Virus record (IMG/VR): IMGVR_UViG_3300020179_000005
Coordinates: 145,702-209,701 of that record
Reading direction: 5' to 3' (one strand)
DNA length: 64,000 nucleotides
Shown: positions 1-64,000 of the stretch, piece by piece
How positions within the stretch are numbered: position 1 is the stretch's first letter
Layout of the letters: the number at the start of each line of letters is the position of its first letter
The notes under the pieces: model-generated
Seen by the model: the letters and a program-made list of their open reading frames with translations, nothing else
The model's database searches: none
What the model was told of the DNA's origin: nothing
Made by a program: the position numbers and the translations under genes

Positions 1-1315
1 AGTCGATAAAAATGGATTCAAACCATTGTGGGGGCAATCTCTTTCTCAGCAATTGAAATTCAAGTTTCTACAGGGTGAAGTACAGATTTTGGTCAATGAT
101 GCGTATCGTTGTCTAGAAAAGGTATACAAGAAGACAGACATTTTGCCAATTTGTGAAAACCTGTCATTTGACAGAATTTTCCCAGACGAATACAATAGTT
201 TGAGCTACCCCATGCCGACTCAACTGTATGGAATAACTCAAGATCAGTTGCGTTATCTTTCTGGTGCCAAAAACATTCACCAAGCATTAAATAATGCTTT
301 TGGTACTCCTGTAGAGAAAATGGGCAAAGAAGAATCACGGTATATCTTTCTTGAGATTCCTATCAAAGAAAATTCTGGAATTACAAGAAGAGCATTTGGT
401 GGGCAACAACAATTCAAGCATTGGCACCATTTGTGCTCGGCCATTCAAATGGTCAGAATGTTCAAAGCATTTGGACTTAATTTCTTTGAACAAATGAAGA
501 TTGATTTTGTTCTGCCACCAATACCTGTAATGCACAAGGTTGAAAGACTTGGAGGCGATCAGAATTATGCGATATACCCAATAAGAACAGGGTCTAATCC
601 GGGGAATTACCGTATATACAATGACATACAGAACATGCAAAAGTACTTCAAGACCTTTGGTGCAACAACTGCATACAAGAATCAAATCTTGCAGACTTTT
701 ACATGGGACGAAACTGATACAAAGAAGCTGGAAGAGCTCGCAAAAGAACCACATCGCACCCACGCCACCGCAGCGTGTGAGCGTCAGAATCAGATCTATC
801 ATCTATTAAATCAAGTTGCTGACACTCTTTCTTCATTGAAGAAAATTCCTGTTGGAAATCGCAGAAAAGCGGTTATTGAACAGGTAAAGAGGCAGAAGTA
901 TGACTTTGATCAAACTCACGATTACGTAGTTACAGAAGCAATGAAATACAAGAATGAAGCCAGGCCAACGAAAAATACCAGGTTGATCAATTCGTTCGAT
1001 GGCAAAGAAATCATTGATGGAGTAATCTTCAGGGCTCCTAAGACCACGCATGATCTTTACCTGTGGGGTACACAACAGAACAACTGCATCGGAACTTCTT
1101 GGGCAGAAGTTGTTGCCGACAGATATCAATTCATCGTTGGCTTTGAATATGCAGATACGGGTAAGTGGATTGGACATGCAAGGTTCGTACTCCTTGATTC
1201 CGGCAAAGAGCTTGAAATTCAAGAGTTTCGAGGTAAGGGTGAAGAGCCACGAGAAGATCTACGTAAAGAGCTTGTCAAGTGGATGAAGAGCAATTTGGTA
1301 AAGAAGGAAAACTAA
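1..1315 (+). CDS. PcfJ-like domain protein (5' end truncated by window edge)
   Basis: The frame is open from the window start. The C-terminal HDLYLWGTQQNNCIG...EIQEFRGKG resembles the PcfJ 'L..EG..m.hCv' motif. Confidence 0.55.
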   Translation, partial: VDKNGFKPLWGQSLSQQLKFKFLQGEVQILVNDAYRCLEKVYKKTDILPICENLSFDRIFPDEYNSLSYPMPTQLYGITQDQLRYLSGAKNIHQALNNAFGTPVEKMGKEESRYIFLEIPIKENSGITRRAFGGQQQFKHWHHLCSAIQMVRMFKAFGLNFFEQMKIDFVLPPIPVMHKVERLGGDQNYAIYPIRTGSNPGNYRIYNDIQNMQKYFKTFGATTAYKNQILQTFTWDETDTKKLEELAKEPHRTHATAACERQNQIYHLLNQVADTLSSLKKIPVGNRRKAVIEQVKRQKYDFDQTHDYVVTEAMKYKNEARPTKNTRLINSFDGKEIIDGVIFRAPKTTHDLYLWGTQQNNCIGTSWAEVVADRYQFIVGFEYADTGKWIGHARFVLLDSGKELEIQEFRGKGEEPREDLRKELVKWMKSNLVKKEN

Positions 1316-1344
1316 TAAATATTCTTTAGCCGACTGATATAAGA

Positions 1345-1388
1345 CTAGTATATTTAACTACATTACTAGTCTTTTTTTTTATGACTAG
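1345..1388 (+). promoter_or_regulatory. early-region intergenic motif copy (30-mer plus TTTATGACTAG)
   Basis: CTAGTATATTTAACTACATTACTAGTCTTT (1345-1374) is 28/30 identical to 2009-2038. It is followed by TTTATGACTAG. Confidence 0.6.
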
Positions 1389-1431
1389 GAATATGGTTTC
1401 CTAGTCAAGGGTCTTAGGAGGGCCCAAAACA

Positions 1432-1971
1432 ATGAAAGCAAACCGCTACTACATCGCTGGGACTGGCTCTCGTGAGCTGATTCTGGATGTTGACAAGCGT
1501 CGTGAGGTCCGTGATTATCTTGCGGACCTTCTGACAAAGGCAAAGGAAAAGCATGGTGACAAGTTGATTGTCATCAGCGGAATGGCAGAAGGCTTTGATG
1601 AAGCACTTGCTCGTGCTGCAATCATGGCTGATGTGTCGTTTATCGCGGCAATTCCCAGCCCTGATTACATTGAGTACTACTGGGGTAAAACCAGTATGCT
1701 CAGGCGTAACAGAATGAGTGAAGCACAGGAAATCCTGTCAAAGGCACAAGAAATCGTTTACGTGTGCCCATCAAGCCCAAGCAAACGTGGCAATGGCGTT
1801 AAGTATCCGCAAAACGGTGGTGCAAACATCGACCGAAACGAGTGGATGGTCGACCATGCAAACATTGTCTGGGTGTACAATCCAACTACTCCAGGTACCG
1901 CTAGGTGCTATGCCTACCTCAAGAAGGTTGGCAAGCCCGCATTTATCATTGACACCACTAAAAAGCTTTAA
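1432..1971 (+). CDS. SLOG-superfamily (YspA/DUF1273-like) protein
   Basis: Motifs IAGTGSR, VISGMAEGFDEALA, FIAAIP, RNEWMVDHA, PGTARCYAY. Confidence 0.75.
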   Translation: MKANRYYIAGTGSRELILDVDKRREVRDYLADLLTKAKEKHGDKLIVISGMAEGFDEALARAAIMADVSFIAAIPSPDYIEYYWGKTSMLRRNRMSEAQEILSKAQEIVYVCPSSPSKRGNGVKYPQNGGANIDRNEWMVDHANIVWVYNPTTPGTARCYAYLKKVGKPAFIIDTTKKL

Positions 1972-2008
1972 CCAGCTAATTGGTTGGTAATAAGGGATCT
2001 ATATATGG

Positions 2009-2054
2009 CTAGTAAATTTAACTATATTACTAGTCTTTTATTTTTTATGGTTAG
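2009..2054 (+). promoter_or_regulatory. early-region intergenic motif copy
   Basis: Near-identical to 1345-1388. Confidence 0.6.
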
Positions 2055-2094
2055 CCATCCGGCTACCAAAATCAACAATGGGGAGGAAAAACCC

Positions 2095-2526
2095 ATGAGT
2101 AAGCGGTTTGATCAAGAAATACAGAAGGCAATACAGAAGGGTTACGTTGAAGGACTGACCATCAAGTGCGAGCGATGTGCTGGCACTGGATTGTGGCCAA
2201 CCATCGAAGATCCGGAAGGCTTGCACCACAAGTGCTTTCGGTGCGATGGAACTGGACAAGTTCAGATAATGAGCATCGCGCAAGTTGCACTCATCAGGAA
2301 ACTGATGTATGTGGACCAAGTTATTGCCAGGGAGTCCGCTTTCGGAGGCACTACCGCGCAATGGTCACGTATCGAATACAAGATGGCTGGCCATTTGGCT
2401 GGCATGCCCTATCTGTCAATGGCAGAAGGCAGAAAAATCATTGGTGAACTGATGAACTCGAAGAAGACCAAGGAAAAAGAAAGCCTTGATCAATGCGAGA
2501 TCGACTTCGGTCACATCTACGAATAA
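2095..2526 (+). CDS. hypothetical protein with CxxCxGxG zinc-finger pair
   Basis: CERCAGTG and CFRCDGTG. Start reassigned to the ATG after GGGAGG. Confidence 0.7.
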   Translation: MSKRFDQEIQKAIQKGYVEGLTIKCERCAGTGLWPTIEDPEGLHHKCFRCDGTGQVQIMSIAQVALIRKLMYVDQVIARESAFGGTTAQWSRIEYKMAGHLAGMPYLSMAEGRKIIGELMNSKKTKEKESLDQCEIDFGHIYE

Positions 2527-2550
2527 CAAGGCAAGCAAGAAAAGAAGAAG

Positions 2551-2572
2551 GGGTCCAAAAGGGCCCCTTTTT
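2551..2572 (+). terminator. intrinsic terminator
   Basis: GGGTCC-AAAA-GGGCCC followed by a T-run. Confidence 0.6.
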
Positions 2573-2573
2573 C

Positions 2574-2591
2574 TTTATGACTAGTACTTAG
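2574..2591 (+). promoter_or_regulatory. 18-mer TTTATGACTAGTACTTAG (candidate phage promoter)
   Basis: Exact repeat at 3073-3090. Each copy lies just after a terminator and just upstream of a gene. Confidence 0.6.
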
Positions 2592-2671
2592 ACTTCAAGT
2601 ATCAGTCAGGGTTGAAGTGTCGTTTCCCAAATCAAAAATGACGCAATGTACATCCATACAAGGAGGATGAC

Positions 2672-2989
2672 ATGAACAAGCAAATCAAGTGCGGTGCCTG
2701 CGGGCATACGCACCCGACCGTGGCAGAGGTATTCAGCTGCCACAACACACTGGGGGTTTTCAAACTCCAGGAAGCGGATGAACTGGCGAAAGACATGCCA
2801 AAGCGCCAGTTCGTCAAGACTCCAAAGGCACAGGAGCCCAAGACCTACCAGGTCCATGTGTTCCCGACCAAGGAGGGCGCCGAGGCATTCATTGCCAAAA
2901 CGCCAAAGACCCGACTCGGAACGACGAAAGTCAAGTACGTGGACGGACAGCCCGAGAAGACCTATCAGGTCATCGAGAGCTTGAAGTAA
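2672..2989 (+). CDS. hypothetical protein, N-terminal CxxCxxxH Zn ribbon
   Basis: GGAGGA SD; CGACGHTH...C. Confidence 0.7.
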   Translation: MNKQIKCGACGHTHPTVAEVFSCHNTLGVFKLQEADELAKDMPKRQFVKTPKAQEPKTYQVHVFPTKEGAEAFIAKTPKTRLGTTKVKYVDGQPEKTYQVIESLK

Positions 2990-3050
2990 TAACCTAGCAG
3001 GGGAAAGAAGTCACCCCTGCAAACCAAGAGTCGGGTTCAGCCGACAGTAG

Positions 3051-3070
3051 AAGGGGCTTCGGCCCCTTTT
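3051..3070 (+). terminator. intrinsic terminator (third of three tandem hairpins from about 2997)
   Basis: AAGGGGC-TTCG-GCCCCTT-TT. Confidence 0.8.
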
Positions 3071-3072
3071 AC

Positions 3073-3090
3073 TTTATGACTAGTACTTAG
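3073..3090 (+). promoter_or_regulatory. 18-mer TTTATGACTAGTACTTAG (candidate phage promoter)
   Basis: Exact copy of 2574-2591, upstream of the 880-aa polymerase gene. Confidence 0.6.
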
Positions 3091-3137
3091 GTCTCTATTC
3101 TGAGGCCGCTAGTAGCTCAAGAGAAAGGAAACTCATC

Positions 3138-5780
3138 ATGAGCGCAATCAACCAAGCGGTGAAGGGCGAAATCCCGATCATCGCATTCCTGTCAGGAAAG
3201 TGGCGAATCCTGACCAACAATCCCAGGGCACACGAAAAGTCTGCTCTGGAACTGTTCAGGGATACCAAAGAGCCAATCCAAGTCCAGACACGGACTCCAC
3301 AAGGTAGGACAATTTCCAACTACCTGATGGAAATCCACAATGGAACCTGGATCTACCCTGCGTTGAGCAAGTTGAACAAAAGAGGATTCACATTCCGACT
3401 TGGTTCAATCTCAATCAGTGACCTAAAGCATGAAATCAAGTTGAAGAGGACCAATATCGACCTGTTGGTTGATGGATCCACTTTTGCTTGGGCAAATGCG
3501 ACCTATGCATTCTTCCTTTACATCGATGGAATGGATCGTGAGATCTTCAGCCTCGAGGCAATGGACATGATTGCACTGGATGCAAAGAAGACACCAAAGC
3601 GACTGCAAGAAGTTGGTCGTTCATGCCAGATGTACAAGTCTGGTAAGTTCGACGAACTGAGCTGCTTGATGTTGGTGGACCCCAGCAATGAAATCCCAGA
3701 AGCTGAACATGATCACGGACCGGGTAACTGGCCTGCTGCTCGTGAAGAAGTCACCCTGGAGATGAGCCCTGATGGCAATAATTGCAATCCGTACGACGGA
3801 CCAATCATTGTCAGTCAGAGCTTCTTGCGGGAGATGTGCTACAAGATGGAAGAAGGTCATGAAAAGCGCCGTATGATTGCAATGATCATGGGCAACAAGA
3901 TTGACCGGTTCATCTTCCGACTGAGGACTCCGTACGGACTCGTAAAGGGTTTGGGTTTGTGCAGGCCTGACAGGGTGATGTCTCATGATGTCATCTTCCA
4001 CAGCAGTGCAATCAAGCCGGAGTTCCATTCGGATGGCAACAACTATCTGGCAACGGCGTTCATTCACGAGAACATCCACACGGCGATGTGGGACATGCAG
4101 AGCACGTTCCACAATCACGATTGGTTGTTCACCGAAGAGCGTTTCGTTCAGGACTCAGAGTCATTGGTGGATGACATCACCAAATCGTTCGCAGACAACA
4201 AAGTGCCGGACTTCATCTTGCACCAAGTAAAGTTTGCTCATGACGAAGCTGGTGTGCACCACGAAGAACCTGTAGTGGCTGGTTGGAAGACCGCTGTTGT
4301 CAGGTGGCTTGAGGCAGGGAATGATCTGTCTGCTTCTGCTTGCTTTAACAGGCTGGCGATTGGTTCTGTAGAAATGCAGATGCAATCAGCACGAGACAAC
4401 AACCGTTGGTGGCTGCCAATGAGCAATGCATTCATGGCAACCGTCAACACCTATGCTGCCTTGGAGCACATGGCGATGATGGACCTTCCGGAAGAGAAGC
4501 GCAATTGTGTCTTCTATCTGGAGAATGTTGGTGTGGTAATTCCCACCGACAGGTTCGTTGATACCGCTGTGTTGCATGACACATGGGATCAAGACGGTGA
4601 TCAAGCCAAGTTCATCTGGATCAAAATCTGGTGCAGCCAGTATGGTCGAGAGAAACTGGAGAAGCTGTATTCGGACTCGGTACTGCCAGTCAACATGATT
4701 GTGCCAGAGACACCGGAGGAAGCCATCGACGTCTGCGTAGTGATTCGTTCACCAAACGGACCAGGTGGGTACAGCATTGAGTGGTTTGATGCAGAGACCA
4801 TGCCATGGCACAGGCGTAATGACGAGCGGGTTCCGGTCATCGACTTGAACACTGCTCCATTCGGCATGTCGACTTTGCTGGAGACCTCTGAGCGAGGAGA
4901 GATTCCTCATTCAGTGGAGTACACCAGCAGGATGATCACACGAGACAACGTCAAACGGATGATCAGGGCACAGTTGGTAAATCCCAACGTAGGTACGTAT
5001 GCCAACTTGATCATGGCTTACTCTGCAATCATGGGAGTGAGCTATCCTGAGTGGCTGCCGGCAAACAGCAACGATGTGATCGACACCAATCAACAGGAGG
5101 CGGACATCGATTCCTTCCTCTACCTGAAGTTTGGAATGTTGCACATGCAAAAGTTGATCGTGAATGAAATCATTCGCGAACAGGTGCCTGTTGACAAGTT
5201 CGTGTTCAAGACACGTCTGTCGATTGGCATGGACGAAACAGATCAGGACATGCTTGAGGACATTCTGGTGGATGGCAAATTCACCCGTATGGACAATGTG
5301 AACAAGCACACCCTGGATCAAGTCAAGAAGATGATCGTTGAAGTTTCATTCGGTCGTCGTCTGGAATCTGAAACTCGTCAGTTGGTCATGGACAAATTGT
5401 CGATAGTCAAGCCGGAACACGTCGAATGGGCAAGTGGACTCTTCAAGGAGTTCGATGTGCGCCTCAAGCGTGCAGATGCAAAGTACCACTCCTCAGTGGC
5501 CAAGGCCGGTAAACTCGGGTTCAACAGCAAGTATCTCAAGATGTTTGCCGAAACCGAGCGCAGCAGGGAAATTGGCGATATTCAATCGGACCTGTACAAC
5601 AGGATCAATTCACACACAGCACCAGAAAAGTGGGCTGTACTGCTGTACCGGTACATCGTGGATCCGAGCCTGAACTCTGGCAAGTACGGTCTCAGTGACC
5701 GGATCATCTTCCAGAATGGCCAGGAAGGACAACCCACGGTCATGGACCTGTTGATCCAAGGTTTGGCTGACCTCAAGTAA
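3138..5780 (+). CDS. single-subunit two-barrel RNA polymerase candidate (YonO / cellular RdRP-like), paralog A
   Basis: YDGPIIVS (DG.g.iS motif), RLRTPYGLVKG (R...G.KG), WDQDGDQ (DxDGD, nt 4587-4601), VVIRSPNG, NVGTYAN, and NDVID appear in the order expected of cRdRP-like polymerases, except that RSP follows DxDGD. Collinear similarity to 14473-17058. Confidence 0.75.
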   Translation: MSAINQAVKGEIPIIAFLSGKWRILTNNPRAHEKSALELFRDTKEPIQVQTRTPQGRTISNYLMEIHNGTWIYPALSKLNKRGFTFRLGSISISDLKHEIKLKRTNIDLLVDGSTFAWANATYAFFLYIDGMDREIFSLEAMDMIALDAKKTPKRLQEVGRSCQMYKSGKFDELSCLMLVDPSNEIPEAEHDHGPGNWPAAREEVTLEMSPDGNNCNPYDGPIIVSQSFLREMCYKMEEGHEKRRMIAMIMGNKIDRFIFRLRTPYGLVKGLGLCRPDRVMSHDVIFHSSAIKPEFHSDGNNYLATAFIHENIHTAMWDMQSTFHNHDWLFTEERFVQDSESLVDDITKSFADNKVPDFILHQVKFAHDEAGVHHEEPVVAGWKTAVVRWLEAGNDLSASACFNRLAIGSVEMQMQSARDNNRWWLPMSNAFMATVNTYAALEHMAMMDLPEEKRNCVFYLENVGVVIPTDRFVDTAVLHDTWDQDGDQAKFIWIKIWCSQYGREKLEKLYSDSVLPVNMIVPETPEEAIDVCVVIRSPNGPGGYSIEWFDAETMPWHRRNDERVPVIDLNTAPFGMSTLLETSERGEIPHSVEYTSRMITRDNVKRMIRAQLVNPNVGTYANLIMAYSAIMGVSYPEWLPANSNDVIDTNQQEADIDSFLYLKFGMLHMQKLIVNEIIREQVPVDKFVFKTRLSIGMDETDQDMLEDILVDGKFTRMDNVNKHTLDQVKKMIVEVSFGRRLESETRQLVMDKLSIVKPEHVEWASGLFKEFDVRLKRADAKYHSSVAKAGKLGFNSKYLKMFAETERSREIGDIQSDLYNRINSHTAPEKWAVLLYRYIVDPSLNSGKYGLSDRIIFQNGQEGQPTVMDLLIQGLADLK

Positions 5781-6038
5781 TTAATCCTTTATTGATTGTG
5801 AATACCTATGGGTATTCTAAATAGGTCTCTCTGGCTGGCTAGGCTCTAGGTTGCTTGGCTGGCTTGGGTTGTTGCGTGTTGACTCTTCTTACGGGTCTAA
5901 CGCGCAAAATAGGGGTCTTTCCCCGTTTGGCGTTGCTGAACGGGTTTGACTCTGAAAATAGGGGCTCATTCCCGAGCCTCTTCAGGCGGTCACTGCCTGC
6001 GTAAGAAAGTGGCAAAGCGGTCAAGGAGCCGCAGCAAT

Positions 6039-6551
6039 ATGAAGCAGATACTGAAGGCGCTCTACGCCAACAATGATTGGCAGGAGCGAGTGAACACCGA
6101 GACGGGCAAGCGATTCTGGCAGGTGCTAGTTGGGCCTGTTGGCTTTGATGCCGTTTCGGCGGAAGACCGTCAGGTCAACGCGTACAACTGGGCAATCAAC
6201 GAAGATGACCAGTTGACCGTGGAAGTGGACGGTGCCAAGCACTCAGTGAACCTGAAGTCCTATGTGGACGAAGTGGTTCGCAGTGCGACTGGTGGAATCA
6301 ACCCGAAGGGTGTGTTGCGCGTCTTGTGCGACGACATCGTGCTGGGGAAGGCCACCGAGTTGACCTACAAGGATGGCAGCGTCCACCCGCAAATCACGGT
6401 GTACCCCGTGAACTTCGTGGTTGAGACCTACCAGCGGAGCAGGCCAGCAGCGGTGAAGATGGACAACGCAGCGTTCGCAGCGCTGAAGAGTCGGATGTCG
6501 CAGCCGACGCGGCCAGTGGTGGTCGCTGAGAGCAGTGACGCACCGTTCTGA
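6039..6551 (+). CDS. hypothetical protein ending in SSDAPF (SSB-like C-terminal tail)
   Basis: AAGGAG SD before ATG 6039; GC3-rich coding; followed by a terminator. Confidence 0.7.
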   Translation: MKQILKALYANNDWQERVNTETGKRFWQVLVGPVGFDAVSAEDRQVNAYNWAINEDDQLTVEVDGAKHSVNLKSYVDEVVRSATGGINPKGVLRVLCDDIVLGKATELTYKDGSVHPQITVYPVNFVVETYQRSRPAAVKMDNAAFAALKSRMSQPTRPVVVAESSDAPF

Positions 6552-6568
6552 CCGAACGGCGGAATGTG

Positions 6569-6598
6569 TTGGTGGGGGGGCTTCGGCCCCCCTGCCAA
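6569..6598 (+). terminator. GC-rich hairpin terminator
   Basis: GGGGGGC-TTCG-GCCCCCC within a longer stem. Confidence 0.7.
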
Positions 6599-6767
6599 TA
6601 AAAAATTGGTCTAGGTATATAGGTTCTTGCTATCCCTCCTTGGGGACACCCAGTCCGGCGGTGCTATGCACTTCTCACCGTCGGGCTGGGTCGTCTTTTC
6701 GTGTGGGTGCTTGAATGGTAATACAAAAAAAATAGGGGTAACATCCAAGTCAACAGTGGAGGGCATC

Positions 6768-6974
6768 ATGCCTAAGCAATCAGTGAATCCAGTAATTCCG
6801 TTTGAAGTAATGATTCCCAAGCGGGGAGATAGGTCTCAGGTGTTGGCGGAAATCGTCAGCATCGTCGAGAACGCACCTTCTTCCAAGTGGGACAAGTACC
6901 AAAGTGCAGAACAAGAGTTCCATCTCTTCAATGTGATGGCAGCTTCCTCAATCCCGGAGGACAATAACGTATAA
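6768..6974 (+). CDS. small hypothetical protein
   Basis: GGAGG SD before ATG 6768. Confidence 0.55.
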   Translation: MPKQSVNPVIPFEVMIPKRGDRSQVLAEIVSIVENAPSSKWDKYQSAEQEFHLFNVMAASSIPEDNNV

Positions 6975-6979
6975 GATGT

Positions 6980-7450
6980 TTCCCTGTACAACCGTAATCA
7001 CATGCAGGGTTATGCCATCGGGCGAAGAACCGATGTTAGCGGAGAATGGTTGGATTGTCCGGGTTTATTCTGTGTCGGCCCTTAAGTGGAAGTACGTACA
7101 GGATAGACGAAACTTATTGTGAACTGGGCTGGCCCGTCCCAAAGGATGTCGGAGTCTGTTGATATCTTCGGAGCAACAGACAGGGCGCTATTAATGGGAG
7201 ATTGATGTCCCGTGGATACATCAATGGTGTAATTGCAGCATCAGACAGCTCTTGCTGACATACCAAGTAGACAAAGTGCAGTAGTATGTCACAGAATTAA
7301 AAGTGGGGAAGGCGTTCGCAACTCCCCATGGTTATGGGACTGGCTTAAATGCCGGGCCATTGACGGGTTTCGGTTCAACCGAGTAATGTCCCATCTGGCT
7401 GACCCACCTACGGCGAACCTAGTGGGTGGGGCGCAAGCCCTGCCCACTCG
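6980..7450 (+). ncRNA. candidate large structured non-coding RNA (~470 nt), family unknown
   Basis: At least nine adjacent stems, including a cUUCGg loop (7166-7171) and a GCAA tetraloop (7433-7436). No credible ORF with an RBS. Strand is assumed from the tetraloops and the flanking genes. Confidence 0.65.
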
Positions 7451-7525
7451 ATAATAATATATAAAAAAATTTTTTATTAGCTTATAATTCTAAAAATTTA
7501 CACTAGAAAAATAGGGGGGTGTTTC

Positions 7526-7747
7526 ATGACGCAAGAATGGACAGATTTGGTGCCCAAGTGCACCATACACAATGTTCCGATGAGAGTAAAACAACTGACA
7601 CTCACTGAAGAACGCGAAGTTCGTGATTGTGACCTGATCATTGACGACACGCGCAAACACTGGGTTTGTGATTCGTGCCGCATTGTTTGGGTTTCCATCA
7701 TTGAGAACAACGAGATGAATGTACTTGGTATTCCAAGGTCGCACTAA
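7526..7747 (+). CDS. small Cys-containing hypothetical protein
   Basis: AGGGGGGT SD; C-x2-H and C-x2-C pairs. Confidence 0.6.
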   Translation: MTQEWTDLVPKCTIHNVPMRVKQLTLTEEREVRDCDLIIDDTRKHWVCDSCRIVWVSIIENNEMNVLGIPRSH

Positions 7748-7761
7748 AAATAGGGGTAATT

Positions 7762-7938
7762 ATGAAATATGTGTTATTGCCAGTAATGTGGAAAATAAAG
7801 AATGCTTGTTGGCGCATAGCCGTCAAATTGAGCAAACTTGAATACACGATACTTGATCGTATCGATGCAATTGATCCCCACTATGCCGATAGGCAGTGGG
7901 CTAAGAAAATATTCAACAAAAACAAAGGGGTAAAGTAA
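7762..7938 (+). CDS. small hypothetical protein (58 aa, below ORF-track cutoff)
   Basis: AGGGG SD; MKYVLLPVMW...; stop overlaps the next ATG (TAATG). Confidence 0.5.
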   Translation: MKYVLLPVMWKIKNACWRIAVKLSKLEYTILDRIDAIDPHYADRQWAKKIFNKNKGVK

Positions 7939-8144
7939 TGTCATCATGGAAGTTAACCAAAGCAGTAATGCGTGCTCAACTAATCTGGATGGTCATCGCA
8001 TTTTCGGTAATGTTCATCGTCGGTTTGTTTGTGACCAAGGACAAGGTTCCAAGCAAAAGGACCAAGGATGGTTTCAAGACCGAAGAGATGCAGTCCGTCT
8101 ACGATCACTATCTGAATAAGGAGATGAAGTATGGCAAGTCCTGA
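7938..8144 (+). CDS. small membrane protein
   Basis: One hydrophobic segment, LIWMVIAFSVMFIVGLFV. Confidence 0.6.
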   Translation: MSSWKLTKAVMRAQLIWMVIAFSVMFIVGLFVTKDKVPSKRTKDGFKTEEMQSVYDHYLNKEMKYGKS

Positions 8145-8265
8145 AAACACCAAATGGTGGAAGGAATCCGAACGCTTGAAGGAAAAAAACAAGCGTCGTT
8201 CTGCCCGCCGCAAAGCAAATCCCGGTTTCCATAATCCCAGAGCCAAAAAGAAAGAGAGTGAATAA
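8131..8265 (+). CDS. small basic protein (44 aa)
   Basis: GGAG SD; MASPENTKWWKESERLKEKNKRRSARRK...; TAATG coupling to the next gene. Confidence 0.45.
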   Translation: MASPENTKWWKESERLKEKNKRRSARRKANPGFHNPRAKKKESE

Positions 8266-8585
8266 TGTACATATTCCACGAAAACCAATACGACACCGAT
8301 AGCAGCAGTATCTACGGGTTCTTTGTCTACCGCAAAGACGGAAAGTCCATGCCCAAGGGTATGATCACTTCGTTCAATGCGATGTGGTACAAAGCCTTGG
8401 ATAGGTTCCCTTCTTTCAGCCAGATCGAGTTCGCCGTTCAATCACCAACTGGTGACTCGTCAGACCACTTCGACTACACGATGCCCTGTGCGAATTTCGA
8501 ACAGGCAAAAGCCATTGTGGACAACTATCGTGCAGGCTTGTACGAAATGCTGGGTGAAATTCGTAAAGAGGAGTTGTACTCATGA
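8265..8585 (+). CDS. hypothetical protein
   Basis: Translationally coupled ORF with coding-like codon usage. Confidence 0.6.
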   Translation: MYIFHENQYDTDSSSIYGFFVYRKDGKSMPKGMITSFNAMWYKALDRFPSFSQIEFAVQSPTGDSSDHFDYTMPCANFEQAKAIVDNYRAGLYEMLGEIRKEELYS

Positions 8586-8930
8586 AACCGATCACTAAAA
8601 TTGGTTTGATCGTCACCACGATTGCATTCCTAATTTCTGGTGCAGCATACAAGTTCCGGCGAAAGCCGGGCTTGTAATGCTGTTACCGGGAATATTCACG
8701 GCAATCATTCTAAATCTTATTGTCATAGTCTTGGTCGGATTGGCCAAGGTTAATGACGATAGAAAAAAATAACACTAGCCTTCCTGTTTTAAAAATTCCT
8801 AGGAAAATAGGGGTCATATTGAAGGGAGGTGATGCGTGTTTGATTGGTTGTTCGATCTAATCACTGAACTAATAGATGCAATATTCGGAACATATGAAGA
8901 ATTCTAACAACAAAAGAAAGAGGTAATGTC

Positions 8931-9131
8931 ATGCGTAAGTTAGGTAAACTGTTGGGCAAGACAACCGCCCAAACAAAGAACCTCGCCAAGTCCACCAAGA
9001 GTGGTGGTAAGGCTGCGATCAGCAAGACAAAGTCAACATTGGTAACGGCCAAAGACGACTTCGTTGCTGGTTACAAGGAACAGGCTGGTGGAGAAAGTTC
9101 CTCACCAATCGTTCCTGAATCAGGCGATTGA
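8931..9131 (+). CDS. small Lys-rich hypothetical protein
   Basis: GAGG SD; ORF. Confidence 0.55.
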   Translation: MRKLGKLLGKTTAQTKNLAKSTKSGGKAAISKTKSTLVTAKDDFVAGYKEQAGGESSSPIVPESGD

Positions 9132-9224
9132 AATACAAAATAGGGGATCGTTCAGCAGTGAACTTTCCTTCAGCAATACATCATATCATATCAAACAATA
9201 AAACACAAAGGAAAAAAACATATT

Positions 9225-10262
9225 ATGTCCACACTAAGCAACAAGTTCGGTATCAAGAGCGACACATTCGCTGTTGTCACCGAGAACCCCGATGCGCTCA
9301 AGTCCCAGAGTTCAACCGTCAAGTTGATCAAGGACAAGCGCGTCAAGATCAAGGGTTCCATCAACGGCAATGCCATTGACACCTATGCGACTCTGGAGTC
9401 CGCATTCTGGACTCGTCTGACGGTTCGTGACCACGAAGTCCGCCGCCAGAACGCAGAGCCCCGTATCAGCCAAGTCTTTGGTGGCGTGTTCAAGCCAGTC
9501 AAGTTGAAGGTTGAAGTCGAACTCGGCGGTCAGGTAATGACGCTGAGTGAGTTGATCGAGACCCTCATTCTTGAGAGCGCCAAGGGCAAGAGCCTTGATG
9601 ACGTGCGTAAGATCCTCAACGACACCAACCTGATCAAGGGCCTCAGCGACGGTATGCCACTGATGTTCCAACAGATGGGTGCCAGCCAGAACGGTTTCGC
9701 CCACGCGGTGGAAATCTTCAAGGCGGCAGGTGGTATTGACGATCTGGCAACGCTGCACAAGAATCCGCGTTTCCACACCTGCTATGACATGAAAGCCAAT
9801 CAGGGTCTGGAAGTGGTTGCCTTCGAGTTGGGTTCAGCCGACCGCAAGCAATCCACCACTGGTCAGGGTTTCATTGACATCGTTGACGCGGTGTTCAGCA
9901 ACCTCGTGCGTGTCATTGAACACAAGACCGCAGCGAGCATCCTGTCCAAGCAGATTCAGGAGAAGGCAGCCGAGATGTCCCAAGGGGATGTCAAACTGCA
10001 CGAAGCCAAGATCAAGAACGAACTTGACATGAGCCGTCAGTACCCAGTGATCTGGTCTGGTGCTTCTCGTCAGGTTGATGTGCAAGCCAATGGTGAGAAA
10101 GTTACCAGAGACAAGTACAACGCAACCAACGCACCGTGTGGTCGTTGGACGGTTGTGACTGCCAATGGTAACGTGGATCTGGATGTCTGGTCTAACTCGA
10201 CCAACAAGCCAGCCAACGCACCTGTCGCAGTACAGGTTGACACCACAGTTGCACCGTTCTAA
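9225..10262 (+). CDS. hypothetical protein ending in TTVAPF
   Basis: 345-aa ORF with strongly biased codons, followed by a long hairpin. Confidence 0.8.
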   Translation: MSTLSNKFGIKSDTFAVVTENPDALKSQSSTVKLIKDKRVKIKGSINGNAIDTYATLESAFWTRLTVRDHEVRRQNAEPRISQVFGGVFKPVKLKVEVELGGQVMTLSELIETLILESAKGKSLDDVRKILNDTNLIKGLSDGMPLMFQQMGASQNGFAHAVEIFKAAGGIDDLATLHKNPRFHTCYDMKANQGLEVVAFELGSADRKQSTTGQGFIDIVDAVFSNLVRVIEHKTAASILSKQIQEKAAEMSQGDVKLHEAKIKNELDMSRQYPVIWSGASRQVDVQANGEKVTRDKYNATNAPCGRWTVVTANGNVDLDVWSNSTNKPANAPVAVQVDTTVAPF

Positions 10263-10268
10263 GTAGAA

Positions 10269-10329
10269 GGTGTTGTTCCCGCCAGTTAGTTGCCATCAGA
10301 GCAAAAAGCCCATCTGGCGGGGACACCAC
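10269..10329 (+). terminator. long hairpin after 345-aa gene
   Basis: GGTGT..CCCGCCAG pairs with CTGGCGGGG-ACACC. Confidence 0.5.
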
Positions 10330-10365
10330 CAATACTTATAATAATAAAAAATAATACTAGCCCTA

Positions 10366-10665
10366 ATGAAAGGTAGGCTATTTATGTACCCGATTGCCTT
10401 GGCGGTGTTCTTGGGTTTTGCTGTGGCGTTTGCCACGGATGCAATTCTCAATTATCTTCCGTTCCTGCAGAAGGTTCCATACCTAGGAAAGCCTGAAGTT
10501 CTGTTTCCAGTGTTGACCGTCTTGACGGTCTGGGCAGCAGATGTCAGCATTCTGGGAGCCTATGGATTTGGTGGAGATCAATGGTTGAATGTCGTTGGTT
10601 CGGCATTTGCCATCGTGGTCGCTACTAAAACCGTAGATGAAATCACTGACGCTTTGACGCGTTAG
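10366..10665 (+). CDS. three-helix membrane protein
   Basis: Three hydrophobic segments. Confidence 0.65.
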   Translation: MKGRLFMYPIALAVFLGFAVAFATDAILNYLPFLQKVPYLGKPEVLFPVLTVLTVWAADVSILGAYGFGGDQWLNVVGSAFAIVVATKTVDEITDALTR

Positions 10666-10750
10666 AGGTAGTAGTGGGTGGTAGTGTCCTTGCACTATCA
10701 CCCACAAACCCCTATAAAAAAAATTTTACTAATTCAAAAAGGAGCAAACA

Positions 10751-10981
10751 ATGACAAAACGCCCACCACTAACACCATGTATCATTTGTGAAAAAGCAGT
10801 AATGCACCTATGGGAAAACAACGCCACCAACCTCAATGGTGGTTGTGACATCAGGATCAGTGCTCATTATGGTAGTGAGTTTGATACCTCTAAATTTGCC
10901 GGCATTGTGTGTGACGAATGTGTAGACAACTTGGTTCAATCCAAACGACTCAGGTTTATCGGTTACAATCACGATCTATAG
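10751..10981 (+). CDS. small Zn-finger-like protein
   Basis: AAGGAG SD; CIIC and CDEC pairs. Confidence 0.65.
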   Translation: MTKRPPLTPCIICEKAVMHLWENNATNLNGGCDIRISAHYGSEFDTSKFAGIVCDECVDNLVQSKRLRFIGYNHDL

Positions 10982-10991
10982 AACGAATGTG

Positions 10992-11140
10992 TACTGTCTA
11001 CTCTATAGTCTATATAAGGCTATAGGGTAGCAGTAACAAAAAATATTTCTAGTCTTCTGGGTACCGAAAAAATTCGGTCCTTTACGGTAATAAATATTTT
11101 TATTTTTATTAGTCCTCTGGTCACCGAATTTTTCGGGGGG
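10992..11140. repeat. long hairpin plus two 60-nt-spaced imperfect direct repeats with internal CCGAA/TTCGG palindromes
   Basis: Hairpin 10992-11035. Repeats TAGTCyTCTGGnnACCGAA..TTCGG at 11050-11077 and 11110-11136. Confidence 0.7.
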
Positions 11141-11165
11141 CCCCAGAAAAAAGTTCTTTTAGGTG

Positions 11166-11195
11166 TTGCATCTAAAAAAGAATATATGCTATAGT
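11166..11195 (+). promoter_or_regulatory. sigma70/sigmaA-type promoter
   Basis: TTGCAT-18 nt-TATAGT with extended -10 TG. Confidence 0.55.
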
Positions 11196-11244
11196 ATATT
11201 CAGCAAGCAATACCAAAATTATTCAAACTTACAAGGAGCAATGT

Positions 11245-11475
11245 ATGCCAAAGCAACATCAATCCAAAGCCATCAAAGAAGTCTTTCGGGAGCTGAGAAG
11301 ACTTGGCTTTGTAGTAGAACAGAAGAAATCAGGCGCATACCGGATTGTCCCCCCTTCAACAATTCCGGGCCCGATATATACAACTCACGGCACAGAATCA
11401 GCGTTACACCCAATACGCCGTGACTTTAAAAAATATTATAACATAACTCTTCAATCTACTCTTAAAGTCAAATAA
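11245..11475 (+). CDS. HicA-like small protein
   Basis: Size and pattern 'LRRLGFVVEQKKSGAYRI.P....YTTHG'. The canonical HicA His is not in its usual place. Confidence 0.45.
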   Translation: MPKQHQSKAIKEVFRELRRLGFVVEQKKSGAYRIVPPSTIPGPIYTTHGTESALHPIRRDFKKYYNITLQSTLKVK

Positions 11476-11492
11476 CAAGGAAAAGTTTGTTA

Positions 11493-11545
11493 GAGCTACG
11501 AGGTTAAATATGCCCCTATATTGTGACCTCGTAGCTCGATTTAAT
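11493..11545 (+). terminator. 12-bp perfect inverted repeat
   Basis: GAGCTACGAGGT (11493-11504) and ACCTCGTAGCTC (11526-11537). Confidence 0.55.
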
Positions 11546-11969
11546 TAAAAGGACTTTTTATTATTAAACTTAAATAAATATCAGTATTAGAATAAAATGT
11601 TATCAAAAGTAAAATTAAAGGCTCTCTCGGGCCTGAACCCATTATACTTTTATTATATTTTGTATTATCAACATACTATATCAATATCAAAGGCGGTAGT
11701 GTCATGGCTAAATTGCCCAACAAATGGAATGATCAGGATCGCAAAGACTTCAAAAATGGAGTACGCCTACGTGCTGTTACCATACAGGATAAAAAAAAGA
11801 CGTGGAACAAAAAGGCTTGTAGAATAAAAATACCCTTGGATCACAACTTCGACTAACTTCCAGTGGGTTGCAGTGGTGAACAGTGGGGATATCTTTATAT
11901 TCCTACAAGCATATACTCTATCCCTATTAGCATATACGTAAAAATTATAAAAATTTTTGCGGGCGGCCT

Positions 11970-12042
11970 GCCCTGGTAGCTCAGTGGATAGAGCAACGGA
12001 CTTCTAATCCGCAGGTCGTAGGTTCGACTCCTACTCAGGGCG
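11970..12042 (+). tRNA. trnR: tRNA-Arg(UCU)
   Basis: Cloverleaf; GCCCTGG/TCAGGGC acceptor; anticodon TCT; GGTTCGACTCC T-arm. Confidence 0.93.
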
Positions 12043-12231
12043 CAAAATGGAAACTAAAAGGATTGGCTGTTGCGTCAGCCAATTCGGTATAGTTTCTGGG
12101 CACATAACAAAAATGTGTGGATGAAGACCAACCTTGTAGGATTCCCTCCATTTATCCTAACATGTTCCCGATTCCTACTCCCCCTGTGAATCGCCAGAAC
12201 TATATCCAACTTAAGAAAGGTTCATTGCCAT

Positions 12232-12690
12232 ATGTCAACGCAGCTCATGGATTCTAAACGCTTACCAATGACAGATGACCCTAAGATAGTTTCTATTCTT
12301 AGAGTTCATCATGCATTATGGAATAGGGAATCTTTTATTGAGCGGGGCGGCCAGAAGTACACGCCTTTTGTACCAGCTCATGATGGTTACATATCCGTCG
12401 TACTGCCAAACGAACAGGGTTATAACTTATTATGGATTACTCAGAATCTGAATAAATCCACTTCAGGATCTTTAGAGATTAAAAAAGCCCGTTCGTTGGG
12501 TAACGACAAAAGAATTACATGGATCGTAGACAATTCAAACTCTAAGTTTTTGTACCTTGGTTCGGTCCATACTTGCAATTATTTTGACGGCCAAGAAGAT
12601 ATAATCATTGAGCGTTATTACCAAGATGAACCCACTCAAGTCCTATGGACTAACATGCCTTTTTACTTGCCTGTCAAGTCTAAATATTAG
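12232..12690 (+). CDS. hypothetical protein
   Basis: 152-aa ORF. Confidence 0.65.
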   Translation: MSTQLMDSKRLPMTDDPKIVSILRVHHALWNRESFIERGGQKYTPFVPAHDGYISVVLPNEQGYNLLWITQNLNKSTSGSLEIKKARSLGNDKRITWIVDNSNSKFLYLGSVHTCNYFDGQEDIIIERYYQDEPTQVLWTNMPFYLPVKSKY

Positions 12691-12787
12691 AAATTGTTAA
12701 TGGGTCAAATTTATATAGGTTTGTTCTCAACCATACTATATATATATTAATATGTTGTAATTCAAATAAAATAAATTTCAACAAAAC

Positions 12788-12816
12788 TTGCATATTTTAC
12801 CCTTCTACACTATAAT
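12788..12816 (+). promoter_or_regulatory. sigma70/sigmaA-type promoter
   Basis: TTGCAT-17 nt-TATAAT. Confidence 0.7.
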
Positions 12817-12856
12817 ATTTATACACCTTTATACACCTTAAACGGAGAGTACCATA

Positions 12857-13063
12857 ATGGCTAAGCCATCAAAAACACCACAAATTGAACAATTCATCAA
12901 CACACACGTCAACAATACTTTTTCAACAAAAGAGATGTGCGAACAAATCGGAGTGAGCCTTCCAACTTTGTTGAATTATATTAGAGCCAATCAAAACAGA
13001 TTTCAGCTTGTATCCTACGGTACTTACACCATAGTTCAAGCTTCAACATCTGCTAATTCTTAA
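12857..13063 (+). CDS. small HTH DNA-binding protein
   Basis: GGAG SD; FSTKEMCEQIGVSLPTLLNYI HTH pattern. Confidence 0.65.
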   Translation: MAKPSKTPQIEQFINTHVNNTFSTKEMCEQIGVSLPTLLNYIRANQNRFQLVSYGTYTIVQASTSANS

Positions 13064-13098
13064 CTTTATTATTAGATAAGGTTACTATACAAGGATAT

Positions 13099-13200
13099 AA
13101 TGCCCGTTCCCAGCGGGCAGGGAAAAGATCCCTAACATAACAGAGCAATACTGTGAAGTCGGAGATAGGCAACCTGCCATCTGTGACGGGCATTTCGTTT
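13099..13200 (+). ncRNA. candidate ~100-nt multi-stem RNA or complex terminator
   Basis: AATGCCCGT/ACGGGCATT closing stem, three internal hairpins, T-rich tail. Confidence 0.45.
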
Positions 13201-13290
13201 TTGTCCGCACATCTTCGGGTTCGCAACCTGCGTTATACTAATGACAATTGTTAATTGATTGTCAGACTAGACGATAAGGAGCGAAAACGC

Positions 13291-13938
13291 ATGCTAGTAC
13301 AAAACGCGATAAAATATTTTGTAGTAACCTTACTTACCTTTGTTAACTTTACTGGACTGTTTGTAGTCAATCAGTTACATGAAGAAACAAAGCAAGTTAA
13401 GGAGCCCCCTAGTACCCTTGTGGTACAAACACATCACACCGTACAACAACATAACAATCTTTATTCATTAAATGAAACTAAAGATATTGGTTCTAATATA
13501 AATAGCGTTCAGCATTACGGACTAACATTTAAACATGGTGATATTTCTTGGTTACCATACCTTGCTGCTCAAGCAGGTTGGCCAGAACACACATGGAATA
13601 AGTTAGGCCAGATAATCTTACGCGAGTCAGGCGGTTGTCCCAACCGTCGTGGCGGTGATGTCGTAAATTCTAATTGTGTCATAACCAGAGTTTCTGAATG
13701 GAACCACCGTTCAGACACAGGCTTGTTACAGATCAACGGAGTCAATTACAACACTAAGCGCAACAAGTGGGCAGCAGTATGCAATAGAATGTCTGTCTGC
13801 ACACAAGAGCCTTTGTTGGATCCATTGACCAATCTTAAAGCCGGTAAACTTCTTTATGATATAGCAGGATGGTCACCATGGAATCCCTGCACATGGGATA
13901 TTTCCAAGTGTCCAAAAAAGGTATCGACATCTGACTAA
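13291..13938 (+). CDS. membrane-anchored lytic transglycosylase (SLT/lysozyme-like)
   Basis: N-terminal TM; IILRESGG, DTGLLQIN, NLKAGKLLY, GWSPW. Confidence 0.8.
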   Translation: MLVQNAIKYFVVTLLTFVNFTGLFVVNQLHEETKQVKEPPSTLVVQTHHTVQQHNNLYSLNETKDIGSNINSVQHYGLTFKHGDISWLPYLAAQAGWPEHTWNKLGQIILRESGGCPNRRGGDVVNSNCVITRVSEWNHRSDTGLLQINGVNYNTKRNKWAAVCNRMSVCTQEPLLDPLTNLKAGKLLYDIAGWSPWNPCTWDISKCPKKVSTSD

Positions 13939-14011
13939 AATAGGGGATCTTATTCCCTTTATTTTAATTCAAAATATGGCATAAACATCTAACTAAAGAA
14001 AGGCTAGTTGT

Positions 14012-14425
14012 ATGTTCCTTACTATGATGATCGTTCTTGGTTTATCATCATTTATCGTAGAAATGATGCTCGCAGTGAATATTCCGTGGTGGAGACAAAA
14101 TGCTCATCGGTTGAAATGGTTTAACATGATCATTTCAATCACTTTGTCATCAGTACTTGGCTTTCTATTTGGAGCCGCAGGTCTTGTCGTTATGGGCGCT
14201 GCTTTGTTTGGTACTGTTTTATCTATTCCGGGTTATGCATTCTTGCACTGGAATTATGATTCAGAGCAAGCAGCCCGCTATGGTGGCAACATGCTTTCCC
14301 ATATTCGCGGAAAATGGGTTCAAGCATTCAAAGATCTTGCTAAAGTAATTTATACAGTAATAAAAGTAATTACATTTCCCGTCTGGGGATTGAGATGGGT
14401 AGCAAACAAAATAAACAATAGATAG
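14012..14425 (+). CDS. multi-pass membrane protein
   Basis: Three hydrophobic segments. Confidence 0.7.
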   Translation: MFLTMMIVLGLSSFIVEMMLAVNIPWWRQNAHRLKWFNMIISITLSSVLGFLFGAAGLVVMGAALFGTVLSIPGYAFLHWNYDSEQAARYGGNMLSHIRGKWVQAFKDLAKVIYTVIKVITFPVWGLRWVANKINNR

Positions 14426-14472
14426 TATATTTATAGCCATATCAACGCAACTATGGAGAAAATGGAGATTAT

Positions 14473-17058
14473 ATGACATTGTCCTATCGACCAAGAGTTC
14501 GGCTCAACGCAGAAATATACGGTCCTTTGCGTAGCATGAACGATTACCAGTTCGGCTTCTATGACACAGGCTTTCTGCGTCAAGCCGTACAGGCACTTTC
14601 TGAGCAGCATTCTACGGAAAAACCTGTGTCGTTTAGAATGGCCACTCTACCAATACCTCAGACACCATCCGAATTACGGATAGCAGAAGCCATCGTTCGC
14701 CATCCACAGATTTCTTATGCAATCGTGGACAAGGACAAAATGGCCTTCGTTATCATCGAGGGGTGTCCAGGTTGGCTAGAGGCATTCAAGCGTCTTGGTT
14801 ACGAAGTTTACGCCGGAGACAAGACTGCGAAACGACTCAAGACTTTTCACCGTCCTGCACTGTTGAACGCAACGTTTGCCAAGGACGAGTTGAACGTAAT
14901 GATCGTAGATCCCACTCAATATTCAGAATACAATTTCAATGATCCCGAAATGTTAGCTTCTTTGTCACAAGACTATCCCGGTGTAGATTTCAAGGACCCA
15001 AAAGTTCTTGCTCGCTTGTTGGACGGTGGTTTTGTCGTATCTTCAAAGTTGATACAGCGTGCTGTAGCCAACTTGCCGGTATACGAACCCTCAAAGACCA
15101 CCGACACCAAAGAGTATTATTACGATTGGCGGATTCGCAAGAAGCTGGTACGCAATCTCTTGAAGCAGAAAGTATACAATGCCCGCATCGTTTTCGATAA
15201 GGGTTTCCTCAAGGGTAATTGCATAGTTTCTGACAACCTACCTGAGGGAGTTGATATCATCACTTCCCAGGATAACATCAAGTCAGAAATCAAGTATGAA
15301 AACGGATTCAAATTCATTGCAGAGCCGCAAGGTTCCCACGAACGAGTAATCACCGACGACCAAACGCTCATCAACCTTCCAAATCTGTTTCGCCAGTCAG
15401 ACATGGAGTTCTGGCTAGACGAAGAGTACAAGAAAATGTTTGATGATGCGGTCAACTGTCGTCTGCTTACGAACTGGCGTGAAATCTACAAACGACAGTT
15501 CCGTAACCTCGCAGACGCAGAAGACGAAGAGGCCAACTCTAGAATGTCGTACGTTGGTTACCGATGGGTATCCTCTGGAATGAAGATAACCGATTCACCT
15601 TGGCTCTTTGAAACATTGGCAACCAGCCACGCAAAACCATACCAGTCTCGGGTTCCCATTCCTTGTTCTGTCTACGAACAGGTGATACCAGAGTCGTTGG
15701 CACATATGGCTGGCTATGAGCTGAGCGTACAGGTGGAACAGGGTCAAATCATTCGTATCAACGAGATAGGCGTTCACGTCGTCAACGACGCTGATTGGCT
15801 CGAGATGTACGAGTCGCACGGCGGCCACGACGAGGACGATTATTTCAAGCTGTTCTACCGCACCATGGAAGGCGGGAAATTTGACGGACAAAAAGTCGTC
15901 ATCGTATGCCGTTCACCAAACGGTATCGGTGAGTACTCGATCTTTCGGTATGTAGAGGGCCAATGGTCACCCACTTGGCACAAAGCAGATGGCACTCCGA
16001 TCAAGTTCCCCACCGTTTCCGGGCGCGGATGGCCAAAACGACTCAGTGAATGTATTCGTGATAAAGAAGTACGTTATACTGGATTTCCATCCGAACACGT
16101 TAAGAAGTCCAAGAAAACCGGCTTGTATACACAAGACGACGTCATTTCAGATATCAAAGTCGCCATGACCGGCGGCAATGTCGGAGGTTACGTCAATGCC
16201 GCAATGGTTCATTCTTTGATCATTCACAAACATCGTCCAGTCCAACTTTGTTCTATGGAAAAGGCAATTGACAAGTGCATCAACCCCGACTTTGCAGAGG
16301 ATGTACTTGCGATTGACGAAGAAGCCAAGAAGATCGTCAGAGAGATCATCGATTCCGCACAACCAATAGACACGAATGTTTGGCTGAAACGAGGTTTCAA
16401 ACGTTATCTGAAGGACGGAGAAGAGATCGTACTGCACGACGGTAAGATAACACAAATGAATCTACTTTGTTCACAAAAGTATTCGGAGTATTGCCAGAAA
16501 GTACGCAATTGGGCGCAGCTAAACGCTAAGCCACCGCAGATCGTACATGATCTCGCCCAACGCCTCTACTTTCAGGCACTTTCCACGGTAAAGGACTTTC
16601 GTAGCAAGATCTATCAGGTCAATATTTCTGAAACCACGCAATCAACTGGCAACATAGTCAGAGGATCATGGGAGTCAATGTACACTGAGATTGTTAATAT
16701 CATTAATTCTTTCCAGCGTATAGAAGACAAGCATGATTTTGTGTTGTCCATGTATTCGGTTTCTTTGAACGTTCCCACATCTGCAGGTAAGGTTACGGAT
16801 CAGATCGTAATGAATCGATTCGTTTATCCTTATTTGGAGTCTGCATTACAGTTTTACGGTATTGCAAGCACCGTCTTTTTCACCCCGAAAGCGGACGGCG
16901 ATGTGGACGTAAACACGTTCAAGAGCGACAAATGGCAGTACGACAAGCACATCTATCACGACCCGATGTCTTTCCAAGAAGCACATCGTCAGGACACGGA
17001 AGTTGTGTTCACACCCACGATCAAGTTCACCAGAACTTCCAGCGTATCAAGATATTAA
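14473..17058 (+). CDS. single-subunit two-barrel RNA polymerase-like protein, paralog B (variant DEDD motif)
   Basis: LDGGFVVS, RIVFDKGFLKG, HGGHDEDDYF (nt 15829-15843), VIVCRSPNG, NVGGYVN, SMEKAID. Collinear with 3138-5780. Confidence 0.7.
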   Translation: MTLSYRPRVRLNAEIYGPLRSMNDYQFGFYDTGFLRQAVQALSEQHSTEKPVSFRMATLPIPQTPSELRIAEAIVRHPQISYAIVDKDKMAFVIIEGCPGWLEAFKRLGYEVYAGDKTAKRLKTFHRPALLNATFAKDELNVMIVDPTQYSEYNFNDPEMLASLSQDYPGVDFKDPKVLARLLDGGFVVSSKLIQRAVANLPVYEPSKTTDTKEYYYDWRIRKKLVRNLLKQKVYNARIVFDKGFLKGNCIVSDNLPEGVDIITSQDNIKSEIKYENGFKFIAEPQGSHERVITDDQTLINLPNLFRQSDMEFWLDEEYKKMFDDAVNCRLLTNWREIYKRQFRNLADAEDEEANSRMSYVGYRWVSSGMKITDSPWLFETLATSHAKPYQSRVPIPCSVYEQVIPESLAHMAGYELSVQVEQGQIIRINEIGVHVVNDADWLEMYESHGGHDEDDYFKLFYRTMEGGKFDGQKVVIVCRSPNGIGEYSIFRYVEGQWSPTWHKADGTPIKFPTVSGRGWPKRLSECIRDKEVRYTGFPSEHVKKSKKTGLYTQDDVISDIKVAMTGGNVGGYVNAAMVHSLIIHKHRPVQLCSMEKAIDKCINPDFAEDVLAIDEEAKKIVREIIDSAQPIDTNVWLKRGFKRYLKDGEEIVLHDGKITQMNLLCSQKYSEYCQKVRNWAQLNAKPPQIVHDLAQRLYFQALSTVKDFRSKIYQVNISETTQSTGNIVRGSWESMYTEIVNIINSFQRIEDKHDFVLSMYSVSLNVPTSAGKVTDQIVMNRFVYPYLESALQFYGIASTVFFTPKADGDVDVNTFKSDKWQYDKHIYHDPMSFQEAHRQDTEVVFTPTIKFTRTSSVSRY

Positions 17059-17090
17059 TAACAACAATATATGAAAGGTAAGTATATTAT

Positions 17091-18017
17091 ATGAATAAAG
17101 ATACAGAGATTCAAATGCAGCAAGATGAAATTGGTTCTGATTTGGAGATCAACGTTCCTTTGTGGAGAAATTTCGTGAAGGACGTTCGCAAGATGACTTA
17201 TCCCGAAGATCCTCACACTGTTCGGGAATTGGTCAAGGCCTATTATCGACTGCAGGATGCACGCATTGCGATTGCAGCCCAGTCCAGAGAATTGGCCAAA
17301 CGCGAAAAGCCGAATCAAATGAACGAACACATGGCTATCAACATGAAGTACATGGAGCAGTCGTTGGTTGATCCATTCAAGCACTTCAGTGGCAAGTACT
17401 TGGCCGGACGATGGGCACTTTCCCAGTACGGCATAGGTCCGGTAATCACCGCTGGATTGTTGTCCAACATTGACATTTCCAAGGCCCATACTGCTGGTAG
17501 CATTTGGCGTTTCGCTGGAATGGATCCCACGGTTGTTTGGCAGAAGGGCGAAAAGCGCCCTTATAACGCAGATCTAAAGACTCTCGTTTGGAAAATTGGA
17601 CAGAGTTTCATGAAGTTCTCTGGTCGCGACCAGTGCTTTTATGGCAAGTTGTATCTGCAGGACAAAGCACGTCGTGTACAGTTGAACGAATCTGGAACAT
17701 ATTCCGAAAGAGCCAAGTCAATCTTGGAGCAGAAACAATGGAAGAAGAACAATCCTACCCGTCGCAGACTGCAGGAAGGTTATTTACCTGACGGTCAGAT
17801 AGATGGTCAGGCACGTCGCTTTGCTGCCAAGATCTTTTTGTCTCATTTCCATACGGTGTGGTACGAAGATTACCACACTAATCTTCAGGGTACTCCCGTA
17901 CGCGCACCCCGACCTTATGTCATTCAGCATGGCGGTCATTCTCATATGATCGAAGTGCCGAATTATCATCAAGCAGTGGACGGTGTTTCTTCCGGATACA
18001 TCATTTTGGACAAATAA
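17091..18017 (+). CDS. tasA: Nop-domain RNA-binding protein, IS110/Nop5-related, no nuclease domain (TasA-like)
   Basis: YGIGPVITAGLL, SIWRFAGMDP, YNADLKT and ARRFAAKIFLSH match the IS110 C-terminal/Nop region. There is no N-terminal DEDD RuvC domain and no catalytic SG after the G..P motif. A dual-spacer array lies 610 nt downstream. Confidence 0.8.
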   Translation: MNKDTEIQMQQDEIGSDLEINVPLWRNFVKDVRKMTYPEDPHTVRELVKAYYRLQDARIAIAAQSRELAKREKPNQMNEHMAINMKYMEQSLVDPFKHFSGKYLAGRWALSQYGIGPVITAGLLSNIDISKAHTAGSIWRFAGMDPTVVWQKGEKRPYNADLKTLVWKIGQSFMKFSGRDQCFYGKLYLQDKARRVQLNESGTYSERAKSILEQKQWKKNNPTRRRLQEGYLPDGQIDGQARRFAAKIFLSHFHTVWYEDYHTNLQGTPVRAPRPYVIQHGGHSHMIEVPNYHQAVDGVSSGYIILDK

Positions 18018-18056
18018 ATAACTTCTTTGTTTTGACCCAAAATACCGGAGGATAAT

Positions 18057-18590
18057 ATGACACAAATGTTAACGAAAATACATTCTGATGTAGTGAGTAC
18101 AATCGTAAGTTATTTCGACGAACATCTTGATCCACTATTGGTTACCGATGTATCTAGATATGCGCCTGGACGCAGAAGATTGTGGCTTCAGTACGAAGCG
18201 CCTCTTACTGCATCTAGACCATGGTTACCCGGACATAGAGACCAAAGAATATGGACTTATATACAGTCGATATGTCGACCTCATAAGTTCAGCCCTGACT
18301 TTGGTTTGGTGTCAAAGGGTGGTCAGATAGGCCCACATAGAGATGCATCAGCTTTGTGCGCCCATGCAATAAGTATTAACTTGGGTAGAGTTACTTGGTG
18401 CATGGGGGAAAAAGAACAGGTCGAAAAGATCGATCTTGTTGGAGGAGAGGTATTTTCCTTCAACAGTAAAAATGTTCATTGGGTTGAGAACGTAGATCCG
18501 CAACGTTGGGCTATCAACCTTTGGAATGTGTCCAATATTGAGACCCAGCGGTATCAGCAGATCAAGATTCAATACCCGTTATCTGAATAA
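18057..18590 (+). CDS. 2OG-Fe(II) oxygenase superfamily (AlkB-like) protein
   Basis: IGPHRD (HxD), ISINLG, VHWV (distal His), RWAINLW (Arg). Confidence 0.7.
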   Translation: MTQMLTKIHSDVVSTIVSYFDEHLDPLLVTDVSRYAPGRRRLWLQYEAPLTASRPWLPGHRDQRIWTYIQSICRPHKFSPDFGLVSKGGQIGPHRDASALCAHAISINLGRVTWCMGEKEQVEKIDLVGGEVFSFNSKNVHWVENVDPQRWAINLWNVSNIETQRYQQIKIQYPLSE

Positions 18591-18629
18591 TATTTTTAAC
18601 CGTAGCCTGAAGAGAGTGCCGTTCACCGG

Positions 18630-18970
18630 AGTGAATCATTGATTTCAATTTGTAACAAGATCTATGAATGAATCATCATTTGGGATTAGTATCATGTCTG
18701 AGGAATGAATCACAAACATTTAATGGTAACATGTAAAGCGAATGAATCATTTTCGCCGATTTGTAACAAACGCAGTAAATGAATCACTAACAACGATTTT
18801 GAACATGATGCACGAATGAATTATAGTCATTGATTTGTAACAATTACTGGGAATGAATCATCAGGATGAATTCGTAGCAAACCACCTGAATGAATCACAC
18901 ATCGAAACATGTATCATTAGGTAGAAATGAATCAACACCTTTGATTGTAACACGTACGAAAAATGAACCA
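18630..18970 (+). repeat. TIGR-like tandem dual-spacer guide-RNA array (9 full units)
   Basis: Edge repeat AATGAATCA has TGAATCA starts at 18632, 18669, 18706, 18743, 18780, 18817, 18854, 18891, 18928 and 18964. Each unit is edge(9) + spacer A(9) + loop repeat ATTTGTAACA-like(10) + spacer B(9). Confidence 0.9.
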
Positions 18971-19045
18971 TTTCAAATAAAAGGATCGGAACGAGTGGAC
19001 CCATACCACCCATTCCGACCCTACCAACCACAAAGGAGTCACAAA

Positions 19046-19426
19046 GTGACGACTACAGTATACACCAAAACATCCGACGTTGACAAAATGTTGGACGTTT
19101 TGCGGACTTTAATTTCTTCACCTAGAGTTGAGCCAACTATTATTGACTATCATCCTGAGTCACGTAAGGGAATAGTTTATAAGATTGGTAAATACACCAA
19201 AAAGACCGTAAACTACGTGAAAAGAACAGAGTCAAAAACAGGCGTTCTTGTTGCTACATGGGTAGTAGAAAGCATCGCTTATGCATTGACGTTCTTGGTA
19301 TTGTTGTCTTCCGGTGCAGTAGTTACTGCTGCATTGTGGACAGCTTTGTATGTTTATATTACTTATGCTTTCTTTGACATGCTCAAAGATTCTGTCGTAT
19401 TCAATAGTATAATCAAAGGATCGTAG
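19046..19426 (+). CDS. membrane protein (2 TM)
   Basis: AAGGAG SD before GTG 19046. The ORF-track start at 18890 lies inside the array. Confidence 0.65.
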   Translation: MTTTVYTKTSDVDKMLDVLRTLISSPRVEPTIIDYHPESRKGIVYKIGKYTKKTVNYVKRTESKTGVLVATWVVESIAYALTFLVLLSSGAVVTAALWTALYVYITYAFFDMLKDSVVFNSIIKGS

Positions 19427-19434
19427 AAAATATT

Positions 19435-20040
19435 ATGGCGATTAAGTATCCTTCTTTACAAGACTATGTAAATAGTCCAGAAGAAGAAATAAAAAATATC
19501 ACTAGTTCTTTTAGTGACCACGTTAAGCTAACTAACAATGCTGCTTATCGCCCTAGATTGGTATTTTTCGATTTCTTTGGAGACAAGATTTTTGGTATTG
19601 TGGCCAGATCTTATGTAGATGAAACGGATTTCAAGTCTTGCATTGCAGAGATGATGTATTCTTACAGTGCTGTGCATGCAGAAGCATGTGTGCTTGTGCT
19701 TGATTCTACGTATAAATCTAAAGATTCTAAAGATGTTAACAATTGTTTGCATTGTTATTTTGTGGGTGACAAATCGGCCGGCGTAGTCTTTCTTCCTTAC
19801 ACTTTGAACGACAAAGAAGTAGTTTGGGACACTGCCCAACAAAGTTCAAAGGAGATAGATCTAAAGGATCACGACGGAGTTACTCAGGAGATGATAGAAT
19901 TGCTTTATGCTTATACACATCTTGATAAACCTCCGTTCAGTATAAATGATTTGTTATCGTACTATACATCAATGCATTATCAATTTAGATCATTTAAGAA
20001 TATGAATATAACGTATATTGATTACAGTAAGAGTAAATGA
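19435..20040 (+). CDS. hypothetical protein
   Basis: 201-aa ORF. Confidence 0.7.
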   Translation: MAIKYPSLQDYVNSPEEEIKNITSSFSDHVKLTNNAAYRPRLVFFDFFGDKIFGIVARSYVDETDFKSCIAEMMYSYSAVHAEACVLVLDSTYKSKDSKDVNNCLHCYFVGDKSAGVVFLPYTLNDKEVVWDTAQQSSKEIDLKDHDGVTQEMIELLYAYTHLDKPPFSINDLLSYYTSMHYQFRSFKNMNITYIDYSKSK

Positions 20041-20213
20041 AAATATGCAAAAAAACAAACAAAATATAAAAACAGAAAAAGAATATATAACATTAAAAGA
20101 CAAAACCGTAGTTTATTATGTTAAGATCGACACTGTTTCTGACGAACAAGTAGAAGACATGATGACCGAGTCTGTGTCGTACGAATATCAAGAGTCATAT
20201 AGTTAGGAGAGTT

Positions 20214-21902
20214 GTGACTATACAACTTAGACCATATCAACAGGAAGCGCTAGATGCAATAGTCAATAATATTGACAAGAATATTTTTAGACAGCTGATA
20301 GTTCTTCCGACTGGTTCAGGTAAAACAGTTGTATTTAGTCATCTACCCCAAACTATACCCGATGCTTTACCGATGCTCGTTCTTGCCCACAGAGGTGAAC
20401 TTCTAGAACAGGCCAAGGACAAAATTTTATGGTCCAATCCTGATCTGGATGTTCAAACAGAAAAAGCAGAACAAACTGCAGAACTCTGTGACGTTGTAGT
20501 TGCTTCTGTGCAAACTCTTGGTAGGTCAGATTCTAACAGAATAAATAAATTTTCTAAAAATTATTTTAAGACTATAGTCGTGGACGAAGCACATCATGCT
20601 GCAGCCACAACGTACAGAAGAATATTGGATTATTTTGATCCCAATCTTCTTTTGGGCGTTACCGCTACACCACAACGAAGTGATTCGGTAAGATTGACAG
20701 ATGTTTTCGACGAGATAGTTTACTATAAAAATATTCTTGATTTAATTCAAGAAGGATATCTTTGTAGGTTAGTAGGTTATAGAATAAACACAGACACTGA
20801 CATTTCGGAAGTGGAGACAACAAATGGCGATTATATCGCGTCTCAATTGGAAGATACTATCAATAATCCTTACCGTAACAATCTTGTTGTTAAGTCTTAT
20901 CTGGAGATTGCAAAAGATAAAAAAGCCCTCGTATTTGCCGCTGGAGTACAGCACGCAAAAGACCTGGCCGCATCCTTTGCGAGACAAGGGACACCTGTAC
21001 GAGTAGTTCTTGGCGACACTCCAGACGAACAAAGACAATCTACTTTCAATGATTTTCGTTCTGGAAAAATAAAAGTAGTCGTCAATGTGGGTGTATTAAC
21101 CGAGGGCTTTGACGAGCCTTCTGTAGAGGTCGTTATATTGGCTAGACCAACACGATCATCATTGTTGTACACTCAGATAGTCGGTCGTGGAACCCGTCTA
21201 TTTGAGGGAAAAAACAATTGCATGATCATAGACGTAGCCGATACCACGAAAGGCAAAAAGCCTTTGGGTCTCCCCACATTGTTGGGCATGCCGCCAGATT
21301 TTGACCTGCAAGGTCAAGATTTGGTCGATGTTGCCAACAAGTACAAGGAACTGGAAGCCTACTGCCCAGGAGAGGCCGTTAGGGTGCTTAAACCACAGGA
21401 CATTGATTTAGCGTACAAGAGAATTGATTTGTTCATGCCGCCACCACCTAATCAGTTCATATTACAATATTCAACTTTTGTTTGGGCTGAAACTGCACAG
21501 GATGAATACAGATTGGGCATTGGAAACAACGAATCTTTAAAGATACACACAGACACTCTTGGAAGATTGTCTGTTGTGCACATACAAAAAGTTGGGTTCA
21601 ATACTGTTCCTAATGAGACCGTATTAGGATACCCAGCTGATATTAGGGAAGCTTTTGCAAGAAGCGACAGGTGGGTCATAAACAATAGATCTTCCAGCGT
21701 AAATTTAATTGATAATCAATCTGTTTGGAGACATGATGAACCAACTGACAAGCAGAAAAGGTTGCTCAAAAGAATTGGTGTACCTTTGACTGCAGATATG
21801 ACCAAAGGTATTGCAAGCAACATCATAACAAAGTATTATGAAGCTAATCCCAAACCGAAATGGCTTGAAAACAAAATAGCTTCAAATAAGAAATGGAAGT
21901 AA
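20214..21902 (+). CDS. superfamily 2 DEAH/ResIII-like helicase
   Basis: LRPYQ, LPTGSGKT, DEAHH, TATP, NVGVLTEGFD, QIVGRGTR. Confidence 0.93.
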   Translation: MTIQLRPYQQEALDAIVNNIDKNIFRQLIVLPTGSGKTVVFSHLPQTIPDALPMLVLAHRGELLEQAKDKILWSNPDLDVQTEKAEQTAELCDVVVASVQTLGRSDSNRINKFSKNYFKTIVVDEAHHAAATTYRRILDYFDPNLLLGVTATPQRSDSVRLTDVFDEIVYYKNILDLIQEGYLCRLVGYRINTDTDISEVETTNGDYIASQLEDTINNPYRNNLVVKSYLEIAKDKKALVFAAGVQHAKDLAASFARQGTPVRVVLGDTPDEQRQSTFNDFRSGKIKVVVNVGVLTEGFDEPSVEVVILARPTRSSLLYTQIVGRGTRLFEGKNNCMIIDVADTTKGKKPLGLPTLLGMPPDFDLQGQDLVDVANKYKELEAYCPGEAVRVLKPQDIDLAYKRIDLFMPPPPNQFILQYSTFVWAETAQDEYRLGIGNNESLKIHTDTLGRLSVVHIQKVGFNTVPNETVLGYPADIREAFARSDRWVINNRSSSVNLIDNQSVWRHDEPTDKQKRLLKRIGVPLTADMTKGIASNIITKYYEANPKPKWLENKIASNKKWK

Positions 21903-21912
21903 ATATGCTATA

Positions 21913-22386
21913 ATGGTTATTACTATGTATGTTTCAAAATATTTAGTAAACCATTTCAGCATTACTCCAGAAAATTTTCCGTCTGTAAAAAAAGACGCTG
22001 AACGAAGAATAAAGTCTTTGTACATACCTGTTGGTTCAAAAGAACCAAAGATATGTTTTAATACCCCCGATGGTGTCAAATCGGAGGTATTTAAACAGCA
22101 AGTTTCTTCTCTTTTGTTGATACCATTGCACCCATATTATCATATGTATGTTGTTACTGATTTTGCGGTTCATCATCATAATGTAAATTTTGTTGCAACG
22201 TGTTTGTACAGATCATGCACTTTGGCGATGCTTGGATTTCTTTCTACTAACGTGATATCTGGTGATGTGCTTGTATTCGGTTCAGCAAGTGCTCTTGATC
22301 AGCAGAATCATGAGGTAGATTATTCTGTTCCATACGAGCTTGTTGAACAAATATCAAGATACTACGACCAGAAAATGATAGTATGA
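21913..22386 (+). CDS. hypothetical protein
   Basis: 157-aa ORF. Confidence 0.6.
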   Translation: MVITMYVSKYLVNHFSITPENFPSVKKDAERRIKSLYIPVGSKEPKICFNTPDGVKSEVFKQQVSSLLLIPLHPYYHMYVVTDFAVHHHNVNFVATCLYRSCTLAMLGFLSTNVISGDVLVFGSASALDQQNHEVDYSVPYELVEQISRYYDQKMIV

Positions 22387-22553
22387 AGTCCAAATATTCG
22401 CCACCTTCTAAATTGAAATGTTATGATTGCAACGTTTATTCTAATCAAGTAAGTTATAAGAAAAAGTTTGATCTTAAACTTTGCGTTTCCTGTTATATTA
22501 ACAGAGAAATAAAAAGTTTGGGCAATAAATAAGGTTATACAGAAAGGATATAT

Positions 22554-22784
22554 ATGTCATTAAGTATTATGATTGGTTCAGAAGCAGAAGATTATAAGAA
22601 TATTAAGAATACTATAGTTTTTCTGGAAGCCGTCAAGGAATTGAAACCTCTTGGGCTTATAGATGACGAACGGTTCGAAGAATTGGAATATCTGATTACT
22701 TGGTACCAGTCTATGTACGACGTCTTGACCAATCCCTTGGTTTCGTCTGAACAGCTTTACGATCCAAGTGAGTTGGTCAAATAG
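22554..22784 (+). CDS. hypothetical protein
   Basis: AAGGA SD; ORF. Confidence 0.6.
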   Translation: MSLSIMIGSEAEDYKNIKNTIVFLEAVKELKPLGLIDDERFEELEYLITWYQSMYDVLTNPLVSSEQLYDPSELVK

Positions 22785-22790
22785 TTCTAT

Positions 22791-22876
22791 GCCCAGGTGG
22801 CGGAACAGGCAGACGCAAGGGGCTTAAACCCCCTCGACTAGAGATAGTCGTACGGGTTCAATTCCCGTCTTGGGCA
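22791..22876 (+). tRNA. trnL: tRNA-Leu(UAA)
   Basis: GCCCAGG/CTTGGGC acceptor, anticodon TAA, long variable arm CGACTA..TAGTCG. Confidence 0.92.
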
Positions 22877-22897
22877 CATATTGGTTAGGGAGGTGTT

Positions 22898-23224
22898 ATG
22901 CCAGAAACGTTTGATCAAGATTATTCTTGGATAGAAAGTGCAGCATGCAAAGGCATGACACACTTATTTTTTGGGCATGTATCTGAGCGTCCACAAGCTG
23001 CTCATAGGCGCGAAGAAAAGGCTCGTAAAATATGCAATAACTGCGATGTTTTTGAGCAGTGCAGAAACTATGCCCGCTCGAACAGAGAGCATGGTTTTTG
23101 GGCTGGCGAAAATGAATACGACAGATCTTTACTTGGATTTGGTCCACCGAACATAAAGCTCCGTCGTTCAACTGTTTATCGCAGAGCAGCCAACACCATT
23201 GAAGGTGAAGATATTGGCGAGTAG
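22898..23224 (+). CDS. whiB: WhiB family transcription regulator
   Basis: WIESAACKG..LFF..KARKICNNCDVFEQC..GFWAG: four Cys plus the G(V/F)W(G/A)G motif. Confidence 0.9.
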   Translation: MPETFDQDYSWIESAACKGMTHLFFGHVSERPQAAHRREEKARKICNNCDVFEQCRNYARSNREHGFWAGENEYDRSLLGFGPPNIKLRRSTVYRRAANTIEGEDIGE

Positions 23225-23287
23225 CTCAGTTGGCAGAGCAAGGGACTGTTAATCCCTGGGTCGCAGGTTCGAGCCCTGCCTCGCCAG
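23215..23287 (+). tRNA. trnN: tRNA-Asn(GUU)
   Basis: TGGCGAG/CTCGCCA acceptor, anticodon GTT. Confidence 0.92.
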
Positions 23288-23324
23288 CACGGTTTATACG
23301 CATAATATTTATGAAAGGAATATT

Positions 23325-24737
23325 ATGAAGAAGATTTTTATTTCACTTATTGTTTTGGCATTAATGCCTTTGTTTGTTTTTTCGAACACAACAAGTGTCA
23401 AAGCAGATACATTACAGGCGTTAGGGCCAGTTAAGTTCAGAATGAATCTTACAAGAAGTTTGTCGCAGATTGGTGCTGTCAAGGCTCATCAGAATCTACA
23501 CAAAGGCAATGGGTCTTTTGTGGTCGTTATAGATTCAGGCGTAGATGTTCAATCTTCATTTTTGTCCAACAAGGTGGCGTTGGAAGCATGTTTTGCAGTA
23601 GCCTGTCCAAATGGTACAACCAAAATGATTGGACAGGGAGCCGCAAAGCCGGTTCACTGGCATGGTACTCATGTGGCAGGAATCGTCGCCGGTTCCAACG
23701 CCAACATGTCAGGAGTCGCACCAGAAGCAAAGATAATTGCAGTAAATATCTTTGACAGATACGGATCTACGTTTGACGGCAATATCATTGCTGCATTGCG
23801 GTGGGTTGATTCGATATCATCCGAATACAACATTGCTGCAGTAAACATGTCTCTTGGCACGACGATGGTATTTAAATCATCTTGCAATAGCTATATTCCA
23901 GATCTTACAAGTATTATCTCTAAACTTAAGTCAAAAAATATTGCCACAGTTGTGTCAGCAGGAAACGCTTATTCTCACGGAATGAGTTCTCCTGCATGCA
24001 TAACCGACACTATCAGTGTAGCTGCAACCTATTATAATAGGGACGAAGTAACTAAGTTTTCCAATGTTCATGAAGATACAGATTTTTCCGCTCCTGGAGA
24101 TAATATATATTCTTCAGAATTGAACGGTTCTTACAGAACTGCTTCAGGTACTTCCATGGCAGCTCCTCACGTTGCTGGTGCTTACGCAGTATACAGATCC
24201 AAGTACGGAGTACAGTCTGTAGACAAAGTAACACAAGACTTTAAGGATAGTTCAATGCCTGCAATAGATGATTTTACATCCATCGTCACAAAAAGAATAG
24301 ACCTTGGATATTTGTTTGGTGACGGTCAAATGCCTTCACCCACAACTACAACAACAACGGTTTTGCGTCCGCCAGTAACCACTATCAAGCCTCCTGTTAC
24401 AACTACAACGGTTGTTGCGCCGGCTCCTCCTGAAGGAGACACTGAGTTTGTTTTGACCGTTCCTGAAATATTGGGCATATACAAAGATGTACACGGAAAA
24501 GATTATCTGTATCTTGATTTCAAGTATACTGGTAAAACAGATCTTCTTTCTGCATACTTATTTGATTGTTCATATTCTGGGTCAAACAATGTTTCAAGAT
24601 CTATTCGTAATAGAGGTCATAGATTAAATTATTTTTACGTTGCTATACCAGTATCTAACATTGATTCATGCAGAATTGCTGCTGTTTCAAAGTCTGGTGT
24701 TGTAGGTCAGTATACTGATTATTTCAAGTTAAAATAA
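23325..24737 (+). CDS. secreted S8 subtilisin-like serine protease with Thr/Pro linker
   Basis: Signal peptide; VIDSG, HGTHVAG, GTSMAAPHVAG catalytic triad motifs. Confidence 0.93.
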   Translation: MKKIFISLIVLALMPLFVFSNTTSVKADTLQALGPVKFRMNLTRSLSQIGAVKAHQNLHKGNGSFVVVIDSGVDVQSSFLSNKVALEACFAVACPNGTTKMIGQGAAKPVHWHGTHVAGIVAGSNANMSGVAPEAKIIAVNIFDRYGSTFDGNIIAALRWVDSISSEYNIAAVNMSLGTTMVFKSSCNSYIPDLTSIISKLKSKNIATVVSAGNAYSHGMSSPACITDTISVAATYYNRDEVTKFSNVHEDTDFSAPGDNIYSSELNGSYRTASGTSMAAPHVAGAYAVYRSKYGVQSVDKVTQDFKDSSMPAIDDFTSIVTKRIDLGYLFGDGQMPSPTTTTTTVLRPPVTTIKPPVTTTTVVAPAPPEGDTEFVLTVPEILGIYKDVHGKDYLYLDFKYTGKTDLLSAYLFDCSYSGSNNVSRSIRNRGHRLNYFYVAIPVSNIDSCRIAAVSKSGVVGQYTDYFKLK

Positions 24738-24768
24738 TGCCTTATCTCATCAAGAAAGGAAATATAAA

Positions 24769-25425
24769 ATGAAAGCAATTATTAATGGAATTGAGTTTGA
24801 AGGAACTCCTGAAGAATTTGTCAAGCTTATTGGCAAACATGATTCTTCAGTTTCTTCAAAGGGTTCTGAGGTTTATGTTTTTGATCCCAAAAGATTGAAC
24901 GGGAGTTCAAAGCCAAAGAGCAAAGATGATGCCAAGAGTGAATCCAAGGTAGTCGCAGAAGTAATGGAGACGTACTTAAGCGGCACTGCAGAGTTCCTTG
25001 CGGCACTTTATCGTTATCGTCCAAAGTTCGGTGGCGCATCCTATGCATTCCAGTTGTTTGCAACCGGTAAAGCATTTACCGTCAGATCTTTGGCTCAGAA
25101 GGCCGGTGTATCTTACGACGCGGTTTATGAGGTATTGCAAAGATCATTCAATGCAGGATGCAAAATCGGCATTGACAACAACCATGTTGCACCAGGTACA
25201 CTACAAAGATCAAAAAAGACTTTGTCTGTTTCCGGTAGCAAAGATGATACAATTTCAATTGCTTTGGAAACCAAGATTAGGTTGGTTTCTTTGGGTACGG
25301 TAGAACAAGCAAAAGTTGCCGCTGACAATACGCGTGTTGCTTTTCGAAAGAACAAAGACTCTAAGACCAAGGCAGTCGTTGTTTCAACAGGTTCACCACC
25401 CGTAACCAAGATAGTCTACAACTGA
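24769..25425 (+). CDS. hypothetical protein with possible HTH
   Basis: FTVRSLAQKAGVSYDAVYEVL. Confidence 0.6.
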   Translation: MKAIINGIEFEGTPEEFVKLIGKHDSSVSSKGSEVYVFDPKRLNGSSKPKSKDDAKSESKVVAEVMETYLSGTAEFLAALYRYRPKFGGASYAFQLFATGKAFTVRSLAQKAGVSYDAVYEVLQRSFNAGCKIGIDNNHVAPGTLQRSKKTLSVSGSKDDTISIALETKIRLVSLGTVEQAKVAADNTRVAFRKNKDSKTKAVVVSTGSPPVTKIVYN

Positions 25426-25432
25426 TTAGATC

Positions 25433-25505
25433 GCGCCTTTAGCTCAGTTGGTAGAGTAACGGACTTTTAATCCGCTGGTCGCGGGTTCGATCCCCGCAGG
25501 GCGCA
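25433..25505 (+). tRNA. trnK: tRNA-Lys(UUU)
   Basis: GCGCCTT/AGGGCGC acceptor, anticodon TTT. Confidence 0.92.
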
Positions 25506-25593
25506 CGGTCCAGCATTAAAAAGTTTGTTTGAAATAAAAGTATGCAGTGACGTACATTTCAAACTAATCAAACAAAAAGTAGGAGGAATTTTT

Positions 25594-25947
25594 ATGCCAC
25601 CATTGAAGAAGAATAAGGTCGTCAAGGAAGAAAAAACGACTTTGGAACAAAAGGTACAAGCAGCAATAAATTCCAGTAGTTATTGTATGATTCCCCATCT
25701 GTATGCAGATTATGTCACCGTTCGTAATCCAATTACCGGAAAGGATCATCATCTGAAGACAGACAGTGAAGTTTTTCTTGAAATGGTTTGGGATTTGACC
25801 CAAAGAGGGATGAAAGAAAAGATTTTAAAGGATCTTACGGCTTTTTCTGATTTGTATGATCCTAAATGGACAAAGATCATAGATCTTGTAAATGGTTATA
25901 TCAAAGGCAAGGAAACTGCTAATGTCGAAAAAGTCGAAAGCACTTAG
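25594..25947 (+). CDS. hypothetical protein
   Basis: AGGAGG SD before ATG 25594. Confidence 0.65.
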   Translation: MPPLKKNKVVKEEKTTLEQKVQAAINSSSYCMIPHLYADYVTVRNPITGKDHHLKTDSEVFLEMVWDLTQRGMKEKILKDLTAFSDLYDPKWTKIIDLVNGYIKGKETANVEKVEST

Positions 25948-26293
25948 ACCTTTTGTAGAGTCCGGCTCTATGAGCGACGTATTGTTGCATTTCATTTATA
26001 TGTATAGTAGGACCACTGCGTATACAGATCCTACGTCTAGTGAGCTCTATACAATAAATGCTGCAAGATATAAAAAGAAAGACAATTTAGAAAGAGCTCT
26101 GTCTAGATTGTTAAAAATGAAACTAGTGAACTTCTATTCTCACGCTGACGGTAAACGATATTTCATTACCGATCGTGGTATAGATTGCGTGTATAGACTT
26201 GCGGCTCTTAGAAAAAGAAGAGAGATTAAACATAAGCGGGATGCTGGTATAAACAGCACTAATTTTAAGTATGGTTATGATGAACTTTTATAG
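25922..26293 (+). CDS. winged-helix DNA-binding protein
   Basis: LERALSRLLKMKLV...RYFITDRG wHTH pattern. Confidence 0.6.
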   Translation: MSKKSKALRPFVESGSMSDVLLHFIYMYSRTTAYTDPTSSELYTINAARYKKKDNLERALSRLLKMKLVNFYSHADGKRYFITDRGIDCVYRLAALRKRREIKHKRDAGINSTNFKYGYDELL

Positions 26294-26365
26294 GGGCCGG
26301 TAGCTCAGTGGCAGAGTGTCACCTTTACATGGTGAGTGTCGGGGGTTCGATTCCCTCTCGGCTCA
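26294..26365 (+). tRNA. trnV: tRNA-Val(UAC)
   Basis: GGGCCGG/TCGGCTC acceptor, anticodon TAC. Confidence 0.9.
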
Positions 26366-26373
26366 CGACATAC

Positions 26374-26446
26374 GGGCCGTTAGCTCAGTGGTTAGAGCGT
26401 GGCACTCATAATGCCTTGGTCGTAGGTTCGATCCCTACACGGCCCA
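26374..26446 (+). tRNA. tRNA with CAU anticodon (Ile2-like or Met)
   Basis: GGGCCGT/ACGGCCC acceptor, loop CTCATAA. The fully paired 1:72 argues against fMet. Confidence 0.88.
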
Positions 26447-26653
26447 CCGAAACAGTAGCGTTAAGTATCCCGAAACGGTAGTGTTAAATATGACAGATAT
26501 GATTATCAGCAACATAGGTTATGGTTTATTTGTATGTTTGCTTGCGATTAGAATTTATGTAGGTATTAATTTTCTTGATAAAGAATCAAGAACATGTGAA
26601 GTTTGCGGAGTTGATCATGATTCATGAACCATATTAGACAAGGAGTGCAAATA

Positions 26654-26902
26654 ATGGCGAAAGCAAAGAAGCGCAAGGCCAAAGCAAGACCCCGCGCTAA
26701 ACGCGCAAAGACGACGAGTGGGGAGCGGTTCCGCGCCAAAATCGCTGCGCTTTGTAAGAACTATTTGATTGACGAAGATGGCGATGGACAAATTATTATC
26801 TACACGGGTTTGATGGACGATGGAAATGACAACTATGTGTTGTTTGATGATGAGTCGGAGATGGCTTGGAAAGATGGCGCTCAATACTGGCCTGGTTCGT
26901 GA
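26654..26902 (+). CDS. hypothetical protein, basic N-terminus and acidic C-terminus
   Basis: AGGAG SD. Confidence 0.6.
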   Translation: MAKAKKRKAKARPRAKRAKTTSGERFRAKIAALCKNYLIDEDGDGQIIIYTGLMDDGNDNYVLFDDESEMAWKDGAQYWPGS

Positions 26903-27103
26903 CGTTTCTTAAAAGACAGCAAATGAGTATGTTTGATACATGATTCATCAGATTACAAGGAGTACCATGGAAATGCCAATGAAAAACGAATATAAATATG
27001 TTAAAAAGTATCGTACATTTGGAAAGTACTTGTTAGCAAGTGGTGTAGTATTGTACTTTATATTTATGGGTGCTTTCTTTAGTTCTTGCATAGGCAATAA
27101 CCT

Positions 27104-27388
27104 ATGATGCATGATCCTTCAGATTACAAAGCGTCAATAGTTTTGACATATCAGCAGATGTGGGAAGTGTCTAAGGCCATATCCGCTCGGATAGCTGATT
27201 GGGTAGGGGCTGGAGTTTTGTCTGAAAAAGATTTAGAAATAGGTTGGTTGACTCAAGTCCAACAAATTTTAGAACCACATATCAGCTATGCGGTGGACCA
27301 ATGGGAAAGCGAATTAGTTGATAGAGAAATTTTTGATTTGGATCAAGCTATAAATAAAATGTTAGAAGAAGACGGCAGTGATAGCTGA
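27104..27388 (+). CDS. hypothetical protein
   Basis: ORF. Confidence 0.6.
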   Translation: MMHDPSDYKASIVLTYQQMWEVSKAISARIADWVGAGVLSEKDLEIGWLTQVQQILEPHISYAVDQWESELVDREIFDLDQAINKMLEEDGSDS

Positions 27389-27612
27389 TCATCATAATAT
27401 ATTAGACACCACGGGAATAGATATATTTTTTGTGGTAACGATTATATTATGCGCTATAATAGGATTTTATGTTAAGCGTTTAATAGACAAGGAGGATCAA
27501 TAATGATCGTTGAATCTATTTTTGGTTTGATAATTCTTGTTCTTCTTGGTCTAATGTTTGCTATAACCGTAAAATCATATGTTCAGGAAGAGAAAGATGA
27601 AAGAGATTACAA

Positions 27613-27864
27613 ATGAACAATCATGCACATCATCCAATAGTTTGGGATCACGAGCTTGGTGCTTATGTTTACAAGGGTGAGTCGTACAGTGGTCCAAGCA
27701 CAAAGAAGAATCAAAGAGTTGCCTCTGCCTATTCTTTGGAGCATTATAAGGTTCGTCAGTTAGAACTTATAGCCCAAGCTTTAGAGGGCCAAAAGGTCGT
27801 AAATGACTTAATGAGAAAACAATTAACTATACAGAATTATCGAACAGCTTATTTTGCTGAATGA
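27613..27864 (+). CDS. hypothetical protein
   Basis: ORF in a coupled run. Confidence 0.55.
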   Translation: MNNHAHHPIVWDHELGAYVYKGESYSGPSTKKNQRVASAYSLEHYKVRQLELIAQALEGQKVVNDLMRKQLTIQNYRTAYFAE

Positions 27865-28160
27865 AAGGCCGTATCATGACAAGTAGGGACACCCATGACA
27901 TAGAAGAGTACGAACGGGAACGGAAAACTACCAATGTCCAACCAGCCCTAATGGTTAAATTAATGATGGAATCTGAACCTTGTTTGTTTGCCAACAAGAA
28001 CAAACCTGTAGTTGTCCCTTACAAAATGCCGTATAATTTAATGGTGATTAGGGACAGAATGCTTGACATTAGTCGTTGGCATGCTCAGCTACAGGTTTCT
28101 TTTGAGCGTATTCTTCGTAGAGAGTCTTTTTATTCTGCCGGTTCGTTGTATATCAAATAG
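27861..28160 (+). CDS. hypothetical protein
   Basis: ORF in a coupled run. Confidence 0.55.
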   Translation: MKGRIMTSRDTHDIEEYERERKTTNVQPALMVKLMMESEPCLFANKNKPVVVPYKMPYNLMVIRDRMLDISRWHAQLQVSFERILRRESFYSAGSLYIK

Positions 28161-28178
28161 TTGTAAAGGAGTTACGTT

Positions 28179-28496
28179 ATGGACAGTCAAGATATAATTA
28201 ATCAGTACAGAATGGCTTTGCGTTTTTGTGCCGAGAACGAATTGCCTATTGGTGTTCACGATTTATTGGATGGTTTGGCCATTGCTGGTTTGAAGCTTTG
28301 TGATTTGAATGACGACGAATATGATGAAGAGGGTGTAAGTTTAACTTCCAAAGCTTACATGTATTCTGTTGTTGAGAATATAGAGACATCTCATCATAGA
28401 AATAAAGAAGTTGATGATTTTGATTCGGATATTGATGATGATCTTGATATTGAGGATTTTTATTCGGTAGATCCGTCTGACGAAACAGAGGTTTAG
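28179..28496 (+). CDS. acidic hypothetical protein
   Basis: AAGGAG SD. Confidence 0.65.
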   Translation: MDSQDIINQYRMALRFCAENELPIGVHDLLDGLAIAGLKLCDLNDDEYDEEGVSLTSKAYMYSVVENIETSHHRNKEVDDFDSDIDDDLDIEDFYSVDPSDETEV

Positions 28497-28497
28497 A

Positions 28498-28812
28498 ATG
28501 GCAGATATTATAGGTCCAGATGGAATAGCAATACCAAGAAACAACGTTTTTTGTTTACCTTTAAGCCCTGATAATTATTATGGAAGAGCTTCTACGATGG
28601 AAGAAATATCTAGAATGCCCGTACAGCCCACCTTTTACATTGGTCAGAGTAGAGACACACGAGAGTATGTTGGCATATCTTATTCATTGTTGGAAGATGG
28701 TACATATCATTTTTTTGTAAAGAGGAAGGAACGCGGTTCACTTTCTTATAGTGATTATGTTTTGGTTGGCACAAAATATACGAGAGTGAATCTTAAAAAT
28801 GAGTCTCGCTAA
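28498..28812 (+). CDS. hypothetical protein
   Basis: ORF. Confidence 0.55.
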   Translation: MADIIGPDGIAIPRNNVFCLPLSPDNYYGRASTMEEISRMPVQPTFYIGQSRDTREYVGISYSLLEDGTYHFFVKRKERGSLSYSDYVLVGTKYTRVNLKNESR

Positions 28813-28896
28813 GTCTCGCAAAGTTTCCAAAGGTCCTAAAAAGCCTCCCACACCACCACCACCGCCACCGGCGGACGTCCCCAAGGAGAAATAACT

Positions 28897-29388
28897 ATGG
28901 GAATGGATGTATACGGTAAAAATCCGAAAAATAAAAAGGGTGAGTATTTTCGGAATAGCGTATGGTGGTGGCATCCTTTATGGCATTACTGCGAAACTGT
29001 GCACAATGACATTGCACAAAAGGTAGAGGACGGTCATAGCAATAGTGGCTATGGCTTAGATTCAACTGACGCATATAAGCTTGGAATAAAACTTAGACAG
29101 GATTGCGTATCCGGACTTGCTTCGGAGTACGAAAGAAGATACATGGCAGAGTTGAGTCAATTGCCAAAAGAAAAATGCCATCTTTGCCGTGGTACAGGTA
29201 TCATTGTGAAAGAAAATGAATTTTACGTTTCAGCTGATGCAGAATCCGTATCAGGCAGTAAAGTTTGCCATGTTTGTTCTGGAGAAGGATTTACTGATTC
29301 TTTTAGTAAGAATTATCCTTTCTCTGCAGAAAATCTTAGAGATTTTGCTGAGTTTTGTATACATTCCGGTGGATTTAGTATACATTGA
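28897..29388 (+). CDS. phage protein with CxxCxGxG zinc finger
   Basis: AAGGAG SD; CHLCRGTG and CHVCSGEG. Confidence 0.7.
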   Translation: MGMDVYGKNPKNKKGEYFRNSVWWWHPLWHYCETVHNDIAQKVEDGHSNSGYGLDSTDAYKLGIKLRQDCVSGLASEYERRYMAELSQLPKEKCHLCRGTGIIVKENEFYVSADAESVSGSKVCHVCSGEGFTDSFSKNYPFSAENLRDFAEFCIHSGGFSIH

Positions 29389-29406
29389 TATTATTTATTT
29401 TTATTA

Positions 29407-29712
29407 TTGGAGATTACGATGGACAAAGATATTGATGAAATCTTTAATAGTGTAACTAAAAATTTTAACGATAGAGTCAGTCAGCTTAATGCGATGATTT
29501 TAGAAGTTCAGGATCTTTTTCCTCGTTATCGCGAATTGTCTAAATTGATTGTTGAAATATATTCTACTCCATCTCCGGATGAAAATAAGATTACAGAACT
29601 TAAAGAAAATTTTTATAGATTGGTAAAGAATTTGAACTCTATTAATAAAGAAATATATACGATAATATTTGAGTCAGATTTTACCAATGATCAAAGTCAA
29701 AACAATGACTAG
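29407..29712 (+). CDS. hypothetical coiled-coil protein
   Basis: ORF. Confidence 0.55.
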   Translation: MEITMDKDIDEIFNSVTKNFNDRVSQLNAMILEVQDLFPRYRELSKLIVEIYSTPSPDENKITELKENFYRLVKNLNSINKEIYTIIFESDFTNDQSQNND

Positions 29713-29723
29713 AAAGGTTGATT

Positions 29724-30485
29724 ATGTCTGAGTTTTCGCGTCAGAATGACGATGATTTGTTTGATTACGATCCGTCTAAGGATAAACCAAAGGTATCACA
29801 CGATTATATTTCTTCTTCTTCTAATTCAAAAGTATCTAATGAAGTTTATGATCAGATTACAAAAAGCATTGAAGAAAACGACGATGAAAATTATTTGAAG
29901 ATCAACGGTTTGCGGATAAAATTTTCTCAGGCTATTTTGAATTCTTATGATTATTGGATATCGCCAATCGGCGCCATCTCGTCTTTTGTTACTATATCAC
30001 AAGTTCTTGATCAGTTAACTGGTGGAAGATTTTCCAGTTTATACCTTTACAATTATTTGGAAACCAGTATACTTAGACGCAAACATATTATATATCTTTT
30101 GAGTCAAACATTTGATCAAGTTTCTCGGAACAAAGACGACGACGATTCTTTTAGAGAGTTTTTGGCCAGACTTGATGTGAAGGTTTCTGATTCTTATCTT
30201 CCTACTTACGTAGGTACATTGGTAAGAATTTCCTCTCACATTCTTGCCAAGGACCGCGCAATGTATATCACATTGGCAAATAAACTTGATATTGTACCCA
30301 ATGCGTCTGTACTAGAGTCTGTTTCTTCACCTAGCGAAGTGTACAACAATTCTCAACAGAACGTCAAAGCGGCTTCGGATTGTTTGTTGCAGGAAACATT
30401 CAATAAATCAGTTGACATGGCTTTTGCTGAGAAGTTGAATAATTTGAATGGCACTCAAGTAGATTATCAGCTGCGTAGCATATGA
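29724..30485 (+). CDS. hypothetical protein
   Basis: ORF with SD. Confidence 0.65.
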   Translation: MSEFSRQNDDDLFDYDPSKDKPKVSHDYISSSSNSKVSNEVYDQITKSIEENDDENYLKINGLRIKFSQAILNSYDYWISPIGAISSFVTISQVLDQLTGGRFSSLYLYNYLETSILRRKHIIYLLSQTFDQVSRNKDDDDSFREFLARLDVKVSDSYLPTYVGTLVRISSHILAKDRAMYITLANKLDIVPNASVLESVSSPSEVYNNSQQNVKAASDCLLQETFNKSVDMAFAEKLNNLNGTQVDYQLRSI

Positions 30486-30913
30486 TAAAGTCTGTTGCCA
30501 TTCTTATTGTAACGGCAGTAGCAACAGCGGCTATAAATTATGCCTTGATGCCTACACCATTTGTGTTTTTTATAATACTTGTTCTTTTGGCTCATGAATT
30601 TGGACATTATTTTATATCTTTATTGAACAGAGCAAGTCCTGACTTACCCTATATTATACCGTTACCATTAATTGCAATAGGAATAACAAGAGTACATAAT
30701 TTTCAAGAGCTCAAGCCAAATTCCCAAAAGTCCATACTTTTTGGTGGGCCTTTGTTTGGCGTAATTACAGCTATAAGTATATTTATATATCTCCTTACAA
30801 ATCCAATCATTTCCCCACTTTATATGCTGATAATAGCATTGCTTGAGATCATTTTAAATTATTTCGGTTCTGACGGTTCAAGATACCGCAGAATATCTAA
30901 CAAGGAGTTATGA
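30482..30913 (+). CDS. M50 (site-2 protease)-like membrane metalloprotease
   Basis: LLAHEFGHY (HExxH) inside a TM segment; GGP motif; C-terminal D. Confidence 0.65.
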   Translation: MIKSVAILIVTAVATAAINYALMPTPFVFFIILVLLAHEFGHYFISLLNRASPDLPYIIPLPLIAIGITRVHNFQELKPNSQKSILFGGPLFGVITAISIFIYLLTNPIISPLYMLIIALLEIILNYFGSDGSRYRRISNKEL

Positions 30914-31009
30914 TGTACGCTATTTTTATTCCTATTTTGATAACTGGTTTGGTTTTAAGGATTTATAACAATAAACTTAAACATATGATCAACGTTCAAG
31001 AGGAACAAA

Positions 31010-31237
31010 ATGACACAGTTAAACAGACAACAGAAGATAGACAGAATACAACAGTATCTTAATGATTGTTGTTTTGACATACAAGGAATTTCGAGTTCTC
31101 AATCTTTGATGAACACCGCTGAAGCACAGCTTGCAAGAATACTTACCAAAATAGTGGTCGGTGGTGCTTCTATTTGGTGGAGTGTTATGGAGTTGAGACA
31201 GTTTTTGAAAATCAGAAAAACGCAGAAAGGGTTATAA
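31010..31237 (+). CDS. hypothetical protein
   Basis: GAGG SD; ORF. Confidence 0.5.
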   Translation: MTQLNRQQKIDRIQQYLNDCCFDIQGISSSQSLMNTAEAQLARILTKIVVGGASIWWSVMELRQFLKIRKTQKGL

Positions 31238-31599
31238 TGTCGTCTAACATAGAAAGTTTCAATTTTTCTTTTGCCATGGCTGCAAAAGCCAAGGATTCTT
31301 TGGAGGAGCAAGTTTCTAGCGTAGAGTCTAGGATAGAAAAGATAGTCGATCATTTTACGATAAATGACGCACCGATATTGAAGTTCATTCTCAATATGAA
31401 TCCTACCAGAGAAGACCTTAAAAAATTATCTAAAGCTTTAGATCGTTTGTCTGATTTGGTAGAAATTTATAATACATTGGATTCAAAGTTGTCGGTTATC
31501 AATGCCGCAGAAAAGGATCCGAATTGGTTTGCTTTGGCTTTTGGTGATTTCAAAGAAGACATAGACAAAGGTATTGAGCAAATTCTAACAGAAGAATAA
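31237..31599 (+). CDS. hypothetical coiled-coil protein
   Basis: ORF. Confidence 0.6.
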   Translation: MSSNIESFNFSFAMAAKAKDSLEEQVSSVESRIEKIVDHFTINDAPILKFILNMNPTREDLKKLSKALDRLSDLVEIYNTLDSKLSVINAAEKDPNWFALAFGDFKEDIDKGIEQILTEE

Positions 31600-31620
31600 T
31601 TATAGATTGGATATAACATC

Positions 31621-32700
31621 ATGGACAAAGTGTCTTACTCATTTGTAAAGCAAGAAGATAGCATTGTCTTTCGTTCCAAGGTACAGGCATTCAACCTTGA
31701 TCATGTAACGGACAAAGACATTCGTTCTTTTTATTTGCAGTTTTCACAGTATGCTGCCTTTGATACTGGTTTGTTACCGTTGGACGGAACTGGTTTGCTT
31801 TGTGTTCGCAAAGCAGGCGAATACACACAGGTTGCCTACCAGTACAAACCAGGTAGTTATTATGTTAACTGGGGGACATACGAAAAGGATCCTGAAGCCA
31901 AAAAGTATCTTTTGGCGCAACCTTATCGAGTGGTTATAATAGATTTTAAGTCCAACAATTTGTTGGGTGCTAGAACGTTTTACACCACTACCCCTGTTAC
32001 GCATCCAGATGTCCAGTTGTATCATGTTAATCTTCCCAACATAAATTGCAGAGGGTACCGCGGCAATGGCGTTGGATGGATTTGTTTGTATCATAATACC
32101 GATTGGAGTAGTCTGACGTTTAATGAGCGTTTGGCGCTTGCTTTGGAGCGTTGTTCCGGTTCTGAAGCATACAACGACAACAATATGTCGGAAACTGACG
32201 GTCCGAGATTCTATCGAGACATGTACCAGAACGATGCTTCTTTTTCCTACATGTGGAATCCCAGCGTTTGGCAGAACAAAACATCTCAGGACGGTTATGA
32301 GTGGACTTTGTTTGCCCCGTGGATTCCTGTTGTAGTTGAGGGTCTCGACCGGCAGGCAGCACATTCAACTTCTTCTGAAGCTGTTCCGCTTACATTTTCA
32401 ATGGCTTTGACTGGTACATACAAATCTTATTACACTGATAAGATGCCATTGAAACCCATAAATGCATTGCAGCGCAATGGAGAGAGCGTAATTACCGATA
32501 TTACCAACTATTTTGTACAGTCTTACAATAATTCTTCAACACAGTATGTTGGTAGGGACATAATGGAGGATAGTAAGAAGTTTAGAGACTCTAGAAAAGA
32601 AGTTAACCAAGGTCAGTTGTTTGAAGAGTCTGAGTCCGAAGAAGATGAAGATCATGATGATGACGACCATGATCAAGGGGGAGAAGAAGGTCCTTTTTAG
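31621..32700 (+). CDS. prokaryotic E2 family D-like ubiquitin-conjugating protein (copy 1)
   Basis: AQPYRVVII...QLYHVNLPNI...GWICL resembles the E2-D 'P.lv...Ly.aP.PNv..G.iC' pattern; lies within the Ubl operon. Confidence 0.65.
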   Translation: MDKVSYSFVKQEDSIVFRSKVQAFNLDHVTDKDIRSFYLQFSQYAAFDTGLLPLDGTGLLCVRKAGEYTQVAYQYKPGSYYVNWGTYEKDPEAKKYLLAQPYRVVIIDFKSNNLLGARTFYTTTPVTHPDVQLYHVNLPNINCRGYRGNGVGWICLYHNTDWSSLTFNERLALALERCSGSEAYNDNNMSETDGPRFYRDMYQNDASFSYMWNPSVWQNKTSQDGYEWTLFAPWIPVVVEGLDRQAAHSTSSEAVPLTFSMALTGTYKSYYTDKMPLKPINALQRNGESVITDITNYFVQSYNNSSTQYVGRDIMEDSKKFRDSRKEVNQGQLFEESESEEDEDHDDDDHDQGGEEGPF

Positions 32701-32801
32701 ATATAAATTCTAAAGAGACTTTCGATGGTGTACCACTTACAATACTGGCTCAAGACTACATAACTGGCAGTATTGATACTGTTGATTTTGACAATACTAC
32801 A

Positions 32802-33587
32802 TTGGTCTATTCCAATACTACTGGATTTTGGTATTCTAAAGATGGGGATTACTTGGCTGTTTGTTCAAATTGCGGTCAAGTACATTTTTGTTTTGAAGAA
32901 AATTATAATAAGTCTAATCCGTATGAAAGTTTTAATATTTGGTACCAAAATCAAGAGGCTTTCAATAATTTTTCTGATATGCCTGTTGTTATTTGTAGTA
33001 CTTGTAAAAAAGATTACATAGATGATATTTCAAAATGTAAATTATGTCTTGTTGATATACCTCCAAAAGAACATTATTCTCATGTTCACGAATTTAAAGA
33101 TACTAATCATTGTAAACATCTTATTTGTAATTCTTGTTCTAGTACTCATTGGTATCACCCTATGATGTGTCTGTGTGGCGAAGCAGTTTCAGAAGTTGAC
33201 ATGTATCAAATCAAACCGATAGTTATAGATGAAATAACTAGCACGCATCATTCAGACGCATTCTTTGCTTTGAAGGATAGGCTTCAACTAGAGCATACCG
33301 ATAGTGTTTATCTTTATGCTACTAAGATTTGTTCTTCTTGTTATTCAGAAAATCCATTTGATTATAATAAATTTATAAATAAGATATCAACTAATATTAA
33401 TATAGAAAGTTTGTCTTGTGTTGCTGATTCTTTGGGTGATATCGAGACAAAATATATACAATTGGTTGAGACTTACTACAAAAAGCCTACAGACGATGAT
33501 GTTGAAGTGTTAGTGCCTGCAATTTATTTACAGGCTCAAATCAAAAGTCACGGCTATGTAGGATATTTCTCTAAAGAAATAGTTTAA
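32802..33587 (+). CDS. Cys-rich Zn-binding protein with RING-like ligand pattern
   Basis: C-x2-C-x21-C-x-H-x2-C-x2-C-x10-C-x-C, plus additional CxxC pairs. Confidence 0.55.
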   Translation: MVYSNTTGFWYSKDGDYLAVCSNCGQVHFCFEENYNKSNPYESFNIWYQNQEAFNNFSDMPVVICSTCKKDYIDDISKCKLCLVDIPPKEHYSHVHEFKDTNHCKHLICNSCSSTHWYHPMMCLCGEAVSEVDMYQIKPIVIDEITSTHHSDAFFALKDRLQLEHTDSVYLYATKICSSCYSENPFDYNKFINKISTNINIESLSCVADSLGDIETKYIQLVETYYKKPTDDDVEVLVPAIYLQAQIKSHGYVGYFSKEIV

Positions 33588-33615
33588 TTAAATAACAAAT
33601 TGAGGAGGATATGAT

Positions 33616-35388
33616 ATGACAGTACCACAACTGAATGACCTGAAGCATTTTTGGATGCCTTCAGGTGTTCCATGTTTTATCGCAGATCGTCAAGACATAT
33701 GCGATGTCGTGGAGAATATGGGTTTTCAAATATATTATTTGCTTTCGAACCACAAAACCGAAACCAAGTCGGTCACAAATAGTACTCCTTCTGCGTCGCC
33801 GCATAATTATGGTTATACCACTTATGGAAATTCAACCGTTACGTCGATAAAGATAGAAAAGAAGCCTAGACTTTTCAAGGTCGTAAACAATTACGTAGGT
33901 AGGGTAGTTGCGGTAAGTAATGACGAGTTTCCTGCTGAATTCATTGACATTGAAGACGAATGTACTTATAGCATGCCCCTCATTCCCATTGATGTTGTCA
34001 ATAAGCTGGATGAGTTCTTTAGGCTTGTACACTCACAGCACGGTACGGAATCAATCGTTATACTTACATACGATACTACCAAGACCGGACCAGCAGGTTG
34101 GGGTGTTCTGGTTCCGGAACAAACAAACACCGCAGCCCATTGCAAGTATGATGCCGACAGCATCGTTGCATTAAAGCCCGAGAACGTCATGATTGTTGGT
34201 TCGGTACATTCGCACCCGGATATGCCTGCCTATGCTTCAGGCACAGATCATGACGATCAAGCTGATTTTGATGGTTTACACATAACCTATGGTTGGCAAA
34301 AGAATGTAAACAATGGTGCCACACAGTATTATGCCGAGTTACAAATGGCAGGCACAGGATACAAACTTGACATGGAAGATGTTTTTGAAACTGTAACGGT
34401 GCAGAAAGATCCTGATCCTGAAGTTGTGGAGTGGTCCACTAAAGTAAAAAAAGCCTACCCCCCCTACCAGGGGGGATACAACACCATTCAAAATGGTCGG
34501 CACACGCAAACAACTCAAACGACGACACCACAACAGCAGCCTGGGCTTCAGACTGGGAAGGCGGTTGGGGGATCTAGAACTCCTTTGAAGCAGGCCAGAT
34601 TTCTGGAAAAGTACGAGGATATGCTGGCAGCTTATCATATGCCGTACAACGCCGTTCTGGCTATTGAGGCAGAGCTTGATGAGCGGAACAGAGGACATTG
34701 TCTTGTGTGCGAAACCGAGATTAATATCTCCGATGTAAGAATCGGTTTGTGTCCCACATGCGAAGTTCCCCTTGTTCATCCAGAAGACCATATGTCTACG
34801 ATTGTTGAAAAGGTAGAGTCTTATTTGATCGACAATTATTTGCCGTATACTACTCCCGTTTATTTGTATTCGTTTACGGATGATAATCTTCCAAGCATAA
34901 TGAATATCAGTGACGAATTGAGATATTATACGGGTACGGCAATGAAGCCTATCGTTCAGAATTCTACCGTCAAAAAGGCGGATGTTTCTGACCTGTCTGA
35001 TTATGTTCATTTGCCAACACATACAGAGGACGTAATACCCATAGACAGTGCTTTCAGCTCTGGACATACTGCTTGTTGTGGTGTAAGGATAGAGAATGCT
35101 GAAGCTGATTGCGTTTGTGCCGTGAGACTGATGCCCGATGATGTTGTGGATTTTGATAGTTATTTGGCTGAAAATGCTGATATATATGTTCCGAATTCTC
35201 CATGCCATGATTGTACCCATTTTTATTCCATCAAATGCCCTGCGTTTAGAGAGCTTTTGACAGAATGGGTAAGGTCTAAAGATAGTTTCAACATTATTCT
35301 TTACACACATTCCGTCAATGGTTGCAGCAATTATGAACATTATGCAAATTCTTTTGCTGAAATTCAATATAATGACGAAATTAGATAG
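33616..35388 (+). CDS. JAB/MPN isopeptidase with Cys-rich C-terminal extension
   Basis: GTESIVIL (E) ... VGSVHSHPDMPAYASGTD (HxH-x7-S-x2-D). Confidence 0.85.
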   Translation: MTVPQLNDLKHFWMPSGVPCFIADRQDICDVVENMGFQIYYLLSNHKTETKSVTNSTPSASPHNYGYTTYGNSTVTSIKIEKKPRLFKVVNNYVGRVVAVSNDEFPAEFIDIEDECTYSMPLIPIDVVNKLDEFFRLVHSQHGTESIVILTYDTTKTGPAGWGVLVPEQTNTAAHCKYDADSIVALKPENVMIVGSVHSHPDMPAYASGTDHDDQADFDGLHITYGWQKNVNNGATQYYAELQMAGTGYKLDMEDVFETVTVQKDPDPEVVEWSTKVKKAYPPYQGGYNTIQNGRHTQTTQTTTPQQQPGLQTGKAVGGSRTPLKQARFLEKYEDMLAAYHMPYNAVLAIEAELDERNRGHCLVCETEINISDVRIGLCPTCEVPLVHPEDHMSTIVEKVESYLIDNYLPYTTPVYLYSFTDDNLPSIMNISDELRYYTGTAMKPIVQNSTVKKADVSDLSDYVHLPTHTEDVIPIDSAFSSGHTACCGVRIENAEADCVCAVRLMPDDVVDFDSYLAENADIYVPNSPCHDCTHFYSIKCPAFRELLTEWVRSKDSFNIILYTHSVNGCSNYEHYANSFAEIQYNDEIR

Positions 35389-35391
35389 AAG

Positions 35392-36159
35392 GTGGATAAA
35401 ATGCAATCAAAAAGATTTGTTATCGTAGGTACAGGCGGCATAGGCACGTGGCTTGCTGCTGGTCTTGTACGTCTTTTGGAATGGAAAATGCCTGGTTCTG
35501 GTTTGATTCTCGTAGACGGAGACAACTACGAAGAGAAGAACAAGGAGCGCCAGGATTTTACAAAGTTAGGCAACAAGGCTGTTGTGAAAGCGGCCGAGTT
35601 GACGCCTCAGTTTCCCAAGACCACGATCATACCGGTACCAAAGTGGGTCGTGTCTGACGACAACACTGGAGTTTCCGCTGATAGTGATTCTCCCAGAATT
35701 AAGGCTTCCGACTTGTTGATTGACGGCGACGTTGTTTTTGCTGTCGTCGATAATTTTGCTGCTCGCAAGATACTTTTCGACGCCGCTGCAAAACTTATAA
35801 ACGTCGATGTATTCACAGGCGGTAACGACGATGCTTTGTTCGGTTCCATCTATCATTACCAAAGAAGAGATGGCAAGAACATAACTGAACATCCTGTCGT
35901 TTTTCATCCTGAATATGAAAATCCTCCTGACAAAAATCCAGGCGAACTTTCTTGTCAGGAAAGATCTAAGCTTGAGGGCGGTACGCAATTATTGGCTACC
36001 AATATGGCGGTGGCCGCATTCATACTTGGTAGGGTTCATAAGACCATTGTTCTAGATCAAAGTCCCGAAGAAACCGAAATCTATTTTGATTTGGGTTTGG
36101 GAAAATCTGAGCCCTACAACAGAATGGTTTCGCAGGTCAATCAACCTGCGATGGTATAA
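35392..36159 (+). CDS. ThiF/E1-like Ubl-activating enzyme
   Basis: VIVGTGGIG, VDGD.YEEKNKERQ, NKA, VDNFAARK, and LSC (candidate catalytic Cys). Confidence 0.88.
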   Translation: MDKMQSKRFVIVGTGGIGTWLAAGLVRLLEWKMPGSGLILVDGDNYEEKNKERQDFTKLGNKAVVKAAELTPQFPKTTIIPVPKWVVSDDNTGVSADSDSPRIKASDLLIDGDVVFAVVDNFAARKILFDAAAKLINVDVFTGGNDDALFGSIYHYQRRDGKNITEHPVVFHPEYENPPDKNPGELSCQERSKLEGGTQLLATNMAVAAFILGRVHKTIVLDQSPEETEIYFDLGLGKSEPYNRMVSQVNQPAMV

Positions 36160-36184
36160 AACAACAACACAATAGGAGAATAAA

Positions 36185-36436
36185 ATGGATCAGTCAGCAT
36201 CGCAGAATCAACCTTCTGCATCGCAAGGTATTGCCAATGTTCGCTTTGGTGTATACAATCAGCCAAGCAACATTGGAGGTAAAACAGTTTCTCAGGCAAG
36301 AGAGCAGTTTTCTCGACTGTGGGGCATTCCCACGGACGCTGTTGCCTACAAAGGCAAGGACAAACTTGATGAAAACTATGTCATCCAGCCAGGCGACAAC
36401 GTGGAGTTCCACCGTCGCGCAGGCGAGAAGGGCTGA
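36185..36436 (+). CDS. ubiquitin-like (beta-grasp) modifier ending in RRAGEKG
   Basis: GKTVSQAR...YVIQPGDNVEF pattern, C-terminal Gly, directly after E1. Confidence 0.75.
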   Translation: MDQSASQNQPSASQGIANVRFGVYNQPSNIGGKTVSQAREQFSRLWGIPTDAVAYKGKDKLDENYVIQPGDNVEFHRRAGEKG

Positions 36437-36535
36437 TATAGTTCAAGGTTTGAGTGGGGGGGACCATAACCTTTCAAATGGTTTCCCCCACTCTTATATA
36501 AAGGCGATATTTAATACAATAGAAAGCAGTATTTT

Positions 36536-38134
36536 ATGTTAAACGAAATAAAGATTGGTTATCCTGCTTTATGGATAAAAACCACTGAGTATTCTAGGGT
36601 TATTAGTAATATCGTGTCTTTTGATTTCAGAGACTATTATATGATAGATCCACAGCAAGGGTTTTCCAAGTACGTTGATTCAGATTGGAAACCGGTGCTC
36701 GTAGAATTTACTGACGAATCAGGCACAGTCGCTCATGTTCACACTTATGATTTATCTATTGCCGTAAATCATATAAAGAATAATACCGTTTCTGGAGGCA
36801 AGGCGCCTACGTTTTTGCTTCCCATACATGGCAAGCCAGAGGTTAATTTGTTTAGGTACGTGCCTATGGTGTATCAACTTGTTGAAAAGTATCGCAAGTC
36901 CTTTTGGACCGACACCATGTATGAAGAAATGCAGTTCATATTTCTTTCCGCTTTCGATGTGCCTGTTGATTATCCCAACCTTTTCAAAGTCATAGGTCAT
37001 GGAGTTCCCACTTCCGAAGAGTTGTTCCACATTGTGGATCATATTAATGTGTCTTCACATGGTCGTTTTGTTAATCCAGAAACCGTAAAAGATCTCGTAA
37101 AATCTGGCATTGGTCTAACGGAAACTGATTTCATCGATTATTGTTTGACTTCAATAGTCGACAACGGTCTTTTGGATCCAAAGTACATATACGAGAGAAA
37201 GATGGCCACCGTTAAACAAAAGGGCATTCTTGAGATCATAAAGCCTCGGTTGACATTTGCCGAAATCGGTGGTCTTGATAACATCAAGAACATAATCAAA
37301 CGTACCGCTTTCCTTAGGAACAATAGACAGAAAGCTGAGTCTTTTGGTGTGTCTCCAATCAGAAGAATATTGATGGTTGGTGTCCCCGGCACTGGCAAGT
37401 CGGCCATCTGTCAAGCTACCGCTAGTGAACTTGGGCTTGATCTTGCCAGAACCGGCATCAGCCAAGTCATGAATTCTTTTGTTGGTCAGTCAGAAGCCAA
37501 CATGCGTGCGGTGTTTAATCAGATTAGAGCTATGACGCCTTTGTGCGTTTGGATTGACGAGTTTGGTCGTGATCTTTCTGGTGGTTCGAGTTCGTCACAA
37601 GTTGACGCCGGTACCACAGATCGTGTCCATGGCGAGTTCTTAACTGGATTACAGGAATTACCAGAAGATACATTTTTGATGTGTGCCGCAAATCAACTTG
37701 ATAATTTGCGACCAGAGATGCTTCGCGCTGATCGTTTCGACAAGATAGTGTTCGTTGGTTTGCCATCTTACAGTGAGCGTGTAGAGATACTAAAGATATA
37801 TTTGTCTGGTATAGATACCGATCACGAGTACGATTATGATGCCCTTGCAAGAGTAACCGAAAATTTCACCGGTGCAGAGATTTCTGCTTTGATTAAAGAA
37901 GTCAAGTTCTTTGTTGTTGCCGATGAATTTCGTGCAATCAACACCCAGGACATTATGGCTCATGCCCCTAATGTTAAGAACATAATTTGGAATAAACATA
38001 GAGATATGATAAAATCAATGTACAGTTATGCCTTGGCACAATGGGATTGGGCTTCTTCTGAACAACAGATCGATGCACAAAACGTACTATCTGGTCGTAC
38101 CGTTGATCAGCCGCAGGTTACTTGGAAAATATAA
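36536..38134 (+). CDS. AAA+ ATPase (Ycf46/CDC48-like, one intact ATPase domain)
   Basis: IGGLDNIK, GVPGTGKS, WIDEFG, AANQL..LRPEMLRADRFD. Confidence 0.9.
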   Translation: MLNEIKIGYPALWIKTTEYSRVISNIVSFDFRDYYMIDPQQGFSKYVDSDWKPVLVEFTDESGTVAHVHTYDLSIAVNHIKNNTVSGGKAPTFLLPIHGKPEVNLFRYVPMVYQLVEKYRKSFWTDTMYEEMQFIFLSAFDVPVDYPNLFKVIGHGVPTSEELFHIVDHINVSSHGRFVNPETVKDLVKSGIGLTETDFIDYCLTSIVDNGLLDPKYIYERKMATVKQKGILEIIKPRLTFAEIGGLDNIKNIIKRTAFLRNNRQKAESFGVSPIRRILMVGVPGTGKSAICQATASELGLDLARTGISQVMNSFVGQSEANMRAVFNQIRAMTPLCVWIDEFGRDLSGGSSSSQVDAGTTDRVHGEFLTGLQELPEDTFLMCAANQLDNLRPEMLRADRFDKIVFVGLPSYSERVEILKIYLSGIDTDHEYDYDALARVTENFTGAEISALIKEVKFFVVADEFRAINTQDIMAHAPNVKNIIWNKHRDMIKSMYSYALAQWDWASSEQQIDAQNVLSGRTVDQPQVTWKI

Positions 38135-38142
38135 GGAGACAT

Positions 38143-38766
38143 ATGTCAGACATGGATCAAATAGAATATCAGATGTCTCAGACTGCTGAGCCTGTTGTAT
38201 CTGATATCTTACAGAAAGATTACGAGAAAGATCTTTACAAGAAATGGTTTAGGTCTAAAACTCAAAGTGGATTTTTGTCCATAAGGCCTTGGTATCAAGG
38301 TCTTAAGTTTAAGCTGGACATAGGTAAAACTTCGCCCGATGGCAAACTCATTTCTAGCACGATGGTATATTTAGATGCCATAGATTTTTCTGGTTATTTA
38401 AATTCTATTGCTATTGGTATAGGAAGCATAAATTTTCCCGCAAACAGCAAAACCGGTATTCCAACCGATGAAGGTTTTGTTTCTTACGGTGGAGGCATAA
38501 TAGAGTCAAAACCTATTTCTAGGATTTTCAAGTCTCATTATTGGCAGAATTCCGATAATAGTTTTGATTCTTCTGCGTTTGTTTGGAAGTGCGGTCATTT
38601 TGCTGCTAGAAAAACTGAGTCAGGTGCATTCATCCCGGACATGAAATCTTCTTTGTCCGTTGATAGCATAAAGGTTACTAGATCAGAAATAGTCAGCATC
38701 TCTCATATGTTGAATCTTTCGTTGATATCTCACGTGGCAAACAAATCAGATTGGTATGCCGTATGA
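38143..38766 (+). CDS. hypothetical protein
   Basis: AAGGAG SD. Confidence 0.7.
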   Translation: MSDMDQIEYQMSQTAEPVVSDILQKDYEKDLYKKWFRSKTQSGFLSIRPWYQGLKFKLDIGKTSPDGKLISSTMVYLDAIDFSGYLNSIAIGIGSINFPANSKTGIPTDEGFVSYGGGIIESKPISRIFKSHYWQNSDNSFDSSAFVWKCGHFAARKTESGAFIPDMKSSLSVDSIKVTRSEIVSISHMLNLSLISHVANKSDWYAV

Positions 38767-39143
38767 CCGAACAGGGAAATTATGATACTGACTTTTCTAC
38801 CATACAAATTGCAATTGATAATATGTTGAACGTTCTCGCCAAAGAAGTCACTTCGGTTCAAAAGGATATCGAACAGAGAGTAGAAGCAGTCGAAAAACAG
38901 ATTGCTACTTTAGTTTTGGCGTACGGCGAACAGGCTGTTTTTATGGAAGCTTTGATAGGTCAGATAGCTTTTTCTACCGTTGAAGCCCAAAAGTCTTTTC
39001 GTGATACTTTGAAAGAGGCAAGAAAGTCTATGTTGGAGGTAATGCAGGATGGAACACAATCTTTTGTGGCAGACGGCGACAAAAAAATTGGACAAGCCAT
39101 TGCAGACGTGGTTGCAGAAAAGCTATCTGACCTTGGTCAATGA
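38763..39143 (+). CDS. hypothetical coiled-coil protein
   Basis: Coupled ORF. Confidence 0.6.
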   Translation: MTEQGNYDTDFSTIQIAIDNMLNVLAKEVTSVQKDIEQRVEAVEKQIATLVLAYGEQAVFMEALIGQIAFSTVEAQKSFRDTLKEARKSMLEVMQDGTQSFVADGDKKIGQAIADVVAEKLSDLGQ

Positions 39144-39329
39144 TCACGAATGCGTACTGTTTCTAGATAGATACAATCACGTTTTGTTAAATCATTTAAG
39201 TTATCTTTCTGAAATATACGCTTGTGTTAAAACTGTTTATCCGGAGTTTAGATCTTTGCATTTGGCTAATACTTCGTTTTTAGATTATCTTAAATCTCAA
39301 AAAATCGAACTTTATTCATTGGAGGCGTT

Positions 39330-40082
39330 ATGATGGATATACATTCTCATATTAAGTCAGTTGATCATTTTGATCAAGTTTGGAATAAGAAGGTATCTTT
39401 GTTTAGTAAACATTTTGAGAATCGACCCGTTGTTGCTTGTCTTTATGATTTCAACATTACTTTCTTTTTGCGGGCTTTGGCTGATTCAATGATTGGTGTA
39501 TCTGATCAGATACCTCAGTCTGATATAAATACACACGAAGCATATTGTAAAATGAATTTAGAAGCTTTTATGAATTGTCGTGATGTTGCGTTTAATTTTT
39601 ACATGAGGTATCAACCAAGAAAGAAACCTGTTACTCAAAAGCGGTTAGATGCTTTTAATGTTTCGTATCAATCTCTTACTGCCGCGCAGAAGAAGGCTGT
39701 GGTTTTACCTTATTTTTTCAATGATTTTTTTAATATTATTTTTGGTTCTTTTTATCCTTCGGTTCGTATTTCTTTGTTAAGTTTTATGTTTAAGAATAAA
39801 ATAATTGTTCCGGATAAGTCGAATAAGTTTGTAACAATTGTTCCTTACGATCCGAGTAACGAGCATATATTCACCATGAATAAATCTTCTACTTCCCTTG
39901 CGTATGACACGATGCTTTCTGATTCTAAAGATGTTTTTGATGTACTTAAGTCCATGCAGTCATACATTGAGAACCTAATTAAGGATAACAATTTTGTTCA
40001 AAACAGTTACGAATCTTTGTTGAAAAAAATGGAATTGCAAGATAAACAGGGAATTAATGGTTATTTAATGACTTGGCATTAA
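39330..40082 (+). CDS. hypothetical protein
   Basis: GGAGG SD. Confidence 0.65.
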   Translation: MMDIHSHIKSVDHFDQVWNKKVSLFSKHFENRPVVACLYDFNITFFLRALADSMIGVSDQIPQSDINTHEAYCKMNLEAFMNCRDVAFNFYMRYQPRKKPVTQKRLDAFNVSYQSLTAAQKKAVVLPYFFNDFFNIIFGSFYPSVRISLLSFMFKNKIIVPDKSNKFVTIVPYDPSNEHIFTMNKSSTSLAYDTMLSDSKDVFDVLKSMQSYIENLIKDNNFVQNSYESLLKKMELQDKQGINGYLMTWH

Positions 40083-40092
40083 GGAGAATGTT

Positions 40093-41358
40093 ATGGATAA
40101 CGATAGCAGTGTTGCCGAAGCAAGTTTATTGGATTACGCTTTTATAGGTAAACCTCAGATAAATTTAGATGAGGTGACTTATTTGAAACTGGAGATTCCT
40201 TGTTCTCCCAGTGTCGATACAGGAGAACCGGCGGGGAACTTGCTTATACAATTAAATTCTGTTATGAATTTTTATGTGTATCCAATAAATCCTAATTATG
40301 TTAATAGTGCCGCGGAGTTGGATGAGGGTCATTCTATTGACGAAATTATCATATTTGATTTATTTAATACCGGTAGTTTTTATATTTCCAAAGCTAATAT
40401 AATGAATGGAATTAAGTCTAATTCATTACCTTTGTATGTCCATATCAATAATGTTTGGAAATCTTCTCCGTTGATTAACACTGAATATCCACATGGATTT
40501 GTATACGCAGTCCAGATATCTTTTAGTGATCCATTTCAGGCTGATTATACGTTGAATTTTAAGCGTCACATATCTGAATTTTATGATGGCTGGGAAATTA
40601 TGATAGGGCATATGTTTTATGTAGGCTCTATGAAAAATTTTGTCGTATCCAGTGATCAATCTAAGAATTTATCAGATAAACTTAGTAATGATATTGAGAA
40701 ACTCACTAAGGCAATCAAGAAGATGAAGACAACAAATTTGTCGCCGAATAAGACTAAAGGTCATGAAGCATTTAGTGTTTTTAATAGTAAGGGTCAAAGT
40801 AACGCACCAATATTTCATACCGATATAATATTAGAGGAGGAAGAGTCCATGTCGCAGTTTTCAATATGTTCTTATTTTAGCTTGAAAACTCAAAACGTAG
40901 ATATAGTCAGCAAGGATTATGCTTATGCAAATCGTCCGGAAAACATTTGCATTTGTACGCATTCTGCTTTATCTAAGCCTGACAAAGCATCTTATTGTGG
41001 CTTTGGTTTGACTCCAAACCAAACTATCTGTCCTTATTATAAGTCTAGTTCTGTGCTACGAAAGAAGTACACTTCTAAGGGTAAAGGATCATTATCTTTT
41101 GATCTTTATGAGCATACAGATTACAAGGGAAATAAGGTTTTTAATTTGATCAATCCTGAAAATGATCAGGTGTCTTATACTTTGGTTCCTCCCGTAGACG
41201 CACCTTATGATCAAGTAGTTTCTGAAATTGATTCTGTGGTCAATGAGGTTGTTTCTTCTTGTCCAGAGGAAGTGTCTTCCACGTTGGTTTCTCTTGAAGT
41301 GCCTCCTTCTACTGAGACACCCGTTGAGAAGAAAAGCTTTATATTGTCTCTTATATAG
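40093..41358 (+). CDS. hypothetical protein
   Basis: AAGGAG SD; 421 aa. Confidence 0.7.
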   Translation: MDNDSSVAEASLLDYAFIGKPQINLDEVTYLKLEIPCSPSVDTGEPAGNLLIQLNSVMNFYVYPINPNYVNSAAELDEGHSIDEIIIFDLFNTGSFYISKANIMNGIKSNSLPLYVHINNVWKSSPLINTEYPHGFVYAVQISFSDPFQADYTLNFKRHISEFYDGWEIMIGHMFYVGSMKNFVVSSDQSKNLSDKLSNDIEKLTKAIKKMKTTNLSPNKTKGHEAFSVFNSKGQSNAPIFHTDIILEEEESMSQFSICSYFSLKTQNVDIVSKDYAYANRPENICICTHSALSKPDKASYCGFGLTPNQTICPYYKSSSVLRKKYTSKGKGSLSFDLYEHTDYKGNKVFNLINPENDQVSYTLVPPVDAPYDQVVSEIDSVVNEVVSSCPEEVSSTLVSLEVPPSTETPVEKKSFILSLI

Positions 41359-41372
41359 TGAGAGGAGTTTTT

Positions 41373-43133
41373 ATGCCAGGCGTGTATAATATAGTGCAGT
41401 ATTCACCTGACAATTCTAATTGGTTTCAGGTAAGGAACACATCAATAACTGGTTATTATTCTTGCGTAAGAGCAGCAAGTGAATTATTTCCAGAAGACAG
41501 TTTTGATTTTCTCGTTCAGTCATTAGTGTCTCTACAGTATGTTGTTCCTACTGAGCTGATTTACGATCAGCAGGACTATAATTTACAGATGCGTTCGAAA
41601 CGGCATATACTGCCTATGGCAGTTAGATACGTAGACAAGTCTCAGTCTTATTATATTGAACGCCCACCATGCAGAATTAATGTTAAATACAAAAATGCGA
41701 GAGCGTCGCACAGCGCTCCGGAAGTTGAAGATTTGTTTATATGGGTACCTTGGACAATAACAATAATGCCAGTTACGTTCATAAATAAATATGATCCAGG
41801 CGATGTAAGGATTTATTATTCTCATTCTGCGTTGTCTTCTTCTACTCAAATGTATATTAATTCTTTGTTTCCCAATACGCATTCAGATGCAAGAATATGT
41901 TGGTCTGGTTCTTTTTCAAATTTATTGACTCATGTAAAAGATCAGTCCGACTTTAATACTTTTGATTATAGATACTGGCATTCTATGATTTTTAATGATT
42001 ACATGTTAGGTGGATGGAACAATGACCTGATATCAAGACCATTGTATGCTTTGTCTGGTAGAACTAACGTGGGAGAAGCTGGGATAGTTAATCAGATCTT
42101 AGAAGGAGATTATAAATCTAAGTATCCTTTGGTAGATATGTACAGAAATCCTCAATCTTATCCTGAGTTTTACGATAGGTTGGTTTCTGTTGTAATTAAC
42201 AAGTTTAATTTTTCTAGATCCAAGGCATTGGATGTTGTTTCAAATGCACAATATGATTCCTATATCAGTAATTACGATTACGTAAAATTATTGTCTTTTA
42301 TGTCTTTATTGTCGTTGGAAGAGACTTTGTCTTTCTACAAACAAATTGGTGACGTTGTTAAGGATGTTGAGGTACAGAATAAGAAGAATAGCAAGAATAA
42401 AAAGAATGTTTATTCTCTACTTTCGTGTGTTGCCCAGAAGTTTTCTGAGGTTGTCAAAGAGTATTGTGCAGATATTGAGTTTGAACTTTTCAATCAAGAA
42501 GAGGATTTTCAGGATGCAATTAATGATCGACGGGAACAAGTTTTTGATGACATGGAAGATGTTTTTGATGACGAAGATCCTTCATTTAGTCCCGCACATA
42601 CTATTGATCCTTTGCTTAGTAGCGTATTTCAGTCGCAATCTGTAAATAGGCCTATAACGATGGGTGAACTTGGTCTTTGTATTCAAGATCCGCTTGTTAA
42701 GGCAGTGGCTGCAAATGATCCTCGTTGCACCATAGAAAAAGCATCTTCTTATTATTCTAATTATACAATAGTTTATTTATTTAAAAATATCAATAGGTCT
42801 CAAGTTAAAAAAATGGATTTGTATAGAGTAGACGATGCGTATAGTATTCTTGAGAGTCAAGGATTTGATTTTGCGCCTTTAATGGAGTTTTATTCTCAGT
42901 TGAAGAATCAAACTTCAGATACTTTTTTTGTTCACGCTGATTGTAAAGAAAAGACATACACATTTTATACCAAACAAGATCTTATTAATTATTATGATAG
43001 TTTCAAGGCTAATTTGTTAGATAGGCTTGCTTCTCTTGGAAATTCTCCAAAATCTAAGCAAAAGCTTTCAAAGAGTAATTCACAGATAGTGCATCGTATT
43101 AATGAAGCGATGAATTATATTAGGGTTAGTTGA
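41373..43133 (+). CDS. prokaryotic E2 family D-like protein (copy 2) with C-terminal extension
   Basis: ILPMAVR..YIERPP..WVPW..FPNTHSDARICWSG..WNNDL. Confidence 0.6.
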   Translation: MPGVYNIVQYSPDNSNWFQVRNTSITGYYSCVRAASELFPEDSFDFLVQSLVSLQYVVPTELIYDQQDYNLQMRSKRHILPMAVRYVDKSQSYYIERPPCRINVKYKNARASHSAPEVEDLFIWVPWTITIMPVTFINKYDPGDVRIYYSHSALSSSTQMYINSLFPNTHSDARICWSGSFSNLLTHVKDQSDFNTFDYRYWHSMIFNDYMLGGWNNDLISRPLYALSGRTNVGEAGIVNQILEGDYKSKYPLVDMYRNPQSYPEFYDRLVSVVINKFNFSRSKALDVVSNAQYDSYISNYDYVKLLSFMSLLSLEETLSFYKQIGDVVKDVEVQNKKNSKNKKNVYSLLSCVAQKFSEVVKEYCADIEFELFNQEEDFQDAINDRREQVFDDMEDVFDDEDPSFSPAHTIDPLLSSVFQSQSVNRPITMGELGLCIQDPLVKAVAANDPRCTIEKASSYYSNYTIVYLFKNINRSQVKKMDLYRVDDAYSILESQGFDFAPLMEFYSQLKNQTSDTFFVHADCKEKTYTFYTKQDLINYYDSFKANLLDRLASLGNSPKSKQKLSKSNSQIVHRINEAMNYIRVS

Positions 43134-43273
43134 AATAGAAAGAGATATAACATAATGGATCCAGTAATTATTGCAGCTATACTGACCGCAATCGGCGCAA
43201 TACTTGTTGCAGCGATTGAGGGTTTATTTGCTTATTATTTGTCTTAATAAACCAATATTCTATAGGAGATTAT

Positions 43274-44488
43274 ATGTCAAGTTTGATATCAATATTTGAT
43301 GGTACTACCGCTTATCACAGCACGAACACAAACTTTAAGGTCGTCGTTACTGATCATAACGATGAGTCGGTTAGTTTTTCTGGCTATGATGCTGTTAGTT
43401 ATCTGTTAGGTACAGTGTTTTCTGGGTTCAGTGGTAGTGTTCTTGATGGTAGAAATTCCGGTGTTTTACCTCCGGGCGTAAGAATTATTGACAGCAATTA
43501 TGTACTGTTTGAGCGCCCCCCGTGTTATCAAAACATTTTTTACAACACCGATAAAGTACATTCTAAAATGTCTGATAGCACCATGCATGTGTACAGGATT
43601 CCTGTGCCATGGCAGATATATATTGCTAGGTTCGATTCTAATTATTATTTAACAGACGTAAACATGTTCTTTTCTTCTGCTTCATTGACTGAAGAAACAC
43701 AGCAGTTATGTTTGCCACCATTGCCCAATTTTTATACAAACGGGCAATTGTGCAGACCCTTTTTTGCTGAGATGCAGGATGTAGAAAGATATCAGAAGAA
43801 TATTTCTGGTGTTATTGCGTCAGCTTATGATTGGGTTTGGAACAATGGAACCAACAATGACTTGAATGAAGCTGTGGTTCACATTAACTTACAATCTGTA
43901 TATCCTAAGTTGGAATCTACTGGGTTCAGTTTGGAATCTTACACTAGTGCTGTCAAGGACACGGTGTTTAAGCATGTATCTTATAATGACTATACGAGCA
44001 TGTTTGCCAATCCGTATGGCGCGGTGTACTACGCCGCCCCTCAAGTTATGACGATACTTTCTGCGTGGGAAAAAATACCGTTAGAAGAAATTTTGAGTGT
44101 TGTTTGGCCCGCTTCTTCTGTTGAGCAGCATTTTCCTTCCAGTGCTTACAAGCCATCGGGTATAGGTGATGAATTGTATGAACATCCTTCTTATTACGAT
44201 TGGCTAAACGATTGGGCTCATGATTATTACGAAGGAGAGGATCCAGAAGATATCGCGCACATGATTGAGAATGGAGATTATGACGGCGACGCATATTATC
44301 AGTACGTCCTTAATAGCGGTAAGATATCCCTTAAGCCGTATGTATACAATTATCTTACTTGTGAAAATGTATTGAAGAATATATCTTCGGAAAGTAGCAC
44401 TTTGGTTGCGATAAAGTCTAGATACAATTCATTTGTTTCTGCCGCTTTCATACAGAAGGCTAAAAAGTCCAAAAAGACAGAAGTTTAA
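43274..44488 (+). CDS. prokaryotic E2 family D-like protein (copy 3)
   Basis: VLPPGVR..LFERPP..IPVPWQ..LPPLPNFYTNGQLCR..TNNDL. Confidence 0.65.
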   Translation: MSSLISIFDGTTAYHSTNTNFKVVVTDHNDESVSFSGYDAVSYLLGTVFSGFSGSVLDGRNSGVLPPGVRIIDSNYVLFERPPCYQNIFYNTDKVHSKMSDSTMHVYRIPVPWQIYIARFDSNYYLTDVNMFFSSASLTEETQQLCLPPLPNFYTNGQLCRPFFAEMQDVERYQKNISGVIASAYDWVWNNGTNNDLNEAVVHINLQSVYPKLESTGFSLESYTSAVKDTVFKHVSYNDYTSMFANPYGAVYYAAPQVMTILSAWEKIPLEEILSVVWPASSVEQHFPSSAYKPSGIGDELYEHPSYYDWLNDWAHDYYEGEDPEDIAHMIENGDYDGDAYYQYVLNSGKISLKPYVYNYLTCENVLKNISSESSTLVAIKSRYNSFVSAAFIQKAKKSKKTEV

Positions 44489-44585
44489 GTTATTACATAA
44501 GGCTTAACATATTCAACTATCAAAACTTAGGTCTATCCTTTACTAATTATATACACGTATATAAAGTTAAGTAAAGGTGCATAAA

Positions 44586-44879
44586 ATGGCTAGAACGGTT
44601 GTTGTTGAACCATTTTTTAATAGGTCTGAAGTTGCTGAGATATTGAATATATCTGTTCTTACGGTTTCGAATAGAGAAAAAGCTGGCAAGTATCCTGTTC
44701 CCAAAAGAGATTTAAACAATTATAGGGTGTATACTTTAAATGACATATTTAATCTTCAGCTTATTACTTATAGTCACGTCGATCCTAAACCAGTAATATC
44801 CGTCATGTACGACAAGGGTTATACTGATCCTAAGATTTTGGGGCAAATTATTGACGAAGTTTTTTCAAAGAGAGTATGA
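44586..44879 (+). CDS. MerR-like HTH protein
   Basis: FNRSEVAEILNISVLTVSNREKAG..P.RD.NNYRVY. Confidence 0.75.
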   Translation: MARTVVVEPFFNRSEVAEILNISVLTVSNREKAGKYPVPKRDLNNYRVYTLNDIFNLQLITYSHVDPKPVISVMYDKGYTDPKILGQIIDEVFSKRV

Positions 44880-45124
44880 ACATGAGTAATGATAAATCAG
44901 AAGATTTGAGTTTAGTAGATAAGGTCGAAGAGCCAATATTTACGGATTCGGTTGTTGAGTTGAAGTCAGGTATATACAACTTGTTTATATCAATGTATAA
45001 TAGTCTCATACTAGAAGTTGGTGTAGAGGAAGCCATACGCCAGTCTACTCAGTTTCTAGATGAAATATCATATAATTTTAAACAAATATTAATTGACCAA
45101 AAAGAGAGTAACAAAAATGATTGA
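44876..45124 (+). CDS. hypothetical protein
   Basis: Coupled ORF. Confidence 0.5.
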   Translation: MNMSNDKSEDLSLVDKVEEPIFTDSVVELKSGIYNLFISMYNSLILEVGVEEAIRQSTQFLDEISYNFKQILIDQKESNKND

Positions 45125-45539
45125 TCCAAGAAACCTAATCAACATCACAGGCGGTGTCGTAGCTGACCCCGAGTTAATCAATGACAAAATTGCCAAGTTT
45201 CGTTTGGCGGTTGATTACGCCGGCCAAGAAAAAGGCGGAGACAACAATTCTGGTTATTTTGATATTGTTTATTATCTCAAGGATGCAAACGGTTTTGCAA
45301 GTAAGAATGCATCTTTTATGCACGGTCAAATCTCTGATTCCAAGATCAAGAAAGGTTCTAAACTAACAATTGTTGGTCGTTTGGTTCAGGAAAGATGGAA
45401 GCAGGAAGATCAGAATAGAAGCAAGGTTGTCATAGTTGCTGAGCATATTTCTTATGCTGCTACTGCAGGTTCTTCAAAGTCTTCTAGCACTAACGAAACT
45501 GCTACGGTAGGTTCGTCTTCGGTTCCAGATAGCTTCTAA
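45117..45539 (+). CDS. ssb: single-stranded DNA-binding protein
   Basis: NLINITGGVVADPE, FRLAVD, KKGSKLTIVGRL.QERW, SKVVIVAE. Confidence 0.88.
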   Translation: MIDPRNLINITGGVVADPELINDKIAKFRLAVDYAGQEKGGDNNSGYFDIVYYLKDANGFASKNASFMHGQISDSKIKKGSKLTIVGRLVQERWKQEDQNRSKVVIVAEHISYAATAGSSKSSSTNETATVGSSSVPDSF

Positions 45540-46309
45540 TGCCGGATTTTGACGAAGATAATCTAAATTCGTTAATCCAAGAAGCTTTAGCCGAAAAAGG
45601 CACAAGTCAGTCTCATGCTTTTGCGGTTAATCACCTTGGTCATGGTGACTCGCAGCTTTTGTCTGTTGTCGCAAAAAGATTATCTGACTATTTGCCTGAA
45701 TCTTCTATCGACGCTTTCTTACACGAACTAAGAGTCGATCTTGTTTCTGGTAAGTCTAAATCTACCATAAAAGATCTTCACACTGTTGTGTTAAATTGTA
45801 GAAAGTGCGCTATTGCTTCCAAGCCTGAATTGCCGAAATGGAATTCTACTAATCCTAAAGTTGCAATAGTGATCGAAAGTCCTTCACTTGATTCAAATTC
45901 AATCGGTTTCTTGGTTGACAAAATCAAACAGGTTGGGTTTAAATCCGATCAACTTTGTTTAACTTACGTCAACAGATGTCCAAAGAGTGTCAAATACGAA
46001 AATCAAGAAGTTATAAATTGTGCTCCTTATTTGCATTCTGAGTTACAGCTGTTGCGCCCAAGCGTTATAATTACAATGGGATCTTTAGCTACTTCTGTTT
46101 TATTTGGCACGGAAGTAAAAATAAAGGATTATCGTGGAAATTTAACGGCCTTGGGTTATTGGATGGTGATGCCCATGTATTCACCAGGCTATGCGTCAAA
46201 GTTTGAATCCATGACAGAACAGTTTATTGCTGATTTAGTACAGGTTTATAAATATATAAATAATATACACATCAAAAAGGAACCCCATCATGCAGGCAAA
46301 GCAGTATAA
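45539..46309 (+). CDS. udg: uracil-DNA glycosylase family 4-like
   Basis: CRKC, IVIESP, TYVNRC, CAPYL..EL.LL.P.VIITMG. Confidence 0.8.
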   Translation: MPDFDEDNLNSLIQEALAEKGTSQSHAFAVNHLGHGDSQLLSVVAKRLSDYLPESSIDAFLHELRVDLVSGKSKSTIKDLHTVVLNCRKCAIASKPELPKWNSTNPKVAIVIESPSLDSNSIGFLVDKIKQVGFKSDQLCLTYVNRCPKSVKYENQEVINCAPYLHSELQLLRPSVIITMGSLATSVLFGTEVKIKDYRGNLTALGYWMVMPMYSPGYASKFESMTEQFIADLVQVYKYINNIHIKKEPHHAGKAV

Positions 46310-46658
46310 TCGAAGTGACTTGTCGGCTTTTGAAGCTTTGGTTAACAAAGATATCAAAACACAGGTTACTTCATCTGAATTGGAAACTTTGGTTTTAAAT
46401 ATTGATAAATGGTTTTATTGTTTGTATTCAATAAAAAGAGATGTAGAGTACAATATTTCTTCTCGCGAGGCCGGTAGAAAGATATTGCTACAGCAAATGA
46501 AGGATAGAAATGCACCAAAAGAGGACATCCACAAATTACTGGCAACGGAATCTTTGTGGAGAGTAAATACTCTTAAGTTTTTGAATTCTTTAGAGAAGAA
46601 AATACTTTATGTCAAATTGCTTATGAAGGAAAGTATCTTACAAGATAAGGTCGTCTAG
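46290..46658 (+). CDS. hypothetical protein
   Basis: Coupled ORF. Confidence 0.6.
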   Translation: MQAKQYNRSDLSAFEALVNKDIKTQVTSSELETLVLNIDKWFYCLYSIKRDVEYNISSREAGRKILLQQMKDRNAPKEDIHKLLATESLWRVNTLKFLNSLEKKILYVKLLMKESILQDKVV

Positions 46659-47101
46659 TGCCTAGTATATTATTGCATGTTCCAGAAACTATATCTTCTA
46701 TAGATTCGACTATTTCTGAGGACAGTTCATATTATTTGCATACGCAGTTTTTGACGATGTTTCCTTCTTATGTTTCTTACACTACTTTAAATTACAGTTT
46801 GGATGAAATTTTAGATTTAATAAATACTTTTGCTGTGTTTCATTCTAAGATAGATATTTTTGAGTCTTCAAAACAACAGATATCTTCTAGAGTGCCCTTG
46901 GAGTTATTCAGATATAAACTTTTGGACGATGGAACATGGTACTATGTTAAGACTGTACCTTCTAAGCATAAAGAAGGAAAAATCGTAGAGGGCGCATTGT
47001 GGTCTAACGGAATGTATTATGTAGTTAGGACTCAAGGCACCGTGTCTGATGCTGGTCTTTATGTCAATGAGTATACAAAGGAGTTTTACGGTTACCCATG
47101 A
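46658..47101 (+). CDS. hypothetical protein
   Basis: Coupled ORF. Confidence 0.55.
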   Translation: MPSILLHVPETISSIDSTISEDSSYYLHTQFLTMFPSYVSYTTLNYSLDEILDLINTFAVFHSKIDIFESSKQQISSRVPLELFRYKLLDDGTWYYVKTVPSKHKEGKIVEGALWSNGMYYVVRTQGTVSDAGLYVNEYTKEFYGYP

Positions 47102-47379
47102 GTTCAATAAGGTCTATTTTCTATCGCACAAGTTCGTTTATTAAGAATGTTTCTTGGGACTCTAATAGTGAGGTTCTTTTAGTTCAGTTTTCTAGTGGTT
47201 CTACTTGGATGTATCATGGAGTGCCTAAAGAAGTTTATGAATCTTTAGTTAGGTCTCCTTCTGTTGGAGAGTATTTTAACAAAAATATAAGGAATAAATA
47301 TATTTGTCAAACTATAAATAAAAAGTCGAATATTAAGGAACATAAACAACATGGGAAAGAGAAACAAGAAGAAGAATAA
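47098..47379 (+). CDS. KTSC-domain protein
   Basis: SSFIKNVSWD...LLVQFSSG..Y.GVP..VYESL..SPSVGEYFNKNIR. Confidence 0.85.
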   Translation: MSSIRSIFYRTSSFIKNVSWDSNSEVLLVQFSSGSTWMYHGVPKEVYESLVRSPSVGEYFNKNIRNKYICQTINKKSNIKEHKQHGKEKQEEE

Positions 47380-47536
47380 ATGGAGGAATAAAAATAGGCG
47401 TATACTTTTTGTAGATCTTTCTTGTAAAACAGTCACATCTTCTGAAGTAAATGATATTGCCCACAAGGTTTTTGGTTCTTTGTATTATAGCAGTTCTTCT
47501 GAATCTAGGCTGTAGTATGTTAGACTGTATTGCTAT

Positions 47537-48166
47537 ATGACTACCATAGTGGGTATACAGGGCGATAATTTTTCTGTGGTTTGTTCTGATTCGCGTATAT
47601 CTACCGTTGATGATGAAGGTGTCATTTCTCAAATTACTACTTTGAAAGATGGAAACGGCAAAGTTGCAGTGAATGGAAAGTACCTTTTAGGTGCGGCGGG
47701 AGACATGAGGGCGATTAATCTTTTGCATCATGTTTATCAGCCTCCGGCTGTACCTCCGGCAACGGTCGGTAAAAAGTTAGATCAGTTTTTTACTTCTAAG
47801 GTTGTGCCTTCGATAAGAGAGTGTTTTGAACAACATGGATATGCTTTGCCTGATACCAATGAAAAAAAGCATATAGCAGAGAACGATTCTACTGTTTTGA
47901 TTTCTGTTGCAGGAGTAATATACATACTTGATGGAGACTATTCTTGGACTTCTGATGCGCAGAATTTTTATGCTATAGGCACAGGGTCTTCTTATGCTCT
48001 GGGTGCCTTGCAGGTCATTAGAGGGAAAAGAAAGATATCCATAAATCAAGCTAAGACTTTGGCCCTTAAGGCCGTCAACGTCGCCGCAAGGTTTGATCCA
48101 GGCACTGGAGCTCCTTTTCATACTTTTGTGCAGGAAACGCCTAAAGTAGGCAAGAGACGTAGGTAG
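47537..48166 (+). CDS. proteasome beta/HslV-like Ntn threonine peptidase
   Basis: Met-Thr-Thr N-terminus, DSR, GAAG, AIGTGSSYALG, D..TG. Confidence 0.85.
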   Translation: MTTIVGIQGDNFSVVCSDSRISTVDDEGVISQITTLKDGNGKVAVNGKYLLGAAGDMRAINLLHHVYQPPAVPPATVGKKLDQFFTSKVVPSIRECFEQHGYALPDTNEKKHIAENDSTVLISVAGVIYILDGDYSWTSDAQNFYAIGTGSSYALGALQVIRGKRKISINQAKTLALKAVNVAARFDPGTGAPFHTFVQETPKVGKRRR

Positions 48167-48227
48167 TTTGTGTATAATATCTATTTATAGATTATTATAT
48201 ATTTTAACTATTTTTATGGAGATTTAA

Positions 48228-48536
48228 ATGGCACTTAAAGAGTCTTTGGTTTGCGAAGTTTGTAGTTCTACGTGGACACGGAACAAATCTAGGGGAAGAA
48301 AACCTAGGGTTTGTCCCGAGTGCATTAAAGATAATATCGTATTGCATGAGTGCAGTTCTGTAATGCCTGCTCAGTCTTCAAAAAAAGCTACAAAATGGGT
48401 TTGTCCCCTTTGTGGCAATAGCGTTACTGTGTTTGTGAATTTGGAGTATTCTCCTGTTTGTCAGAATCCCGTGTCACATTCTTCAAGAAAAATTGAAATG
48501 CAAATTAGTGGTCGGCAAGCGCAAGTAGCGGTTTAG
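48228..48536 (+). CDS. Zn-ribbon protein
   Basis: CEVC, CPEC, CPLC. Confidence 0.65.
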   Translation: MALKESLVCEVCSSTWTRNKSRGRKPRVCPECIKDNIVLHECSSVMPAQSSKKATKWVCPLCGNSVTVFVNLEYSPVCQNPVSHSSRKIEMQISGRQAQVAV

Positions 48537-49057
48537 TTTTGTTTTATAGAGTATTGATATAGCATAGTATAACAACTCTTAAACAAAAAGGAAGATCATG
48601 AATGATTTCAATGTTGATTCTGATGATAAAAATATTTCAGAAAAATTTGGCCAAAATATTATAAAGTTTATATCTAATTTGTTTAACATAAAAAATATTG
48701 CGAAAATATTTGAATTATTGTTACTTTTGGTTTTCACTTTGTTTTATCGAAAGAAGCCTTTGGTTGATTGGGAAGGAATGAGAGTGGATTAACAATGGTA
48801 ACCAAAAGTAGCGAATACAACATATATTCAGTAACAGTGCCTATAACCTTGTACGTTGACGCTGCTTCTTCCAATAGAGCAGTCGACGTAGCATTGGAGG
48901 CTATATCTAACCCTTGCAATTTTACCATTGTAAGAAATGCAGAAGTAGATACTGCCAATATAAAGGTACAGAAAACAGAAATATTTTTATTGTAAATCAA
49001 AGTATTGAACTTATCATATAATATTTTCAACATCCAAACAACAAATAGGAGATCATC

Positions 49058-49405
49058 ATGCCGATGGTTGCCAGCACCGAAACACAAGTCATCCAGAACC
49101 CGCAAAAGTTTGCGATGGCAGAGCCGACAAAGCTCGTTACTTTCCTTAAGGGTGAACCACCCTACAACGCAGGACGGGGTCGTCGTCGCAGTCCAGTAAT
49201 TTCTGCGATATACAACGAGTTGATTCGGAACCGCAATGTTTGGGCTCATGTCAACATTCCGATAACCGACAAGAAGACAAAAGCCTCTATAATAGGTTCT
49301 CTTTATGCACGCGCGGCAAAAGACAATCTTGCCTTGTCATCGTCTAGCGTATTCAATGACGCTACAAAGATGTACGATCTTTGGGTAATGGTTTCGCCTA
49401 AGTAA
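49058..49405 (+). CDS. hypothetical protein
   Basis: AGGAG SD. Confidence 0.7.
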   Translation: MPMVASTETQVIQNPQKFAMAEPTKLVTFLKGEPPYNAGRGRRRSPVISAIYNELIRNRNVWAHVNIPITDKKTKASIIGSLYARAAKDNLALSSSSVFNDATKMYDLWVMVSPK

Positions 49406-49422
49406 TAAGCTTCAGTTTTCTG

Positions 49423-49531
49423 CTGTGAGGGTCGTCGTATAAATCTTTAGTCGAAAGATAGATGAGTTCGTACATCTGTCTGTTCCTGGGTTGGGCGACT
49501 ATAGAATTCCTTCCTATGACGATCCTCACAG
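49423..49531 (+). ncRNA. candidate ~110-nt structured RNA with possible pseudoknot
   Basis: 17-bp closing stem (49423-49439 / 49515-49531), two internal hairpins, loop AGTCG complementary to CGACT (49496-49500). Strand is uncertain. Confidence 0.5.
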
Positions 49532-49829
49532 TGGATTGAAATGCTCTTTTTTTTGTTGATTCAAAAAATATTTTTTATATTAGAAATTTAGATTATTGCT
49601 TTATAGTCTTGTTATAGCTCTTGCCACTTGTTTTGCATCTACGATTCCCATAAATGTTTTTGCGCTTCTAGATCCTGCTTTTGTGGAAAGACTGGGTATT
49701 TTTTCTTCAACTACATCTTGAACTTCTGAAGCTACGCCGGAAGAAAGTCGCACTTGATATCTTTCTTGATGCCTATAGTATTCGTCAACAAACGCCTCTT
49801 GTGCTTCTCCTGCCGTCAAAGCGGAGCCG

Positions 49830-50900
49830 TCACCGGAGGAGAAAAAGGTTCTTTGATTTGTCAAAGGTTGTATTATCAATAAATTCTTGTCTCATAGGAC
49901 CCAGCAGGGGGTCCAGATCTCCGTAACCCACGGTCGCCAAATAGGCTGCTCTTGCCCTATAAGAAGCTTCTTCTATAAGGTCATCTGTTATAGGATTATT
50001 AAGATGCACACCATCTAGGTTGAAAAAGTCGGCTGTTTCTCTTGAATAATAATCCATTGATCCTGGCAAGAGATAGTGTGAGGCTAAGTCCATAAATTCT
50101 CGTTCTTTGACCGAGACTGAGCCCGTCTTAAACATATAATCAGAATCGCTTATCGCTTGCCACATGAACGTATCAGCTCTGGCCTCTTCCAATCCTCGTT
50201 CAACTACGGTTTCTAAGAACATTTGTTGCAATCTGTCCACCTGATTACTTATGTATGTGTCGCTCATCGTCATGATACCGCCGTCAAACCTATAATTGTT
50301 ATTGACCATGTCGGCTATATTTTTTGATAGATTTTTTCCAGATCCCAAAAGAACGGAGCCTCGATAAACACCAGCTTGATGACTCGCAGCGTGTCCCATT
50401 TCGTGAAACGGAACGGAAAGACTTATCCTCATTTCGTGCATCGCTGAATAGGTGCGAATGTCGCCGGGCGGTGCGCCCCTATTGATACCTAAGTAGGTTT
50501 CGTCGGGCACGTTGTCGATTAGACTGGGGGTTACATAAAGCTGACTTTGTGCCGTTGTGCTTATTTTGTCAACAAGATTTTCAGAAGAAATAAATCTTTG
50601 AAAGTCTAGGTCAGTTACAGGTGTGTGCTTTGCGCGTCCTGCTCTTCCTTTTATATTTTCACCAAAAACGGCTTCTGTTTCTACGGTTCCTGGATCTGCG
50701 GTTATTATATTGACTGCCCCGCTCAAATTAACCGGTCTGCCCAGTTGAACTGATCCGCTTCTTCCAACTTTTTCAAAAGTTATGTTTCCAAATTTTAATT
50801 CAGAAAGATTTTTATTGAGTTCTTCAACATAAGAAGGGTCAATGGTAGTGTTACGCGTAGCCGTTTTGCCAACTAATATTCTGAAAGTGTTTTCATTCAT
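49830..50900 (-). CDS. protein with HExxH zinc-peptidase motif
   Basis: PFHEMGHAA followed by a downstream EEARAD. Confidence 0.6.
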   Translation of the reverse strand: MNENTFRILVGKTATRNTTIDPSYVEELNKNLSELKFGNITFEKVGRSGSVQLGRPVNLSGAVNIITADPGTVETEAVFGENIKGRAGRAKHTPVTDLDFQRFISSENLVDKISTTAQSQLYVTPSLIDNVPDETYLGINRGAPPGDIRTYSAMHEMRISLSVPFHEMGHAASHQAGVYRGSVLLGSGKNLSKNIADMVNNNYRFDGGIMTMSDTYISNQVDRLQQMFLETVVERGLEEARADTFMWQAISDSDYMFKTGSVSVKEREFMDLASHYLLPGSMDYYSRETADFFNLDGVHLNNPITDDLIEEASYRARAAYLATVGYGDLDPLLGPMRQEFIDNTTFDKSKNLFLLR

Positions 50901-50930
50901 ATAGATACCTAGGCCTCAGATTACTGCTTT

Positions 50931-51692
50931 TTAAATTCTCATAATAAGTTTCGCCAAAGATTTGGCTTCAGATATTCCGGAAAAAGTTCTTTGACTTGAC
51001 GCTGATCCACCTATCGCAATATCAAGTAAGGCTCTTGTATTATATACTCCTTTTTTCATTTGCTTTGGCGTAATTAAGCCCTTTGCTGCGAATTCTTCCA
51101 TTTTGCTACGACCCCTTGAAATAGCTCCCTCTAAAAACTCTGGATCCACCTTACTTGATTTGTCGGATGGCTGAAGAATTGTTGGAACCCCATATTTTAA
51201 AGCAGCCTCTACATTTGACTTAGAATCATCAAACATAGCAACATAATTATATTTGTTTGCAGTTTGTTTCATCCAATTAACTTTCATAGTAGCAGCGGAC
51301 ATATCCTCACCTGCAACCGTATCTGGTCTAAAAAATACTTCATTTGGAACTATACCCATTTTTTCCAACAATCTCATTGTTGGCTCTTGAATTCTTGCGC
51401 TTCTTGCCGTCATTGCATTTAGCGAAATTCCAGATCCCTGTAGCCTTTGCAAAAACTTTATCATTTCTTCATTTGGTTCAATATCTTTAATTGCTAGTTT
51501 TTCCCATTCACCCCAAAATCCTTTTTTCATTGCAATTTCTTGTTTTTCAGGAAAATTAGTAAGTCCAAACATCTTTTTTGCTTCATTAAATGGAATTACT
51601 CTGTCAAATACAGCTGAGTTTTCTGCTGCTTCCATTGCAGGTGAATTAGTATAAACAGTTTTATCAAGATCTAGGGCAATTGCTGGAATCAA
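50931..51692 (-). CDS. HAD-superfamily (PNKP-like) phosphatase-domain protein
   Basis: ALDLDKTV (DxD), MTAR, FRP..K, FDDS. The start is uncertain. Confidence 0.7.
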   Translation of the reverse strand: MIPAIALDLDKTVYTNSPAMEAAENSAVFDRVIPFNEAKKMFGLTNFPEKQEIAMKKGFWGEWEKLAIKDIEPNEEMIKFLQRLQGSGISLNAMTARSARIQEPTMRLLEKMGIVPNEVFFRPDTVAGEDMSAATMKVNWMKQTANKYNYVAMFDDSKSNVEAALKYGVPTILQPSDKSSKVDPEFLEGAISRGRSKMEEFAAKGLITPKQMKKGVYNTRALLDIAIGGSASSQRTFSGISEAKSLAKLIMRI

Positions 51693-51940
51693 TCCAGATC
51701 TCGTGGATATTGAAGTTCGACTACCAATATTAATTAAATTAAATTTATCACCTGGTCCGATATAATCTTCTAGTCTGCGCCATGCCTAAATAGTAATCTC
51801 AAAACAATCTTTATTTTTCCTATATAGGGTAAAATTGGGAAAAATTTTTCGAGGGGTTTTTCATTTTGGAGTTTTTTCCCTATTAGGGGATGTGGTATAA
51901 TTTCTATCACGAAGTCAGATGCTCTGTATGGGGTTAGTAA

Positions 51941-52342
51941 ATGAAACTGCTAGCCCCATACAAGAATGGATTAAATATGGGATTGTTTGATGAAATATAT
52001 TTTGAACCCAGATTGCCCCTACCAAAGGATTTGGACAAAGAATTGTGTCCGGCAATAGAAAAATTTCTTGACGAAGACGTCTTTCAAACCAAAGATTTTG
52101 AGAACGTAATGACAAGATACGTTGTTACTATGAAGGGTGCGCTAAAAGAGATAAATAGATATAGTGAGAATACCAATTTTTATGAAGAATCAGAACCAAT
52201 TTCAATTGACAAAAATATTACGTGCTACGGAATAATAAAGGTTTCTGAACATAAGAACTATTGGCTAGAGTATGAAATTGTTTTCAAAAACGGTATAATG
52301 GTTGGAGCAAAAGTATCTAACTGGCATGAAATGGAAGATTAA
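51941..52342 (+). CDS. hypothetical phage protein
   Basis: ORF containing MGLFDEI..FQTKDF. Confidence 0.6.
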   Translation: MKLLAPYKNGLNMGLFDEIYFEPRLPLPKDLDKELCPAIEKFLDEDVFQTKDFENVMTRYVVTMKGALKEINRYSENTNFYEESEPISIDKNITCYGIIKVSEHKNYWLEYEIVFKNGIMVGAKVSNWHEMED

Positions 52343-52343
52343 A

Positions 52344-52607
52344 ATGACCGATGAAATAAATAATGATCAATATACTCAAATATATAAATCTATTTTTAAT
52401 TCATTAAAAAATGATAAGTTAGAAGAAAAATTTGCTATAACAATGGCAAAAAAATTAACTGATTCAGTTTGGCAAATATGTCTTTTTCTAGGTAGAGAAT
52501 CTAGATCTTATCAAAATACTATTGAAAACATAAAAGAAATAATAAAGAACAGTCTTGATAATAACACTTACGACCTGCACGAAAATGCCGATTGGTTTAT
52601 AAATTAA
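52344..52607 (+). CDS. hypothetical protein
   Basis: ORF. Confidence 0.5.
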   Translation: MTDEINNDQYTQIYKSIFNSLKNDKLEEKFAITMAKKLTDSVWQICLFLGRESRSYQNTIENIKEIIKNSLDNNTYDLHENADWFIN

Positions 52608-52714
52608 TTTTAATCAATTTTTGTACTAAAAATTTTTATATATGTTTTCCAATTTCTCAGAATTTGAAATAATTGGGCAAACAATATGCGAATTATCATA
52701 CTATAATAGTAATT

Positions 52715-52789
<75 letters not shown>

Positions 52790-52792
52790 AAA

Positions 52793-54508
52793 CTAGTGGT
52801 AGTCTTCATCGGGTTCAATTCTAGTTTGCCTATTTCTTTGATATAAGCCAACTCCAACTATACTTGCGGCTCCAGCAAATAAAAGACTTCTTGCATTGGT
52901 GTGTCCTTTAACTGCTTTTTTGGCGGCATCCAGGGACTCTGCAATTTTTTTAGTTGTATTACTAGTCCTCCTTGTAGAATCAGCTGGAGAAGGTATTGGA
53001 GGAGATTTAGGAGCAGTTTCTGCGGCGGTTTCTGCTGCGACCTTTGGAGCAACGTCGTCAGCTTTAGAAACAATGGGCTCTGCTTCGGTTGGCAAATCAG
53101 CTGGTTTACCATGCCTTAATCTTCCCTCTCTTCTTGCTGCTTTTTTTTCTTTTTTTTTGGCATCTCTAGCAGCAAAATCTTCAGCTTGTTTAGCTTTTTT
53201 GGCTGTTGCTCCTGGATTCATTATTTCAACTTGTTGTCGTTTATTCATATCTATTAATTCATCAATAGATTTACCCGGATTTTCTTTTTGTAAATCCTTT
53301 AAAGATCTTCCTCCAACAACTACATTTCTGCCAGAAACTTTTGCCTCATCTAAAATTGCTTGATCAGCAAATGTTTTATTGCTTTCTAATGTATTTCTAA
53401 TTTTTGTAAGCGCTCCATGTGGATCATATTTGCCTGCGTCTTCTACTAAACCAGTTTCCATGCCTAAACGATTTATCGCTGCTACTCTAATATCATTTGG
53501 ATCTAAATTTCTAACTCCAGGTCCAAGTCTTTCATCTAAAATACCACCTTCTCCTTTTATATCTCCAAAATGTGCAAGAAACTTTCTATACAGTTTTTCC
53601 GGATCAGAAGTAAATTCAGTTATTTTTTTATTGGCTGCGTCATCCATCTTTTTAGCTGTGGCTGCACTAGTTGTGAGTCTTCCAGTTTTACCAACTGTTA
53701 CAGATTCTTCGCCAACATTTTTTAATGTAGTTCCTGATCCTGGTGGTGTAGGGCCTACTCTTTTTGTAGCTGGTTTTGGTTGAGGCTTTCTATGAGATGG
53801 ATGTCTTCCCGCTATTTCCTCTGGACTGTGATGACCAAGCTTTTGATATTTTATTCCACCAGTACTTTCATCAAAAACTCCTCCTACTCCAATTTTTTCA
53901 GCTGGAAAACTGTCGGCCTCAAAAAAAACCGATCTTGCAACACCATCTTTGTTACCAATTAAAGGATCCATTTGAAATGAATCTAACATTTCTGGAGTAA
54001 CTTTTGTTCTATAAAGATCTAAAGTGCCACCTTCCTTGAAAGTTTCAGGAGCAAAACCACCGGTTGTGGCATGAGAGGGATCTGTCCAATAAAATATTTT
54101 TCCAGCACCTTGTGGCGCGCGTGGGTCTTTATTAGATACTATTCCTGTTTCAGCAATGTTTTCAGCGTACTTGTTCGGAGCAAAGTGATAAAGATATCCT
54201 TCTTTTTCTATTGCTTCTCTTGTTGCGGGCCTTGCTAAATCATTAGCGTTTTTTTTAGCTTCTGCTTCAGCTTTCATGTTTTCAATCATTTTTTGGGCGC
54301 TCGGATTCTTATCCAGATCAGCATCTGGTCTAGGCCCTGCATCAGCAAACCTTGCCCTAAGATCTTCCATGTTTGGGCCTGCTGTGCTTGGTTGTGTCTC
54401 TGCAGCATTAAATTTTATTGGACCGCTAGATTCGGCCACATCATCGCCTACAAATTTTACTTTACCAAAGTCTTCGCCAAAGTCTATGATCTCATCATCT
54501 GGTGCCAT
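52793..54508 (-). CDS. low-complexity protein with putative ADP-ribosyltransferase-like domain and C-terminal hydrophobic anchor
   Basis: GYLYHFAP...IAETGI...IFYW...LYRTKV resembles the ART-fold 'LYH.T...I...Gl' pattern; C-terminal LLFAGAASIVGVGLY. Confidence 0.5.
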   Translation of the reverse strand: MAPDDEIIDFGEDFGKVKFVGDDVAESSGPIKFNAAETQPSTAGPNMEDLRARFADAGPRPDADLDKNPSAQKMIENMKAEAEAKKNANDLARPATREAIEKEGYLYHFAPNKYAENIAETGIVSNKDPRAPQGAGKIFYWTDPSHATTGGFAPETFKEGGTLDLYRTKVTPEMLDSFQMDPLIGNKDGVARSVFFEADSFPAEKIGVGGVFDESTGGIKYQKLGHHSPEEIAGRHPSHRKPQPKPATKRVGPTPPGSGTTLKNVGEESVTVGKTGRLTTSAATAKKMDDAANKKITEFTSDPEKLYRKFLAHFGDIKGEGGILDERLGPGVRNLDPNDIRVAAINRLGMETGLVEDAGKYDPHGALTKIRNTLESNKTFADQAILDEAKVSGRNVVVGGRSLKDLQKENPGKSIDELIDMNKRQQVEIMNPGATAKKAKQAEDFAARDAKKKEKKAARREGRLRHGKPADLPTEAEPIVSKADDVAPKVAAETAAETAPKSPPIPSPADSTRRTSNTTKKIAESLDAAKKAVKGHTNARSLLFAGAASIVGVGLYQRNRQTRIEPDEDYH

Positions 54509-54605
54509 AATTTACCTCTTATGTTGATAGTAACATATATATATTGCGCAAGGCAATTAAATATGTTACTATATATTAATAATTCTCAAATTATGGAGAT
54601 TAAAA

Positions 54606-55028
54606 ATGTCTAATCACTGGCTATCAGATATTAACTATCAAAAAAGCGTAGCTAAAAACATTAGTGAAGCCGCTAAAAAGGGATCTTCAAAAGCCATGCC
54701 ATGTTGCGACGTATCAGATATGGACAGAGTAAGAATGTCCGCCGCCGAGAGAGAATTTGCTAATAGCTTATTGTCGATTGCTCAAAAGTACGGAAAGCTT
54801 TCCGACATGGACAACAACGGAATATGGGTTGGATATGTTTCCAAAGCTGAGAACGACGACTACGATATAGGTGTGCGTTGCGAGAACTGTGTACTGCACG
54901 AGTCAGAGTCCGTATGTAGAATTATTAAACAAAAGATAGAGCCAGGCGGACGCTGCCGTTTAGCGGCCATACCAGACGGATTGGTTAATATTGGTATGGA
55001 CGAAGAAGATATGGACGATGAAGACTAA
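54606..55028 (+). CDS. Cys-motif protein (HiPIP-like C-terminal pattern)
   Basis: RCENC..C.II...I.PGGRCR. Confidence 0.5.
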   Translation: MSNHWLSDINYQKSVAKNISEAAKKGSSKAMPCCDVSDMDRVRMSAAEREFANSLLSIAQKYGKLSDMDNNGIWVGYVSKAENDDYDIGVRCENCVLHESESVCRIIKQKIEPGGRCRLAAIPDGLVNIGMDEEDMDDED

Positions 55029-55033
55029 TCTTC

Positions 55034-55294
55034 ATGAAAGTTTGGATTGACCAAGACCTATGTACTGGCGATGGCCTGTGCACGGAACTAGCTCCGGCTG
55101 TATTCATGATGCATTCGGATGGACTTGCATACGTCAAGGATCCGAGCTGGCCAAATTTGCTTGGCCCAGATGGGAAAGGAAACGAACCAAAGCTAAAAAT
55201 GACAGCAACGACCGAGTTTCCCGACACAATGCTTGATGAAGTTATTCAGTCGGCCGAAGACTGTCCTGGTGAATGCATTTTTATAGAAGAATGA
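55034..55294 (+). CDS. ferredoxin (single-cluster, actinobacterial type)
   Basis: MKVWIDQDLCTGDGLC..AP.VF...AEDCPGECI. Confidence 0.9.
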   Translation: MKVWIDQDLCTGDGLCTELAPAVFMMHSDGLAYVKDPSWPNLLGPDGKGNEPKLKMTATTEFPDTMLDEVIQSAEDCPGECIFIEE

Positions 55295-56133
55295 ACGCTC
55301 AACATCCTGTCGATGACAAAGATCAAATTGATCTATTGTCTAAGAGAAACAAGAAACGTTTTGGCAAGCTTTTGGATGGTTTATCACAAAAATATTCTGG
55401 AGTTGAAACAGAAAATTTTGAACTAAAAACAAAGAACGAAGAGCTTGAAAAAAAGCTACAAGAAGCTACATCGCCAAAAGAAATACAAAAAAAAGAACTA
55501 TTATCAGAGTATGAATTAGCCTATAAGGAATATCAGGGAGCTCAAACAAATTATCAAGAAACAAAAGAACAACTTTATCCTCATTCTTCTAATACCTCTA
55601 ATTACGGATCAGAAATCATTTGGTTTTCAGTTGTAGTTGGTTTAGTTTTTGATTTTTTATTATGGAAAGATATTTTTGTTGGTAAATTTGGAGAAGATAT
55701 TTGGGCCGAAAGAGCCGAAAGGGCCTCCGCTGTTATCATGTCTTTTTCTTACGCTTTTGTATGTGCTCAACTAGGTGCAGCCTATGCAATAAGAATGCTC
55801 GTAAAAAAAAGAAAAAACAAACAAGATACAACTGACAAAGAAAAAGAAGTTTACAATAAATCAACGGCAAAAAATACAATGGGAATAAATTCTGTATTAT
55901 TCTTGCTCTTGACAACACTTGCTACTGGAGCGAGATTTAGTCAACAAGAACTTGACTACTCAGACAAATTTATACTATCATTAGCTGCGACAACAATTGG
56001 ATTAGTGATATCTGCTATAGCTTACTGGTATACTGATGTGTATGATCACTTTATAAAAGCCGCAAAAAACAGAGAATCAATGGCTAGAAAAAACTTTATT
56101 AAAGCTAGTAAAAAGGTAGAAAAAAATTCATGA
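55291..56133 (+). CDS. coiled-coil plus four-TM membrane protein
   Basis: Four hydrophobic segments. Confidence 0.7.
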   Translation: MNAQHPVDDKDQIDLLSKRNKKRFGKLLDGLSQKYSGVETENFELKTKNEELEKKLQEATSPKEIQKKELLSEYELAYKEYQGAQTNYQETKEQLYPHSSNTSNYGSEIIWFSVVVGLVFDFLLWKDIFVGKFGEDIWAERAERASAVIMSFSYAFVCAQLGAAYAIRMLVKKRKNKQDTTDKEKEVYNKSTAKNTMGINSVLFLLLTTLATGARFSQQELDYSDKFILSLAATTIGLVISAIAYWYTDVYDHFIKAAKNRESMARKNFIKASKKVEKNS

Positions 56134-56627
56134 ATGACAAATTAAGAAAAATAGTTGCCAGATCTGCAACTGCGCTAGTAGCCTTGGGCATTTTGGCTTA
56201 TATATTTTGGCCAGAGTCGCAAGAAATAGTCGAAGAGGTAGTCGAAACAACAATTGTTGAAACGACAACTACATCAGTAAAGATTGATGAATCTCCATGT
56301 CTAGTTCTTTTTATAAAAGACTCCGACAAATTTTTGATGGAGCAAACAAATTGCATTGACACATATGTAGATAGAGTTAACTCCGGATTCTATACTAATC
56401 TTAAACTGATTTGTAGATCTTCTGGAGATGGGCAAAGAACCAACAGAGAAGAGCTTTCGCAAAAAAGAGCAAAGGCTCTTGAATTTAATTTGATGAAGTT
56501 GGGAGTAGATTTTGAAAAAATAAAGTCTGAAGCCATAGCCGACGACTCCCCATACGCTGGCGTAGATCCCACTACTGAAGAAGGTAAAGTTTTAAATAGA
56601 TCATGTGAAATAACCGGATTAAAATAG
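56130..56627 (+). CDS. membrane-anchored OmpA/MotB-like peptidoglycan-binding protein
   Basis: N-terminal TM; N..LSQKRA..L...GV..I....DDSP...NRSCEI. Confidence 0.7.
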   Translation: MNDKLRKIVARSATALVALGILAYIFWPESQEIVEEVVETTIVETTTTSVKIDESPCLVLFIKDSDKFLMEQTNCIDTYVDRVNSGFYTNLKLICRSSGDGQRTNREELSQKRAKALEFNLMKLGVDFEKIKSEAIADDSPYAGVDPTTEEGKVLNRSCEITGLK

Positions 56628-56842
56628 GAGCTTATATGAATTTTAATATTGATGAAGCTATAAAAGAACTGACAAAAGAGTTAAAAGAACTTAAAAAAAT
56701 AAAGAAAGAAATTTTAAAAGCTGATAAAGAAATTGCCAAATGGGAAAAAGTATTAGCTAAATACGACGTTAAAGAAGCTGATTCTGTTGACACAGCGGGT
56801 TTGTAGTTAATTAGTTACTATACTCTTGATTATTAGTCAGGA

Positions 56843-57106
56843 GTGATAATGGAACAGTTAAAGAATATACTACTTAGGATAGTTGCGACCTTTGCCGCAT
56901 CAGGTTTGGGTGTGGTTGGCGCGGGCACGATAGCTGGAGTGCCAATTTGGAAGGCTGTATTTATGGCTGGCATAGCGGGTGTGGCCACGGTCGTAGAGGG
57001 ATTGTCACGTGCATTTCTGGACGATGGCAAACTGAGTGCCAAAGAAATCAACGAAGTATTCAACAAGGTGGACAAGAAGGCAAAGAAAGTCGCTGATGCA
57101 GAATGA
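56843..57106 (+). CDS. holin-like membrane protein
   Basis: Two TM segments, charged C-terminus, upstream of the lysin. Confidence 0.55.
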   Translation: MIMEQLKNILLRIVATFAASGLGVVGAGTIAGVPIWKAVFMAGIAGVATVVEGLSRAFLDDGKLSAKEINEVFNKVDKKAKKVADAE

Positions 57107-57297
57107 AAAAAGCGATAGTAGCGGTGGCTATTTTGCTTTTATCTGGATGTGGATACGATGGAAGTTATCGCTACTCATGTCAAGATCCCATAAACTGGGA
57201 AAATGAAGAGTGCAATCCGCCGATATGCAAAGTTGATGGTGCGTGCTCAAAGGATCTTATTGGATTCGATTGGGAGGAAGAAACAGATGAGAAATAA
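57103..57297 (+). CDS. small lipoprotein
   Basis: MKK..hydrophobic..LSGC lipobox. Confidence 0.65.
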   Translation: MKKAIVAVAILLLSGCGYDGSYRYSCQDPINWENEECNPPICKVDGACSKDLIGFDWEEETDEK

Positions 57298-57580
57298 GAA
57301 AAGGTTTAGTCCAGAAGAACTCGATGCGCGTTTAAAATTTGTAGTTGGTTGCGTTCTTGCGGGAGTGTTGGCAATGACAACTGCTGGAGTGCTGTATGCA
57401 TTGGTGTTTGTTACTCAACCTATAGGTGTTCAATCAGAGAATGATAAAATGTTTTTTGGCGTGCTCTCAAGTGTTGCCACATTCATTACCGGTACGCTCG
57501 CTGGGTTGATGATCTCAACAGGAAGAAATAAGCACGAGGAGACCGAGACGACCACCGAAGATGGCGATCAGCAACCATGA
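57287..57580 (+). CDS. two-TM membrane protein (holin-like)
   Basis: GGAGG SD before ATG 57287; two TM segments. Confidence 0.6.
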   Translation: MRNKKRFSPEELDARLKFVVGCVLAGVLAMTTAGVLYALVFVTQPIGVQSENDKMFFGVLSSVATFITGTLAGLMISTGRNKHEETETTTEDGDQQP

Positions 57581-58272
57581 CGCAGGGGTATGTCACCGGC
57601 ATAGACGTGTCTGAGTACCAGGGGGAAATAGCCTGGAAGAAGGTCGCCTCGTTCGGGTTTGATTTTGCATACATCAGAAGCAACGTGGGCACCAAGCAGG
57701 ATTCCATGCTTGAGTACAACTCGAAGCGCGTAGCGAACAACAAGATACCGTTCGGCTACTACGTGTACGTGAAACCAGAACTTGACGCCGAGGAGCAGAT
57801 ATCAATTCTTCTCGACGCACACCGCAAGTACGGGGCGAACCTCGCTCCACAGATAGACGTAGAGCACCACGGCGACCTTCACCCAAGGCATGTGAGGAAA
57901 TCCGTTGACCACATCATAAAGCGTGCGACCGAAGCACTCGGGAGACCCCCGACGGTGTACAGCGGCGATTGGTTCTGGAATTCGAGAGTCAAGTCGCGCA
58001 AGCACGGCAACTGCCCGCTATGGGTGGCGAAATACGTCCAGTACTCGCATAAGCAATTTGAGCAGAATAGTGTGCCGATGAACCCCGCCGACTGGGTCGA
58101 TTGGGCATTATCTTTTGAACAGCCCAAACCACTGATGGGCTGGAAGGATTGGGACATATGGCAGTTCGCCGCTGGGTATAACAACTGCGGCAAGCGATAC
58201 GGAATGGTCTCCAACGACCTTGATTTGAACATCATGAAGGCAGAATGCATGGCAAGGCTCAAGCTCGACTGA
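57577..58272 (+). CDS. GH25 muramidase (endolysin)
   Basis: GIDVSEYQG, FAYIR, GYYVY, IDVE, TVYSG, PLWVAKY, WDIWQF. Confidence 0.9.
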   Translation: MTQGYVTGIDVSEYQGEIAWKKVASFGFDFAYIRSNVGTKQDSMLEYNSKRVANNKIPFGYYVYVKPELDAEEQISILLDAHRKYGANLAPQIDVEHHGDLHPRHVRKSVDHIIKRATEALGRPPTVYSGDWFWNSRVKSRKHGNCPLWVAKYVQYSHKQFEQNSVPMNPADWVDWALSFEQPKPLMGWKDWDIWQFAAGYNNCGKRYGMVSNDLDLNIMKAECMARLKLD

Positions 58273-58363
58273 GCCCGAGAACATTAGCCGGCCTAATGAT
58301 TTCGACAGGCCGCAATAAACATGACGATGAACCTGAAAGTGATGCTAGCTAACTAGTTTTTTA

Positions 58364-59016
58364 TTAATCTCTTTCTTTAAATCTATAAAAGTAGAGTTCT
58401 TCATCAGAATCTGCAACCCAGCGTGAACCAGTGTGCTCGCATGAAAATTCGCGTGAGAATATAAGCCAATCTGGTCTGTCGAGCTTCTTTGTAATCCAAC
58501 TTCCGTCCGGTCCATCCAAAGCACACGGTTGTTTGGTTGTATGAAAAACTGTCCACCCTCGCCCTCGAACACATGCCCACACTTGTGGCCTGCGGCGTAC
58601 TCACCGTAGCCCGCCTGATATTGAGGACCCATGCACCAATCAAGCGTAAACATATATTTGGCTTTATGCTGCGTGTGATCCTTAAGCCATATCATGGCAC
58701 CACGATTCTTGCAGTAGTCAATAATATTTACCGATGCATAATAAGAAATAGAATCCCACAGCTGTATCCAGTCCAACGGAAAAGCAGTTGGGGTATCAAC
58801 CCACAGGCTGGTTAAATATTGAATCGGCACTCTTGCGTGCTGACTACCGTACTCGGTCATAACGCTGAATAGCCCGCAGCGTTGCGGTATTGAAGTGTAC
58901 ATAAATACTTCTACGGGAATGCGCTCGTTAGTTGGGTTCGGATCCTCATCATAAAGAAACGCTTTGTCCATGCCCGCATAAAACGTTGGTATATTTACAT
59001 TAAGATAATTGCTCAT
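58364..59016 (-). pseudogene. phage protein gene with apparent frameshift near 58505
   Basis: The protein-like reading continues in another frame (...NRVLWMD / GSWITKKLDRPDW...ELYFYRFKERD). The junction contains a GGAC-C-GGAC duplication. Confidence 0.55.
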
Positions 59017-59258
59017 TCCAATACCATTGATTATTTAATTCCGGATCGTAGATATATTCTTGTGGATTTTCTGAATCATATACATTTGGTTCCATAAATT
59101 AATTCTTTGTTGTCAAACTGTATATATCTAATAAAATATTTTCGACTTCTTCATAAGAAAATAATTGTCTTTCAGCCGTAGATATTTCAGTTAAAAAATT
59201 CTCTACGGACAATTTGATCTCATCAATCTTATCATCATTTTTACTACGAAACAATATT

Positions 59259-62000
59259 TTACTCACTGTCGTTTTTTAATACTTCATGAATGTAATGAAC
59301 ACCTAGGGCTACAACCGTGGCGATGATAGCCATCTTTCTTGTCTCGCCAGACAATGTAACAAACATTACAAAGCTACCAGCCAATGTGAAAGCCAATCCG
59401 GCTGTGGTCTCCCATACCTTTTTACCCAATCCAAACCAATTCATTTTTTTCATTTCTATACCCCCTTCTGTATAGTAATTAAATATACTGTTTCTTGTCA
59501 AAACAATATCTTCTTCGTCGCCTTCTGGACCCTCTATTCCACCACCCTCTTCCTCTTCTTCTTCTAGTTCTTCTTCCTTTCTAGCAGCGTCTCCAGAGCC
59601 CCCAGAAGCTTGACCCCCACCAGGACTACCCCCACCACCTGAAGACCCACCAGAAGGGCTCCTAGAGCCTCCAGAAGGCCCTGTAGAAGCCGCTGCGGTG
59701 CCTATTGTGGATATTACGGTGGCAGCTGCTATGATCGTTCTGCGATCCCCTACGTCTATGCTAGAGCCGGTTGGCACATACTCATCAAAGCCTTCTCCGT
59801 ATATATTAATTTCTTCTTCAAAAGCTTCTTTAATTTCTTCTGGTGCTTCGGTCAAAGCCTCTGACAATTCAGACTTTTGTTCTTCAGTAAAAAGCTCTGG
59901 CTCTATAGCAGCGAATACTTCTTGAGCAGTTTCTGTAGAAACATTATCAAAGTTTTCATTTAAAATAATAGCTACGGCTACAGCTGCGGCTATAGGTTCA
60001 TCATCTTTTTTAGTCAACGCCTCAATAACATTGCTTAGACCCTCAGTGCTTTTAACTGATTCAATAAGTTCTGTTGTTTTTTCTTCCGAAAGTTCTTCTA
60101 AAACTTCAGCCAATTTGTCCGGTTCAACTTGTTCCATTATTTCCGCAAGCTCTTCTGAACTAGCTTCATCTATTGCGTTCAAAACTTCTTCAGTTGTTGC
60201 GTCTTTTTCTATTACTACTTCATCTTGTGATGATTCTGTTTCTTCTTGTGTGGATTCTTCTTGGTCTGTTTCTTCTTGCTGCTGTTCTTCTTCTGGGGAT
60301 TGCTCTGGCTCATCAGGAAGAGTCGTCGGAGTTGTTTCAGGCTCCTCAGGCTGAGGTTCCTTTTCCTCCTCAGGAATAGTAGTTTTTGGAACTGTAGTAG
60401 TAGTAGTAGTAGTTTCTTCTGGTTCAGGAAGAGTTGTTGTTGTAGTTGTTTCTGGAACAGTAGTTGTAGTGGTTTCCGGAACAGTTGTTGTTGTTGCGGG
60501 CGGAACGTAGACAGTTGTAGTGGTAGTCGTTTCTGGCGGAACATAGACAGTTGTGGTAGTTGTTGTTGCGGGCGGAACGTAAACGGTTGTTGTAGTTGTC
60601 GTTGTTGTAGTAGTCGTGGTTGTCGTCGGCGGAATCGTAGTTGTGGTCGTCGTTGTCGGCGGAACCGTAGTTGTCGTGGGCGGCAGCGTGGTTGTCGTGG
60701 TTGTCGTTGTCGTAGAGGTGGTTGTCGTGGTTGTCGTTGTCGTAGAGGTGGTTGTCGTGGTTGTCGTGGAGACTGGGTTTGGATCAACGACGCTTGCGAC
60801 AGATGTTGAGTCGCTGATGCGCAGCATGTCGACAAAGTAGATGTCGCCGCCGCCTGAGGGAAGTGTGAAGCTCAAGATGATCTTGCCGTTGCCGTTGAAA
60901 TAGATCTCTTTGTAATAGCCAGGAGCCTGGCAGGTTGAGCAGCCGGAGGTAAGAACCGAGTGGCTGATCGTAAATGACGCTGTTGTGTTGTCGGCGTATG
61001 TGACGGTGCCTGTCTCGTTGCCGTTCTTTGCACCAACGCGGAAGTAAAAGCTTCGAGGATTCAACGACGACGGAAGCGTAAATACGGCAGGCTGTGACGG
61101 ATAATTTGCGTAGATTGCGTAACCTTGCGTGCCGTAGCCGTTGCTCAGGTTCGCGTAGTACCAACCGCCTTGGTTCGATGTCGTCAGGTTGCTGTTGTTG
61201 ACAGTGACGGTAAGACCAGTAAGCGTTGGCCCGGGACCCTCGAATTGCTCTGTTGTCTCTGTGCCTTGACCCGCGGCGGGGATTGTCGTTGTCGTTGTTG
61301 TGGTTGTGGTAGGAGGAACGGTGGTTGTCGTTGTCGTTGTCGTTGTTGATGTGGTTGTTGTTGTTGGAGGGTTGTTGATCTCAACGGCAGACGATGATCC
61401 AATGCAGGGTTGGTGTCCAGAGTTAGCTGAGCATGTCTGCCAACCGAGAGAAGATGTCCAGCCAGTGTTTGATGTAAACGAGCCGTTCGTAAGAAGCTCG
61501 GTGCCGTCGAGAGTCAGCGACGCGGATTCGACCTGGGCGCCGTAGTTACCGGCCCAGAACTCTCCGTCTCGACCGATGATAAAGATACGAGCGGTGACGA
61601 CGCTGTTCCAGCCAGCGCCAACGCCGGCTGCGGTGACAGAGACGCTGTAGCTGTTGAATGTTCCTCCGTCGGTGAGAGTGATGAACCCGGTGCTGTGCGA
61701 ATAGATGCCACCTCCGCCGGCGCCAAGAAGCTCGATGCCAACAGCTACGGTGTCGGACGACACCTTCCAGTCCTGCACCTCTGCAGCCGAGATGGTCGCC
61801 GTCAGCGTGCTCGCCGAGGCGACGCTCGCCGAGATGTTTACGTCCTGCGAAACGACCGCCTGCTGCCAGGCGAACACGAGCTTGCCGTCGCCTGACGCGC
61901 GAACAGGGTTAGGGACGACCAGCGCCACGACGAGCGACAGCGAGTAGGCGAGTGCGGGCAGGAACGCAAGCCATCTATTGCGCAAAAATAGTCTTGGCAT
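59259..62000 (-). CDS. large secreted/membrane-anchored Thr-rich surface-like protein
   Basis: Signal peptide, beta-rich N-domains, poly-Thr and VYVPP repeats, acidic helical region, Gly/Ser linker, two C-terminal TM segments. Confidence 0.85.
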   Translation of the reverse strand: MPRLFLRNRWLAFLPALAYSLSLVVALVVPNPVRASGDGKLVFAWQQAVVSQDVNISASVASASTLTATISAAEVQDWKVSSDTVAVGIELLGAGGGGIYSHSTGFITLTDGGTFNSYSVSVTAAGVGAGWNSVVTARIFIIGRDGEFWAGNYGAQVESASLTLDGTELLTNGSFTSNTGWTSSLGWQTCSANSGHQPCIGSSSAVEINNPPTTTTTSTTTTTTTTTVPPTTTTTTTTTIPAAGQGTETTEQFEGPGPTLTGLTVTVNNSNLTTSNQGGWYYANLSNGYGTQGYAIYANYPSQPAVFTLPSSLNPRSFYFRVGAKNGNETGTVTYADNTTASFTISHSVLTSGCSTCQAPGYYKEIYFNGNGKIILSFTLPSGGGDIYFVDMLRISDSTSVASVVDPNPVSTTTTTTTSTTTTTTTTTSTTTTTTTTTLPPTTTTVPPTTTTTTTIPPTTTTTTTTTTTTTTVYVPPATTTTTTVYVPPETTTTTTVYVPPATTTTVPETTTTTVPETTTTTTLPEPEETTTTTTTVPKTTIPEEEKEPQPEEPETTPTTLPDEPEQSPEEEQQQEETDQEESTQEETESSQDEVVIEKDATTEEVLNAIDEASSEELAEIMEQVEPDKLAEVLEELSEEKTTELIESVKSTEGLSNVIEALTKKDDEPIAAAVAVAIILNENFDNVSTETAQEVFAAIEPELFTEEQKSELSEALTEAPEEIKEAFEEEINIYGEGFDEYVPTGSSIDVGDRRTIIAAATVISTIGTAAASTGPSGGSRSPSGGSSGGGGSPGGGQASGGSGDAARKEEELEEEEEEGGGIEGPEGDEEDIVLTRNSIFNYYTEGGIEMKKMNWFGLGKKVWETTAGLAFTLAGSFVMFVTLSGETRKMAIIATVVALGVHYIHEVLKNDSE
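60420..60775. repeat. coding tandem repeats (poly-Thr, PPTTTT, VYVPP units)
   Basis: Repeated GTTGTCGTG and GGCGGAAC units. Confidence 0.8.
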
Positions 62001-62053
62001 CTAGCCGCACCCCCCGGTATAGTTAGGCTAGACTAATAGTAATAAAAAAATAG

Positions 62054-62085
62054 AGTGAAGCGCATCCCGGGACACGCTTCACTCT
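62054..62085. terminator. hairpin between methyltransferase and surface-protein genes
   Basis: GAGTGAAGCG pairs with CGCTTCACTC. Confidence 0.5.
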
Positions 62086-62667
62086 TCATGTTTGCGGTTT
62101 AACCGCATCAATTTTCAATAAATAGTCTTCGTGGATTATGGGTTTAGAAGCATCGACTTTTAGCCAACCCCATTCCTCTCCTGATTTTACATCAACAATT
62201 TCAAAACCCAACTTTTGAAAATCGTCTACCAACATTCTACTTGTGAATCCAACAAAATGAAAATCATGAGGGTTTATTTGCTCTGCAAAAAATATTTGCT
62301 GCATAGCTCTATCTCCTTCTAGTGAATCCATTGTCAATATTTGTCTACATGCGCCAAGAAAATCTGGAACTTCAATCCTTATCATTCCACCTGGTTTTAA
62401 TATCCTACACCATTCCTGTAAAGCTTTAGGATATTCTCTCCATGGAAAATGTTCTAAACATTCAGAGCTAAATACTACATCAGCGTAGTTATCTTGAAGG
62501 GGTATTTTTCTTGCATCACAAACAATATCAACAGGATGCCATGTATTATCCGCAGAGTATAATGGAAATGGATCAATATCAACATGAGTCCAATCAGGTC
62601 CAAGATACGTCCTCGTTCCTATAACCACTTTAATCCCAGAACCCTTTGGTATTGTTTCTAATCTCAT
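62086..62667 (-). CDS. class I SAM-dependent methyltransferase (Methyltransf_11-like)
   Basis: WTHVDID, IVCDARKIP, FSSECLEHF, EWCRILKPGG.I.I.VPD. Confidence 0.85.
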   Translation of the reverse strand: MRLETIPKGSGIKVVIGTRTYLGPDWTHVDIDPFPLYSADNTWHPVDIVCDARKIPLQDNYADVVFSSECLEHFPWREYPKALQEWCRILKPGGMIRIEVPDFLGACRQILTMDSLEGDRAMQQIFFAEQINPHDFHFVGFTSRMLVDDFQKLGFEIVDVKSGEEWGWLKVDASKPIIHEDYLLKIDAVKPQT

Positions 62668-62679
62668 ATTATTCTTCCT

Positions 62680-63450
62680 CTACTCAATAAAATCAGTTGT
62701 TATTACATGGCCAACTATGTGTTCTTTTGGTGGAAGCTGTTTTCTAACCAATATTCTTTGCACCCACCTATCAGTTCCATCATACTTGGGCTGAAATGGT
62801 TTGCGACCATGTACGGTTTTATTATTATCTATAACCAAAAGATCACCAGTCTCTAAAACAATTTCTTGTACACATTTAGAAACCGCTTCAGCAAATTTGT
62901 CTATAGCCATACTGGCTAATATATTTGTTGGCTTCATAAGATCTTCATCATAGGTCATGTTGTATTCACTGCCTATTTTTTTAAGTATCTGAAGTGTTGT
63001 TTGTCTGTATTTTTTACCTGGAAGTTGAAAGCTTTTGTCAACAGAAGTTGTGTAAGCTGGATCCTGAAGATACTGAAGCATTTCGTTGCTTAACTGACAA
63101 ACTATGTCTTCTACATTTGCGTAGGTTGTAACCGCAGTGGGATCACCCCTAAGACAAAGAAGCATGACATAATCTGGCTTATAAGGGTGAAAAGCCGCTT
63201 CGGTGTGCAACGCTAACTGAACCTTGGAAGAAGTAGATATCTGCATATACTCGGTTTTGTGAACGGGAACTATATTTTGTATCAACGCACCTGCTTGTTC
63301 TTGAACAAAACTTATTGGATAACCAAAAGAAAGCCCTTCAACTAAAAGTGTTTTACGAGCTTCTTCTAGTGCTGGAGAACTATAATATGGTTGAGCTGGC
63401 GTGCAAGGAACATCGCCTATTTTTACATGTTTAAATAATTGTACACCCAT
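62680..63450 (-). CDS. TauD/clavaminate-synthase-like Fe(II)/2OG dioxygenase
   Basis: LHTE (HxE), PDYVMLLCLRGD, GDLLVIDN..TVHGR, RWVQR. Confidence 0.88.
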   Translation of the reverse strand: MGVQLFKHVKIGDVPCTPAQPYYSSPALEEARKTLLVEGLSFGYPISFVQEQAGALIQNIVPVHKTEYMQISTSSKVQLALHTEAAFHPYKPDYVMLLCLRGDPTAVTTYANVEDIVCQLSNEMLQYLQDPAYTTSVDKSFQLPGKKYRQTTLQILKKIGSEYNMTYDEDLMKPTNILASMAIDKFAEAVSKCVQEIVLETGDLLVIDNNKTVHGRKPFQPKYDGTDRWVQRILVRKQLPPKEHIVGHVITTDFIE

Positions 63451-63459
63451 ACCTACACA

Positions 63460-63666
63460 TTATATCAGGCTTTTTAGGATCAAGAAGTATAGTTTTTGTA
63501 AATCTTGTGGTTGAATACTAAAAACATAATCTTTATCTGCGGCTTTAATGGTTACGCAATGAACATTCAGCAGGTCACCATTTGAAGTTATCGATGGAGT
63601 GGGCCTTGAAATACTAATATCAGTTATGGCTGGCATAAAGCCATCAAATACACCGTCTTCTGACAT
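63460..63666 (-). CDS. small hypothetical protein
   Basis: ORF in an operon-like run. Confidence 0.55.
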   Translation of the reverse strand: MSEDGVFDGFMPAITDISISRPTPSITSNGDLLNVHCVTIKAADKDYVFSIQPQDLQKLYFLILKSLI

Positions 63667-63678
63667 AGCTATATTATA

Positions 63679-63960
63679 TCACTTCTTTTTTTGTTTTTTA
63701 AACGTACTCACATTTCTTGGAGCCTGACCCTTAACTCCTTTTTGCGGAGTGCCAGAAGCTCTTTTCCTTTTTACTGCGCTTCTTTTTTGCGCAGCCGTCA
63801 TTCTTGCCGCTTTGGCCGCAGGCACGCACTTGGCGTATCCAGAACCACCTTTGCCAGAAGTTCCACAGGGCTGATACTTGCCCTTCTTTTTGGGCGCACC
63901 AATGTTAACCCACTTCTGATCAAACCACTTAGTGAGGCCAACGCCTTTAGGGCCTGGCAT
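63679..63960 (-). CDS. small basic phage protein
   Basis: GLTKWF..KWVNI..CG..KCVP. Confidence 0.6.
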   Translation of the reverse strand: MPGPKGVGLTKWFDQKWVNIGAPKKKGKYQPCGTSGKGGSGYAKCVPAAKAARMTAAQKRSAVKRKRASGTPQKGVKGQAPRNVSTFKKQKKK

Positions 63961-64000
63961 TATCTACTTCTTTTTTCTTTTTGAAGACTTACCAGATGAT

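What the first reader, a model, noticed from the sequence alone, without database searches (positions are those of the whole stretch)
6980..7450. ~470-nt densely base-paired non-coding segment: possible new large phage ncRNA
Seen, stems: CCCTGTA/TGCAGGG (6982/7003); CATCGG/CCGATG (7016/7030); GTCTGTTG/CAACAGAC (7154/7174) capped by cUUCGg; ATTGATGT/ACATCAAT (7201/7218); TGACATAC/GTATGTCA (7256/7284); TGGGGA/TCCCCA (7304/7323); ATGGGAC/GTCCCAT (7334/7388) enclosing a further hairpin; ACCCAC/GTGGGT (7402/7422), which competes with AGTGGGT/GCCCACT; and GGGC-GCAA-GCCC. I could not see the hallmarks of tRNA, tmRNA, RNase P, or group I or II introns. Known: large structured RNAs such as GOLLD and ROOL occur in phages. 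Inference: a functional early-expressed RNA.
Basis: partly seen in the sequence, partly recalled or inferred. Interest (0 to 1): 0.8.

Follow-up and report, generated by a model that had tools for sequence, protein, structure and literature searches.

The report
Tandem-pseudoknot RNA in a jumbo phage
The flagged stretch is a real, evolutionarily conserved folded RNA built around two back-to-back pseudoknots; it belongs to an uncatalogued family found at the same genomic spot in many freshwater giant phages, and what it does is still unknown.

Summary
Folding energy alone is weak support: z is -2.0 overall, -1.3 for the conserved part and -3.1 for the 3' third.

Comparative evidence is decisive. 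Strain variants and related lake-phage contigs keep the helices through compensatory changes. In the window family 96.6% of cells pair, and 14 cells changed on both sides against 4.0 in shuffles. There are 38 G-U cells against 1 A-C, which fixes the + strand as the RNA strand.

The conserved core is 6975-7291.
- **Module B:** P1, whose loop pairs with 7118-7122. This pseudoknot is confirmed by a full strand swap in relative L222.
- **Module A:** a second H-type pseudoknot at 7126-7186 with an almost invariant loop.
- **P9:** a terminal hairpin.

P2-P4, P7 and P8 are insertions. The segment 7292-7455 is present in only two of the sequence variants recovered.

The same B+A tandem pseudoknot, with strong covariation, lies at the syntenic site in many jumbo-phage contigs. 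Rfam 15 has no match.

Function is inferred only. My best guess is an autonomous RNA module inside the small-gene transcripts that is read by a protein. A stable trans-acting RNA, a riboswitch and a link to the phage polymerase remain open. No RNA run was listed.

The parts
6729..6738 (+). AAAATAGGGG motif, a candidate phage-specific promoter or start signal of the unit that holds the 68-aa ORF and the RNA.
   Evidence: 8 copies in the window, all on the + strand, against 0.19 expected. At least 4 lie 30-80 nt upstream of a start codon, so the motif is not simply an RBS. Analogous recurring motifs flank the RNA in relatives.
6768..6974 (+). 68-aa ORF directly upstream. Its stop codon is at 6972-6974.
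   Evidence: In L056 a 109-aa gene sits between this ORF and the RNA, and the RNA still starts at the same GATGTTTCCCTG.
6975..7291 (+). Conserved RNA core: expanded module B, module A, and hairpins P8, P8b and P9.
   Evidence: Alignments A2-A4. Pair counts. Strand test.
6982..7009 (+). P1 (6982-88 with 7003-09), the first stem of module B. Its 14-nt loop is invariant.
   Evidence: Pair 6 occurs as U-G, A-U, U-A and C-G in different variants. L222 has a different 9-bp stem at the same place.
6998..7122 (+). Long-range pseudoknot stem of module B: UCACA (6998-7002, in the P1 loop) pairs with UGUGA (7118-7122), directly before ACUGGG.
   Evidence: Invariant within the window family. In L222 it is UCGUGA with UCACGA at the equivalent places, a complete double-strand swap. 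The topology is the same as module B of the relatives, and a UAAUC junction is shared.
7016..7110 (+). P2 (7016-21/7030-35), P3 (7039-43/7058-62) and P4 (7063-7110): hairpins inserted in loop 3 of module B.
   Evidence: L054 has two compensated pairs in P2 and a shorter, different P4. The P3 outer pair is G-C in L056 and A-U in L054. The relatives have only 8 nt here. L222 has two other hairpins here.
7123..7186 (+). Module A, an H-type pseudoknot. S1 is 7126-29 with 7136-39. S2 is 7132-35 with 7183-86. The loop CAAAGGAUGUCGGA (7140-7153) is nearly invariant.
   Evidence: A relatives-only nhmmer profile hits the window only at 7119-7155 (+), E=0.008. S1 shows co-changes at 7129 and 7137. In relatives S2 is 7-8 bp with many compensatory changes. 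Metagenome contig depth peaks here at 2-5 times the flanks.
7154..7181 (+). P7 hairpin (7154-61 with 7174-81), inserted in loop 3 of module A.
   Evidence: Pair 1 is G-C, G-U or A-U. Pair 3 is C-G or G-C. Pair 6 is U-A or U-G. L187 and L222 carry unrelated stem sequences here. Most relatives lack it.
7201..7255 (+). P8 (7201-08 with 7218-25) and P8b (7238-40/7253-55 and 7243-45/7250-52).
   Evidence: P8 shows no covariation; its loop-closing pair is lost in L011. One P8b pair occurs as A-U, G-C and G-U. L187 and L222 lack this segment.
7256..7291 (+). P9, the terminal hairpin (7256-63 with 7284-91).
   Evidence: A-U to G-C and G-C to G-U changes. It resembles the terminal hairpin of module Y in relatives; this rests on reading the sequences and was not tested statistically.
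7292..7455 (+). 3' extension found in only some variants. It holds hairpins at 7304-28 and 7334-94 and a GC-rich hairpin at 7421-48.
   Evidence: Present only in the window type and L007 type; absent in L011, L041 and L056. MFE z = -3.06. There is no variation to test covariation. No U-tract follows the last hairpin, and the terminator scan did not call it.
7456..7525 (+). AT-rich spacer with an A7T6 tract, then a second AAAATAGGGG motif (7508-17) in front of the 73-aa ORF (7526-7747).
   Evidence: This spacer is conserved in all variants that reach it.

Best explanation
Window 6975-7291 (+ strand) encodes a conserved, pseudoknotted RNA element. It is an expanded member of a family not in Rfam 15 that I call B-A.

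The family is two consecutive H-type pseudoknots. Their stems vary freely. Their loops are almost invariant: UAAUC in loop 1 of B, ACUGG between the knots, and CAAnGGAUGUCGGA in loop 3 of A.

In this phage, hairpins P2-P4 and P7 are inserted in the loop-3 regions. P8 to P9 follow, and two of the sequence variants recovered add a 160-nt extension.

Shown:
- the structure;
- the RNA strand;
- the boundaries;
- family membership of module A;
- conserved synteny, between a large polymerase-like gene plus a ~170-aa gene on one side and a ~345-aa gene on the other, amid small ORFs.

Inferred:
- It is made as part of the rightward small-gene transcripts. It starts one base after the upstream stop codon whatever that gene is. 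In relatives it lies either just after or just before the recurring promoter-like motif.
- It works as an autonomous RNA module whose invariant loops are read by a protein (phage or host) to set the stability, processing or translation of the transcript that carries it.

My probabilities:
- Selected RNA structure on the + strand: about 0.93.
- Protein-read cis module: about 0.35-0.4.
For: **Covariation in the window family** (A4):
- 79 pairs, 96.6% of cells paired.
- 6 pairs and 14 cells changed on both sides, against 3.0 and 4.0 in shuffles (4/500 and 0/500 shuffles reach these values).
- Slid controls give 0-1 such pairs.

**Long-range pseudoknot:** confirmed by a full swap in L222.

**Strand:** 38 G-U cells against 1 A-C cell.

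**Relatives, B+A** (A10):
- 96% of cells paired.
- 10 of 21 pairs changed on both sides (0/500 shuffles).
- Covariation score 0.323 against 0.109.
- The two stems that were left out of the model also covary.

**Homology of module A:** the only nhmmer hit in the window, E=0.008.

**Not coding:** in L011 the ORF at 6976-7122 gains a TGA at codon 4 and a 1-nt indel.

**Autonomy:** the RNA has the same start after either a 68-aa or a 109-aa gene, and the order of the RNA and the 109-aa gene differs between L056 and L180.

**Synteny:**

**Position relative to the recurring motif:**

**Population data:** module A is the most widely shared piece among lake contigs.
Against: - There is no transcript evidence; no RNA run was listed.
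- Folding energy of the conserved core is not better than shuffles (z = -1.32).
- The covariance model of B+A built from relatives does not hit the window at E<=1. The expanded loop 3 breaks it, so whole-element homology rests on module A, topology, the UAAUC junction and synteny.
- The window family has few independent sequences, and several are partial.
- Flanking genes differ between relatives, so no regulated gene can be named.
- No binding protein is identified.
- The promoter reading of AAAATAGGGG is itself an inference.
Confidence: 0.6

Rival explanations
1. It is a stand-alone, stable trans-acting non-coding RNA. It would be cut out of, or terminated from, the small-ORF transcript and act on a host or phage protein or RNA, for example as a sponge.
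For: - Loops are invariant and the folding is compact.
- The element is kept while neighbours change and it moves relative to genes.
- In the window a GC-rich hairpin ends it, and the next gene has its own AAAATAGGGG motif.
- The loop ANGGAUGU resembles the CsrA/RsmA binding consensus. This is from my memory of the SELEX consensus and is a lead only.
Against: - No promoter-like motif lies directly in front of it in the window.
- Most relatives have no terminator after it and run into the next RBS within 20-45 nt.
- GGA is not enriched: 11 against 9.7 expected.
- The second GGA of the loop is not conserved.
- There is no expression data.
Confidence: 0.22
2. It is a riboswitch-like sensor. One or both pseudoknots would bind a small molecule and control the downstream cistron.
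For: - Compact H-type pseudoknots with invariant loop nucleotides and free stems are typical of small aptamers; this is general knowledge of the preQ1, SAM-II and guanidine-III classes.
- In L187, L031, L190 and L222 module A ends 25-60 nt before the next gene or motif.
Against: - No match to any Rfam riboswitch.
- Downstream genes are unrelated small ORFs.
- No conserved expression platform is seen.
- In several phages a promoter-like motif separates the RNA from the next gene.
Confidence: 0.12
3. It is functionally tied to the phage's own polymerase, the 880-aa protein 1.2 kb upstream. It could be a terminator or insulator, an antiterminator or regulator bound by the enzyme, or a template.
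For: - The arrangement of polymerase-like gene, ~170-aa gene, small ORFs and RNA is conserved in many contigs.
- The protein's nearest ESM Atlas look-alikes are cellular-type RdRPs, and it has an invariant DQDGD.
- The RNA always abuts the recurring promoter-like motif.
Against: - The polymerase assignment is unconfirmed: no Pfam hit, no PDB sequence hit, a poor AF2 model, and no significant Foldseek match.
- Synteny may simply reflect a conserved genome layout.
- The window holds only one such RNA but 8 motif copies, so it is not a general terminator.
Confidence: 0.08
4. One of the modules is a self-cleaving ribozyme that processes the polycistronic RNA.
For: - The pseudoknot-rich, loop-conserved small modules lie between cistrons.
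- From general knowledge, many small ribozymes occur in phage intergenic regions.
Against: - No Rfam ribozyme match at E<=10.
- Module A has the P1/P2 crossing of HDV-like ribozymes but lacks any P3/L3 element between the arms (read).
Confidence: 0.05
5. It is not an RNA element at all. It would be a decayed gene or spacer with chance hairpins, or a DNA-level signal such as an origin next to the AT-rich tract.
For: - MFE of the core is not better than shuffles.
- Six- and seven-bp hairpins are ordinary for this genome.
- An AT-rich tract follows.
- The region is variable between close strains, 87.6% identity against about 99.5% in the ORF next door.
Against: - Compensatory changes and G-U intermediates preserve the helices.
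- The G-U versus A-C asymmetry (38 to 1) fits RNA of one strand, not duplex DNA.
- Pseudoknot arms covary.
- No protein similarity to the neighbouring 109-aa gene.
- The cumulative GC-skew curve shows no reversal in the stretch profiled.
Confidence: 0.04

Closest known systems
Orphan large or complex phage-associated RNAs in Rfam (GOLLD, ROOL, HEARO and similar metagenome motifs)
   Same: Carried by phages or found in lake metagenomes. Complex fold supported by covariation. Function unknown.
   Different: No covariance-model match at any threshold used. This element is smaller: the core is about 200-320 nt. It is built from separable pseudoknot modules and sits between small cistrons.
Phage T4 gene 32 mRNA leader pseudoknot, a translational operator (general knowledge; mentioned in PMC10690425)
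   Same: An H-type pseudoknot in a phage mRNA untranslated region that a protein reads to control expression.
   Different: That element is a single pseudoknot tied to one gene and its own product. Here there are two adjacent knots with invariant loops next to varying genes, and no binding protein is known.
Phage HK022 put RNAs, cis-acting antiterminator RNAs (from memory)
   Same: A cis-acting folded RNA in a phage operon whose action does not depend on the identity of downstream genes.
   Different: put RNAs are two stem-loops without pseudoknots and act on host RNA polymerase. Nothing of the kind was tested here.
Tandem pseudoknot arrays in RNA-virus UTRs (tobamovirus upstream pseudoknot domain, flavivirus xrRNA and dumbbell elements) and in tmRNA (from memory)
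   Same: Strings of H-type pseudoknots that are gained, lost and expanded as modules between lineages.
   Different: Those occur in other genomes and hosts. There is no sequence or model match: Rfam and ARAGORN found no tmRNA. The resemblance is one of architecture only.
Catalogue of about 10,000 candidate structured RNAs from IMG/VR (PMC10690425)
   Same: Same data source and the same kind of object. Pieces of the relatives' modules could be among its 29-151-nt candidates.
   Different: I could not check this, because no supplementary files are held. Neither the tandem-pseudoknot architecture nor this locus came up in the passages of the main text returned by my keyword search.

Membership tests
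B-A tandem-pseudoknot RNA of freshwater jumbo phages (defined here from relatives) | Module A: ACUGG, S1 (3-4 bp), S2 arm inside the S1 loop, loop CAAnGGAUGUCGGA, S2 closing arm. | tested here: met
   The relatives-only profile gives a single window hit at 7119-7155 (+), E=0.008. Both stems are present and keep pairing through change.
B-A tandem-pseudoknot RNA of freshwater jumbo phages (defined here from relatives) | Module B: a hairpin whose loop 3' end (after UAAUC) pairs with the bases directly before ACUGG. | tested here: met
   Window: UCACA with UGUGA. L222: UCGUGA with UCACGA at the same places. Relatives: CAUAGG/CCUAUG, CAUGGA/UCCAUG and CAUUGG/CCAAUG.
B-A tandem-pseudoknot RNA of freshwater jumbo phages (defined here from relatives) | Match to the covariance model of B+A built from relatives only. 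| tested here: not met
   R1 finds relatives at E from 1e-8 to 1e-26 and L190 at 0.04, but nothing in the window at E<=1. The 110-nt insertion in loop 3 of B is the likely reason.
B-A tandem-pseudoknot RNA of freshwater jumbo phages (defined here from relatives) | Syntenic position: large polymerase-like gene, ~170-aa gene, small ORFs, RNA, small ORFs, ~345-aa gene, all on one strand. | tested here: met
Any Rfam 15 family, including GOLLD, ROOL, HEARO, group I and II introns, RNase P, 6S, riboswitches and small ribozymes | Covariance-model score at or near the family threshold. | tested here: not met
   Only tRNAs elsewhere in the window reach the gathering threshold. The best hits in 6500-7600 have E of 8.6 and 9.4. 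Nothing was found on the relatives' RNAs.
tRNA or tmRNA | Cloverleaf, or tRNA-like domain plus tag reading frame. | tested here: not met
   ARAGORN finds 0 genes in 6500-7700.
Protein-coding gene or recent pseudogene | A reading frame kept among variants, or similarity to a protein. | tested here: not met
   All frames are broken. The 48-aa ORF at 6976 is destroyed in L011. There is no similarity to the 109-aa neighbour. No ORF is present in L222's copy.
Intrinsic (rho-independent) terminator, for hairpin 7421-7448 | GC-rich stem immediately followed by a U-tract. | tested here: not met
   The scan does not call it. The T-run starts about 23 nt after the stem.
CsrB/RsmZ-type protein sponge | Many GGA motifs displayed in hairpin loops. 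| tested here: not met
   11 GGA against 9.7 expected. One conserved ANGGAUGU remains as a lead.
HDV-like ribozyme | Nested double pseudoknot with P3/L3 between the P2 5' arm and the P1 3' arm. | tested here: not met
   Between the two arms lie 0 nt in the window family and 1-3 nt in relatives. No Rfam hit.

The most novel reading that the evidence does not exclude
The tandem pseudoknots could be one of two things. They could be the RNA partner of the phage's own cellular-RdRP-like polymerase, acting as regulator, antiterminator, insulator or template. Or they could be a new aptamer or ribozyme class that giant freshwater phages carry as a portable module. Either way, this would be a new RNA-based control layer in jumbo-phage infection.
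Probability: 0.15. Interest if true: 0.85.

Novelty: new variant of a known kind. Interest (0 to 1): 0.62.

Why it matters
Giant phages of lakes are almost unstudied, and most of their genes have no known relatives. This is a well-delimited RNA with a testable three-dimensional plan. It has two adjacent pseudoknots, invariant loops and tolerated insertion points. It recurs at one locus across many such phages and is the most widely shared piece of that locus in lake metagenomes.

It gives RNA biologists a compact new fold to probe for a ligand, a protein partner or catalysis. It gives phage biologists a marker for a conserved, probably early or middle, transcription region. That region lies next to a possible new single-subunit polymerase and its candidate promoter motif.

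If it turns out to be only a stability element, it is a modest addition to the catalogue of phage RNA motifs.

Tried and rejected
**Searches that found nothing**
- GenBank phage similarity, near and distant modes: none.
- Rfam at gathering and at E<=10: none.
- ARAGORN: none.
- RNA sequencing runs: none listed.
- Supplements of the IMG/VR structured-RNA catalogue: not held.

**Interpretations rejected**
- Stop-codon read-through or recoding of the 68-aa ORF. The in-frame extension has mixed stop codons. The frame is broken by a 1-nt indel in L011, and the RNA also follows a different gene in L056.
- The 48-aa ORF at 6976 as a gene.
- A pseudogene of the 109-aa neighbour.
- A P1-loop to P3-loop kissing interaction (CAACC with GGUUG): not kept in L054.
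- Pairing of the module A loop with the P9 arm or with the module Y loop: not conserved among relatives.
- A CsrA sponge.
- Sigma-70 promoters or intrinsic terminators at the borders.

**Attempts that failed**
- Confirming the polymerase call by Pfam, PDB sequence search, AF2 plus Foldseek, and homologue names. All were negative or uninformative.
- The covariance model R1 does not reach the window.
- MAFFT alignments of module A across subgroups put the stems in different columns. I therefore counted pairs only on A4 and on the model-fitted A10.

**Wasted scans**
- A 15-mer against genome contigs gave only chance hits.
- An 18-mer against viral-contig hit an unrelated coding gene.
- The P1 pattern found only the three known contigs.

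Full report
**Source and setting**

The window is part of a ~210-kb lake-water phage contig (IMGVR_UViG_3300020179_000005 = Ga0194134_10000025). Near-identical copies occur in many lake metagenomes. Nothing similar is in GenBank phages. Genes around the finding all run on the + strand:
- an 880-aa protein (3138-5780);
- a ~170-aa protein;
- a 68-aa ORF (6768-6974);
- the flagged gap;
- a 73-aa ORF (7526-7747);
- more small ORFs;
- a 345-aa protein (9225-10262).

None of the ten proteins tested in and near this block has a convincing Pfam or PHROG assignment; the closest is a PcfJ-like hit just above the Pfam cut-off on the 429-aa protein at 26-1315.

**Checking the observation**

One of them (6982/7003) includes a U-G wobble. 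The interval 6975-7525 is broken by TAA, TAG and TGA in all frames.

Taken on its own, the sequence is only moderately unusual:
- There are three perfect hairpins of 8 bp or more against 0.22 in shuffles (P=0.003). Shorter stems are ordinary for this genome.
- The folding-energy z-score is -2.0 on the + strand and -2.2 on the - strand.
- It is -1.3 for 6975-7292 and -3.1 for 7293-7455.

**Close variants**

Looking up contigs that encode the identical flanking small proteins, together with homologues of those proteins, gave several versions of the gap.
- **L007 type:** six substitutions.
- **L011 and L041 type:** 87.6% identical over 6975-7288, with a 15-nt insertion, and lacking 7289-7463.
- **L056:** a 109-aa gene lies between the 68-aa ORF and the element, which still begins at the same GATGTTTCCCTG.
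- **L180:** the element is followed by that 109-aa gene instead.
- **L054:** about 73% identical, partial.
- **L187:** the element ends near window 7189 and runs straight into the next gene.

The 48-aa ORF at 6976 acquires a TGA at codon 4 and a frameshift in L011, so it is not a gene. The 109-aa protein has no similarity to the gap.

**Covariation in the window family**

I counted a structure on alignment A4 that comprised P1, P2, P3, P4, the two stems of module A, P7, P8, P8b, P9 and the long-range pairing 6998-7002/7118-7122. The results were:
- 79 pairs, with 96.6% of cells forming standard pairs.
- 6 pairs and 14 cells with changes on both sides, against 3.0 and 4.0 in shuffles (4/500 and 0/500 shuffles reach these values).
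- Only 0-1 such pairs when partners are slid by 1-3 columns.

Examples:
- P1 pair 6 is U-G, A-U, U-A or C-G.
- P7 pair 1 runs G-C, G-U, A-U, and pair 3 flips from C-G to G-C.
- P9 has A-U to G-C.
- 7129 C>T and 7137 T>C occur together and keep both pairs of the short stem.

The same paired changes are visible as co-occurring variants in contigs of four lake metagenomes.

There are 38 G-U cells against 1 A-C cell. The helices therefore work on the + strand RNA, not on the complementary strand or in duplex DNA.

**The pseudoknots**

Related jumbo-phage contigs were found first by synteny and then by two motif scans. At the same locus they carry a ~90-nt unit of two consecutive H-type pseudoknots.
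- **Module B:** a 5-bp hairpin whose loop, after UAAUC, forms 6 bp with the bases just before ACUGG.
- **Module A:** a 3-4-bp stem, with a 7-8-bp second stem whose 5' arm lies in the first stem's loop, and a loop reading CAAnGGAUGUCGGA.

On a model-fitted alignment of 13 matches to the model (11 distinct sequences), 96% of cells pair. Ten of 21 pairs changed on both sides (0/500 shuffles). The covariation score is 0.323 against 0.109. The two stems that were deliberately left out of the model covary as well.

The window has module A at 7123-7186, with a shorter second stem (4 bp) and hairpin P7 inserted before the closing arm. A profile built from relatives alone hits the 128 kb of the window (both strands) once, at 7119-7155 on the + strand, E=0.008.

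The window's P1 has the topology of module B. Its loop ends in UAAUCACA, and UGUGA precedes ACUGGG. These bases never vary inside the window family. In L222, a contig whose large protein is 67% identical, they read UCGUGA and UCACGA at the equivalent positions. That is a complete compensatory swap.

So P2-P4 are hairpins inserted in loop 3 of module B. L222 has two other hairpins there, and the distant relatives have eight bases.

The covariance model of the compact B+A unit does not reach the window. I list that as a failed test. Membership rests on module A, the shared topology and junction, and synteny.

**What is and is not conserved**

- The core common to all window-family members, L187 and L222 included, is about 6982-7186.
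- P8, P8b and P9 are present in most.
- P9 looks like the terminal hairpin of a further module (Y) of the relatives.
- 7292-7455 is found in only two of the sequence variants recovered. It has no variation, so it cannot be tested by covariation, although it folds well.
- In metagenome contigs, depth over 7103-7195 is 2-5 times that of the flanks. Module A is therefore shared by many co-occurring relatives.
- The relatives also combine B-A with two other pseudoknotted modules (X and Y) in a fixed order but variable sets.

**Comparison with known families**

- Rfam 15 gives nothing at the gathering threshold. In 6500-7600 the best hits have E of 8.6 and 9.4, and there is nothing on the relatives.
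- ARAGORN finds no tRNA or tmRNA.
- The element is not an intrinsic terminator by the scan.
- GGA motifs are not enriched, so it is not a CsrB-like sponge.
- Module A shares the crossing of two helices with HDV-like ribozymes but has no P3/L3.
- A published IMG/VR catalogue of short candidate RNAs may contain fragments of the relatives' modules. I could not check this.

**How it probably works (inferred)**

The element starts one base after the upstream stop codon, whichever gene that is. It has no AAAATAGGGG motif of its own.

That 10-mer occurs 8 times in the window, all on the + strand, against 0.19 expected. It usually lies 30-80 nt before a start codon, so I read it as a phage promoter or start signal rather than an RBS.

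The RNA's position relative to the motif varies:
- In the window, L222, L180, L192 and the L005 group, the RNA lies just upstream of the next such motif.
- In L194 and L199, the corresponding motif lies about 10 nt upstream of the RNA.
- In many relatives, the RNA runs into the next RBS within 20-45 nt.

An RNA that keeps its boundaries while its neighbours and its position in the transcription unit change behaves as an autonomous module. Free stems with invariant loops suggest specific recognition.

My leading reading is a cis-carried module whose loops are bound by a protein to set the fate of the transcript (about 0.35-0.4). The alternatives are:
- a released stable ncRNA (about 0.22);
- a riboswitch (about 0.12);
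- a link to the phage polymerase (about 0.08);
- a ribozyme (about 0.05);
- no RNA function (about 0.04).

None of these has been tested by experiment, and no RNA run was listed.

**Side finding on the 880-aa protein**

Its nearest ESM Atlas look-alikes, by features (0.93-0.94) and by predicted structure (TM about 0.5), are cellular-type RNA-dependent RNA polymerases. It carries an invariant HDTWDQDGD in all homologues examined.

Pfam, PDB sequence search, an AF2 model (pLDDT 55) with Foldseek, and a large homologue search gave no confirmation. This is a lead, not a result. It does make the promoter reading of the recurring motif more plausible.

**Verdict**

This is a genuine new structured RNA, but it is a modular tandem-pseudoknot element with a ~200-320-nt conserved core rather than a uniform 470-nt RNA. 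Its expression and role remain to be shown.

Noticed in passing
window 5906, 5955, 6729, 7508, 7747, 8804, 9137, 13937 (+): The 10-mer AAAATAGGGG occurs 8 times, all on the + strand, against 0.19 expected, clustered just downstream of the 880-aa gene. Relatives have their own recurring equivalents: AAAAGGGGGG, often after ACTAGNACCCTAC; GGGAAAAGAAGGG in L194; GGAATAAGTCGG in L192. It is probably a phage promoter or start signal.
   Followed up: partly
window 3138-5780 (+): The 880-aa protein looks like a cellular-type RdRP, that is a two-barrel polymerase, in ESM Atlas. It has an invariant DQDGD at about aa 484-488. Pfam, PDB, AF2 plus Foldseek and homologue names gave no confirmation. Some homologues (L222) carry a fused NADAR domain.
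   Followed up: partly
window 6620-6700 (+); L005 13518-13590; L222 about 4195-4270: A second conserved non-coding element lies upstream of the 68-aa ORF. The motif CTTGCTATCCCTCCTTGG contains an anti-Shine-Dalgarno-like CCUCC(UU) complementary to the ORF's RBS. It is followed by a long hairpin whose arms differ but stay complementary in the window, L222 and L005.
   Followed up: partly
L005 14117-14396; L018 537-866; L192 7681-7850; and others: Relatives carry two further pseudoknotted modules after B-A, in a fixed order but variable combinations. Module X is a hairpin with loop AAUCAAC/AGUCAAC that pairs with a downstream GUUGAU, plus a CUCGG-type knot. Module Y has a GCUAU/AUAGC loop pairing, GGCCACUGGUACAAGGGCGACA and a terminal hairpin.
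   Followed up: partly
window 7526-7747; L011 about 7300-7480; L018 and L189 just upstream of the RNA: Small Cys-rich, zinc-ribbon-like proteins sit directly next to the RNA in the window and in several relatives. They are possible RNA-binding partners.
   Followed up: no
window 6039-6551 and 9225-10262; L005 homologues: Both conserved flanking proteins (~170 aa and ~345 aa) end in the same C-terminal (A/K)PF, seen as DAPF, VAPF and VKPF. This suggests a shared docking motif.
   Followed up: no
window 6571-6592: A strong GC hairpin (G-run, CTTCGG, C-run) lies right after the ~170-aa gene. It is followed by an A-run rather than a T-run. A similar hairpin stands at the same place in L222 and L005.
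   Followed up: no
L190 1480-1850 (- strand): An unrelated 17.7-kb viral contig has about 500 nt without ORFs ending in a module A copy. Its second stem is entirely different (UUACCUAU with AUAGGUAA). This is possibly another expanded version of the RNA.
   Followed up: no
window 11970, 22791, 23215, 25433, 26294, 26374, 52715 (+): Seven tRNA genes are scattered through the window.
   Followed up: no

Follow-up and report, generated by a model that had tools for sequence, protein, structure and literature searches.

A probable ubiquitin-like protein tagging cassette encoded by a large freshwater phage, as identified from sequence analysis

A large freshwater phage carries a full set of ubiquitin-like tagging genes, comprising an activating enzyme (E1), a conjugating enzyme (E2), a tag (Ubl) and a tag remover (JAB), next to a probable protein-unfolding motor. 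These assignments are based on sequence comparisons and predicted structures. In bacteria such systems have so far been studied mainly as defences against phages, so a virus-owned version is unusual and testable, and no description of such a phage cascade was found in the literature searched. The analysed window is a stretch of 64,000 nucleotides (positions 145,702 to 209,701) of the IMG/VR record IMGVR_UViG_3300020179_000005, a 209.7-kb viral contig from lake water. A preliminary description of the window reported six consecutive same-strand genes with E2-D-like, Cys-rich, JAB, ThiF/E1, beta-grasp and AAA+ motifs, and this observation is confirmed. The accompanying interpretation, a phage-borne conjugation cascade with a RING-like component, kinship to bacterial E1-E2-JAB-Ubl operons and the ATPase as unfoldase, is partly supported.

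Composition of the cassette and its setting

Positions of the cassette genes and of other features in the 64,000-nucleotide window
Feature	Position	Strand	Length	Assignment
WhiB gene	22898-23224			WhiB
M50-like gene	30482..30913	+		small membrane protein with HExxH, Peptidase_M50-like; possible accessory component, or merely syntenic
g0	31237..31599	+	120 aa	conserved alpha-helical protein; possible accessory component
g1	31621..32700	+	359 aa	divergent E2-like conjugating enzyme (Prok-E2_D / PRTRC_B-like), short form
g2	32802..33587	+	261 aa	multi-CxxC zinc-ribbon-type protein; probable E2 targeting or adaptor (E3-like) module
g3	33616..35388	+	590 aa	JAB/JAMM metallopeptidase
g4	35392..36159	+	255 aa	minimal ThiF-type E1 adenylating enzyme
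g5	36185..36436	+	83 aa	ubiquitin-like beta-grasp modifier
g6	36536..38134	+	532 aa	single-module classical-clade AAA+ ATPase (Cdc48/VAT/PAN-like); probable unfoldase
Peptidase	47537..48166	+		proteasome-beta/HslV/BPH-like N-terminal-nucleophile peptidase; speculative candidate downstream protease

The E2-like protein g1 has no direct hit in Pfam or the PDB, and its confident AlphaFold2 (AF2) model (pLDDT 81), which features a helix, a beta-meander, a long active-site loop and then helices, finds no UBC fold in the PDB by Foldseek. The g1 family comprises 211 clusters at 50% identity, its nearest Atlas clusters are 86-100% viral, and the nearest cluster carries Prok-E2_D in 13% of its members. 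No member of the g1 family hits Pfam Prok-E2_D directly. The assignment rests on profile-profile alignment and context. An hhalign comparison of the family profile with the alignment of a bona fide Prok-E2_D protein (Pfam 1.8e-27) gave a probability of 88.7% and an E-value of 2.6e-6 over 125 columns, and pairs the YHxxLPN motif and the GxxIC(L/M) cysteine. The candidate catalytic residue of g1, Cys155, is located in G-W-I-C-L, is preceded by H135-x-N137-L-P-N, and is invariant across 49 divergent members. The protein ends in an acidic tail and G-P-F.

The protein g2 contains 15 Cys, including six CxxC/CxC pairs. The preliminary description called this component RING-like, which is not shown, as g2 matches no RING family and no other Pfam family. 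It is instead homologous to the multi-CxxC C-terminal extension that is fused to the E2 in most relatives (hhalign of the E2 extensions against g2: 97.2%, E 4.5e-11 over 155 columns). This provides a Rosetta-stone link between g1 and g2, and g2 is the detached counterpart of that extension. An orthologue is located between the E2 and the JAB in the related contig L185 (39% identity, 1.6e-57). Coding of g2 may begin upstream, near 32703, since conserved in-frame residues lie upstream of the TTG start with no canonical start codon.

The JAB domain of g3 spans residues ~88-285 and matches Pfam Prok-JAB (1.6e-6, above the gathering score). The JAMM motif is intact, with E145, H198-x-H200, S208 and D211 invariant in 7 orthologues. 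The domain is flanked by a conserved N-terminal domain (residues 1-45), a CxxC...CxxC zinc ribbon (C362-C382) and an 8-Cys C-terminal domain. The E1-like protein g4 matches Pfam ThiF (1.2e-11), the PADLOC E1-E2 models (1.1e-7, over its nucleotide-binding part) and NCBIfam PRTRC_ThiF (8.6e-5). It features a GxGGxG nucleotide loop, a D-N-F-A-A-R motif and a single invariant Cys188, and has neither a rhodanese domain nor CxxC zinc motifs. The g4 profile finds no solved E1, so the equivalence of Cys188 to the crossover-loop Cys is by position only. It is the most conserved gene of the cassette (71-86% identity; pN 0.09-0.10).

The small protein g5 has no Pfam hit. Its AlphaFold model (pLDDT 80) shows a beta-beta-alpha-beta-beta-beta order following a disordered S/Q-rich N-terminus, and matches ubiquitin, NEDD8, SUMO and ISG15 in the PDB with a Foldseek probability of 1.0 and TM 0.6-0.7. 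The C-terminus reads ...H-R-R-A-G-E-K-G followed by the stop codon, so that the tag ends in a single Gly preceded by Lys, not in Gly-Gly. The GEKG-stop ending is found in all but one of the 41 homologues aligned, and is kept in lineages where the E2 is only 30-43% identical. The exception adds two residues after the Gly, as expected if a peptidase can expose it. For g5, pN is 0.03-0.12 against a pS of 0.6-0.74.

The ATPase g6 matches Pfam AAA (2.7e-23) and AAA_lid_3, with CDC48 at 6.4e-35 and PAN at 1.5e-34, and its best PDB sequences are Cdc48/p97/VAT at 1e-57 to 1e-53. The Walker A motif GVPGTGKS, the pore loop F-V-G, the Walker B motif IDE and the arginine-finger region of a Cdc48-type unfoldase are read from the translation, and the protein has its own ~230-aa N-terminal domain.

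The element is viral, as claimed in the preliminary description. It matches the IMG/VR contig at 100% identity over the two loci compared, and carries 7 tRNAs and phage helicase and protease families. The cassette is conserved across a large clade of phages, being syntenic in dozens of related large phage contigs, including 9 IMG/VR relatives and lineages whose E2 is only 30-43% identical. Each of the six genes was compared with a relative (g2 with a closer one, L185), and all are under strong purifying selection, with pN 0.03-0.39 against pS 0.6-0.83. The stretch recurs in at least 20 lake-water metagenome runs, and contigs of relatives occur in four metatranscriptome libraries, which is suggestive only. 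An actinobacterial host is plausible because of the WhiB gene, and the peptidase's best cultured match is an Actinomycetia phage.

Three further genes may be connected to the cassette. The gene g0, directly upstream of the E2, is syntenic in all relatives, including lineages whose E2 is 30% identical, however, it has no family match and no similarity to the helical protein of the plasmid cassette. The M50-like gene matches Pfam Peptidase_M50 at 5.6e-6, just below the cut-off, and is conserved two to three genes upstream of the E2, the same family being called upstream of the E2 in the related contigs L180, L181, L185 and L186. The proteasome-like peptidase, 9.4 kb downstream, matches Pfam Proteasome (4.4e-8, above the cut-off), an archaeal beta subunit (5.7e-8), HslV (5e-4) and the PDB BPH structure 5ovs (2e-5), and features an invariant M-T-T start, D18, K42 and a G-x-G-S motif. 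It lies 11-16 kb from the E1 in at least 11 related contigs, although the family is far wider than the cassette.

Proposed mechanism and alternative readings

The best explanation, held with moderate confidence, is a virus-owned ubiquitin-like conjugation system of the PRTRC / Prok-E2_D lineage, carried by a clade of large (about 170-270 kb) freshwater phages that probably infect actinobacteria. In this view, g4 would adenylate the C-terminal Gly83 of g5 and would probably take the tag onto Cys188, the tag would pass to Cys155 of g1, and the E2 would then transfer it to amino groups of target proteins. Targets would be chosen by the multi-zinc-ribbon module, a separate protein here. The JAB peptidase g3 would remove the tag from targets and would also trim the rare precursors that carry extra residues after the terminal Gly. 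The adjacent g6 most likely acts on the tagged proteins by unfolding or extracting them. The gene identities, the catalytic residues, the conservation, the viral setting and the E2-zinc-module fusion are shown by the analysis, whereas the thioester relay, conjugation to protein rather than sulfur chemistry, the participation of the ATPase and the nature of the targets, host or phage, are inferences. No biochemical data for any PRTRC-type cassette were present in the papers found, so conjugation is assumed by analogy with Bil, CBASS and Bub. The preliminary description correctly recognized every gene, including the difficult D-like E2 and the beta-grasp protein with its C-terminal Gly, apart from the RING-like label. 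The roles that it proposed, the tagging of host defence or regulatory proteins, the countering of host Ubl-based immunity and the remodelling of phage proteins, cannot be told apart with sequence data.

A tentative alternative is that the functional unit consists of the E2, zinc module, JAB, E1 and Ubl, and that g6 is an independent phage chaperone or remodelling ATPase that sits next to the cassette because these phage genomes are collinear. The g6 family (phrog_8638, 6.3e-68) also occurs in Agrobacterium phage JP1 and in Rhizobium and Rhodobacter phages. In JP1, the one of these contexts examined, the homologue (32% identity over residues 151-499) lies between lysis and replication genes with no E1, E2 or JAB annotated nearby. 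In the more distant relatives L182 and L183, 5-7 small ORFs including an HNH gene separate the Ubl from the ATPase, and the related cassette of Bacillus phage vB_BceM_WH1 has no ATPase within 7 kb. Additionally, g7, which overlaps the end of g6, gives Whirly/PurA-like leads, pointing to a DNA-metabolism block. However, in the window and its closer relatives the ATPase follows the Ubl after about 100 nt on the same strand, and it stays downstream of the Ubl in every related contig long enough to show it. Cdc48/VAT-type unfoldases are the natural readers of Ubl tags in archaea and eukaryotes. The link of g6 to the system rests on synteny among collinear genomes only.

It is unlikely that the main job of the system is counter-defence, in which the JAB would strip host tags from phage proteins and the phage Ubl/E1/E2 would compete or act as decoys against Bil or type II CBASS immunity. 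Bil systems tag a phage tail protein to block assembly and CBASS uses E1-E2 conjugation (PMC11601603, PMC10097602), and a phage-borne JAB with large extra domains could recognize such conjugates. However, a peptidase alone would be enough, yet the E1, E2 and Ubl are the most conserved genes of the cassette, so conjugation itself is selected, and no similarity to Bil or Cap3 models was found in PADLOC or NCBIfam. A sulfur-carrier or adenylation-only pathway, in which g4 would convert a ThiS/MoaD/TtuB-like g5 to a thiocarboxylate for thiolation of tRNA, cofactor or DNA, with the JAB processing the carrier, is the least likely reading, since although ThiF/MoeB models are the next-best NCBIfam hits of g4 (5.4e-5 to 1e-3), the carrier ends in Gly as ThiS and MoaD do, and the phage encodes 7 tRNAs, an E2-like protein with an invariant Cys is always present and often fused to a zinc module, the E1 has no rhodanese domain, no thiamine, molybdopterin or rhodanese partner and no ThiG/ThiH/MoaE/TtuA-type partner was found among the neighbouring genes scanned, the g5 model is closest to ubiquitin, NEDD8 and SUMO rather than ThiS, and the nearest relatives of all three enzymes are plasmid PRTRC-type cassettes, not biosynthetic operons.

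Comparison with known systems

The archaeal and eukaryotic Ubl-unfoldase-proteasome pathways (SAMP/Urm1-like tags, Cdc48/VAT/PAN, Rpn11-type JAMM, 20S) and the Caldiarchaeum E1/E2/RING cascade (PMC5654768) share with the phage the combination of a Ubl tag, a JAMM peptidase and a classical-clade AAA+ most similar to Cdc48/VAT, and a proteasome-family peptidase is encoded in the same genome. However, no RING was shown, the peptidase is a single HslV/BPH-like subunit whose family is widespread in phages that lack the cassette, no HbYX tail is present, and the ATPase tail is not conserved in distant relatives. The tail assembly proteins TAPI (Ubl) and TAPK (JAB + NlpC/P60) of lambda/T1 (PMC1779556) likewise combine a phage-encoded beta-grasp protein with a C-terminal Gly and a JAB peptidase, but those phages have no E1 and no E2 and the genes sit in the tail module, whereas here a full cascade sits among early/replication-type genes (helicase, SSB, UDG).

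The Bil (bacterial ISG15-like) operons, BilA-D (PMC10557695, PMC11601603), feature a separate Ubl, E2, JAB peptidase and E1 with the order E2, JAB, E1, and the expected chemistry is a thioester relay onto target lysines that is reversed by the JAB. Bil is a host defence that tags phage tail proteins, while here the phage owns the system, no Bil model matched, the E2 belongs to a different, D-like family, the Ubl has a single beta-grasp domain, and an ATPase and a zinc module are added. Type II CBASS Cap2 (an E2-E1 fusion) and Cap3 (JAB) share the E1, E2 and JAB chemistry. In the phage the E1 and E2 are separate proteins, a free Ubl replaces the CD-NTase C-terminus, and there is no cyclase or effector.

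The genes gp214-gp215-gp216 of Bacillus phage vB_BceM_WH1 (LC597490; annotated hypothetical, hypothetical, ThiF) are very distant (13-25% identity), and no Ubl ending in Gly was found among the neighbouring small ORFs. This cultured 230-kb phage nevertheless has the same order of E2-like, JAB and ThiF genes, with hhalign probabilities of 93.4% for the E2 family against gp214 and 94.5% for the JAB against gp215, and a tblastn E-value of 4e-5 for the E1.

The PRTRC-type kinship noted in the preliminary description holds for the E2, JAB and E1. PRTRC-type cassettes (TIGR03735-03742; row 6d of Iyer, Burroughs and Aravind 2006, PMC1779556; Pfam Prok-E2_D, Prok-JAB) are carried on plasmids and conjugative elements. 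The direct NCBIfam hits, to PRTRC_A and PRTRC_ThiF, are weak and score far below the curated cut-offs (16 against 102 bits; 22 against 145 bits), there is no hit to PRTRC_B, C, D, E or F, and no ParB-like gene was seen next to the cassette. The Ubl follows the E1 rather than preceding the E2, the E2 carries, or is followed by, a multi-CxxC module, an AAA+ ATPase follows, and the carrier is a lytic-type large phage rather than a plasmid or ICE. However, both are carried by a mobile element, the gene order E2, JAB, ThiF is the same, and each of the three phage enzymes aligns best to this type, with hhalign probabilities of 88.7% for the E2, 91.2% for the E1 against the PRTRC-like plasmid ThiF, and 86.9% (E 4e-6) for the JAB against the PRTRC_A-like plasmid JAB, with which it shares the VPxQxxT..C and HSHxxMxAYxSxTD signatures.

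The cassette and its viral setting

The window contains six consecutive ORFs, g1 to g6, that are separated by 3-101 nt. The preliminary description reported these as a same-strand run of E2-D-like, Cys-rich, JAB, ThiF/E1, beta-grasp and AAA+ genes, and this observation is confirmed. Direct profile searches identify three of the six proteins. The g3 protein (590 aa) has a Prok-JAB domain with an E-value of 1.6e-6, which is above the Pfam cut-off, g4 (255 aa) is a ThiF-family adenylating enzyme (1.2e-11), and g6 (532 aa) is a classical AAA ATPase with its lid domain (2.7e-23; CDC48 6.4e-35 and PAN 1.5e-34). PADLOC adds a hit of the nucleotide-binding part of g4 to the CBASS E1-E2 models (1.1e-7) and a hit of g6 to IetA. 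The remaining proteins, g1, g2 and g5, match nothing directly in Pfam, NCBIfam, PADLOC or PHROGs. Megablast of the cassette and tblastn of g1 against 50,697 GenBank phage records gave no match, and promoter and terminator scans gave no usable operon boundaries. The coordinates of the features are collected in the table.

Coordinates of the cassette genes and other features in the window and in related records
Location	Strand	Feature
Window 11970-26448 and 52715-52786		Seven tRNA genes (Arg-tct, Leu-taa, Asn-gtt, Lys-ttt, Val-tac, Met-cat, Gly-tcc), mostly scattered singly between protein genes rather than in one array
Window 17091-18017	+	Transposase-like gene (phrog_4285)
Window 20214-21902	+	ResIII/SNF2-type helicase
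Window 22898-23224	+	WhiB-family regulator gene (108 aa), wedged between tRNA-Leu and tRNA-Asn and overlapping the start of tRNA-Asn by about 10 nt
Window 23325-24737	+	Secreted-looking S8 subtilase with a Thr/Pro-rich linker
Window 30482-30913	+	Small HExxH membrane protein, Peptidase_M50-like
Window 31237-31599	+	g0, helical 120-aa protein
Window 31621-38134	+	Six-ORF cassette, g1 to g6
Window 31621-32700	+	g1, divergent relative of E2 family D
Window 32703-32801		Open reading frame upstream of the first canonical start of g2 (TTG at 32802)
Window 34630-35385		C-terminal 250 aa of g3, the JAB protein
Window 36536-38134	+	g6, AAA+ ATPase
Window 38122-38766	+	g7, overlapping the end of the AAA+ gene by 13 nt
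Window 47537-48166	+	Proteasome-beta/HslV/BPH-like peptidase (209 aa)
L182:14259-15711 and L183:14293-15075 (more distant relatives)		Block of small ORFs, including an HNH/HTH homing-endonuclease-like gene, inserted between the Ubl and the AAA+ gene
L184:4719-7813 (Bacillus phage vB_BceM_WH1)		gp214-gp216, E2-like, JAB and ThiF trio
L013:67094-67804 (Clostridium argentinense plasmid pRSJ17_1)		Stand-alone ThiF gene

The element is a phage. IMG/VR contig UViG_3300020179_000005 (209,701 bp) matches the window at 100% identity over the loci fetched, and a second sample gives the same sequence. In addition to the tRNA genes, the window features phage-type helicase and subtilase families and has about 36-44% G+C around the cassette, and at least 20 lake-water metagenome runs hold the stretch. 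Nine further IMG/VR contigs (up to 216 kb) keep the order g0, g1, g3, g4, g5, g6, g7, g8, with protein identities of 71-86% for the E1, 70-83% for the Ubl candidate, 50-64% for the ATPase, 50-62% for g1 and 39-46% for the JAB protein. An alignment-seeded scan finds the E1 in 47 viral loci. One 267.8-kb viral contig, IMGVR_UViG_3300042868_009074, holds two copies of the E1 gene (loci L153 and L159) about 215 kb apart, at 75-76% identity to the window, which could be a concatemer, a mis-assembly of two related phages, or a real duplication. The only plasmid hit of the E1, with 25% identity over 93% of its length, is the stand-alone ThiF gene of Clostridium argentinense plasmid pRSJ17_1. It lies among hypothetical genes next to DNA polymerase III subunit genes on a 140-kb non-mobilisable plasmid that may be a phage-plasmid, and no JAB or E2 is annotated beside it. 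The g1 family forms 211 clusters at 50% identity in 1.84 billion proteins, and the Atlas labels its nearest clusters 86-100% viral. Synonymous sites are saturated (pS 0.6-0.83), while pN is 0.03-0.12 for the Ubl, 0.09-0.10 for the E1 and 0.19-0.39 for the others. Contigs of relatives occur in four aquatic metatranscriptome libraries, with differences falling at every third base, although this does not prove transcription.

Predicted components of the conjugation cascade

The g5 protein features a predicted beta-grasp fold. With 41 homologues as the alignment, AlphaFold gives a model with a pLDDT of 80 and the beta-beta-alpha-beta-beta-beta order of a beta-grasp, after a disordered N-terminus. 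Foldseek matches this model to ubiquitin variants, NEDD8, SUMO1, ISG15, FAT10 and the Bacteroides fragilis ubiquitin-like protein at probability 1.0 and TM 0.57-0.65. The last residues, E-F-H-R-R-[A/S]-G-E-K-G followed by the stop codon, are invariant or nearly so, and the exposed or exposable C-terminal Gly that such modifiers use for adenylation is present: 40 of 41 homologues end in GEKG-stop and one continues with N-W. Additionally, lineages whose E2 is only 30-43% identical still end in G-E-K-G.

The assignment of g1 is less direct. Across 52 close and 49 distant members, the conserved core includes L-Y-H-x-N-L-P-N, followed about 12 residues later by V-G-W-x-C-L-Y, and of the three conserved cysteines only Cys155 stays invariant in the distant set. 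The AlphaFold model (pLDDT 81, pTM 0.79) shows an N-terminal three-stranded addition, a helix and a six-stranded beta-meander, a 45-residue loop that holds these motifs and is locally less confident, and several helices after the loop. This order fits a UBC-like core, however, Foldseek finds no UBC match in the PDB (best E 0.35) and against BFVD found only uncharacterised phage proteins. Profiles of the g1 family against PDB sequences found nothing. None of about 100 family members scanned reaches the gathering score of Pfam Prok-E2_D (PF14460), including the 52 and then 49 members that were scanned one by one. An exhaustive profile search and an alignment-seeded word search returned only the phage family itself, and the link to Prok-E2_D therefore had to be made through a plasmid cassette. 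The JAB domain found a Pseudanabaena plasmid with adjacent JAB and ThiF genes, and the ORF just upstream of them is Pfam Prok-E2_D (1.8e-27) and NCBIfam PRTRC_B-like (8.4e-14), with neighbours that are PRTRC_A-like (1.4e-17) and PRTRC_ThiF-like (1.9e-39). The hhalign comparison of the diverse g1 family (alignment A6) against this plasmid protein and its close relatives (alignment A7) gives 88.7% probability and an E-value of 2.6e-6 over 125 columns, and aligns D-T-G-x-x-P, Y-H-x-x-L-P-N, the G-x-x-I-C cysteine and the following helix. Weaker versions of this comparison were also obtained, and a further alignment, A3, against A7 aligns the cysteine as well. The Atlas independently places Prok-E2_D clusters among the neighbours of g1. 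The g1 protein is therefore accepted as a divergent relative of E2 family D with Cys155 as the likely active site, although it is not a member by Pfam's own threshold. The 83-aa ORF of the plasmid cassette is not similar to g5, and its helical protein is not similar to g0.

The preliminary description called the Cys-rich protein g2 RING-like, and this label remains unproven. In most relatives the E2 is 450-760 aa long and carries, after the core, a region with four or more CxxC pairs. The g2 protein gave no tblastn match in those relatives, however, a profile of the E2 extensions aligns to g2 with 97.2% probability and an E-value of 4.5e-11 over 155 columns, and the BLASTP hits of g2 all fall collinearly in that extension. 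Closer relatives with a short E2 have a separate ORF in the same place, one of which is 39% identical to g2 (E 1.6e-57). So g2 is the detached form of an E2-linked zinc module, which is a strong functional link to the E2. Neither g2 nor the E2 extensions hit a RING model, no other named zinc-finger family matched, and the profile finds only weak zinc-ribbon ribosomal proteins in the PDB, although an E3-like targeting role is a reasonable inference from the fusion. The reading frame of g2 is open and encodes residues conserved with the orthologue in the relative L185 for about 20-30 codons upstream of its first canonical start, with no ATG, GTG or TTG there. The gene may start at a rare codon (an ATA follows the E2 stop at once), restart after the E2 stop, or have lost its N-terminus.

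The g3 protein consists of a conserved 45-residue N-terminal domain, a low-complexity linker, the JAB domain, a Q/T-rich linker followed by a CxxC...CxxC ribbon, and an 8-Cys C-terminal domain (CC, CxC, CxxC, C, C). The E...HxH x7 S xx D zinc site of the JAB/JAMM metallopeptidases is complete, with E145, H198, H200, S208 and D211 invariant. By hhalign, g3 aligns to the PRTRC_A-like plasmid protein (86.9%) and shares its V-P-x-Q-x-x-T...C and H-S-H-x-x-M-x-A-Y-x-S-x-T-D signatures. The C-terminal Cys domain gives a sub-threshold match to the cytidine/dCMP deaminase zinc-binding region (E 0.003-0.011) through a P-C-x-x-C motif, and it is not similar to the zinc module of the E2. The g4 protein scores 44.7 bits against the Pfam ThiF cut-off of 28.1 and keeps the invariant G-x-G-G-x-G nucleotide loop and D-N-F-A-A-R motif. 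It features one invariant cysteine, Cys188, in N-P-G-E-[L/M]-S-C-Q about 65 residues after DNxxxR, and it has no rhodanese domain and no CxxC pairs. It aligns to the PRTRC-like ThiF (91.2%), however, its profile finds no solved E1 among PDB sequences, so the placement of Cys188 on the crossover loop is by position only.

The AAA+ ATPase, neighbouring genes and likely host

The AAA module of g6 is closest to the D1/D2 modules of Cdc48, p97 and VAT (1e-57 to 1e-53). The Walker A/B motifs, aromatic pore loop and second region of homology of the classical-clade AAA+ unfoldases (Cdc48/VAT/PAN/FtsH) are present. Walker A, an F-V-G pore loop, Walker B and the arginine-finger region were read from the translation, so the protein should translocate polypeptides. 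The ATPase follows the Ubl in every related contig examined, however, in the two more distant lineages L182 and L183 5-7 small ORFs intervene. These genomes are collinear over tens of kilobases, so synteny is weak evidence of shared function. The same ATPase family (phrog_8638) occurs in other phages, and in Agrobacterium phage JP1 it has no E1 or JAB nearby. The distantly related Bacillus phage cassette has no adjacent ATPase. The participation of the ATPase is considered likely but not established. In the close clade the E2 nearly always ends in an acidic stretch plus P-F (E-P-F in 61 of 338 family members and S-P-F in 26) and the ATPase ends in W-K-I, but both tails are lost in more distant relatives, and the idea that they are conserved docking motifs was dropped.

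The Peptidase_M50-like protein and g0 precede the E2 even in a lineage whose E2 is 30% identical, and they may belong to the system. Downstream, g7 is conserved at 57-76% identity, its only leads are Whirly/PurA-like (single-stranded nucleic-acid binding) neighbours in the Atlas, and it is not similar to the gene after the JP1 ATPase. An SSB and a UDG-superfamily gene follow further downstream. The proteasome-like peptidase scores 33.4 bits against the Pfam Proteasome cut-off of 22.4 and matches BPH 5ovs at 2e-5. The N-terminal Thr nucleophile, the Asp17/Lys33 equivalents and the GxGS motif of the proteasome-beta/HslV/BPH family are present, with an invariant M-T-T start, D18, K42 and G148-x-G150. 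It is syntenic 11-16 kb from the E1 in at least 11 related contigs, however, the family has more than 574 viral loci, and it occurs without the cassette within 10 kb in several viral contigs and, by its annotation, within 20 kb in Actinomycetia phage DSL-LC01. Phage proteasome homologues are known, and no AAA+ partner has been found for them (PMC8665760).

One NCBI record labels a homologous contig Flavobacterium sp., but a Flavobacterium host was rejected in favour of an actinobacterial one after WhiB and the DSL-LC01 match were found. Three findings point to actinobacteria. WhiB genes are typical of phages of actinobacteria, and the WhiB-family protein of the window is 61% identical to a Pfam-Whib gene in a related contig. 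The best cultured match of the peptidase is DSL-LC01, an Actinomycetia phage from a lake in which a WhiB gene follows the peptidase. After two Tunturiibacter phages, the nearest cultured relatives of the helicase are actinophages, and those of the ATPase include many mycobacteriophages. An actinobacterial host is likely but unproven.

Interpretation and comparison with known systems

The interpretation in the preliminary description is partly supported: it is right in its core, a phage-owned Ubl conjugation cascade of PRTRC-like descent, and unproven in the RING label, the role of the ATPase and the biological purpose. The analysis itself establishes the gene identities (that of the E2 through remote homology), the conserved catalytic-type residues, the viral setting, the purifying selection and the link between the E2 and the zinc module, whereas the E1~Ubl thioester, covalent conjugation to target proteins, the targeting role of g2 and the participation of the ATPase are inferred. 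A more far-reaching reading is not excluded but is unlikely on present evidence. In this view the phage would encode a self-contained, ubiquitin-proteasome-like degradation pathway, in which the zinc-module E2 would tag chosen host (or phage) proteins with the 83-aa Ubl, the Cdc48-like ATPase would recognise and unfold them while the JAB strips the tag, and the phage's own HslV/BPH-like peptidase would then degrade them. That would be the first viral tag-unfold-degrade system and the first AAA+ partner for a phage proteasome homologue, a partner that Fuchs et al. 2021 (PMC8665760) looked for and did not find.

Prokaryotic E1-E2-JAB-Ubl systems have recently been shown to perform real protein conjugation. 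All characterised examples (type II CBASS, Bil and Bub) are host systems and most act against phages, whereas here the same kind of machinery is a conserved, strongly selected part of a large and abundant clade of freshwater phages. It comes with two additions, the E2-linked multi-zinc-ribbon module and the adjacent Cdc48-like predicted unfoldase, that recall E3 targeting and tag-directed unfolding in eukaryotes. Full-text searches found no paper describing a phage-encoded E1-E2-JAB-Ubl cascade, which in an incomplete library is absence of evidence only, and a review of jumbo-phage genomics mentions none (PMC7824862). If the system conjugates proteins, it would show that viruses of bacteria use Ubl tagging offensively or for their own proteome, it would give the uncharacterised PRTRC-type cassettes a first functional foothold, and it would provide small, separable parts (the 255-aa E1 and the 83-aa tag) for biochemistry. 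The system is abundant in nature and experimentally approachable.

The core order E2, JAB, E1 and the remote homologies place the cassette nearest to the PRTRC-type / row 6d operons of Iyer et al. 2006 (PMC1779556), which are plasmid- and ICE-borne and for which none of the papers found reports biochemical work. However, the cassette fails every curated PRTRC threshold (NCBIfam TIGR03735-TIGR03742). The g4 protein scores 22 bits (E 8.6e-5) against the PRTRC_ThiF cut-off of 144.75 bits, where the Pseudanabaena plasmid homologue scores 135.5 bits, g3 scores 16.4 bits against the PRTRC_A cut-off of 101.8, and g1 has no hit to PRTRC_B, so that the remote homology of g3 and g1 to these families appears only by hhalign. 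The other PRTRC proteins are lacking, with no NCBIfam hit to PRTRC_C (Ubl), D, E or F for g0, g2, g5 or g7, and no ParB family appeared among the neighbours scanned, which did not cover the whole window. It is therefore a relative of the PRTRC system and not a member. The cassette does not have the composition of type II CBASS, because the E1 and E2 are separate rather than fused as in Cap2, only the nucleotide-binding part of g4 hits the E1-E2 models, no Cap model matched, and no cyclase was seen among the neighbours scanned. By analogy it should work like Bil, with separate Ubl, E2, JAB and E1 (PMC11601603, PMC10557695), but no model named Bil matched in PADLOC or NCBIfam, libraries that may not hold Bil models. 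A distant but cultured relative of the enzyme trio exists in the 230-kb Bacillus cereus phage vB_BceM_WH1, where the E2-like, JAB and ThiF genes lie in the same order and are annotated only as hypothetical, hypothetical and ThiF. No Ubl ending in Gly was found among its neighbouring small ORFs and a NADAR-family gene follows the ThiF, and this phage offers an experimental entry point. The lambda-type TAPI/TAPK pairs share only the Ubl and the JAB with the cassette.

What the first reader, a model, noticed from the sequence alone, without database searches (positions are those of the whole stretch)
32802..33587. Candidate RING-type E3 ligase inside the Ubl operon
Seen: CKLC-x21-CKH-LI-CNSC matches the first six ligands of the C3HC4 RING pattern. 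The last pair is CLC (C-x-C) rather than C-x2-C, and additional CxxC pairs flank it. The gene sits between the E2-like and JAB genes. Known: RING domains are rare in prokaryotic Ubl operons. Inference: a substrate-selecting E3 would make this a near-complete E1-E2-E3 cascade in a virus of bacteria.
Basis: partly seen in the sequence, partly recalled or inferred. Interest (0 to 1): 0.62.

Follow-up and report, generated by a model that had tools for sequence, protein, structure and literature searches.

The report
Frameshift-fused E2 zinc-finger tail, not RING
The supposed RING E3 gene of this giant phage is most likely the zinc-finger tail of the neighbouring E2-like enzyme, joined to it by a conserved -1 ribosomal frameshift, and the RING-like spelling is a peculiarity of this one lineage.

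Summary
The Cys/His pattern is real: C79xxC82-x21-C104xH106xxC109xxC112-x10-C123xC125 in ORF 32802-33587. It does not hold as a RING. Ligands 3 and 4 (C104, H106) are absent from every other lineage; an 88%-identical relative has Ser at 104. No RING profile matches, and the fold searches are inconclusive.

The family conserves six Cys pairs. Across relatives these are gained and lost as adjacent pairs of pairs, which indicates sequential C4 zinc modules rather than a cross-brace.

The ORF has no conserved start codon. Its frame is open, coding and conserved back to the stop of the upstream E2-like gene (31621-32700). In all nine related lineages that gene ends on the invariant CCTTTTTAR (slippery C/T_CCT_TTT plus stop), and the zinc ORF is always in the -1 frame. 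In more distant phages the same Cys-rich module is fused in frame to the E2-like domain.

Best reading: programmed -1 frameshifting makes a bare E2-like protein (359 aa) and an E2-like::zinc-finger fusion (about 655 aa). The tail evolves fastest in the cassette (28% identity against 95% for the Ubl). I infer that it is a targeting (E3-like) module, not a RING-type E2 activator.

The parts
31621..32700 (+). E2-like gene, zero frame, 359 aa. It has an acidic tail and ends ...G-P-F-stop. This is the termination product and the N-terminal part of the proposed fusion.
   Evidence: ORF. About 180 homologues, all unnamed and without Pfam domains. By eye, H135-x-N137 ... C155 ... W162-S163 resembles the E2 HPN/Cys/WSP signature. 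The Atlas nearest cluster has 13% Prok-E2_D members. No Pfam, PDB or NCBIfam hit.
32691..32697 (+). Slippery heptamer T_CCT_TTT (C_CCT_TTT in most relatives): the proposed -1 frameshift site.
   Evidence: CCTTTTTAR is invariant in 9 lineages; the junction Pro codon is the only one of 12 invariant Pro columns with a fixed codon.
32698..32700 (+). TAG stop of the E2-like frame, directly 3' of the slippery run ('shifty stop'). In the -1 frame, TTA (Leu) is read at 32697-32699.
   Evidence: The stop is always TAA or TAG in split-type loci.
32694..33587 (+). The -1-frame zinc-finger ORF (297 codons plus stop): the C-terminal part of the proposed 655-aa fusion.
   Evidence: The same Cys-rich module is fused in frame in relatives.
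32694..32801 (+). Start-less conserved extension (36 codons) upstream of the mechanical TTG start. It is part of a predicted beta-rich N-terminal subdomain.
   Evidence: No ATG/GTG/TTG here. Conserved as protein. Lies in the best-predicted part of the AF2 model (pLDDT 68-77). Aligns to in-frame tails from HMM position about 20. Synonymous:non-synonymous changes 9:10 against L049.
32862..33005 (+). Zinc module P3/P4: C21, C24 and C65, C68.
   Evidence: Conserved in at least 90% of members. The two pairs co-occur as a unit across the clade.
33036..33137 (+). Zinc module P5/P6: C79, C82 (knuckle) and C109, C112 (start of a helix, followed by invariant W117). Treble-clef-like.
   Evidence: AF2 secondary structure. 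Weak matches to small zinc fingers over model residues 110-154. The module occurs without P7/P8 in L013-type and L055.
33111..33119 (+). C104 and H106, the supposed RING ligands 3 and 4. Specific to this lineage.
   Evidence: Position 104 is Q/A/T/I/K/H/S and position 106 is R/W in relatives. L049 has S104 at 88% identity. Absent in fused-type relatives.
33168..33341 (+). Zinc module P7/P8: C123-x-C125-G and C177-x2-C180.
   Evidence: Invariant in the family. P7 and P8 are present together or absent together across the clade.
33616..35388 (+). JAB/MPN+ metalloprotease with a Cys-rich C-terminal half.
   Evidence: PF14464 E 1.6e-6. The JAMM-type HSHP...D motif is visible. Syntenic in all loci.
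35392..36159 (+). E1-like ThiF-family adenylating enzyme.
   Evidence: PF00899 E 1.2e-11. 88% identical to L003.
36185..36436 (+). 83-aa candidate Ubl ending in ...GEKG.
   Evidence: No profile hit. Position, size and C-terminal Gly fit a Ubl. 95% identical across lineages.
36536..38134 (+). AAA+ ATPase of the cassette.
   Evidence: PF00004 E 2.7e-23 and AAA_lid_3. Syntenic.

Best explanation
ORF 32802-33587 is not a free-standing RING E3. It is the 3' part of a two-frame gene. Ribosomes translating the E2-like gene (31621-32700) reach T_CCT_TTT_TAG at 32691-32700. Most terminate and give a 359-aa E2-like protein ending in an acidic ...GPF tail. A fraction slip back one base on the U-run (tRNA-Phe re-pairs UUU to UUU, helped by the adjacent stop), read UUA-Leu and continue in the -1 frame to 33587. 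That gives a fusion of about 655 aa: E2-like domain, acidic linker, zinc-finger array. The array holds three sequential four-Cys zinc modules (C21/C24+C65/C68; C79/C82+C109/C112; C123/C125+C177/C180) and a C-terminal alpha/beta region. It is the fastest-evolving and most modular part of the Ubl-E1-E2-JAB-AAA cassette. I infer that it aims the E2-like enzyme at particular targets, making an E2 with a built-in, exchangeable E3-like adaptor, rather than a RING that activates a separate E2~Ubl. Shown computationally: conservation, lack of a start codon, the junction motif, in-frame fused relatives, and the modular Cys pattern. Inferred: the frameshift itself and its efficiency, zinc binding, E2 activity, and the targeting role.
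For: (1) No conserved start. The frame is open from 10-28 nt before the E2 stop in every locus. The first ATG/GTG/TTG lies 2 to 117 codons after the junction depending on lineage; in L003 it comes only after three conserved Cys pairs.
(2) The start-less stretch is coding. It is conserved as protein, well predicted, and homologous to in-frame tails of L055/L017/L013/L014 (E 4e-8 to 6e-3 at Z=1e6; none in shuffled controls).
(3) CCTTTTTAR is invariant in 9 lineages, and the zinc frame is always -1. Among 173 invariant-residue columns of the same E2 genes only 13% keep one codon. The junction Pro is the only fixed Pro codon of 12. Relatives that merely end in PF use CCT TTT in 12 of 36 cases.
(4) Most relatives carry the Cys-rich module fused in frame to the E2-like domain (455-660 aa). 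On a quick tree the split type is one group (SH-aLRT 100) nested among fused forms.
(5) RING ligands 3/4 are not conserved. Cys pairs are gained and lost as adjacent units P1P2, P3P4, P5P6, P7P8.
(6) Identity between the window and L003: Ubl 95%, E1 88%, AAA 70%, E2-like 66%, JAB 52%, zinc part 28%.
Against: There is no protein or ribosome-profiling evidence for the fusion. No conserved downstream stimulatory RNA structure was found: the hairpin in the window (z -3.9) starts about 24 nt downstream and is not conserved, and Rfam finds nothing. The window's heptamer is T_CCT_TTT, so P-site re-pairing of tRNA-Pro needs a G-U pair. Two or three lineages (L050/L104, P0006) have a GTG or other start 2-5 codons after the junction, so reinitiation could serve there. 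All split-type loci descend from one ancestor, so junction conservation is retention, not repeated origin. PF at the C-terminus is also a protein-level motif in relatives. The E2-like assignment rests on a motif read by eye, gene context and an Atlas lead; no profile or structure supports it. The zinc-site pairing is inferred from phyletic patterns, not from coordinates.
Confidence: 0.6

Rival explanations
1. Free-standing RING-type E3. The 261-aa protein starts at TTG 32802, folds as a cross-braced C3HC4-like RING using C79, C82, C104, H106, C109, C112, C123 and C125, binds the E2-like protein non-covalently and stimulates Ubl transfer.
For: The spacing fits the RING consensus except for the last pair. 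The only PDB sequence hit, though non-significant (E 5.8), is the PCGF6 RING. Invariant W117 four residues after C112 recalls the E2-contacting Trp of some RINGs (own knowledge). Weak fold matches include cross-brace domains. An Atlas rank-30 lead points to Prok-RING_2 at score 0.78.
Against: C104 and H106 are absent in all other lineages, including an 88%-identical one. No RING HMM matches any member or fused relative. C123/C125 co-vary in presence with C177/C180, and P5/P6 exist without P7 in relatives. RING fold matches reach only Z 2.3. The TTG start is not conserved and the coding frame continues upstream.
Confidence: 0.07
2. Separate non-RING zinc-finger adaptor. The zinc protein is made on its own, by reinitiation or initiation at a late or non-canonical start coupled to termination of the E2-like gene, and works with the E2-like protein non-covalently.
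For: L050/L104 have GTG overlapping the junction (TAGTG) and P0006 has a called start 9 nt after the stop. The window has TTG 36 codons in. Iyer et al. 2006 already suggested uncharacterised zinc-finger proteins in bacterial E1-E2-JAB neighbourhoods as E3-like adaptors (PMC1779556).
Against: Most lineages have no canonical start for 12-117 codons of conserved coding sequence, and near-cognate codons are not at conserved positions. This view does not explain the invariant CCTTTTTAR or the fixed -1 relation. In-frame fused relatives show the covalent arrangement is the norm.
Confidence: 0.2
3. Same fusion, but made by transcriptional slippage: RNA polymerase drops one U on the T5 run, giving an in-frame mRNA.
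For: The junction is a homopolymer run, and the outcome (two isoforms) would be the same.
Against: From own knowledge, efficient transcriptional slippage normally needs runs of about 8-9 A/T, and here there are five T. The flanking CC and the stop are also conserved, which fits the ribosomal X_XXY_YYZ-plus-stop logic.
Confidence: 0.05
4. Decaying remnant: an ancestral in-frame fusion was broken by a frameshift mutation and the downstream ORF is no longer translated.
For: Fused forms are ancestral on the quick tree, and a sister clade has lost the module entirely.
Against: An intact 289-317-codon ORF with 12 conserved Cys persists in 9 lineages that have diverged to 25-39% identity. Changes against L049 are biased towards synonymous (49:33 in the body).
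Confidence: 0.03

Closest known systems
RING-HC (C3HC4) E3 domains, including prokaryotic RING fingers (Pfam Prok-RING_1/2/4) and the Caldiarchaeum E1/E2/small-RING cascade (PMC5654768)
   Same: Cys/His spacing in this one sequence. Location in an operon with E1-like, E2-like, Ubl and JAB genes. A knuckle-plus-helix zinc site (C79/C82 + C109/C112) like RING site 1.
   Different: Ligands 3/4 are not conserved. The last pair is C-x-C and pairs, by phyletic pattern, with a distal CxxC. No profile match. The zinc sites are modular and sequential. The module is tethered covalently to the E2-like domain.
E2/E3 hybrid enzymes of eukaryotes (UBE2O, BIRC6; own knowledge)
   Same: One polypeptide joins an E2 core to a substrate-recognition region, so no separate E3 is needed.
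   Different: Those are eukaryotic and unrelated in sequence, have no zinc-finger array of this type, and are not made by recoding.
Programmed -1 frameshifting in phage and bacterial genes (lambda tail chaperones G/GT, dnaX tau/gamma; 'shifty stops' of Weiss et al. 1987; own knowledge)
   Same: A slippery X_XXY_YYZ site at the end of the upstream frame, two products sharing an N-terminus in a fixed ratio, and conservation of the site across diverged phages.
   Different: The gene class differs (a Ubl-conjugation enzyme). No conserved downstream structure was seen; the adjacent stop is the only obvious stimulator.
Uncharacterised zinc-finger proteins in bacterial E1-E2-JAB neighbourhoods, proposed as E3-like adaptors (Iyer, Burroughs, Aravind 2006, PMC1779556)
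   Same: A Cys-rich protein of unknown type inside a prokaryotic Ubl-conjugation gene cluster, suspected of an E3-like role.
   Different: No sequence relationship was tested or shown. Here the module is phage-borne, fused to the E2-like protein and highly variable.
Bacterial Ubl-conjugation defence operons (Bil, Bub, CBASS Cap2/Cap3; PMC10557695, PMC11601596, PMC10097602)
   Same: The same set of E1, E2, Ubl and JAB-type protease.
   Different: Those are host defence systems; this cassette sits in 170-270-kb phage genomes. PADLOC models hit only the E1 weakly. Those systems are not described with a zinc-finger tail or recoding.

Membership tests
RING finger (C3HC4/RING-HC) | Eight zinc ligands with spacing C-x2-C-x(9-39)-C-x(1-3)-H-x(2-3)-C-x2-C-x(4-48)-C-x2-C | tested here: inconclusive
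   The window sequence fits the first six ligands; the last pair is C-x-C rather than C-x2-C.
RING finger (C3HC4/RING-HC) | All eight ligand positions conserved among homologues | tested here: not met
   C104 and H106 are replaced in every other lineage. L049, 88% identical, has S104.
RING finger (C3HC4/RING-HC) | Cross-brace topology (pairs 1+3 and 2+4 share the two zincs) | tested here: inconclusive
   The AF2 model has pLDDT 60 and no coordinates were available. Foldseek finds nothing. VIA best Z is 3.6 (FYVE/PHD) and RING Z 2.3. The phyletic co-occurrence of adjacent pairs argues for sequential sites.
RING finger (C3HC4/RING-HC) | Match to RING-type profile HMMs (zf-RING, zf-C3HC4, Prok-RING) | tested here: not met
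   No RING family at E up to 10 in any of 10 members, and none at E up to 0.1 in 10 fused relatives.
RING finger (C3HC4/RING-HC) | Binds E2~Ubl and stimulates discharge | not testable with these tools
   This is a biochemical property. The one complex prediction gave no verdict.
Programmed -1 ribosomal frameshift site | Slippery heptamer X_XXY_YYZ in the zero frame within the overlap | tested here: met
   C_CCT_TTT in most lineages; T_CCT_TTT in the window lineage (W/L005) and L049.
Programmed -1 ribosomal frameshift site | Downstream ORF in the -1 frame, open from the site, conserved, without its own conserved start | tested here: met
Programmed -1 ribosomal frameshift site | Site conserved beyond what the encoded residues require | tested here: met
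   The only fixed Pro codon of 12 invariant Pro columns; 13% background codon invariance. 12/36 CCT TTT in relatives without the -1 ORF.
Programmed -1 ribosomal frameshift site | Stimulatory element (downstream hairpin/pseudoknot or upstream SD-like sequence) | tested here: inconclusive
   No conserved structure. The conserved adjacent stop codon may serve instead.
Programmed -1 ribosomal frameshift site | Trans-frame protein detected | not testable with these tools
   Needs expression and mass spectrometry.
E2 / UBC-like (for the upstream gene) | HPN-like motif, catalytic Cys, W-S-P-like motif in order | tested here: met
   H135-V-N137, C155 and W162-S163 are invariant in 28 homologues. The comparison with the E2 consensus is from my own knowledge.
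E2 / UBC-like (for the upstream gene) | Match to UQ_con or Prok-E2 profiles, or to solved E2 structures | tested here: not met
   No hits. Prok-E2_D weakly hits another ORF (43274-44488). The Atlas lead gives 13% Prok-E2_D members in the nearest cluster.
E2 / UBC-like (for the upstream gene) | UBC fold | not tested

The most novel reading that the evidence does not exclude
A clade of 170-270-kb phages from environmental metagenomes carries its own ubiquitin-like targeting pathway: Ubl, E1, E2-like, JAB, AAA+ unfoldase, and a proteasome beta-like subunit about 10 kb away. Specificity would be set by a hypervariable, modular zinc-finger array attached to the E2. In one subclade, a programmed -1 frameshift doses bare E2 against targeted E2 from a single locus. 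This would be a viral E2/E3-hybrid system for marking (and perhaps degrading) chosen host or phage proteins.
Probability: 0.25. Interest if true: 0.85.

Novelty: new variant of a known kind. Interest (0 to 1): 0.6.

Why it matters
If the frameshift fusion is real, it would be, as far as my literature searches show, an undescribed case of recoding inside a Ubl-conjugation enzyme. It would also be a prokaryotic-virus analogue of E2/E3 hybrid enzymes. It gives a concrete, testable explanation of how a phage Ubl cascade could choose targets without a RING or HECT E3: a fast-evolving, exchangeable zinc-finger tail on the E2. It also corrects gene models. In public assemblies the zinc ORF is called with arbitrary, truncated starts (172-309 aa for the same protein). 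Finally, it warns against calling RINGs from a single-sequence Cys/His pattern inside a Cys-rich scaffold.

Tried and rejected
- Family scans: Pfam, PHROGs, PADLOC and NCBIfam found nothing for the zinc protein.
- Phage records: tblastn against 50,697 records gave no match.
- Homologue searches: the word-index searches gave only a near-identical cluster and a few relatives. The exhaustive representative search gave 9 clusters.
- PDB by sequence: only PCGF6 RING at E 5.8. The profile search gave TAX1BP1 UBZ at E 0.25. I rejected this as non-significant, and the His positions are not conserved.
- Structure prediction: single-sequence AF2 was unusable (pLDDT 35). The 10-sequence model reached pLDDT 60.
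- Fold searches: Foldseek PDB and BFVD and the Atlas shape search gave no significant match. VIA wide gave only Z of 3.6 or less. The Atlas feature search scored 0.79 or less.
- Complex prediction (E2-like 1-335 + 3 Zn + zinc protein): no verdict, score 0.00. This is not evidence either way.
- Rfam on the junction: nothing.
- RNA folds: no conserved stimulator.
One genome search failed.
- E2-like protein: no match to UQ_con, Prok-E2_D, PDB or NCBIfam. hhalign to the weak Prok-E2_D-like ORF 43274-44488 gave E 0.017 but probability 2.7%, which I treat as not significant.
- Pseudogene reading: considered and rejected (see rivals).
- The motif CCTTTTTAR is not rare in the genome by itself (5 seen, about 4 expected). 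Only its position and conservation carry weight.

Full report
**Observation.** The window is the last 64 kb of a 209.7-kb virus record with direct terminal repeats. ORF 32802-33587 (+) is listed with a TTG start and gives 261 aa. It contains C79-x2-C82-x21-C104-x-H106-x2-C109-x2-C112-x10-C123-x-C125, flanked by C21/C24, C65/C68 and C177/C180. The six-ligand pattern is unique among the six-frame ORFs of the genome. It arises in 0.03% of composition-preserving shuffles. It arises in 0.6% of shuffles that keep the twelve family-conserved Cys fixed.

**Is it a RING?** No profile library recognises the protein. The family is small. There is one near-identical cluster by word search and nine clusters in the exhaustive search.

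Alignments A1 and A2 show twelve conserved Cys in six pairs, plus invariant P87, D100, N102, W117, G126 and E131 in ORF numbering. The supposed ligands 3 and 4 are not conserved. Position 104 is Q, A, T, I, K, H or S, and position 106 is H, R or W. L049 is 88% identical to the window protein and has Ser at 104.

Fused-type relatives that share the CxxC-x6-CxCG motif never have C-x-H before it. No RING family matches any member or fused relative.

AF2 with ten sequences reached only pLDDT 60. Foldseek found nothing. VIA-align gave at best Z 3.6 to FYVE/PHD-type fingers, Z about 3 to small ribosomal zinc fingers over model residues 110-154, and Z 2.3 to RINGs. All of these are below a meaningful level. 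The RING reading is not supported at the family level, and the fold evidence is inconclusive.

**The start problem and the junction.** Upstream of 32802 the frame stays open to 32673 and encodes a segment conserved in relatives (..A-[IL]-x-Y-x-T-G .. L-V-Y-S..), yet it has no ATG, GTG or TTG. In nine lineages the first canonical start lies anywhere from 2 to 117 codons after the junction. Public gene calls for the same protein therefore range from 172 to 309 aa.

In every one of these loci the upstream gene of about 355 aa ends ...P-F-stop on the invariant nine bases CCTTTTTAR. The zinc frame is -1 relative to it, opens 10-28 nt before that stop, and reads (P/S)-F-L. C_CCT_TTT is a classical X_XXY_YYZ slippery heptamer; the window has T_CCT_TTT at 32691-32697 followed by TAG.

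Among 173 invariant-residue columns of the eight split-type E2-like genes, only 13% keep a single codon. The junction Pro is the only one of twelve invariant Pro columns with a fixed codon. Relatives that end in P-F but lack the -1 ORF use CCT TTT in 12 of 36 cases.

The start-less stretch lies in the best-predicted part of the model (pLDDT 68-77). Against L049 it shows 9 synonymous to 10 non-synonymous changes. No conserved downstream RNA structure was found. The adjacent stop is the only conserved candidate stimulator ('shifty stop', own knowledge).

**Relatives with the module fused in frame.** Searching with the E2-like protein returned about 90 loci from phage-sized contigs of 170-270 kb. 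Three architectures exist:
- (a) In most, the E2-like ORF is 455-660 aa: E2-like domain, acidic linker, then a Cys-rich extension with 8-21 Cys, all in frame.
- (b) In the window's group, the E2-like ORF stops after the acidic linker and the Cys-rich part follows in the -1 frame.
- (c) In four loci, the E2-like gene is followed directly by the JAB gene with no zinc module.

The zinc-family HMM matches the in-frame tails of L055 (E 4e-8 with Z set to 1e6), L017, L013 and L014. These matches start at HMM position about 20, inside the start-less stretch. There were no hits in shuffled tails.

On a quick maximum-likelihood tree of the E2-like domain (59 rows, SH-aLRT, midpoint root for drawing only), the split type is a single group (support 100). 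It is sister to the E2-only group (93) and nested among fused forms. So the covalent arrangement is the norm. The split arrangement arose once and has kept its junction while the zinc part diverged to 25-39% identity.

**Architecture of the zinc part.** Writing the tails as strings of Cys motifs shows units that come and go as adjacent pairs of pairs:
- P1P2+P3P4 only (L020 type).
- Up to P6, without P7 and P8 (L013 type, L055).
- P1 to P8 (L024 type).
- P3 to P8 (the window).

P7 is C-x-C-G, or C-P-x-G-H in some relatives. It is present exactly when P8 (a distal CxxC) is present. If the retained pairs still bind zinc, this pattern requires sequential sites (P3+P4, P5+P6, P7+P8) and excludes a cross-brace spanning P5 to P8 or P4 to P7. 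In the window that means three C4 sites. C123/C125 would pair with C177/C180, not with C104/H106. This is inference from phyletic patterns, not from coordinates.

**Context.** The order is conserved in all loci: 120-aa gene, E2-like, zinc ORF, JAB (about 600 aa), ThiF-type E1 (253 aa), 83-aa Ubl candidate ending in Gly, AAA+ ATPase, 207-aa and 126-aa genes. Between the window and L003 the identities are Ubl 95%, E1 88%, AAA 70%, E2-like 66%, JAB 52% and zinc part 28%.

The E2-like label is not backed by any profile or solved structure. It rests on three things:
- The invariant H-x-N ... C ... W-S series (the comparison with E2 consensus is from my own knowledge).
- The gene context.
- An Atlas cluster in which 13% of members carry Prok-E2_D.

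**Mechanism proposed.** Termination at 32698-32700 gives the 359-aa E2-like protein. A -1 slip on the U-run gives the fusion of about 655 aa. Both isoforms would take the Ubl from the E1. The zinc array, which is the variable and modular part, would direct the fusion to particular targets: an E3-like function without the RING mechanism. Frameshifting would set the ratio of bare to targeted E2.

Rivals are:
- Separate initiation or reinitiation of a non-RING adaptor (0.2).
- A true free-standing RING (0.07).
- Transcriptional slippage (0.05).
- A decaying remnant (0.03).

**Comparison and novelty.** The closest known things are RING and prokaryotic RING E3s (same context, pattern not upheld), eukaryotic E2/E3 hybrids (same logic), and phage -1 frameshift genes such as lambda G/GT (same recoding logic). 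A further precedent is the unnamed zinc-finger proteins that Iyer et al. 2006 suspected to be E3-like adaptors in bacterial E1-E2-JAB clusters. Literature searches found no description of this phage cassette, of an E2 with a zinc-finger tail, or of recoding in it. I rate it a new variant of known kinds.

**Limits.**
- I had no model coordinates, no third structure job, and no read data.
- The complex prediction gave no verdict and is not used as evidence.
- All frameshift evidence is comparative.

Noticed in passing
window 47537-48166 (+): A 209-aa ORF matches the proteasome subunit family (PF00227 E 4.4e-8; archaeal proteasome beta TIGR03634 E 5.7e-8; HslV weaker). It lies about 10 kb downstream of the Ubl-E1-JAB-AAA cassette. 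Together these suggest a phage-borne Ubl-plus-unfoldase-plus-peptidase set.
   Followed up: partly
window 43274-44488 (+); L103 in G002: A 404-aa ORF gives the only (weak) Prok-E2_D match in the genome (14.5 bits, E 0.003 for the genome; E 0.069 in hmmscan). The equivalent gene in a related phage genome gives the same weak hit. This may be a second E2-like gene.
   Followed up: partly
C-termini of E2-like proteins: window 32686-32697; L013, L022, L024, L055 and others: Nearly all E2-like proteins of the clade, whether bare or fused, end in an acidic stretch plus P-F (or L-F). Most split-type zinc ORFs also end in ..x-L-F or ..x-V-F. This looks like a conserved C-terminal docking motif. The window's own zinc ORF has lost it (ends KEIV).
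   Followed up: partly
window 22791-22877 (+): A phage tRNA-Leu(UAA) is encoded, one of 7 tRNA genes in the window. It decodes UUA, the first codon read after the proposed -1 slip, where it would compete with release factor at UAG/UAA. This may be coincidence in an AT-rich genome.
   Followed up: no
L012, L053, L054, L063: A sister group of phages has the E2-like gene followed directly by the JAB gene, with no zinc module. The module is therefore dispensable for the core cassette.
   Followed up: yes
window 33616-35388 (+), residues about 330-590: The JAB protein has a long Cys-rich C-terminal half (a CxxC...CxxC ribbon and further Cys clusters). It also has a weak hit to PRTRC system protein A (E 0.005).
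   Followed up: no
window 32722-32785 (+): A strong local RNA hairpin (the 101-nt fold has z -3.9) starts about 24 nt after the slippery site. It is not conserved in the other lineages.
   Followed up: partly
window 23325-24737 and 30482-30913 (+): A subtilase (Peptidase_S8, E 1.6e-34) and a small M50-like membrane metalloprotease (HExxH; E 5.6e-6) lie upstream of the cassette. The M50-like gene is syntenic in all related loci.
   Followed up: no
window 36185-36436 (+): The 83-aa Ubl candidate is 95% identical between lineages whose zinc tails share 28%. It always ends ...RRAGEKG.
   Followed up: partly
window 45539-46309 (+): An ORF with a uracil-DNA glycosylase superfamily domain (PF03167, E 5.9e-11).
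   Followed up: no
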